Source: a virus (Duplodnaviria > Heunggongvirae > Uroviricota > Caudoviricetes). From it: 23,252 bases of DNA. How positions within the stretch are numbered: position 1 is the first letter of the stretch; each line of letters opens with the position of its first letter. The translations under genes and the position numbers were made by a program. Of the stretch, positions 1-23,252 are shown one piece after another. The stretch lies in IMG/VR virus record IMGVR_UViG_3300017917_004015; one strand, written 5' to 3'. Under the pieces are notes generated by a model. It ran no database searches. It saw nothing but the letters and a program-made list of their open reading frames with translations, and was not told the DNA's origin.

Positions 1-1432
1 GGGCTGTAATTCTAACAAATGGTGGGTTATTACCTGATAAACAACTAGCATTATAATAACCAGTTCTAATTCTATTACCCGGTAATTCACCGAAACCAAG
101 ATTAAAATCTACACCGGATGAAGTAACATGGCAATATGACATAATAGTACCAACTGTAGGTACAACAGTTGAACCACAAGCATTAGAACCAGATGAACTT
201 TCACCAGCCCTACAACTATCAATTCTACCAATAAGACCGTTACCAAGGTTCCAACCACACCAGTGTGTATGTCTTGAGCCAAAATTATGACCTATTTCGT
301 GAGCAATACAATAAACAGTCCAACTATACACTGAGACATCGTTTACATAAGTACTAAAAATATTACTATAACCAAAATTAGCTTGTGTACTACAAAGTAC
401 ATCAATATAGGCTATACCACCAGCATTAACTGAACGTGTACTAACTAAATGTGCTAATCTACCGTTGAATCCTGATGAGGCTTTATTAGTAGCAAAATTA
501 AATAAACTAGTTGAGTTAATATTTGTTGTTATACTAGCATAAGGGTCAGGTGTTGTATGTACAAAAATTTCCGAAATTACAATTCTAATACCTTCATTAT
601 CATATAATTGCTGTACTAAGTTAAAAACAGCAGTCATATAATTAATAGTATTTTGTACAGAACTTCCATTTTTAGTGTACATATCAAAATCACACTCAAA
701 ATAAATGGGTACGGTTTTACAACCCGTTCCACCAACAGTCATACCTAATTCACCTAATGATGAAGCTTGATTCTCCATAGTTTTAGGTAAAATAGGTTCA
801 GTCATTTGATATTTACTCTCAAGAGGTACGGCAGTATCATAAGTAATACCAGATGTTTTATTTAAAGTTTTAGGTTTTAAATCAGCTGCTTCACATTCAA
901 ATTGCATTTGCATATCTTCCTCTGATAATGAAGCATATTCATTTTTAGTACCTTTTCTTTTTGAGATGTTATATCGCTGTTTACCTTCAAATAAAATAGC
1001 AGTAAAATTATCACGATATACACTCACAACACCAAGTTCTTTATTGTTTTTTGGGTTAAAAACACGATAATGAACACCTATATCAGACTTAGTTGTTGTA
1101 TAAGTTTTATTTCTAGTACTAATTTTAAAAGGTTGGATAGTTGTTTTTCTAAACTCAACTGTTTTGATTTTACCATTTGGTTTAACAAAATCAAAAGAAA
1201 ACACATCTGGTTCATTCGTATATAAATTCTTTAAGACATTAGTATCTAATACTAGATTAAACCGTGTTTTTCGCTTTCTTTGTAAAGAATCCCTTTTTAA
1301 TGATTTTAATTCATTTGATAGTGCAGAATTTAATTTTGCATTTTCCCTGAAAAGATTATATTTTCTCGGTTGTGCATAAGCAAACGATGAAAATAAAATT
1401 AATAATGTTAGGATTTTAAAAATGTTTCTCAT
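1..1432 (-). CDS. Secreted zinc metalloprotease, reprolysin-like metzincin (M12B-like); 3' end runs off the window
   Basis: Manual minus-strand translation from ATG at 1432 is open for 477 codons to the window edge. It has a signal peptide MRNIFKILTLLILFSSFAYA|Q, a candidate cysteine switch FECEA (Cys codon 893-895), the zinc motif HEIGHNFGSRH (269-301) and a Met-turn GTIMSYCH (Met 140-142). Confidence 0.9.
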   Translation of the reverse strand, partial: MRNIFKILTLLILFSSFAYAQPRKYNLFRENAKLNSALSNELKSLKRDSLQRKRKTRFNLVLDTNVLKNLYTNEPDVFSFDFVKPNGKIKTVEFRKTTIQPFKISTRNKTYTTTKSDIGVHYRVFNPKNNKELGVVSVYRDNFTAILFEGKQRYNISKRKGTKNEYASLSEEDMQMQFECEAADLKPKTLNKTSGITYDTAVPLESKYQMTEPILPKTMENQASSLGELGMTVGGTGCKTVPIYFECDFDMYTKNGSSVQNTINYMTAVFNLVQQLYDNEGIRIVISEIFVHTTPDPYASITTNINSTSLFNFATNKASSGFNGRLAHLVSTRSVNAGGIAYIDVLCSTQANFGYSNIFSTYVNDVSVYSWTVYCIAHEIGHNFGSRHTHWCGWNLGNGLIGRIDSCRAGESSSGSNACGSTVVPTVGTIMSYCHVTSSGVDFNLGFGELPGNRIRTGYYNASCLSGNNPPFVRITA

Positions 1433-1437
1433 AAATT

Positions 1438-1818
1438 TTAATTATTATTACTAATATAAGTGTTTTTTACTTCTTCCGTGTTTCTTCTGTCTAATATATT
1501 AAAAATAATATAATTTCTTTTAAAAGCTCTTTGAATTTGAAAATTTAAGTCTTTAAAATATAAACCATTTATAGTTAACATATTATTAAAAAAAAGATAT
1601 AAACAATAAAGATTATCATTCCTATCTAAAATGGACAAAGTTCCATTTTCATTTTGTATTACATCAGCAATGTATTTATAACCACAAATGAAATTATTAA
1701 TAATAAAATCCTTATTGTTAGGTAATGAACAATTACCAAGTAAAAAATCTTTATTATTTATATATTCACTTATTTCTCTTAAAGTAAATGTTTTTGTATC
1801 AAAAGTTATATTATTCAT
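1438..1818 (-). CDS. Hypothetical protein (126 aa)
   Basis: ORF track; packs tightly upstream of the protease start; no recognisable motif. Confidence 0.6.
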   Translation of the reverse strand: MNNITFDTKTFTLREISEYINNKDFLLGNCSLPNNKDFIINNFICGYKYIADVIQNENGTLSILDRNDNLYCLYLFFNNMLTINGLYFKDLNFQIQRAFKRNYIIFNILDRRNTEEVKNTYISNNN

Positions 1819-1891
1819 ATTAAATGTTAGTTTTTATGTTATATGAGGTAATAATCAAAGGTATTCAGAAGTACCTGAAAGCCATAGATGA

Positions 1892-2061
1892 GTTGTAAAT
1901 TCATTTCTTTTTGTAAGTTCTCTCAGGAAAAAAGTACCACAAAACGGTTGATTTTCACTTGTGAGTTCCTTTCTTTTTGTAAGTTCTCTCAGGATACTCA
2001 AATCACCGATGGGAGACGCGTTTACTTGTGAGTTCCTTTCTTTTTGTAAGTTCTCTCAGGA
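1892..2061 (+). CRISPR. CRISPR-like mini-array: three 37-bp repeats with 29- and 30-bp unique spacers; no cas gene in the window
   Basis: Repeats at 1892-1928 (3 mismatches to consensus), 1958-1994 and 2025-2061, consensus (G/C)TTGTGAGTTCCTTTCTTTTTGTAAGTTCTCTCAGGA, period 66-67 bp. The spacers are unrelated to each other. A CRISPR identity is not proven because the repeat is also protein-coding on the minus strand. Confidence 0.45.
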
Positions 2062-2287
2062 TACCAGATGTTAAATCGTTGATTTCTTGAGTATTATACT
2101 TGTATTTAGTTTCAAAAATTCTCCAAATTTGTAACCAATTTAATCTAAACTCATTAGTTTTTAGATTATAGTATGATAAAGTACCGTTTCTATGTCTAAT
2201 ATCAATATCACCGTAGATATCCATACAAACCACTCCATCAAAGAGACGGTCAAGTAGTAGTTCTTTTTGTTCTTGTGTATAAATCAT
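2003..2287 (-). CDS. Small hypothetical protein, paralog copy A (94 aa); C-terminus encoded by repeat plus spacer
   Basis: ORF track; MIYTQEQKELLLDRLFDG...ILRELTKRKELT-SKRVSHR*; ungapped paralog of the last 98 aa of the adjacent ORF. Confidence 0.75.
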   Translation of the reverse strand: MIYTQEQKELLLDRLFDGVVCMDIYGDIDIRHRNGTLSYYNLKTNEFRLNWLQIWRIFETKYKYNTQEINDLTSGILRELTKRKELTSKRVSHR

Positions 2288-2598
2288 AAACTATTGTTTT
2301 GTAAGGTCTCTCAGGTTAAACCGCTACAAAAGACCTGCCATGTGGTTGTGAGTTCCTTTCTTTTTGTAAGTTCTCTCAGGATACCAGATGTTAAATCGTT
2401 GATTTCCTGACGGTTATTATCATTTTTATCTAAAAAAAAACTCCATATTTGATACCAATTTAACCAAAACATATTAGTTTTTGGATTATAATATGTTAAA
2501 TGTTCATTTTTATGTGTAATTTCAATATCACCGTAGATATCCATACAAACCACTCCATCAAAGAGACGGTCAAGTAGTAGTTCTTTTTGTTCTTGTGT
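2026..2598. repeat. 320-bp-period tandem duplication with two perfectly identical blocks
   Basis: 2026-2086 = 2346-2406 (61 bp identical) and 2202-2278 = 2522-2598 (77 bp identical). The 115-bp core between them has 33 mismatches and no gaps by manual count. Confidence 0.95.
2280..2381 (+). repeat. Second repeat-spacer-repeat unit of the same family (degenerate half repeat, 28-bp spacer, full repeat)
   Basis: Full repeat GTTGTGAGTT...CAGGA at 2345-2381. A degenerate copy ending near 2316 (TTTTGTAAGGTCTCTCAGG) matches the 3' half at 18/19. The spacer is 2317-2344. Confidence 0.8.
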
Positions 2599-2784
2599 GT
2601 AGGTCATATTTTTAAATCTTTTATTAAAACTACTCATATCAAACCACTGTTTACAATCAATACCTTTTGAAGTTTTTTTTGATATAAAAACTTCAATACT
2701 ATTTGTAGTTTTATTTGTTATAAAACAAATATTATTATCGGTATCTAAAACGGTTTGACCAATTGAAAAATCATCAATATTCAT
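2311..2784 (-). CDS. Small hypothetical protein, paralog copy B (internal Met at 2607), fused in frame to an upstream ~59-aa domain
   Basis: The ORF-track start (2841) is TTG; ATG alternatives are 2820, 2784 and 2607. The part from 2607 is MTYTQEQKELLLDRLFDG...ILRELTKRKELT-TTWQVFCSGLT*. Confidence 0.7.
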   Translation of the reverse strand: MNIDDFSIGQTVLDTDNNICFITNKTTNSIEVFISKKTSKGIDCKQWFDMSSFNKRFKNMTYTQEQKELLLDRLFDGVVCMDIYGDIEITHKNEHLTYYNPKTNMFWLNWYQIWSFFLDKNDNNRQEINDLTSGILRELTKRKELTTTWQVFCSGLT

Positions 2785-2806
2785 TTTATATGAATCATTT
2801 CTTTGA

Positions 2807-3865
2807 TTAATATAATCCATAATATTCTTTTCTAATATCAATTAGTAGTTTGTTAATAATTTCCATATCTACGGTATCTGGTAAATCTGACTTATCAAAT
2901 TGATTATCTATTTCATCAAGTTTTAATTGGATATCAGTTAATAATTCTTTAACATTGGTTTTACCTAATCGGATATTAATTAATTCTTGATGATTAGGTC
3001 TAAATACTTCAAAAGTTCCAGTAGTTGCTATATCATATGATACATCCACAAGTCTTTTACAATGCATTAAATTTTTTAAATCATACATTTGGTTATTTAA
3101 ATCCCATGTATATCTATCAGTATTTCTATTAGTAAGCCAAACTTGATATTGAAGATACTTTCGACAATGATGTTAGTATGCTTCAAGATTAAAATATAAA
3201 AGCCCAATAGATTGCTGACCCTTAGGTATCGATGATAGTCTAACATCATTTGATTCTTCAGTGCAAACACCTCTATAAACTAAATTAGGGTCAGTTGAAT
3301 AATACATATTATATTGGTTTTTTACATGAGGAATTCTAGCTAAACCAATATTTTCATGGTTAATATTATGAGTTTTTAAAAAATCTTTTAGTTCAATACT
3401 TTTATCATTTTCAATAATATAACAAAAGTCTAGTACATTTTTTCTTTTAGTAAAACCAGAATTTTTATCATCTAACTCCCAACGATATTTTTTATCAAGA
3501 TTTTCAGCTTTTTTAAACTGAGTTCTTGCATATCCAGCAAAAGAATTTTTACAAATCTTAGTTATAAAGATATTTCTTTTTTCTAAAATCCTATCCATAA
3601 TAGGATTTTTAATTAAAATATTTTTATCAGTCGAAAAAAGTAATTCTAACATATTAGGATTGCCCTTAGCGCAAAGTTCAATAAAACGCCCTACTTCATA
3701 AGATACATCATCGTCAGTATAGTTAATCTGAGGTTCATAACGATTACGAAGACCTAATAATTCATCTAACTTTAAAATATGTACCCTTGCATAATCAATA
3801 TCAGACGTTTCAATATTAGTTCCGTAAGCATGGGAACCTCTGACTACTTTATAGATTTCTTCCAT
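2807..3865 (-). pseudogene. RlaP/YcgL-type Pol-beta nucleotidyltransferase (PF10127-like) interrupted by a single in-frame TAA at 3173-3175
   Basis: N-terminal motif RGSHAYGTNIETSDID (GS..DxD). After the TAA the frame stays open (HHCRKYLQYQVWLTNRNTDRY...) into the 2807..3088 ORF, which carries the family-typical C-terminus YDLKNLMHCKRL...RPNHQELINIRLG...LPDTVD. Confidence 0.75.
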
Positions 3866-4278
3866 TAAATAAATTTGTTTATAAACTCAATAACATTTTC
3901 TGGTTGATACTTTAATTCTGGTTTTTTGTAATCCCATAGATTAATTAATCCAGTAAAAATATTTATATATAAATCCTGATTTTTTACAGTTTTGAAATAA
4001 TATAAGATATCAGTAAAATATATATCTTTACCAACCAAAGTTAAATCGTCATTATAGATTTTATTTTTTTCATAATAAAAACAACTTCTTGGAAGACCTT
4101 CTTTAACATCAAAACCATAAACAGAGTATAAGTCAACATCTTTTGTTTTCAAAGGTTTTTGTGTAGCAACTATATCACCGTAAATTTTAGAATTAAAAAC
4201 TTGATATTTTTCTAATTCCATTAAGTGAGGTAAACTGGTTCTAACGGTTTTTTCAATTTTTTTAAGAATTTCTTCCAT
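3865..4278 (-). CDS. Hypothetical protein (137 aa)
   Basis: ORF track; its stop overlaps the nucleotidyltransferase start by 1 bp. Confidence 0.65.
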   Translation of the reverse strand: MEEILKKIEKTVRTSLPHLMELEKYQVFNSKIYGDIVATQKPLKTKDVDLYSVYGFDVKEGLPRSCFYYEKNKIYNDDLTLVGKDIYFTDILYYFKTVKNQDLYINIFTGLINLWDYKKPELKYQPENVIEFINKFI

Positions 4279-4403
4279 TTAATTTAATGTATGATTATTA
4301 AAATAAAAACGGGTTTAGTCAAAAGAAGTTTGTGTTTCATTATATGAAAATATAAGAGGATTTACACTTTCTACTTCTCGTCCTAAGACTTCCTAAACCC
4401 CTG

Positions 4404-4476
4404 TAACCCGTAGGGGATTCGAACCCCTGTTCTTCATCGTGAAAGGATGACGGCTTAACCGCTCGCCTAACGGGCT
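4404..4476 (-). tRNA. trnE: tRNA-Glu (anticodon TTC), 73 nt, CCA not encoded
   Basis: Minus-strand cloverleaf: AGCCCGT/ACGGGTT acceptor stem, GGC/GCC D stem, TCATC-CTTTCAC-GATGA anticodon arm, AGGGG-TTCGAAT-CCCCT T arm, discriminator A. Confidence 0.95.
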
Positions 4477-4478
4477 AT

Positions 4479-4489
4479 ACTAATATAAC
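4479..4489 (-). promoter_or_regulatory. Putative promoter element GTTATATTAGT upstream of the tRNA
   Basis: The same 11-mer occurs at 16511-16521 upstream of the helicase, and a partial copy at 12098-12106. TATATTAG is one mismatch from the Bacteroidota -7 consensus TAnnTTTG. Confidence 0.35.
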
Positions 4490-4507
4490 AATAAACATTT
4501 ATAAATG

Positions 4508-5539
4508 TTACAGTTTATTGATATAATTTTGTATTGTTTTGAACCACTCTTTTTTAGCTCTATAACTACTACATTTTAGTTTAATTTTATTTATTAAACT
4601 AAGTATAGGATTAAAAGCTAAATTGAAGCGAATCACTTTAATAATATTATCAATATCCTTGGTTGATGCGTGTGAAAACCCACTAACAATATTCATTTCA
4701 TCTGAGGTCACGATTGGTACTCCCATACGAATAAAATCAGCAGTAACTATATTATATGTTTCAGTTAATGAAACTTGAAGACCAATATCCATTTTAGAAA
4801 CTAATCTTAGGAAATCATCATGTGATAACCAATCATGAAGTACTAGTTTATGTCGTGTTCTTTCAAAAAGAGCTTTAATATTTTTAAGTGGGTTTTGACC
4901 ATTTTGTTCAACTCTGGCAGCATTCATATGAAACTCTAATATAAGATTTTCATTTTCAGCATATTTAATAGCGGCTATAGCTTGTGTGAACTGGTTTTTA
5001 AGTGGTCTAATAGCACCAAAACAACCTACGATTAATTTATTTTTATTTTTAATTGATTTATAACCAAAAATACTATCAGTTGGATAATAATTTGGTGTAT
5101 AACTAACTTCTGATTTAAGAACATCCTTAAAAGCAGAAATAAGATATTTAGAGTTACTACTAATAAAAACATTTGGTTTTGTATCGTATTTTTTTAACCA
5201 TTCCATTGCAACACCTTCGTTAGCTAAAAATGCTGTTTCACTATGTAATCTAACTACCCATTTTACATCAGGATGTAATTGAGTTAAAACATCAAATTTT
5301 TCTGGTACAACCCAAAGAGCCTCAATAATTACAATATCAGGTCTATAAATAGAAACTTCTTTATCTATTTGATTGTTATCAACTACTTCAACTAATTTAC
5401 TTTCAAATTTAGTTCCTTGGAACATTTGATTAACAAAATTAGCTGAGTTATATAATCCACTATGTACTGTTGAATATTCAGCTTCAGTTTCAGAATATAC
5501 TTGTCTTTTTTTTAGGATGAATAAAATTCTAGGTTTCAT
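4508..5539 (-). CDS. GT-B fold glycosyltransferase (GT4 / Glycos_transf_1-like)
   Basis: GCFGAIRPLKNQ (G-R-K motif) and DIGLQVSLTETYNIVTADFIRMGVPIVTS (D...S..E.....A....G.PVV.S signature). Confidence 0.8.
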   Translation of the reverse strand: MKPRILFILKKRQVYSETEAEYSTVHSGLYNSANFVNQMFQGTKFESKLVEVVDNNQIDKEVSIYRPDIVIIEALWVVPEKFDVLTQLHPDVKWVVRLHSETAFLANEGVAMEWLKKYDTKPNVFISSNSKYLISAFKDVLKSEVSYTPNYYPTDSIFGYKSIKNKNKLIVGCFGAIRPLKNQFTQAIAAIKYAENENLILEFHMNAARVEQNGQNPLKNIKALFERTRHKLVLHDWLSHDDFLRLVSKMDIGLQVSLTETYNIVTADFIRMGVPIVTSDEMNIVSGFSHASTKDIDNIIKVIRFNLAFNPILSLINKIKLKCSSYRAKKEWFKTIQNYINKL

Positions 5540-5546
5540 TAGGTAC

Positions 5547-5562
5547 TTTTATTATAAATAGT
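5547..5562 (-). promoter_or_regulatory. Conserved 16-bp upstream motif ACTATTTATAATAAAA (putative phage promoter)
   Basis: Identical 16-mer at 5547-5562, 18237-18252 and 22265-22280, each within 0-7 nt of a minus-strand ATG. Confidence 0.55.
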
Positions 5563-5572
5563 ACCTATTTTT

Positions 5573-6358
5573 TTATAAATTAAAACCTCTTAAAATTATT
5601 TTTTTATGTTCATTAAAAATTTCATTGGATTCTTCTATTTCTTTTAAAGTAAACCATTTTACTTCATCTAAATCGTCAGAAGCTTTAAGTGATGTAATAT
5701 CTTTCGGTTCAACTTTAAAAACTGTTGTAATAATTCTATCTTTGGAATTTTGATAACGAATATCATTAATTTTATGACTGAATAAATACCTAGGTGAATC
5801 AACAATTAAATTTGTTTCTTCTAATGTTTCTCTAATTGCTGATTCTTCGAATGAATCATCCTCTACATCATAAAAACCTCCGCAAAGTACATATTTTTTT
5901 AACTTATTTTTATAACCTAATAAGATTTTATCTTCATATCTGATTAAAACATCCACAGTTGGTTGTCCACTAGCATAACGATGTTGGGTTGCAGCGTATA
6001 ATCCCAATCTAAAGCTATCATTAGGTAATACATCGAAATAATTTATATCAGTAGTATAGGCTAAATTTTCAACAATTTTAATATCATCATACTGAGGGTA
6101 TTTTTCTTTAATTTCGGAAATTATGCTATTTTTGTCTTTAAAAGCACTATATTTAAGTATAGTAATAGCATAATTATCTACCTCTTTAAGATAAGATTCA
6201 ATATAACAACTTGGTATTGGGAATTCAGTTGTGTTAATAGCTTCATTTGTCAATATAACGTAAAGTCTATCTGAATGTTTTTGAAAGTCTCTAAGTTTTT
6301 TGATAACTTCCATTTCATAGATAAACTGAAACCTATCAATTAGTACGTGTAATGTCAT
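5573..6358 (-). CDS. NadM-Nudix-like bifunctional protein with a degenerate N-terminal nucleotidyltransferase domain and an intact Nudix box
   Basis: Likely start MTLHVLIDRFQ at 6358 (compare GRFQPxHxGH, with HxGH absent here). It has the linker FRLGLYAA..RY...PTVDV and the Nudix box GGFYDVEDDSFEESAIRETLEETNL. Confidence 0.75.
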   Translation of the reverse strand: MTLHVLIDRFQFIYEMEVIKKLRDFQKHSDRLYVILTNEAINTTEFPIPSCYIESYLKEVDNYAITILKYSAFKDKNSIISEIKEKYPQYDDIKIVENLAYTTDINYFDVLPNDSFRLGLYAATQHRYASGQPTVDVLIRYEDKILLGYKNKLKKYVLCGGFYDVEDDSFEESAIRETLEETNLIVDSPRYLFSHKINDIRYQNSKDRIITTVFKVEPKDITSLKASDDLDEVKWFTLKEIEESNEIFNEHKKIILRGFNL

Positions 6359-6602
6359 AATTTTTTTTAATAAAATCAACTAATTCTTTTTTTGTTACTT
6401 TTATAACTTTTTCATCATTTAAAATAATATCTTGATATTTTTCAGGCACATCATAATGCGGTTTATCAGTACCAGAATGAAACCAACATTTTTTTAAACC
6501 GATACTATTACAATAACTGTGAAGTTCTTCTAATGTTGTAGCTGTTAGATGATAATATCTTTTTTTATTTTTAAATGTAGGTTTATTATCTATTAATATC
6601 AT
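6336..6602 (-). CDS. DUF4031-like small protein
   Basis: HLTATTLEELHSY...IGLKKCWFH....PHYD matches the HL.A....ELH.F...IG....WF....HYD pattern. Confidence 0.65.
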   Translation of the reverse strand: MILIDNKPTFKNKKRYYHLTATTLEELHSYCNSIGLKKCWFHSGTDKPHYDVPEKYQDIILNDEKVIKVTKKELVDFIKKNYDITRTN

Positions 6603-7054
6603 TAAAAAGGTTTGTCTAATAGTAAATCTAAAAAATAAAGTATTTTTTTACCTATTTCATCTTCAAAAGTAAAATTATATTTATTGGTAGCTCTTTCTTT
6701 AAACCATAACCTAACGTCTGTTCCAAATTCTGAGGCTCTTGCAGAGCAATCACAGACCATTTCAGCTAAAAATACATCAGGCATATCGTGAATACTATTC
6801 CAATGCTCTGGATGGTGTGAATTAGTTTCAGCGTGATGTCTAACAGCTTCTTCAAGAAGTGGGTCACCGGGATGTAAATGTTTAAATTCAAATCCATGAA
6901 ATTTAGAATTATCATGGATTTGACCGTTTGATATTAATGAAAGACCTAATTCACAATCGCCATTATTAATAAGTTTTTTACCTAATTTAAAACAGTTCTT
7001 TTGGACTTGTTGAATATGTCCCCAAATAATATCTATTTTATCTAATGTTTCCAT
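6602..7054 (-). CDS. HD-like phosphohydrolase (DUF5662-like)
   Basis: HDNSKF, HHAETNSHHPEHW, M....LAEMVCD motifs. The likely start is METLDK at 7054 (ORF track extends to 7126). Confidence 0.65.
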   Translation of the reverse strand: METLDKIDIIWGHIQQVQKNCFKLGKKLINNGDCELGLSLISNGQIHDNSKFHGFEFKHLHPGDPLLEEAVRHHAETNSHHPEHWNSIHDMPDVFLAEMVCDCSARASEFGTDVRLWFKERATNKYNFTFEDEIGKKILYFLDLLLDKPF

Positions 7055-7073
7055 ATTTATAAATAGTTTTAAC

Positions 7074-7382
7074 CTATAGATATTCATTATCATGGACATC
7101 AACAATGAAGTTAAATTTAATTTCATCTAAAAAGAATTTTTTAATATTATCTAATGTCTGAGTACCAGTTAAATTATATTTACGTTTTAAAGGTTTATAA
7201 ATTTCATCTGAACAAACTGAACAAATAGGTAATGAGTTATTCTCAAAACTAATATATGAACAATAAGTTATATGTGACTCATCAAAATCTATATAATGAT
7301 TCAAAATAAATAAATCTGAATTGATATCAAAAGTAATAGAACCTGAAAATAAATATTGTTTAAAATCCTGTACAAAATCCAT
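7074..7382 (-). CDS. Hypothetical protein (102 aa)
   Basis: ORF track; fills the gap between its neighbours. Confidence 0.55.
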   Translation of the reverse strand: MDFVQDFKQYLFSGSITFDINSDLFILNHYIDFDESHITYCSYISFENNSLPICSVCSDEIYKPLKRKYNLTGTQTLDNIKKFFLDEIKFNFIVDVHDNEYL

Positions 7383-7390
7383 ATTTTTGT

Positions 7391-8344
7391 TTAGAATCTA
7401 ATATTACCTTGATTAACATTAAATACTGGAATACCTAATTTTAACCAAACATTTTCAAGTACCTGAAGTCTATCGTCAAAAATTACTTTTACATAATATT
7501 TATCACGAATAAAATCATCAAATAGCTGAAACTTAATTAAATCATCACTTCTATTATCACCGTCCATTCTCATGAAGAGTAGATAATCATCAGGGGAAAA
7601 TCCGCACTTAGTTAAAAATTCTCTGGTTTGTTTTTCATAATTTTCACGTCTTCCAGAAAAAAATACAATTTGAGTACCATATTTCATTTGGAAATGAAGA
7701 TATTCACGAATAGGTTCGTTAATAATGTCATTTTCAAAATCCCTATGGTACGGGTTTTTAACTTCCCTATCAAATAGACTAAGAGTGCCGTCTAAATCAC
7801 ATATAATAGCTGGTGTAAGAGTAACATCATTATGATACCTAACATCAATCTTAGGTATAAATAAAGGTATGTTATTAACAATAAAATATTCTTTAATTTT
7901 ACCAAAAATATCAAAATGTTGTTTTAGATAATCAACGTTATATTCTAGTCCTTCTCTTTTTCGAAGATTCTCTAATGCTACTTCATAAGGTTGTTCAATA
8001 AAAATAAATTCAATATCGCAACGGTGGTTATATCTATTGATAATATTATCAATAGATTTCTTATATACATTATATTTATGGTCAGGACCAAAAAATGTTG
8101 TGTCAAGAATAACATTATTACCAGCATTTAACTGATTAAGAATCAGTTCATGTTGGATATCATTAATATTTTCTTCGATTTTTTTAAAATCTTTTCGGTT
8201 ACTGTATGTATTTAAATCTAAACCTAATAGAGTTCGTATATCATCACGGTTAACTCTGAACGTTCTATCATTTTCAGATACAAGTTTTTTACTATAAGTT
8301 GTTTTACCACATCCAGATGGTCCAATTAATACTGTTAATTTCAT
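7391..8344 (-). CDS. pnkp1: Polynucleotide 5'-kinase / 3'-phosphatase (T4 PseT / Pnkp1 type)
   Basis: P-loop GPSGCGKTT and RVNRDDIR in the kinase domain; HAD motifs DLDGTL, FFSGR and FDDR in the C-terminal domain. Confidence 0.92.
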   Translation of the reverse strand: MKLTVLIGPSGCGKTTYSKKLVSENDRTFRVNRDDIRTLLGLDLNTYSNRKDFKKIEENINDIQHELILNQLNAGNNVILDTTFFGPDHKYNVYKKSIDNIINRYNHRCDIEFIFIEQPYEVALENLRKREGLEYNVDYLKQHFDIFGKIKEYFIVNNIPLFIPKIDVRYHNDVTLTPAIICDLDGTLSLFDREVKNPYHRDFENDIINEPIREYLHFQMKYGTQIVFFSGRRENYEKQTREFLTKCGFSPDDYLLFMRMDGDNRSDDLIKFQLFDDFIRDKYYVKVIFDDRLQVLENVWLKLGIPVFNVNQGNIRF

Positions 8345-8604
8345 AATATATCAATGTTTGTAAAGTTTAAATCATAATCATATTTGTCAGTTCTAACTAA
8401 TATAGCGTGGTCTTTTAAATCAGACCATTTCATATTATTGTATAACCACTTAGCATTTTCAAGTGTATTATTTAACATTTTATTAACATCTTTGTTATTA
8501 ATATTTTCAAGTAAAACATTATTACTATAAAGTCTATGTCTAACTATTACCTCAGAATGTACTTTATAAACCTCCCCATTTGAGAATCTAAAAAAAATGA
8601 ACAT
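8341..8604 (-). CDS. Hypothetical protein (87 aa) inside the RNA repair cluster
   Basis: ORF track; 4-bp overlap with pnkp1 and 1-bp overlap with the upstream ORF. Confidence 0.6.
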   Translation of the reverse strand: MFIFFRFSNGEVYKVHSEVIVRHRLYSNNVLLENINNKDVNKMLNNTLENAKWLYNNMKWSDLKDHAILVRTDKYDYDLNFTNIDIL

Positions 8605-9038
8605 TAGTTTTTAAAAGAAATTGATGTTTGTATAAGTGTTTTTAAATATAATTTATCAAGTAATTGCGTTTTAAAATAGTTATATGTTAATTTAAATTTA
8701 AAAACTGACATATTTGTATTAATTAAACTTTTAATATTAGCAGCGAAATCATTAAACTTCTTATGACTAATATCGGTGTTTTCTTTCAAAAAATTATGCA
8801 ATTCATAATCATTAGCTTCAAGTAATTCGTTAATAAAATTAGCTTTATAACTTTGATTATAATACATTTTTTCGGTAGCTTGATAAATTTGGTCAAGTAG
8901 GTCAGTAATAAATTCTAAACTGACATACTTAAGCCCTTGATATTCAATTTCAGGCTTAAAAAAAGATTCAAAAAGATAGAAAATTAACCTATACTCTAAA
9001 TATTCTTTTTTAACCTCGGACATATTTTTTATCATCAT
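8604..9038 (-). CDS. Hypothetical protein (144 aa) inside the RNA repair cluster
   Basis: ORF track; 4-bp overlap with the ligase stop. Confidence 0.6.
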   Translation of the reverse strand: MMIKNMSEVKKEYLEYRLIFYLFESFFKPEIEYQGLKYVSLEFITDLLDQIYQATEKMYYNQSYKANFINELLEANDYELHNFLKENTDISHKKFNDFAANIKSLINTNMSVFKFKLTYNYFKTQLLDKLYLKTLIQTSISFKN

Positions 9039-10246
9039 AATCTTTTATCCAATGTTTCTTTTTCAAGTTTTTCCTGTAAAATACATTTAGTAAACAATTT
9101 TGTATAATCTTGGTTACTAGGATTAACATCTTTATATGGGATATTTAATAATGCGTTTCCAAGTTTAAAATCATTTATCGAAGCTTTAACTTTACTATTT
9201 ATACTTCTCTTTTCAAAGATATTATCATAGTTAAGATTAAAATCCAATCCATACACTAAAGTAAGATATTTGTTATTTCTAACTTTAAAACAACCGGGTA
9301 TTTCATGGTCAATAGCTTGCATTTGATTAAGGGCTTTAACCATTACACCCTCCATATTTTCTGATACGAGAGAATTGTAATACTTATAAGCTAAATCGAC
9401 AGAATTATCAAAATTATTCAAATCTAATGAACACTGGATATCATCAGATACAATACTAAATGTGTCTATTGTTCTAGTATTTATTTCAGTCCCATCAGTA
9501 TTAACTATTTTTAAAATACTAAAAGGTTTAAAATATGGTTTACCTTGTGTAGAAAAAATATCTAGCTGTTCATCGAAAATATTAATAGATTTTTCTTTAT
9601 CATTAAGATTATATATTATTACACTGTCAATACTTTCATACTGACGTACAATATGATGTTTATATTTCTTAATTAATTCTTCTCTACTTAATGAAGTAAC
9701 ATCATTAATATATTGTTTATAAAGTGGTTGGTTTTTAATTTTTTCTAGTTTACCCAATAAACTACTATTTTTAAGTAAATTTAGATGTGTTTTTTGAGTA
9801 TAAAGATAACTAAGAAAATCATATTCAATTAAATTAGCACCTAAAATAGACCAAGGTAAAAGTTCAGATTGAATTAAAATTATTTCAGCATTAGGATATA
9901 AATTAAACATTTTCTCATGAAGTGGTTTAACAGCTTCAAATAAATCATCTTTATTTAAATTTCTCCTAGAAATATAATAACCGTTTCTTGAAACAAACTT
10001 AGTTTCAGCTAGATTTTTATTTAGATAAATATCACAATATGAACCCATATATTTAGGTTGTACCAAAACATTAGTTATACCATGATTTTTGTAATACAAA
10101 AGTGCTTTGTAAAGACTTTCAATTTCATTTCGGTCTTTATCCTTAGGTGCGGGACTGATAGTAGGTGAAAAATGGTTAATTTTTTCAAGTCCAGCATAAT
10201 GTACCCTAGCCTCTATTTTTTCTCTATCGTATTCGTGTTGTTTCAT
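9035..10246 (-). CDS. rnl: RNA ligase of the bacterial Pnkp/Rnl (Hen1-activated) type
   Basis: Motif I QPKYMGS, SRNGY, ELLPWS, motif IV EGVMVK, motif V KVRNNKYLTLVYG (compare KCRGREYLRIIYG in bacterial Pnkp ligase domains); adjacent to hen1. Confidence 0.88.
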   Translation of the reverse strand: MKQHEYDREKIEARVHYAGLEKINHFSPTISPAPKDKDRNEIESLYKALLYYKNHGITNVLVQPKYMGSYCDIYLNKNLAETKFVSRNGYYISRRNLNKDDLFEAVKPLHEKMFNLYPNAEIILIQSELLPWSILGANLIEYDFLSYLYTQKTHLNLLKNSSLLGKLEKIKNQPLYKQYINDVTSLSREELIKKYKHHIVRQYESIDSVIIYNLNDKEKSINIFDEQLDIFSTQGKPYFKPFSILKIVNTDGTEINTRTIDTFSIVSDDIQCSLDLNNFDNSVDLAYKYYNSLVSENMEGVMVKALNQMQAIDHEIPGCFKVRNNKYLTLVYGLDFNLNYDNIFEKRSINSKVKASINDFKLGNALLNIPYKDVNPSNQDYTKLFTKCILQEKLEKETLDKRL

Positions 10247-11583
10247 TTTGTTATTACTACTCCTTGTGTTGGTGTTACAATTTTATTATTTGATAAAAGC
10301 TGGTCACCTATTTGAATGAAATCAATTTTATATGTAGTATCTTTGAAGATATCATTAATATACTCCCTAAAATCGTTTTGACTTAGTTCAAAAACATGGT
10401 CTTCACGTCTTTTAGCTGTATTGAGGTCTTCACCAATAAAATAAAATTGATTGAAATCAGCATCAGGTGTTGTTATAACTAACTTCTCAAAGTTAATGTT
10501 TGTTACTATATCAAGTATTAATTTTTTAGATACATCTATTTCATTATGTTCAATAACTTCAGTAATGATAATATTATACACCTCATCTGAATTATATAAA
10601 TCTGATATATTTTTAAGATGAATTAAATTACTACTATTCAGAACTTTATGTTTATATCTAGTTTTAAATAAATTAATTCGTTCTTCAGTTTTTTCATCCA
10701 AATCAAAGGCATAATACTTTTTATTAAAACCAAGATTACATAAGAATTTACGAACATACTTTAATTCTCCGCAACCGATATCAATAATATCCCTATCGAG
10801 ACCAATTTTTTCTGAAATACTATTCAACCGACAACCATGTGTATCTTCAAAATGAAATTTAAGTACTGGATTTGGAGTATCTACAAAATAATTCTCAAGT
10901 CTAGTCTTAACCTTTTCAAAAATAGTTTGTGTAAAAATAGCTCTTTTGATGAAAAGGTAAAACATAAAATAAGGTAAGTTATCAATATTTGTTAGTACCT
11001 TAACATACTTATTAACTAACTGTTCTTCAACAACAAAACTTTGTTCGTTAGTAATTGTTGTCATAAGACAAACCAATGAAACAACATTAAAAGTTTCAAA
11101 TATATTTTTACCTGTATATTTTAGTGAATACAAATTACCTTTAATTTGATTAACATCAAGATTTGGAATATATCGACTTAGAATGTATTTACCATCTCTA
11201 TACCAATTAGAGTCAATATAAAATAAAGGTATTTCAATTGTTGCCTCTTCTTTATCTAACTCAAGATTAGTTTTATTTAACCAAGATATTGTCTGTGAAT
11301 AATAAGTATGTTTATCAACTAAAAATTGAGGGAATAACTCTGAAATAAAATTTAAAGCTGCTTGTGGATTACAATAAGACTGGAAATCAATTAAATTATC
11401 AGAGTATTCAGCATAGATATATTTAAAGGTATCTATAAATATAACATTATATTCATTATCAGACTCTACTACACCAAATAAATTACCATTTTTATAGGTT
11501 TTGGTATAAACACCGAAATCAGAATTCGGGTTCTTATTTAATAGGCTAAGTAAATTAGGATTTTTACTTTTAATATTAATCAT
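10243..11583 (-). CDS. hen1: Hen1 RNA 3'-terminal 2'-O-methyltransferase with N-terminal ligase-activating domain
   Basis: N-terminal LSLLNKNP (compare YLLHKHP), SAM motif DIGCGE, metal motif EVIEH, TTPDADFN and REDHVFE (compare RHxDHxFEW). Confidence 0.9.
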   Translation of the reverse strand: MINIKSKNPNLLSLLNKNPNSDFGVYTKTYKNGNLFGVVESDNEYNVIFIDTFKYIYAEYSDNLIDFQSYCNPQAALNFISELFPQFLVDKHTYYSQTISWLNKTNLELDKEEATIEIPLFYIDSNWYRDGKYILSRYIPNLDVNQIKGNLYSLKYTGKNIFETFNVVSLVCLMTTITNEQSFVVEEQLVNKYVKVLTNIDNLPYFMFYLFIKRAIFTQTIFEKVKTRLENYFVDTPNPVLKFHFEDTHGCRLNSISEKIGLDRDIIDIGCGELKYVRKFLCNLGFNKKYYAFDLDEKTEERINLFKTRYKHKVLNSSNLIHLKNISDLYNSDEVYNIIITEVIEHNEIDVSKKLILDIVTNINFEKLVITTPDADFNQFYFIGEDLNTAKRREDHVFELSQNDFREYINDIFKDTTYKIDFIQIGDQLLSNNKIVTPTQGVVITK

Positions 11584-12064
11584 TATTTTCGATTGTTTTA
11601 CAGTGTATTCGATTAACCCTTACTTGAATATTTCTACTAGGTATACTTAATATACAATTTTGTTCAACTTCTAAAAACATATCATTGTCAAGTTTTACTG
11701 GTATTTTATCAGAAAAATCAAGGTCAATAATAATTCCATAACCAAAATCATTAAGTTCTTTTTGAGTATAAGAATCTACTAGACGTTTTTTCTTATCGTC
11801 ATCAAATGTAGCTGATACAAAATCTTCAATTGTAACTCTTTGATAAAGTTCTTTTTCGTCCATATATAAGTTTGACGCATATTTTTGTCGTATTTCATCT
11901 TCAATAACCTTGAGATTATTTTGATTGCTTTCTACATTTTTAAGTATTTCCTTAATAGCCTTCTGTTTCCTTTCAAACATGATTTCATCAAGCTTATTAA
12001 CAAGCTTTTCCATGAAATATTCATTATTAATTAAATTATCAATTTGTTCGTTGTTTAGATTCAT
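11576..12064 (-). CDS. Hypothetical protein (162 aa)
   Basis: ORF track; 8-bp overlap with the hen1 start. Confidence 0.6.
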   Translation of the reverse strand: MNLNNEQIDNLINNEYFMEKLVNKLDEIMFERKQKAIKEILKNVESNQNNLKVIEDEIRQKYASNLYMDEKELYQRVTIEDFVSATFDDDKKKRLVDSYTQKELNDFGYGIIIDLDFSDKIPVKLDNDMFLEVEQNCILSIPSRNIQVRVNRIHCKTIENND

Positions 12065-12159
12065 ATCTTTTTAATTCTTTTCTTTTTAATTCATTTTCTA
12101 ATATACTAATAAATTTTTTTAAAGCATTGATACTTAAATTTCTAGCGACAAATTCAAAA

Positions 12160-12468
12160 TTAATATTTAAGTTGTTTTTCATATGTTTCTATTTCTTGAA
12201 AAACTTTTTCGAATTTAACACATTCAGATAAAAATTCTTTTTCGGTGATGCAAGTATCATACCATTCACCTAGTTGTTTATAAATTGAATATTTATTTTT
12301 AAAAAGTTTTTCCATTTTACTATAAAATTTAGTTTTAAACTTACAAACCATTACAAGCTGATGTTCATTACCAGTCTGTAATGTAATTAACCTTTTTTGA
12401 GGGTCATTTGTTACACCAATTTTAAAAGAATTTAGATTTTTTTTCTGTATCAAATAAACATATTTCAC
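12160..12468 (-). CDS. GIY-YIG nuclease, T5orf172/MUG113-like
   Basis: YVYLIQ....FKIGVTNDPQKRLITLQTGN ... E ... GEWY. Confidence 0.8.
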   Translation of the reverse strand: MKYVYLIQKKNLNSFKIGVTNDPQKRLITLQTGNEHQLVMVCKFKTKFYSKMEKLFKNKYSIYKQLGEWYDTCITEKEFLSECVKFEKVFQEIETYEKQLKY

Positions 12469-12483
12469 ATAAGTAAAATACGT

Positions 12484-13326
12484 CTATTCAATCCACATAG
12501 CTTTGTGTCCATCAACATTAAAGAAACAATCGGTATCAAAAACAGGTTCTTTAAGAATATACTTTTTAAAATTAATATAAAATCTATCGCCTCTACAATG
12601 TTTCAAGGTTGTATAATTACCATAATCATAAATATAACCCGGTGGTATTTTAGTTATTTTAAAATGTTTAATTTTTACATTATATTCACTAAAAAATAAT
12701 TTATCCTTAAGATTTAACAAAGTACCAAAATTTAAATTAGAGGCGTTAATTATAATCTCATCTGAATAAACGCCTTCAATAATAAAATTTTCACTTTCTA
12801 ATGTATCAACCAATTTTTGAGTAATAGACTCTTGAATTTTAACTATTCTTGCTGGATTAAACTGACCTAAAAAATATTGTCTAAGTTTTTTTGATTTACC
12901 AAGAAAATCATGTATATCTAGTTCTCTCATAAATGTTAACCAAGGTACAGTATCTTTAAATTCAAGTACCTTTTGGGTTATATTCCAATTTGATTCAGAA
13001 AAATCAATACTAAGATATTCCTGATTTTCTAATGGTTTAAATTCTTTTTTCTTAAAATCATTATTAAACTGATATGAGTTTAATTTTTCTTTAAAATCAT
13101 ATTCATTCATAAAATTTTTAAATTTTACTAATGCTTCATCTCGATGTGCTGATGTATCAGTAAATTTACTGGTGTAATCTTTTACATCTTCAATAGCTTC
13201 TTTAAGCCATTCGAATTCTTTTGACTTAAACATTTGTTCAATATAGTAATCATACAAATGGTATAAAGGTATATTTAAATTATATTCCTTACAAAGAAGA
13301 TGTACTTGTTTATCTGTTAAATTCAT
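12484..13326 (-). CDS. Hypothetical protein (280 aa), possible polymerase-palm-like motifs
   Basis: YLSIDFSESN, SKKLRQYFLG and YSDEIII; the function is not established. Confidence 0.55.
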   Translation of the reverse strand: MNLTDKQVHLLCKEYNLNIPLYHLYDYYIEQMFKSKEFEWLKEAIEDVKDYTSKFTDTSAHRDEALVKFKNFMNEYDFKEKLNSYQFNNDFKKKEFKPLENQEYLSIDFSESNWNITQKVLEFKDTVPWLTFMRELDIHDFLGKSKKLRQYFLGQFNPARIVKIQESITQKLVDTLESENFIIEGVYSDEIIINASNLNFGTLLNLKDKLFFSEYNVKIKHFKITKIPPGYIYDYGNYTTLKHCRGDRFYINFKKYILKEPVFDTDCFFNVDGHKAMWIE

Positions 13327-13367
13327 AATACTAGGTTTTTCATTAAAAAGATAAAATAAATAAAATG

Positions 13368-14270
13368 TTACTTAATTTTATCAAGAATCTCATTAACCGA
13401 ATTAATACGATAATAACCAACATTAAAATTCTTATTGTGTTCAGCTGTTAAGAGAAAAGTTGTTATACCAGCATTAGTTAATTCTATAAAATTTTCATAT
13501 CTATCATCAATAAAATACTCTATACCAGCCTTTTTAGCGGCATCAACTTTACTCATCTCCAATCCTACTGAATATACAGGTGCAACAGGGAAATTGTGTT
13601 TATCTAACCAATCCTCAGTTATTTTAACTGGTACAGACCTTGATGTGATATAACAAGTAGGGGTAAATTTTAATTCATTACCATTAAATTTTGGTGTTAG
13701 ATTTTCCCAAAAACTAATAGGTAATTCATTTAATCTTTGATACATTTGTCTATCAAAATACCAATGACTTGGAATAGGTAATTTAAATTTATCACAATAT
13801 TGACTTACAAAATTATTCAAGCAATCATCAATGTCAAGTCCTATTTTAGGTATTGATAAGTATGTTTTTTTCCTATTATCAAAATTAGGGTGAATTTTGT
13901 AATATTCTTTTATGAAGGCGGCATTTGTTAATAAATGGTCAATATGTAATAATGTACTTTCTTCATCATAATCATAACCTTTCTTAATTTCAAGAAGATG
14001 TCTCTCTAATGAATTTAAAACCTCCGTCCAAGGCATACCATTTCTCCAATTATCAGCACCAGATACTACTTCACAGATATAATCAGGATTATCTACAACA
14101 CCCTTTTCAAATCTAATAATTTCATTAGTTTTCTTATCTCTTAAATATGTTACCGTATATTTATTAGCCCCGTAAGCTAAGACCTGTGCAATACCTTCAA
14201 TAGTACTATTGGGTATTAAATTGATTGGTAATTTTCCATTATTAAACCTGAGTCCTTTTTTCTCTGACAT
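13368..14270 (-). CDS. Fusion of dATP/dGTP diphosphohydrolase (DUF5664 / PF18909-like) and HAD 5'-nucleotidase-like domain
   Basis: N-terminal GLRFNNGK..LIP...AQVLAYGANKY...NWRNG....NSLERHL...DEESTLLHIDH; C-terminal GLDIDD, YITSR, K, FIDDRYEN. Confidence 0.8.
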   Translation of the reverse strand: MSEKKGLRFNNGKLPINLIPNSTIEGIAQVLAYGANKYTVTYLRDKKTNEIIRFEKGVVDNPDYICEVVSGADNWRNGMPWTEVLNSLERHLLEIKKGYDYDEESTLLHIDHLLTNAAFIKEYYKIHPNFDNRKKTYLSIPKIGLDIDDCLNNFVSQYCDKFKLPIPSHWYFDRQMYQRLNELPISFWENLTPKFNGNELKFTPTCYITSRSVPVKITEDWLDKHNFPVAPVYSVGLEMSKVDAAKKAGIEYFIDDRYENFIELTNAGITTFLLTAEHNKNFNVGYYRINSVNEILDKIK

Positions 14271-14694
14271 AATTTTCTAAAATTTCTGTATATTTTTTAT
14301 CTTGTCTAATATACAAAAATAAAAGAAAAGGTACGGCTACTTTTTCTTCTTTTCTATGTCTTGTTATTAAAAATTTAAATAAGTGATAATTACTTTTCAC
14401 CATTTCATCTAATAATTCAATAGAAGATACATTATATTTTTCACGAATTTTCTTAGTCTTTCTTTCAAATTCTTTTAAATCAATAATAACTTTCTTTGGG
14501 TTTTTTTTCCATTTATCAGCAAATAAATCATATAACTCTGCAATTTCTTTATCATCTTTTTTTATAACTTTATTAAGTCTCTTATTAGATAAAGGATTGT
14601 AAATGAAATAATATTCAGACCCTTCCTTTATTACTTTACCGGTATATGGGGTATTATTAGGGTTTCTTTTTGAGAATAATTCTTTATCTTCCAT
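14242..14694 (-). CDS. Hypothetical basic protein (150 aa)
   Basis: ORF track; overlaps both neighbours. Confidence 0.55.
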   Translation of the reverse strand: MEDKELFSKRNPNNTPYTGKVIKEGSEYYFIYNPLSNKRLNKVIKKDDKEIAELYDLFADKWKKNPKKVIIDLKEFERKTKKIREKYNVSSIELLDEMVKSNYHLFKFLITRHRKEEKVAVPFLLFLYIRQDKKYTEILENYVREKRTQV

Positions 14695-16495
14695 TATATT
14701 TGTTTTTTAGTTTTTTAATTAAATCGTCGGTGATATCTAACCTAGATATTTCATTTAAATTTATTTTTTCATTATCAATAACTGCTTTAATAACACGGTC
14801 CTTTTCTTTAATCAAAAAATTTATATCTTCATCAATAGTATTAGCAACTAAAACTTTATTAACTACTACTGAATTTTTTTGTGATATTCTATGCGCTCGT
14901 GAATAACACTGTTCATTAACTGATGGAACATAAGATAATGTTATATCAAATATAGTTGATGATTTAGTTAACGTTAAACCAGCATTACCTGATTGTTTAG
15001 TTAAAAATAAGTTCATTAACTCATTACTATCACTTTGAAATAAATCAACTTTATTTTGTCTGCTTATCATGTCAGTATCGTCGCCAGTATATAACGCTGA
15101 ATTGTCTTTAAACTCTTCATATAAAGCATTTAAACATCCTTTATATTCATCAAAAACTAAAACTTTTTGATTTTCTCTATTATATAAAGGTATAATATCC
15201 TTCATATATTTAAATTTTATACTCGAAGTAAATTGTCTTAGTCTTGTTAAAATACTTAATACATATACTTTTTTATTATCAGTATCTTTTAATGAAAAAC
15301 TATCCCAATCAAATTGTTTTAGAGCATTTTCAATGTCTTTGTATTGACGAAGTTCCTCATCCGTCATTTCTATTATAACATCATTAACAATCTTTTCGGG
15401 TAAATCATGTAAAACCTGTTCTTTTTTAACTCTAAACATTAAACCATTCATTTTTTGGTTTAACATTTCTAAGTCAGGCTCACCTATTTGTTCATATTCT
15501 TTTTTCCTTGCATTATATCGTAAACCACAATAAGTTTCATAGAAATATACTTTATTACGAATTTCAGATGGACATAATATTTTAAAAAGTACATATAATT
15601 CAGTAATTCTACTAGGTATAGGGGTACCAGTAAGTAAAAACTTATATTTAAATTTTTGAGTTTCTATGAAATTAATAATATTTTCAGTCCTATTAGAATC
15701 GGTATTTTTAATATAATGTGCTTCATCTAAAATAACAACATTTACATCTTTAATCATATAAGTATCTATGATTTGATTGTACATTTCTTCAAATTTTTTA
15801 GTATTTTTACTAAAAAAATCATAATTTACTATTATATATTTAGCTTCATCAATAGTAGAAACTTGTTCCTTTTTATTTAAACCTATGACATAGACTTTTT
15901 TATGTTTAGTAAACTTAATAACTTCTTTTTGATAATTCATCCTAAGATAGGATGGTACTATAACTAACACTTTATTAATATCCTGAGCCATTTCGCAAGC
16001 CAATATACTAGTAATTGATTTACCAGTTCCCATATCCATAGCTAATAACCCATCTAAAGTATGAAGTAAAAATTTAGAACCAATGCATTGGTATTTATAT
16101 GGGGTTACTCCTTCTTCAAGAAAAGATTTATAATAATTAATATCTATATCTTGATTTAAATCTTTTATTAAAATATTCTGTTTTTGTTTTTGTAATTCAT
16201 TTGATAAATTATCAGCTAAAATACTTTTTTCACGGTTCTTTTTTTTACAAAAAGTTAAAAATTTTTCACGTTCATTCAAATCTTCAAAAACAAAATTAGT
16301 ATCTTTACTATTTCTATATATACCAATAATAAGATGATATAAACCATCTCTACTTACTATATAACAACCAAGCCCAACATCATAACTTCTTTTGTTTCTA
16401 TCAATCGTTTTTAAATTACTAAAAAAGGTTGGGTTGTTTCCGGGTGTTATAATATTGTATCGTCTCCCATTTTTTTGTATTTTTACTGTATACAT
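14684..16495 (-). CDS. SNF2-family helicase/ATPase (SMARCAL1/HARP-like)
   Basis: MDMGTGKS (I), DEAHYIKN (II), LTGTPI (III), GNAGLTL (V), QCYSRAHRISQ (VI). Confidence 0.9.
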   Translation of the reverse strand: MYTVKIQKNGRRYNIITPGNNPTFFSNLKTIDRNKRSYDVGLGCYIVSRDGLYHLIIGIYRNSKDTNFVFEDLNEREKFLTFCKKKNREKSILADNLSNELQKQKQNILIKDLNQDIDINYYKSFLEEGVTPYKYQCIGSKFLLHTLDGLLAMDMGTGKSITSILACEMAQDINKVLVIVPSYLRMNYQKEVIKFTKHKKVYVIGLNKKEQVSTIDEAKYIIVNYDFFSKNTKKFEEMYNQIIDTYMIKDVNVVILDEAHYIKNTDSNRTENIINFIETQKFKYKFLLTGTPIPSRITELYVLFKILCPSEIRNKVYFYETYCGLRYNARKKEYEQIGEPDLEMLNQKMNGLMFRVKKEQVLHDLPEKIVNDVIIEMTDEELRQYKDIENALKQFDWDSFSLKDTDNKKVYVLSILTRLRQFTSSIKFKYMKDIIPLYNRENQKVLVFDEYKGCLNALYEEFKDNSALYTGDDTDMISRQNKVDLFQSDSNELMNLFLTKQSGNAGLTLTKSSTIFDITLSYVPSVNEQCYSRAHRISQKNSVVVNKVLVANTIDEDINFLIKEKDRVIKAVIDNEKINLNEISRLDITDDLIKKLKNKYNGR

Positions 16496-16510
16496 AAATA
16501 ATTATATATC

Positions 16511-16521
16511 ACTAATATAAC
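16511..16521 (-). promoter_or_regulatory. Putative promoter element GTTATATTAGT upstream of the helicase
   Basis: Identical to 4479-4489; lies in the short intergenic gap. Confidence 0.35.
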
Positions 16522-17210
16522 TATGTTTTCTTTGATTTAATAATTTGTCTTAGTTTTTCAGTTACTAGTTCATCAACAATATCTTTAAACATACTTCTTA
16601 ACGTATCTTTTGAAAAAAAGTTTTCAGTAAGATATTTATTAACAGCATTTGTTATATCAACAGGATTAGAATTTAGAATTTGTGGTTGATAAACGGGTTG
16701 TTGAATTGGAATTGGTTGTTGATAAACGGGTTGTTGATAAGATTCAACATAAACAGGTTGTTGAGATTTTATGTGTTGTTTTTGTATTTTGTTAATTTCA
16801 TTTCTACTCATTTCACCTGAAGCAAATTTCATCCTAATTGATTCGTCAATAGGTATAAACGATGGTGGTGCTGAATTATATTGTGGTTGTTGGGTTTGTT
16901 GTTGGGTTTTTAAATATTCAGCATAAAAATCAACATTTGGTTCATCATTAAATGTATCAAAATGTGGTTGAAAATTATCAAAAGATGGTTCTCTATAACC
17001 AGAATTATTAGTGAATCCGTTAATATTAGGTTGAATATGCATATCAGACATAACTGGAGCATTTTCATTATCACTAAATCTAGGTATATTTGGTAATTGG
17101 ACTCCTTTATTTTCAAGCCTTTCAGAGGCTTCAACTATTGTATTCATCTTATTAGCAAATCTAGCTAATTTATCAGGTGAAACTTGTTTTAGTATATTAA
17201 TATTATCCAT
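16521..17210 (-). CDS. Hypothetical Q/P/N-rich low-complexity protein (229 aa)
   Basis: ORF track; QQPVY repeated and a poly-Q/T tract. Confidence 0.65.
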   Translation of the reverse strand: MDNINILKQVSPDKLARFANKMNTIVEASERLENKGVQLPNIPRFSDNENAPVMSDMHIQPNINGFTNNSGYREPSFDNFQPHFDTFNDEPNVDFYAEYLKTQQQTQQPQYNSAPPSFIPIDESIRMKFASGEMSRNEINKIQKQHIKSQQPVYVESYQQPVYQQPIPIQQPVYQPQILNSNPVDITNAVNKYLTENFFSKDTLRSMFKDIVDELVTEKLRQIIKSKKT

Positions 17211-17231
17211 ACTATTTTTTAATAAAATACG

Positions 17232-17762
17232 TTATTTTGGTGTTACTTTATAAATTATTTGCTTCATAGATTTATTGTATAGTATGTTTAATTTTTTTCT
17301 ATTTGTGCTAACAAAGTCAATTGATTGGTCATATTTTTGGATAGTTTTAGTGAATTTCAATATTTTATCCAATCTAAACATACGCCATCTAATAGCATCT
17401 CTGGGTCTTCCAGATTTAAGTGTATATGAATAGTCATTTCTTAACCAACCATAAGCCACTAAATTACCACTATTATTATATCCTACACACCAAAATTCAA
17501 CGTCTCGAACCCCAACTAAACCATCATATGGTGCCGGGTCATAGTATATTTTAATAACAGTTCTATCTTTCATTGATTTTATAATACGATTTAAAACTTG
17601 CTGACCCTTATAGGCGGCGGCACGTCTTTTTTCAGTACTATAGTTATTTTTTTTCTTTTCAGGTTCTTGATTTTGATTAGGTAAACGAGTATCTATACTA
17701 GAGTCATCATCCTCAGTTAATAAATTTTTTACAATATATTTTTTTAACTGTTTATTCAACAT
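17232..17762 (-). CDS. Stand-alone WYL-domain protein
   Basis: IKIYY......R.VE...VG......AYGW...WRMFRLDKI fits the WYL pattern I.I.Y...R.V.P...R.FRLDRI; no HTH seen. Confidence 0.65.
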   Translation of the reverse strand: MLNKQLKKYIVKNLLTEDDDSSIDTRLPNQNQEPEKKKNNYSTEKRRAAAYKGQQVLNRIIKSMKDRTVIKIYYDPAPYDGLVGVRDVEFWCVGYNNSGNLVAYGWLRNDYSYTLKSGRPRDAIRWRMFRLDKILKFTKTIQKYDQSIDFVSTNRKKLNILYNKSMKQIIYKVTPK

Positions 17763-18000
17763 CGTTATATTCTCTATTACCTTTTGAAAATTCGTTCATA
17801 GAAATCATTTTATTCCTAGAAATAATATCCATAAGATTACCAGTTTCACCAGTTGCGGGGTTTTCATCTTTACCTAATGGTGATATTAAATCAGGCGAAT
17901 TTTCATCGTATTCATTTATATCGTTTTGATATTTATTAGATGCTATCATGTTTGGTCTAATAACATCACCAATAGTCCTAACTTTTGAAATTTCAGCCAT
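17752..18000 (-). CDS. Hypothetical protein (likely start MAEISK at 18000)
   Basis: ORF track 17752..18015; ATG at 17998-18000. Confidence 0.55.
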   Translation of the reverse strand: MAEISKVRTIGDVIRPNMIASNKYQNDINEYDENSPDLISPLGKDENPATGETGNLMDIISRNKMISMNEFSKGNREYNDVE

Positions 18001-18001
18001 A

Positions 18002-18235
18002 TTAGTTATTATCAAATATAGAATTTATTTTATTTTCATATATATCTAAACTATTAGTGGTTGTTTGGATATTTTCTTGGGCTGGTGGTTGTTGAATTTC
18101 ATTAACCACAGGTTTTTCTAGGTAATGAAAAGGTATTGATTGAGTATTATCATACTCACATAAATAATTCAACCTCTGTAATTGTTGAGCATATTTATTT
18201 TTATCAAAAGCTGGTTTAGATTTAAACTTTCTCAT
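18002..18235 (-). CDS. Hypothetical protein (77 aa)
   Basis: ORF track; preceded directly by the 16-bp motif. Confidence 0.55.
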   Translation of the reverse strand: MRKFKSKPAFDKNKYAQQLQRLNYLCEYDNTQSIPFHYLEKPVVNEIQQPPAQENIQTTTNSLDIYENKINSIFDNN

Positions 18236-18236
18236 T

Positions 18237-18272
18237 TTTTATTATAAATAGTATTTTTCTATTTATTATAAA
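18237..18272. promoter_or_regulatory. Divergent promoter region with back-to-back CTATTTATwwTAAA motifs
   Basis: ACTATTTATAATAAAA on minus (18237-18252) before the ATG at 18235, and CTATTTATTATAAA on plus (18259-18272) before the ATG at 18279. Confidence 0.55.
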
Positions 18273-18278
18273 CAATAT

Positions 18279-19079
18279 ATGGCTAATAAACGCAAATATG
18301 ATAATAAAGTGTATCCGGATAAAGTTGGTAATGAAAGAGTTAAACAAATTCTTGATATGGCCGATGAGAAGAATTTATACTTACCTAAGGGTGTTAGTAT
18401 TGACGATATAACTTTAGCTGTTTTAAATGAATTAAAAAGTGGTTCATTAAGTATTGTTTCTAAACAAACTAAAAATATAATACCTGTTTATCTTTTTGGT
18501 TTAGAAAAATGGAGTCAATTTGAAAAAACTTGGGAAATAACAGATGAAGACCAAAACGTTTCCTTCCCCATTGCGGTTTTAGTTCAAAATGATACTGTTT
18601 TTGGTAGTAGGTATGGTGAAAATAGACACGTTCTATCATATAAAAAAACTTATACTTATTTGGAAGTACCAACTGAGGATGAAATAGGTCGTTTAGGGTA
18701 TGATATTTATAAAATACCATTAGAAACGCCTGTAGATATTACATATGATATAGCATACATTACTTATTACTCAAAAGAAAGAAATAATATTGAACAAGAA
18801 TTTATTAGAAAATTCTCTGATTTTCAACATTATATAGTAGTTAATGGTCATTATATGCGTATTTCATTGGAAGATTCATCTAACGAAAATGAAGTTGATA
18901 TTGATGTAAATAATGTTTATATAAAAAAATTTAATATAAAAATAAAAGGTTTCACATTAGATGAAAATGAATTTGAAAAATACAGGTCTATCGAAAAAGT
19001 AATTAAAATAACGGAAATAAATGATACTGAGATTTCTAGGGAATCCATATCAATTAAAGATTATTATAAAAGAAGTTAA
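18279..19079 (+). CDS. Probable virion tail completion / sheath-terminator-like protein (T4 gp15-like, tentative)
   Basis: Size and sequence pattern (P.....R...PVDITY...F.......NGHYM.I.L...K.F.IKIKGF.LDE.EF) resemble proteins I recall so annotated in large myophages; unverified. Confidence 0.45.
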   Translation: MANKRKYDNKVYPDKVGNERVKQILDMADEKNLYLPKGVSIDDITLAVLNELKSGSLSIVSKQTKNIIPVYLFGLEKWSQFEKTWEITDEDQNVSFPIAVLVQNDTVFGSRYGENRHVLSYKKTYTYLEVPTEDEIGRLGYDIYKIPLETPVDITYDIAYITYYSKERNNIEQEFIRKFSDFQHYIVVNGHYMRISLEDSSNENEVDIDVNNVYIKKFNIKIKGFTLDENEFEKYRSIEKVIKITEINDTEISRESISIKDYYKRS

Positions 19080-19589
19080 ATGTTTTTGAATATATTTTTA
19101 CATAAAACGTTAAAAAATGATGGTGAATATGATATACAACCTACCGATGAATATATTATTGGTACATTATCATCTACAACATTCTCTTTGATTAGTGTGC
19201 CACCTAATACAAATAACAATGAAACTATTAATATACAATTAAGTGGTATTACATCCTCAAAATTAGATAATATATTAGATTATAATAATGAATATATACA
19301 AGATTTTATTTTAGAAGAAACTGATGATTTTATAGTTTATGTAGTAGATAATATCACATACAAAACATTTAAAAACGATAACTTAACTGTTTATTACATA
19401 AATAAAAATATTGATATATTTACTGATTCTTTATTATATAAAAATAATGATAAGTATTACCCTTTAAGTAAAAAAACGATATCAAATTTAAACATTAACA
19501 GAAATAATAAATCTGTATTAGAGGATTTTTACAAATTAACAACCACAAATAACCTTGATGATGTTATGGATTTATTTTCAACTATTTAA
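19080..19589 (+). CDS. Hypothetical acidic protein (169 aa)
   Basis: ORF track; abuts the previous stop. Confidence 0.6.
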   Translation: MFLNIFLHKTLKNDGEYDIQPTDEYIIGTLSSTTFSLISVPPNTNNNETINIQLSGITSSKLDNILDYNNEYIQDFILEETDDFIVYVVDNITYKTFKNDNLTVYYINKNIDIFTDSLLYKNNDKYYPLSKKTISNLNINRNNKSVLEDFYKLTTTNNLDDVMDLFSTI

Positions 19590-19603
19590 TTTAAAACACA
19601 AAT

Positions 19604-20491
19604 ATGATAGGTAGTACTGGTATAATTAAACCTTCAACAGTTAGCGTAAATGATATTGAAATACTTTATAGTTATTCTAGTGATAGAAGTACTGAACCTT
19701 CTAATTTCATATTATTAGATGCTAACTTACTTATTAAGGAACGTTTTTTGAGTGATAATTCAGTTGAAAAAATTCCCGGTATGTATTTATTGAACTTACC
19801 TTCAGACATTTTCAATGAAGTAGGATTTTATTCTTTATATATTCGACCTAAACAAATAAAAACTAATATTGTAGATTGTGGTGTTTTAAGTTCATTACCT
19901 AATGTAAAGGGTATAGTTTTAAATATTGAAGACTTCGCTAATGACACTGATAAAATATTACAAGGTGGTTTATGTGGTTTTAGAGTTGAGTACTTAAATA
20001 ACGATGGTTCGTTGATTAATAATAAACATACTATTGTAACTTGGTCTAATAGATGTGAGGCTATCAGCCAAAATATAAATAACACTTCTCAAAAAAATAT
20101 TTCTTATAGATTTACTGATTCAGGTAATTTTTTATTTTTAACAGTAAATCCTTCGACAAACCCTTCGGTTCAACCATCTGTACAACCTAACATTGGTGTA
20201 GCAAATCAACAAATAATATTAAGTAATACATATTTTGACCCGGTACTAATTGATATTGAATTATCTGAATATGATATTGATAAAATAGCTTTAGGTATTT
20301 TTGGTGAAAAAACTCTAAATATTGAGACTGGTGTAGAAAATGTTTATACCAAAGATAGAGAAATTTATAAACAAAGAACTATATTTGATATCAAAGATGA
20401 AACTGGTAATCCATTATATAAAGTAGCTCAAAGTAATACAACAATAGACACTAGTGAAACTTGGGATACAATTAATGAAAATGTTATCTAA
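19604..20491 (+). CDS. Hypothetical, probably structural, phage protein (295 aa)
   Basis: ORF track; beta-rich composition; co-oriented with the gp15-like gene. Confidence 0.6.
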   Translation: MIGSTGIIKPSTVSVNDIEILYSYSSDRSTEPSNFILLDANLLIKERFLSDNSVEKIPGMYLLNLPSDIFNEVGFYSLYIRPKQIKTNIVDCGVLSSLPNVKGIVLNIEDFANDTDKILQGGLCGFRVEYLNNDGSLINNKHTIVTWSNRCEAISQNINNTSQKNISYRFTDSGNFLFLTVNPSTNPSVQPSVQPNIGVANQQIILSNTYFDPVLIDIELSEYDIDKIALGIFGEKTLNIETGVENVYTKDREIYKQRTIFDIKDETGNPLYKVAQSNTTIDTSETWDTINENVI

Positions 20492-21320
20492 GTTTTAAAA
20501 GTTCTTCTCGACATTTAATGAAATATTCTTTCATTTTAGGTGTTGTTTTATATTTATCAATATCCTTTAATGTAATCCATGAGTAAGCCGTGTGTTCATG
20601 ATTTAATTGTATGTTTTCAGGTTGTGCTGTCATAGCAACATATACATATACTTTATATTCATTTTCTATCGTTTCAAAACAAAATATAGGTTTTTTAATA
20701 CTAAGATTAGTTTCCTCAGAAACTTCTCGTATAAAACCCTGTTCAGGTGTTTCACCTTGTTCCACACCACCACCAACTAACCCCCATTTATTTGGTTCCC
20801 AAATATCATCGGATTTTCTTTTTAATATTAAAAATTTACCATCATTTATTATAAAACCAATAGCACCAACAGATTGTTTATCTTCTTCTAATTTAGGTTT
20901 TAAATTATTAATACCTAATTCATTTTTTATAGAAATTTTAGGTGCTTTATTAAAACTTTTTTCATGTGTTTTTTTATATTGATTATCAAAAACACCACTT
21001 TTAACCTTTTTATTTCTATCTAAATCCTCTCTATCAAAAGATAATATATTATTAACCCAATTTTTCATTTCATTTCCACCACGTAATTTATATTCAATAG
21101 GATTTATCTCTTTTGGGTTATATGTATCAAAAAAATTTTTATAACGTTTTAAATTTGTATAAGTTAGAAAAGGTCTACTAACTAACTTAGTAGCGGCTCT
21201 TTTACCTGAAAGGGCATCACTATTTTTTTCATGTCTTAATTTGGCTAATAATAAATTAACAGAATTAATAATTCCATCGGGTACTTTATAATATTTGTTA
21301 TATAATTTTTTATTTGCCAT
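20484..21320 (-). CDS. Nudix hydrolase (MutT-like C-terminal domain) with an uncharacterised basic N-terminal domain
   Basis: Nudix box GGGVEQGETPEQGFIREVSEETNL, upstream FLILKR...W, downstream LNHEHTAYSW. Confidence 0.85.
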   Translation of the reverse strand: MANKKLYNKYYKVPDGIINSVNLLLAKLRHEKNSDALSGKRAATKLVSRPFLTYTNLKRYKNFFDTYNPKEINPIEYKLRGGNEMKNWVNNILSFDREDLDRNKKVKSGVFDNQYKKTHEKSFNKAPKISIKNELGINNLKPKLEEDKQSVGAIGFIINDGKFLILKRKSDDIWEPNKWGLVGGGVEQGETPEQGFIREVSEETNLSIKKPIFCFETIENEYKVYVYVAMTAQPENIQLNHEHTAYSWITLKDIDKYKTTPKMKEYFIKCREELLKLR

Positions 21321-21784
21321 TATATTACGTTATTATTTTTATTATATATTTTATTTATTAAACTTTTTTTAACAGTATTAGGTAATTTATCAACAGGTAG
21401 TTTATCAATTAAATTAACTAATACATTATAAGTGTCTGAAAATTTACTTTTACTTTCATTTATAAGACTTTCAATTACGTTAATAGCTAATAATAAATCT
21501 AAATTAGTTATTTTTTCATCTAAAACAACACCATAATCTTTATCTAATACAGTATCTTCTCTAAAAAATACACCATTACCAACACTATATGGTGTTAAGT
21601 AAGGGTCTACACCTTGTTTAATTTCTTGTGAAATTTTTTCAGAATCACCTTGGACAGATACTTCACTAGATACTGGTTCAGCTTTATCAGTTTTAAATTT
21701 AAAATCAGGTGTTAAAACTGTATCATAATTATAATCTCGTTCAGATAGTTTCTTTTTTAAATATTTTTTTATATTATTTTCCAT
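21320..21784 (-). CDS. Hypothetical protein (likely start MENNIKK at 21784)
   Basis: The ORF-track start (21802) is TTG; ATG at 21782-21784. Confidence 0.6.
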   Translation of the reverse strand: MENNIKKYLKKKLSERDYNYDTVLTPDFKFKTDKAEPVSSEVSVQGDSEKISQEIKQGVDPYLTPYSVGNGVFFREDTVLDKDYGVVLDEKITNLDLLLAINVIESLINESKSKFSDTYNVLVNLIDKLPVDKLPNTVKKSLINKIYNKNNNVI

Positions 21785-22265
21785 TTTCTTTAGGTCTAAC
21801 AAATTTATAAGATTTATTTCTATTAATTATATCAGGATTATTAAGATAACTTTTATTAATAAAAAAATCATTTCTAAGATTCAAAACGTTATTATATATA
21901 ATAAGATTATAATTTCCGTCTATAGGTAAATAAAATAAAACTCTATTATTAGTAGTAAAATCACCTTTAACCCTATTATAAAGATTACTTTTTTCAAAAC
22001 CAAAAGAGTACTTACTGTATAAAACCTCAGAAGAATCTATTAAATAAATATTATCAACATCTATATTAATTTTGTTTTTTGCTGTATTAGCTTTATGGAA
22101 AAAAAATTTATTATTTTTTATATGTGTAATATTATATTGACCTGAATCATATTTTAAAACTAAAGTATCCGATTTTTCATTAATAAAATTGTTTTTATTA
22201 TAAGCAAAAGTATAATAAGTCAATAATAAACAAACCGCTATTAATAATAAAATTAGTTTTTTCAT
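21774..22265 (-). CDS. Hypothetical exported or membrane-anchored protein
   Basis: Start MKKLILLLIAVCLLLTYYTFA at 22265 (signal-like); preceded by the 16-bp motif. Confidence 0.6.
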   Translation of the reverse strand: MKKLILLLIAVCLLLTYYTFAYNKNNFINEKSDTLVLKYDSGQYNITHIKNNKFFFHKANTAKNKINIDVDNIYLIDSSEVLYSKYSFGFEKSNLYNRVKGDFTTNNRVLFYLPIDGNYNLIIYNNVLNLRNDFFINKSYLNNPDIINRNKSYKFVRPKENGK

Positions 22266-22280
22266 TTTATTATAAATAGT
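22265..22280 (-). promoter_or_regulatory. Third copy of the 16-bp motif ACTATTTATAATAAAA
   Basis: Identical to 5547-5562 and 18237-18252; its last A is the A of the ATG. Confidence 0.55.
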
Positions 22281-22284
22281 TATT

Positions 22285-22737
22285 TCATAATAAAGATAAT
22301 AAATCTTTTGGTTTAATTTTCCACCATTGTTCAATTCCTAATAAAAAAGCTATACTTTGAAAACAATTTGTAGATTTCTCTAAATGTTTATGTTTTATAT
22401 TTAATAAATAATATAAATACCTAGCATTATAATTATTATAGTATATCTTATCAAGATTATTATCTATATTTTTAATCTGTTTTAATTTAGGTCTTTTTAT
22501 TAATATTTCTCTTTGATATATTTTTTGTTCTTCTAAAAATTTATCAATCGTTTTTGTTCTTATAAAACCTGAAGCCACAGATTCAAAAATCCACAATTTA
22601 TTATCAGATTTCTTAACTATTGCAACATGATTATATCTTGAGTTTAAAAAAAATCTTATAAAATAATAAAAAATGTAATTTATTAATCCAACATTTTTTT
22701 CATTTCTAATAAAAATTATATCATATTCTTTAAACAT
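22285..22737 (-). CDS. Permuted papain-like NlpC/P60 amidase (YiiX/YebB-like)
   Basis: YDIIF, YNHVAIV (His), IFES, Y-N, TNCFQSIA (Cys after His), KIKPKDL. Confidence 0.7.
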   Translation of the reverse strand: MFKEYDIIFIRNEKNVGLINYIFYYFIRFFLNSRYNHVAIVKKSDNKLWIFESVASGFIRTKTIDKFLEEQKIYQREILIKRPKLKQIKNIDNNLDKIYYNNYNARYLYYLLNIKHKHLEKSTNCFQSIAFLLGIEQWWKIKPKDLLSLL

Positions 22738-22738
22738 A

Positions 22739-23161
22739 CTACATCCAGTTTACTATTTGTGCTGTCAAATAATTATCAAACCTATCAAATGAATCAGCTT
22801 GTATTATTTTATTCTCTGTTTGTTGGTCAATTGATAATGGTAATCCGCTAATTACATCAATGAAAAAGTCAGCCTCTCCCATACCACTACTTGCAAATTC
22901 ACCAGTTAATGGGTTTACAAATGTTGTATTGAAAGCTTTTAAAGTGAATACATAATCAGGAATAAGATTATAATCAACTAATATAGGATTACCTTTATCA
23001 TCAACTTCACTTTCATGTTCTTTATAATGTTTTACAACTATTTTTAAGAATACATATAATTGGTCAGAGTTATGTAACTCCATAGTTTCAATGCCAGCTC
23101 TACCAGCTTTTCGTTTGATTGTTGGGTCTAATGGATGGTCTGATATTTTATAAAGTTTCAT
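22739..23161 (-). CDS. Hypothetical protein (140 aa)
   Basis: ORF track; follows a LamG-like gene end. Confidence 0.6.
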   Translation of the reverse strand: MKLYKISDHPLDPTIKRKAGRAGIETMELHNSDQLYVFLKIVVKHYKEHESEVDDKGNPILVDYNLIPDYVFTLKAFNTTFVNPLTGEFASSGMGEADFFIDVISGLPLSIDQQTENKIIQADSFDRFDNYLTAQIVNWM

Positions 23162-23165
23162 AATT

Positions 23166-23252
23166 TTAAAGGTTGTATTTGATTTTATAGTATTGATGTA
23201 ATGAATTTATTTGTTCTTCTGTTAATGCAGTTCTATATGATGCACAATATTC
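23166..23252 (-). CDS. C-terminal 28 aa of a gene entering from the right; resembles a LamG/ConA-like lectin domain end
   Basis: Manual translation EYCASYRTALTEEQINSLHQYYKIKYNL* fits the E...Y..ALT..EI..L..Y...KY.L ending of LamG-like proteins. Confidence 0.45.
   Translation of the reverse strand, partial: EYCASYRTALTEEQINSLHQYYKIKYNL

Follow-up and report, generated by a model that had tools for sequence, protein, structure and literature searches.

Two cas-less mini-arrays, probably of the Weeksellaceae type II-C class, within phage genes as putative crRNA mimics for host Cas9

Repeats and spacers at the ends of two tandem phage genes

The DNA analysed here (referred to as the window; 23,252 nt in total, IMG/VR virus record IMGVR_UViG_3300017917_004015) is AT-rich (26% GC) and phage-like, and nearly all of its genes lie on the minus strand. 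Between positions 1892 and 2380 it carries five copies of a 36-nt repeat (R1 to R5 along the plus strand), which are interleaved with two paralogous genes, A and B, in the minus-strand order gene B, R5, spacer, R4, gene A, R3, spacer, R2, spacer, R1 (Table 1). Array A holds two spacers and array B one. R2, R3 and R5 showed no differences over a 33-nt core, and a search with this core at up to three mismatches led to four matches in the window and to none in 100 shuffles. The start-to-start periods of 66, 67 and 65 nt correspond to spacers of 30, 31 and 29 nt. The degenerate copies R1 and R4 are those farthest from their own gene body, and in R4 the replaced 5' half contains the ATG of gene A (2285-2287) and the kept 3' part the TGA of gene B (2311-2313). 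The geometry and polarity are those of CRISPR arrays, with near-identical direct repeats in the range of 23-55 nt, unique spacers of uniform length and, on the side away from the leader, a terminal repeat that has degenerated (R1, R4). No fold of the repeat was detected on either strand (z -1.4 and 0.06); type II repeats are expected to have no fold of their own. An Rfam search of the repeat (E<=10) revealed neither CRISPR-DR nor any other family.

Table 1. Genes, repeats and spacers of arrays A and B in the window
Feature	Position	Strand	Description
R1	1892-1927	+	gene-distal terminal repeat of array A; 3 mismatches, all within the 5' handle half
Spacer wS1	1928-1957	+	30 nt, GC 0.30; unlike the other spacers
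R2	1958-1993	+	intact; non-coding; out of frame relative to gene A
Spacer wS2	1994-2024	+	31 nt, GC 0.45; carries the tail codons of gene A and its TGA stop (2003-2005)
Gene A	2003-2287	-	94 aa; multi-copy phage family; leader position of array A
R3	2025-2060	+	intact, same sequence as R2; corresponds to gene A codons 77-87 on the minus strand
R4	2280-2315	+	terminal repeat of array B; 5' half replaced, 3' ~20 nt kept
Gene B	2311-2607	-	paralog of gene A; leader position of array B
Spacer wS3	2316-2344	+	29 nt, GC 0.45; translated as tail of gene B
R5	2345-2380	+	intact; also the conserved coding end of gene B

On the minus strand, R3 and R5 encode (I)LRELTKRKELT, which represents approximately the 12 final conserved codons of genes A and B, and the adjoining spacers add the tails SKRVSHR* to gene A and TTWQVFCSGLT* to gene B, with 7 and 11 codons to the stop, respectively. 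The units behind the gene A stop are out of frame. The repeat-spacer array, the shared end of the paralogs, both tails and the out-of-frame units had all been reported in an initial annotation of this DNA, together with the location of the most degenerate repeats farthest from the gene bodies, and the same was found here with a repeat length of 36 nt. As tests of its proposal, the annotation had also named the possibilities that the spacers are diverged duplicates of one another or that the units always keep a constant frame. Neither was the case, as the seven spacers of the window and the related contig L001 showed no significant mutual similarity (best of 21 pairs p=0.06) and in the window the frame is lost through the periods of 65 and 67 nt.

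Genes A and B are tandem paralogs that originate from a 263-nt duplication and are 86% identical overall. Comparison of 2025-2287 with 2345-2607 revealed a mosaic, with 96-100% identity over some 90 nt at the start and some 54 nt at the end and ~73% in the middle, a pattern that suggests gene conversion or recombination at the paralog ends. Next to gene B, a domain of ~77 aa (2611-2841, minus strand) runs stop-free and in frame into the gene, with the reading frame open back to 2841; it belongs to an unrelated and widespread family of small phage proteins with about 100 representatives, which elsewhere occurs as a separate protein of ~75 aa or fused to other domains. The 94-aa protein itself matched no Pfam and no PHROG family. 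Its AlphaFold model (pLDDT 79.5) has an alpha-beta4-alpha-alpha topology, in which residues 77-88, those encoded by the repeat, complete the last helix and continue into a stretch of low confidence. Everything past this helix was modelled at low confidence (pLDDT 63, then 48), with the lowest values for the spacer-encoded tail. Foldseek detected no PDB match for the fold, an Atlas search remained blank, and structural alignment with VIA-align led to a best Z of 4.6 with weak winged-helix and PqqD-like rows, which are not interpretable.

The spacers of the window and L001 have a GC content of 0.30-0.53, compared to 0.25 for the genomes. Protospacers for them were detected neither in a phage database, IMG/VR, JGI metagenome contigs and plasmids, collections in which this phage group is poorly covered, nor in five candidate host genomes, the CRISPR-cas contig of Empedobacter falsenii and the phage loci themselves. 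The four spacers of a related 93-kb phage had no match within its own record, and comparison of approximately 225 spacers from Weeksellaceae and Flavobacteriales arrays with the sequences of the window and L001 led to no match, the longest hit being 18 nt with a mismatch.

The same layout in other phage contigs

Homologs of the 94-aa protein are encoded on uncultured phage contigs, with several copies per contig, and the succession of gene, repeat, spacer and repeat was observed at all loci for which DNA could be retrieved, namely L001, L002, L003, L023, L024 and L025. L001 (GC 25%) has five tandem paralogs and one array of three identical repeats, L002 (GC 43%) thirteen repeats and eight spacers, and L025 (GC 25%) five repeats; L003, which comes from a hot-spring sample (GC 28%), L023 (GC 24%) and L024 (GC 32%) show the same gene-plus-array layout. 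As judged from the retrieved contigs, this layout is a family trait of diverse phages. The periods are mainly 66 nt, and the GTTGT end of the repeat is gene-distal in five of the seven lineages (window counted). As the codons that end the protein motif, (V/I/L)-T-T/P, are the reverse complement of this GTTGT(G) end, the repeat sequence is dual-coded. A pattern scan of IMG/VR for the 66-nt period retrieved the contig of L001 and no other, and a search for the protein family in JGI metagenome contigs gave nothing, this collection evidently being without the window's own contig.

In the distant contig L002, two paralogs of 95% identity carry one and two entirely different spacers, respectively, indicating that spacers turn over faster than point mutations accumulate. 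Since identical repeats flank unrelated inserts of fast turnover, an insertion of spacers with duplication of the repeat is suggested, and not a tandem duplication. L002 also has an ORF of 760 aa (6001-8283) that spans five tandem paralogs and eight spacers. In the frame of this ORF the spacers contain no stops, versus five and four in the other two frames, and therefore translation through the spacers matters in at least one lineage and is under selection in L002. The downstream copies in L002 lack their own start codon; each array there closes with a repeat of deviating sequence, which provides the N-terminus of the copy that follows.

Similarity to type II-C repeats and tracrRNAs of Weeksellaceae

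When 185,579 species genomes were scanned for the conserved 11-mer of the repeat at array spacing, a genuine type II-C locus of E. falsenii (Q1655 locus) was matched, in which an array with 69 repeats of 47 nt precedes cas2, cas1 and cas9. The first 16 nt of this repeat are those of the phage repeat (plus strand). On the E. falsenii contig (L005, ~1850-1990) one spacer occurs twice running and another one has a length of 18 nt, the latter being the only reason why a scan for a 66-nt period caught an array with a 77-nt period. Arrays starting with the 16-mer (at least four copies, at most one mismatch) were detected in 14 of 121 sampled Weeksellaceae genomes, compared to 2 of 401 in an order-wide sample. 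Single matches of the 16-mer in other Flavobacteriales genomes were discarded as chance matches in coding DNA, which do not lie in genes of the family. Genome G419 has a repeat that shares 23 of its initial 24 nt with the window repeat but 4 of 12 nt in positions 25-36, the latter being chance level. All matching bacterial repeats have a length of 46-48 nt versus 36 nt in the phage, and over its full length the phage repeat does not equal a cas9-linked repeat. No array with the motif and a 66-nt period was found in the 185,579 species genomes, and exact as well as degenerate scans with the full repeat gave nothing in IMG/VR or the species genomes.

In E. falsenii and G419, tracrRNAs were located beside cas9; both contain an anti-repeat and a terminator as well as a nexus that they share. 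For the anti-repeat of G419, duplex energies of -25.1 kcal/mol (R5) and -24.5 kcal/mol (R2/R3) were calculated, compared to -24.6 kcal/mol for the bacterium's own repeat, -11.6 kcal/mol for R1, -7.6 kcal/mol for R4 and -11.2 +- 2.8 kcal/mol for shuffles of R5. With the anti-repeat of E. falsenii the corresponding values were -25.9 (R5), -25.3 (R2/R3), -34.1 (own repeat), -10.7 (R1), -6.6 (R4) and -8.6 +- 2.3 kcal/mol (R5 shuffles). None of 300 shuffles was as good as the intact repeat, and R1 and R4 were at shuffle level. Hence the intact phage repeats are predicted to pair with the G419 anti-repeat no less well than its native repeat. The 5' handle would in this way pair with tracrRNA anti-repeats, the partners being those of candidate hosts and not of a proven host. 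The host-like part (positions 1-24) thus corresponds, almost without differences, to the crRNA handle of II-C repeats, which is the portion by which a mature type II crRNA binds tracrRNA.

The polarity of the phage arrays agrees with that of the bacterial ones. In Flavobacterium columnare the GTTGT end of the repeat is leader-distal and base 36 leader-proximal, and transcription of the II-C arrays starts within the repeats and runs towards the leader (Hoikkala et al., PMC8092290). In E. falsenii and G419 the leader abuts the last repeat base (47 and 46, respectively) beside cas2/cas1, and the terminal repeat has lost its 5' half in E. falsenii and is altered at its 5' end in G419. Likewise, in the window the GTTGT end faces away from the gene, the decayed copies R1 and R4 are distal, and the 3' coding sequence of the gene occupies the leader position. 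The suggestion of the initial annotation that the array is polarised with the gene as its leader is therefore well supported by the leader side and the decayed far-end repeat of Weeksellaceae II-C arrays and by the published orientation. Because the gene is in the leader position, new spacers are expected beside it, where they would replace the translated tail. If the arrays are read on the plus strand, each spacer of the window has an intact handle behind it (R2, R3, R5) and the decayed copies would be dispensable upstream repeats. A sigma-70 scan for a plus-strand promoter recognised none and was uninformative.

None of the 27 ORFs of the window matched a Cas family, cas genes were found neither in the window nor in the 93-kb relative, and the same two sequences gave no anti-repeat or tracrRNA. 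Viral mini-arrays are likewise located in a viral genome and need no cas genes in cis.

Possible functions, known systems and genome context

From the geometry, the polarity and the predicted pairing of the handle, the two arrays are with a probability of roughly 55% cas-less mini-arrays of the Weeksellaceae II-C class located in genes, and would most likely be read antisense to give crRNA mimics for host Cas9. The arrays would be transcribed on the plus strand, antisense to the genes and towards the leader as in II-C arrays, and the transcripts, consisting of a spacer and the downstream handle, would pair with host tracrRNA and load into host Cas9. Either Cas9 would then be retargeted to DNA that the phage wants destroyed, or tracrRNA and Cas9 would be occupied by decoys; within this explanation we roughly give retargeting slightly more than even weight and decoys slightly less. 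Spacers would be added at the gene-proximal repeat by host Cas1-Cas2, with the altered protein tail as a by-product of the insertion. Against such mimics count that no plus-strand promoter was recognised, that the collections searched gave no protospacer for any spacer of the window or L001 and the bacterial spacers no match to the phages, that ruler-type integration in a host with repeats of 46-48 nt would not obviously yield 36-nt repeats, that positions 25-36 of the repeat are not host-like, and that in L002 the spacers are free of stops in the frame of the ORF. The repeat is reduced to the part of a Cas9 crRNA that pairs with tracrRNA, and it recurs in many copies of the gene. If the RNAs load host Cas9, phages of Flavobacteriales could reprogram or jam II-C immunity without a Cas protein or tracrRNA of their own. 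A host with a Weeksellaceae-type II-C system is a testable prediction, and the question is raised how a coding sequence can act as a CRISPR leader.

An unlikely alternative is a type VI-B (Cas13b) array, which would be co-transcribed with the gene on the minus strand from the leader end and processed by a host Cas13b. The geometry of a 36-nt repeat with a 30-nt spacer fits such an array, a leader-distal GTTGT is common to VI-B and II-C arrays in Flavobacteriales, and transcription of VI-B arrays begins at the leader (PMC8092290). As the neighbouring genes are all on the minus strand, transcription in the sense direction is assured, and the Pnkp kinase/phosphatase, ligase and Hen1 of this phage would suit an RNA-cutting defence. 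However, the hairpin of Cas13b repeats is absent from the sense-strand repeat (-2.7 kcal/mol, z 0.06), and in this direction the sole spacer of gene B would be followed by the destroyed handle of R4, and array A would have the mutated R1 behind its last spacer. Moreover, the 66-nt period with the motif did not occur in any of the species genomes, and the 23/24 match is to II-C repeats.

Quite unlikely is a function at the level of the protein, in which the same insertion provides the ~90-aa protein with a new C-terminal peptide for each spacer and the old tails are archived downstream. It is in accordance with the gene in leader position, where any acquisition rewrites the tail, with the stop-free 760-aa ORF of L002 through five paralogs and eight spacers (no in-frame stops versus five and four), and with array 1 of L001, which is in frame across three repeats. 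We see little likelihood that spacer insertion serves to write peptide segments, which would be variable 10-aa linkers of a polyprotein in L002-like cases and a renewed C-terminal tail in the window; if true, the adaptation machinery would have been put to a protein-diversifying use. C-terminal tail swapping as the selected function, which was the central idea of the initial annotation, is opposed by the short tails of 7 and 11 codons, by the 65- and 67-nt periods that shift the next repeats out of frame, by stops inside the spacers of L023, L025 and one L001 array, by the low confidence of the modelled tail (pLDDT 63, then 48), and by the host-like tracrRNA handle on the opposite strand, which it leaves unexplained. 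A RiPP-like multicore precursor was also considered and dropped, because in most lineages the additional units either follow a stop or are not in frame.

That the arrays are not CRISPR at all, being a common tandem repeat of a protein ('false CRISPR') or the traces left when tandem paralogs underwent unequal crossing-over, is highly improbable: the repeat does encode a motif conserved throughout the protein family, the tandem paralogs have homogenised ends (96-100% versus ~73% in the middle) and the periods are often multiples of three, but the frame is not kept, the spacers are diverged duplicates neither of one another nor of gene sequence, the non-coding and out-of-frame R2 matches the coding R3 and R5, and the 23/24 identity to II-C repeats, the complementarity to tracrRNA and the polarity would be unexpected for a protein repeat.

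Among known elements, virus-borne mini-arrays (Medvedeva et al., 2019; PMC11656645) are likewise cas-less, with one or two spacers, host-type repeats and a presumed host effector. They differ from the arrays described here, in which a multi-copy gene with many loci per genome has the leader-proximal repeat as part of its coding sequence, in which host likeness is confined to positions 1-24 and does not extend to identity with the whole repeat of the host, and for whose spacers a match to a related virus was not detected. In the literature searched, viral mini-arrays are described but none within genes or with coding sequence as the first repeat. Racrs, or solitary repeat units (PMC10651486), are phage mimics of repeats that also engage Cas components of the host; they are solitary and intergenic, and as the present arrays have spacers and two coding repeats, they do not qualify as Racrs. 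The SRUFinder search used for them masks ORFs and deems intragenic matches probable false positives (PMC10651486), and because coding sequence is masked, arrays fused to genes would have been missed by published searches. The Racr paper (PMC10651486) makes no mention of tracrRNA, which would be the type II partner here.

With II-C arrays of Weeksellaceae and Flavobacteriales the phage arrays share the leader-distal GTTGT, a spacer length of 30 nt, 5' decay of the terminal repeat, and the initial 16-24 nt of the repeat with their complementarity to the tracrRNA anti-repeat. In contrast, the phage repeat has 36 and not 46-48 nt with unrelated positions 25-36, the phages (window and 93-kb relative) are without cas genes or tracrRNA, and the 'leader' is a protein-coding gene. 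RNAs of phages that load host Cas9 or other Cas effectors against immunity are also represented by vsgRNAs (bioRxiv 10.64898/2026.06.01.729453) and viral crRNA-like regulators (bioRxiv 10.1101/2024.10.29.618823). Whereas vsgRNAs go back to long-form tracrRNA and combine crRNA and tracrRNA in one fused molecule, the arrays described here have the crRNA handle only, together with full-length 30-nt spacers and located inside genes.

Concerning the remaining genes of the window, a PHROG nucleotidyltransferase and RNA-repair genes provide a phage-like context. The nucleotidyltransferase (phrog_388/RlaP-type; 2807-3865, minus strand) is split by one in-frame TAA at 3173-3175, and both halves match consecutive parts of the profile, which could be due to a nonsense mutation, a sequencing error or read-through. 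An alternative genetic code with TGA read-through was rejected, since the units behind the TGA stops are out of frame, and is also disfavoured by the TAA that breaks the sole interrupted gene nearby. A Pnkp kinase/HAD-phosphatase, a Pnkp-type ligase and Hen1 are combined in one chain (7391-11583, minus strand) and constitute an RNA repair set, and a tRNA-Glu is located at 4403-4476. Together with the RlaP-type nucleotidyltransferase, these genes point to a phage equipped against RNA-cutting defences. The nearest cultured phage, as judged from the SNF2 helicase, shows at most 29% identity and gave no clue to the host. A protein with the N-terminal domain of a dATP/dGTP diphosphohydrolase (13368-14270) and two NUDIX proteins (5573-6379 and 20484-21320), all on the minus strand, may be involved in nucleotide-pool editing or indicate a modified base. 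At the start of the window a reprolysin/M12-like zinc metalloprotease with an N-terminal signal-like sequence (2-1432, minus strand) runs off the end of the DNA, an uncommon cargo for a phage.

Follow-up and report, generated by a model that had tools for sequence, protein, structure and literature searches.

A Pnkp1-Rnl-Hen1-type RNA repair gene set in a large, AT-rich tailed phage

[quoted passage not shown] We consider it probable that these genes constitute a functional phage copy of that system, whose most likely role would be to undo the action of host nucleases that cut tRNA or rRNA. The bacterial complex is known from Capnocytophaga gingivalis, where the three proteins form a heterohexamer (Wang, Selvadurai and Huang 2015, PMC4411300; PDB 4XRP and 4XRU). 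All three are needed for repair in that system, which reseals ribotoxin-cut RNA, leaves a 2'-O-methylated, cleavage-resistant junction, and thereby confers immunity to recurrent damage, while the in vivo substrate even of the bacterial system is unknown (PMC4411300). The genes of the phage-borne block and the gene that heads the chain are as follows.

orf162: 11576..12064, minus strand; ORFan heading the chain, with an 8-nt overlap with hen1
Hen1, 446 aa: 10243..11583, minus strand; N-terminal ligase-activating domain and C-terminal metal-dependent RNA 3'-terminal 2'-O-methyltransferase
Rnl, 403 aa: 9035..10246, minus strand; stand-alone Pnkp-type ATP-dependent RNA ligase
orf144, 144 aa: 8604..9038, minus strand; ORFan between rnl and pnkp1
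orf87, 87 aa: 8341..8604, minus strand; small gene with marginal matches and a 4-nt overlap with pnkp1
Pnkp1, 317 aa: 7391..8344, minus strand; T4-type 5'-kinase and HAD 3'-phosphatase

From hen1 to pnkp1 the genes form a single overlapping chain, with successive overlaps of 4, 4, 1, and 4 nt. The first-pass annotation had described hen1, a ligase, and a T4-like kinase/HAD phosphatase in such a chain, and the list of open reading frames returns exactly the same limits for it. That annotation did not list the pair of small genes lying between rnl and pnkp1. One of them, orf144, has no match in Pfam, PHROGs, or NCBIfam and is its own sole match in a set of 1.84 billion representative proteins, and the other, orf87, gives only marginal matches (phrog_17928 at 8e-5, and ASFV_360 below its cut-off). 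The leading gene, orf162, likewise stands alone among 5.8 billion proteins. The inserts at the rnl-pnkp1 junction do not resemble those that bacteria and two viral contigs, L005 and L006, carry at this junction. The G+C content of the repair block (24-27%) equals that of the remaining window, so the block is no recent import. A scan for promoters and terminators did no better than chance in the AT-rich DNA of the window.

Profile searches bear out the enzymatic assignments made earlier, as Pfam finds Hen1_N, PNKP_ligase, and AAA_33 with HAD_PNKP in the respective proteins, and a residue-by-residue check agrees with the claim that the catalytic motifs of all three enzymes are intact. In Hen1, both halves of the bacterial protein are present: Hen1_N spans residues 2-232 (3e-47), and the NCBIfam model TIGR04074 covers residues 264-445, the methyltransferase half. 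The best match among solved structures (phmmer against PDB) is 4XRP_C, at 2e-101 over residues 2-446, and both the SAM-binding motif D268-IGCGE and the metal ligands E342, E345, H346, and H396 are kept. The only domain of Rnl is PNKP_ligase (9e-21), which makes it a stand-alone ligase of the Pnkp type. In NCBIfam it matches the ligase third of bacterial Pnkp, that is, positions 484-850 only of TIGR04075, with a score of 65.7 bits where the cut-off is 750. Its best structural match, 4XRP_B (2e-84), runs over residues 7-403 without large gaps. The adenylylation lysine K65 in KYMG is kept, as are E299-G-V-M-V-K304 and K321 of motifs IV and V. The window ORFs that were scanned include no member of the T4 RNA ligase family.

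Pnkp1 joins a P-loop kinase to a HAD phosphatase (AAA_33 and HAD_PNKP, 1.4e-28) and has no Metallophos domain, which is the end-healing arrangement of T4 Pnk rather than that of the metallophosphoesterase enzymes. It matches phrog_505 at 2.8e-54, and among solved structures it is closer to 4XRP_A (2e-36) than to T4 Pnk (1.5e-17). The kinase residues G8..K14-T15 (P-loop), D34, R37, and R130 are kept, together with the HAD residues D183-x-D185 of the DxDGT motif, S230, K271, and D290-D291. Nevertheless, the branch of Pnkp1 is very long, and the protein departs from the bacterial orthologues at 17 of 68 conserved positions, including the Arg equivalent to T4 R122. Among positions at least 95% conserved in the bacterial orthologues, the three proteins of the window retain 74 of 90, 81 of 95, and 51 of 68.

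In phylogenetic trees, all three proteins fall with the clade of three-component systems, apart from homologues that are free-standing or come from two-component systems. Hen1 lies inside this clade with a support of 100. Rnl groups with Bacteroidota Rnl and with L005 and L006 (clade support 93, with 98 for the bacteria-only split), and in both the Hen1 and Rnl trees the window stands outside the bacterial clade, beside these two viral contigs. A split supported at 98 puts Pnkp1 together with the bacterial Pnkp1 proteins, a placement that is less sure because of its long branch. The relationship proposed earlier therefore stands, with Hen1, Rnl, and Pnkp1 orthologous to the C. gingivalis system and its T4-type Pnkp1 (PMC4411300).

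Compared with the C. gingivalis complex, the window encodes the same three proteins and domains, which can be aligned over their full lengths with identities of about 30-45% and with active-site motifs kept. The differences are that the genes are phage-borne, that all three are chained, whereas in C. gingivalis hen1 is separated from pnkp1-rnl, that two ORFans separate rnl from pnkp1, and that the window branches outside all sampled bacterial copies. The gene order itself is common, since hen1-rnl-pnkp1 in the order of the window occurs in 66 of 80 Bacteroidota loci. The two-component Pnkp/Hen1 systems of bacteria, with copies in large phages, follow the same logic of healing, methylating, and sealing, and their Hen1 and ligase modules are homologous to those described here. 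In their Pnkp, however, kinase, metallophosphoesterase, and ligase are fused in one polypeptide; no such polypeptide is encoded in the window, where the ligase is a protein of its own and a HAD phosphatase resides on a separate T4-like protein.

T4 Pnk (PseT) belongs to the same family as Pnkp1, is found in 1,924 phage records, and has the same presumed purpose, the restoration of cut tRNA. The T4 Pnk/Rnl1 pathway is a counter-defence against the anticodon nuclease PrrC. T4 employs an Rnl1-type ligase and no methyltransferase, which leaves the repaired tRNA open to renewed cutting, while the window has a ligase of the PNKP_ligase type, expected to depend on Hen1, and a Hen1 gene beside it.

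Hen1-based repair is not confined to this phage. The rarity implied by the first-pass annotation was overstated: the Hen1-ligase pair of Xanthomonas phage XacN1 was pointed out in 2018 (PMC5852040), and Hen1-type repair is present in five isolated phages, XacN1 and four more, as well as in at least 32 IMG/VR contigs. A scan of IMG/VR with the single Hen1 protein returned no relative, and an alignment-based scan was needed to recover these loci. The commonest phage-borne form, a Pnkp of 780-940 aa adjoining hen1, accounts for about 21 of the 32 IMG/VR contigs, with domains verified by Pfam for one of them (L007). In the isolated phages (Xanthomonas XacN1, Stenotrophomonas CM1 and RAS14, and Vibrio RYC and vB_VpaM_sm033), hen1 adjoins a stand-alone Rnl-type ligase, as in the window, but the sequences share only 24-29% identity with it and lie on other branches of the Hen1 tree. 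Unlike the window, XacN1 and RAS14 yielded no T4-type Pnkp1, and the two Vibrio phages carry a Hen1-Pnkp1 fusion of about 720 aa in place of separate proteins. A DNA search of the 4.2-kb repair block against 50,697 phage records gave no match, and exact-pattern searches for the contig in IMG/VR and in JGI metagenomes were likewise negative. The Hen1 loci suggest that large phages have come to carry Hen1-based repair repeatedly, in three architectures, and that it is mostly unannotated in public records. Hen1-based phage repair itself is known, and the complete three-gene form with a T4-type Pnkp1 is new in a phage.

Two further features with a bearing on RNA lie downstream of the repair genes in the same co-directional block.

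RlaP (PF10127) RNA 3'-end nucleotidyltransferase: 2807..3865, minus strand; Pfam 5.9e-15, with an in-frame TAA at 3173-3175
tRNA-Glu(UUC): 4403..4476, minus strand; found by ARAGORN

RlaP extends the 3' ends of damaged RNA by adding nucleotides (PMC12776372). The copy in the window is about 40% identical to, and collinear with, the 350-aa RlaP genes that lie beside bacterial hen1 operons, and phrog_388 covers both halves of the interrupted frame. The TAA stands at a conserved Ser position, where a change from TCA would require one substitution. Stop-codon recoding was considered and rejected, as the TAA is single and the other genes of the window do without read-through.

Whether the window derives from a phage or from a bacterial chromosome was the point on which the first-pass annotation had made its reading depend, and a T4 gp15-like tail terminator together with synteny to IMG/VR contigs speaks for a phage.

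T4 gp15-like tail terminator: 18279..19079, plus strand; identified by Atlas clusters and by fold search with an AF2 model

The Atlas clusters nearest to this protein are 100% viral, with PF16724 present in 12-17% of their members. Its AF2 model (pLDDT 73.6) matches the T4 neck-tail complex with an E value of 1.2e-8 and T4 gp15 (4HUH, 4HUD) at about 3e-7, with contractile injection systems among the weaker matches; a profile of the family had no match among PDB sequences, and the fold search alone succeeded. Homologues of the terminator occur on 69 IMG/VR contigs. The 11 kb at 12160-23161 are syntenic with two IMG/VR viral contigs, L120 and L121, at 30-56% identity. The window thus encodes a virion structural protein and has gene content in common with recognised viral contigs, as expected of tailed phages (Caudoviricetes); capsid, portal, and terminase genes were not seen in this part of the 87-kb contig. 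Strong PHROG matches in the window also support this context, many of its genes are ORFans, and no housekeeping genes were found in it. PHROGs gave no match for the pair of genes that follows the terminator or for the large genes on the contig of a relative, Atlas gave none for a 295-aa protein, and a helicase scan of IMG/VR returned two distant loci only. Judged from sequence together with the modelled fold, the window belongs to a large, very AT-rich tailed phage. The trio is absent from the available sequence of L120 and L121, the nearest viral relatives of the phage, which places the repair genes in a variable accessory region and indicates that they are dispensable for this phage group.

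If the phage proteins act as their bacterial orthologues do, repair would begin at RNA cut by a transesterifying nuclease, which bears 2',3'-cyclic phosphate and 5'-OH ends. The kinase of Pnkp1 would phosphorylate the 5' end and its HAD phosphatase would clear the 3' end, after which Hen1 would methylate the 2'-OH of the 3'-terminal nucleoside. Rnl, with an activity that would depend on the N-terminal domain of Hen1, would then seal the break, and the junction could no longer be recut at that site. From their homology to 4XRP, and from this only, we infer that the three proteins would assemble into a heterohexamer; a prediction of the Rnl-Pnkp1 complex with custom alignments scored 0.00, which is evidence neither way. 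In the phage, such a system would most likely serve to reverse the action of tRNA- or rRNA-cutting abortive-infection nucleases of the host and to block recutting, so that translation continues through infection. In favour of this reading we count the best PDB matches, the kept motifs, the gene order, the trees, the G+C content, the phage context, the proximity of RlaP and the tRNA gene, the biochemistry of the bacterial family, and the precedent of T4 against PrrC; against it we count the long branch and altered positions of Pnkp1, the stop in RlaP, the two interrupting ORFans, and the relatives that lack the trio.

Several other readings of the locus were weighed. The module might have been acquired whole and, under weak selection, be a partly inactive passenger in decay, for which the Pnkp1 branch, the in-frame TAA in RlaP, the ORFans inserted into the operon, and the closest viral relatives without the trio could all be cited. 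We find this improbable given three open, full-length frames in which every catalytic residue and the gene overlaps are kept, and a composition so fully adapted to the phage that it implies long retention. An origin outside phages, in a low-GC member of the Bacteroidota where the stretch could be chromosomal, a tailocin locus, or a different mobile element, would agree with the fact that the nearest relatives of the trio are all chromosomal Bacteroidota genes and with the occurrence of tail terminator folds in contractile injection systems as well. It is nonetheless highly improbable, since it conflicts with the lack of housekeeping genes and wealth of ORFans in the window, with the spread of terminator homologues over viral contigs and their wholly viral Atlas clusters, and with 11 kb of viral synteny.

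For a functional module of phage origin, purposes other than countering host nucleases were also considered. General RNA maintenance, that is, the repair of translation RNAs hit by the ribotoxins of competitors or by stress, has been proposed for the bacterial systems; the C. gingivalis complex is deemed a generic repair system of low substrate specificity with an unknown target in vivo (PMC4411300), and the module here has no linked host nuclease. As phage infections are short, exposure to outside ribotoxins would exert a weak selective force, and the only phage system for RNA repair to have been studied well, T4 Pnk/Rnl1, acts as a counter-defence, which makes the maintenance role rather unlikely. 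Processing of RNA within the phage's own programme, by joining tRNA halves or intron-bearing tRNAs or by resealing and marking self-cut RNAs, would fit the tRNA-Glu gene, but we give it little credence, because searches of the window yielded no gene for a nuclease or a splicing endonuclease, and bacterial tRNA introns self-splice and require no ligase.

Repair of host-inflicted cuts by a functional copy thus remains our preferred reading, and it has a more far-reaching version, which we put forward only tentatively. The system might be a dedicated, immunising counter-defence in which host or phage tRNAs cut by the host's HEPN-type or anticodon nucleases (PrrC- or RloC-like), or by collateral activity of Bacteroidota Cas13b, would be resealed, 2'-O-methylated, and rendered permanently resistant, with RlaP restoring nucleotides excised by RloC-type enzymes. 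Within this version, the apparently basal position of three viral copies would mean that the T4-like hybrid system arose in phages and that Bacteroidota took it over only afterwards.

Defences that cut tRNA now count as a major class of bacterial immunity, and to our knowledge T4 Pnk/Rnl1 is almost the sole phage answer to them that has been studied. A methylating repair kit carried by a phage, if our reading is true, would both undo the cut and block recutting at the same site.

Most genes of the window lie on the minus strand according to the ORF list, and its G+C content is 21-33% throughout. Six of these genes form a minus-strand chain running from 12064 to 7391, in which neighbours overlap by 8, 4, 4, 1 and 4 nt in the order from orf162 to pnkp1. 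The limits of the repair system proposed in the first-pass annotation, 7391-11583, coincide exactly with the Hen1-to-Pnkp1 span in the ORF list.

Genes of the chain and RlaP, with the source of each assignment
11576-12064, minus strand, orf162 (ORF list)
10243-11583, minus strand, Hen1 (Pfam Hen1_N)
9035-10246, minus strand, Rnl (Pfam PNKP_ligase)
8604-9038, minus strand, orf144 (ORF list)
8341-8604, minus strand, orf87 (ORF list)
7391-8344, minus strand, Pnkp1 (Pfam AAA_33 and HAD_PNKP)
2807-3865, minus strand, RlaP (PF10127), with one in-frame stop, TAA, at 3173-3175

Profile-HMM searches in Pfam recovered Hen1, the ligase and the kinase/HAD phosphatase; in NCBIfam, Hen1 matches its bacterial counterpart over the methyltransferase half, and Rnl aligns to bacterial Pnkp over its ligase third only. 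Among all PDB sequences, the top match of each enzyme is the corresponding chain of the Capnocytophaga gingivalis complex, with end-to-end alignments (Hen1 2e-101, Rnl 2e-84, Pnkp1 2e-36). In that complex, Pnkp1 is a homologue of T4 Pnkp and Rnl is equivalent to the Pnkp ligase domain (PMC4411300, 2015), so the earlier description of a three-component C. gingivalis system was correct. A comparison with 65-80 Bacteroidota orthologues shows that the window enzymes keep all known catalytic residues: the P-loop, D34, R37 and R130 (aligned with T4 R126 in the PDB match) of the Pnkp1 kinase; DxDGT, S230, K271 and D290-D291 of its HAD phosphatase; K65, K304 and K321 of Rnl; and the SAM motif and four metal ligands of Hen1. 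Pnkp1 is the most divergent of the three, with changes at 17 of 68 highly conserved positions. The presence of the trio with intact motifs in an overlapping chain, first noticed in the bare sequence, is thus confirmed by Pfam, NCBIfam, PDB and orthologue comparison.

A scan of one genome per bacterial species returned 264 Hen1 relatives. The best 80 of these are at most 43% identical to the window Hen1 and come almost all from Bacteroidota, including Capnocytophaga, Flavobacterium, Taibaiella, Dysgonomonas, Bacteroides, Niabella and Apibacter; the three repair genes occur together in the window order (hen1, rnl, pnkp1) at 66 of the 80 loci. The exception is the C. gingivalis group, where hen1 is separate from the other two genes, whereas the window hen1 lies within the chain. 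Several bacteria and viral contigs have unrelated genes inserted between rnl and pnkp1 and between hen1 and rnl, with inserts of 105-309 aa in Bacteroidota loci of several genera (L058, L061, L063, L072, L110 and L057), which suggests a hotspot for accessory genes inside the bacterial repair operon. The position of orf144 and orf87 between rnl and pnkp1 fits this pattern.

About 16-17 of the same 80 bacterial loci have a gene for RlaP no more than 8 kb away. RlaP extends damaged RNA 3' ends by one or two nucleotides and has been proposed to replace nucleotides lost to RloC-type nucleases; its family includes T4 NrdC.11 (PMC12776372). The window RlaP is about 40% identical to, and collinear with, 350-aa bacterial homologues. 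Its TAA stands where these have a conserved Ser, and conservation persists in frame downstream. The stop may reflect a nonsense mutation of recent date, a fault in the assembly or read-through.

The key evidence for a phage context is the protein encoded at 18279-19079 (plus strand, 266 aa), the first gene of a three-gene plus-strand block (18279-20491). Its closest Atlas clusters are all viral, with the T4 gp15 family in 12-17% of members. An AlphaFold model built from 30 homologues (pLDDT 73.6) matches the T4 portal-neck-tail complex, the phage P1 tail and T4 gp15 crystal structures (E 1e-8 to 6e-7), followed by many further phage tail terminators; TM scores are moderate (0.4-0.55). The protein is therefore predicted to be a gp15-like tail terminator. 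Homologues were found on 69 IMG/VR contigs; two of these, L120 (37 kb) and L121 (91 kb), share synteny with window positions 12160-23161 at 30-56% protein identity. In 42 of the 69, an SNF2-type helicase homologue (window helicase 14684-16495, minus strand) lies within a few kb of the terminator homologue, which points to a neighbourhood conserved across a broad phage group. Strong PHROGs matches were obtained for polynucleotide kinase (2.8e-54), the SNF2 helicase (6.7e-82) and phrog_37590 (2.2e-73); several window proteins are ORFans. The possibility raised earlier that the window is bacterial chromosome is answered in favour of a phage, as judged from the window's 23,252 nt of an 87-kb contig, by the tail terminator and the viral synteny.

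In the L121 contig, homologues of the M12B protease (40% identity) and of the 12160-12468 gene bracket 13.7 kb of unrelated large genes, while in the window the matching flanks enclose the repair genes, RlaP, a tRNA-Glu, a NUDIX gene, DUF4031 and DUF5662. This marks the repair block as accessory cargo within a variable region; with a G+C content equal to the background, it is no recent arrival. The contigs behind L120 and L121, both incomplete, gave no match to Hen1_N or HAD_PNKP. The M12B (reprolysin-like) metalloprotease (2-1432, minus strand) extends past the left window edge; as a 40% identical homologue occupies the corresponding place in a related viral contig (L189:2822-4105), the gene is conserved in this phage group. 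Two NUDIX proteins (5573-6379 and 20484-21320, both minus strand) each have about 140 extra residues of unassigned family at the N-terminus. The former lies within the repair block beside the DUF4031 and DUF5662 genes, and its top PDB match, a weak one (1e-6), is ADP-ribose pyrophosphatase. The 300-aa protein at 13368-14270 (minus strand) has the N-terminal domain of phage dATP/dGTP diphosphohydrolase (PF18909, 8e-22) and matches phrog_37590 over its full length (2e-73). The window showed no gene of the PurZ type, and any link to modified bases would be tentative.

Among 50,697 phage records, Hen1 with the ligase occurs in only five: Xanthomonas phage XacN1, Stenotrophomonas phages CM1 and RAS14, and Vibrio phages RYC and vB_VpaM_sm033. 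The PNKP and Hen1 pair of XacN1 was pointed out in 2018 (PMC5852040), the only Hen1-phage link in the papers searched. At the XacN1 locus (L001:2120-5194), the 404-aa ORF197, which that paper names PNKP and the record 'metallophosphoesterase', can be aligned along almost the whole of Rnl and so looks ligase-only; a separate 164-aa 'predicted kinase' lies upstream of hen1, and the XacN1 genome yielded no HAD phosphatase. RYC and vB_VpaM_sm033 encode Rnl plus a Hen1-Pnkp1 fusion of about 720 aa. Such Hen1/T4-type Pnkp1 fusions (about 710-725 aa) adjoin a stand-alone Rnl at L002:5089-7242 (RYC), L003:5137-7317 (vB_VpaM_sm033) and L016:7995-10124 (an IMG/VR virus), and public records name them only 'polynucleotide kinase'. 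In IMG/VR, at least 32 contigs, mostly 70-530 kb, carry Hen1; in about 21 of those 32, a 780-940-aa Pnkp adjoins hen1, for which Pfam found kinase, metallophosphoesterase and ligase domains in L007, the one copy checked. The nearest viral Hen1 and Rnl copies are L006:7983-12148 and L005:7974-12826. In both, further genes interrupt the cassette: L006 has genes for a GNAT acetyltransferase and for an HNH endonuclease, and L005 has a TnpB-like gene adjoining rnl. Both have a stand-alone Rnl and lack a T4-type Pnkp1, even though L006 comes from a contig classed as complete, with terminal repeats and a length of 335 kb. Neither Hen1 nor Rnl has a family in PHROGs version 4, and according to a Borg paper, archaeal elements carry a putative Pnkp1-Rnl-Hen1. 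The survey of phages proposed in the first-pass annotation thus showed Hen1 repair modules to be a recurrent, under-annotated set; it did not find the complete three-gene T4-type form elsewhere in phages, and across the 50,697 records and IMG/VR the window trio is the first found.

In phylogenies, all three enzymes side with the three-component bacterial system. The three-component clade of the Hen1 tree is fully supported, and within it L006, L005 and the window split off in turn, outside a single clade of all 40 bacterial copies. The Rnl tree agrees: the bacterial clade has support of 98, and the larger clade that also takes in the window, L005 and L006 has 93. In the Pnkp1 tree, a split with support of 98 separates bacterial Pnkp1 from the fused forms and from free-standing phage Pnk; the window copy belongs to the bacterial side, but its branch is very long. 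The window trio thus represents a viral lineage of the Bacteroidota-type system that is old and distinct, rather than one captured recently. The basal viral copies could mean that the T4-like hybrid system originated in phages, an idea kept as a hypothesis only, because long-branch attraction could equally have placed them there.

By homology, the kinase would add a phosphate to the 5'-OH end, the HAD phosphatase would remove the 2',3'-cyclic or 3'-phosphate, Hen1 would methylate the terminal 2'-OH, and Rnl, activated by the Hen1 N-domain, would seal the break, leaving a junction resistant to a second cut (PMC4411300). The earlier interpretation of the module is supported, and for its role, by analogy with T4, the best-supported reading is that it would serve as a counter-defence against tRNA-cutting host nucleases.
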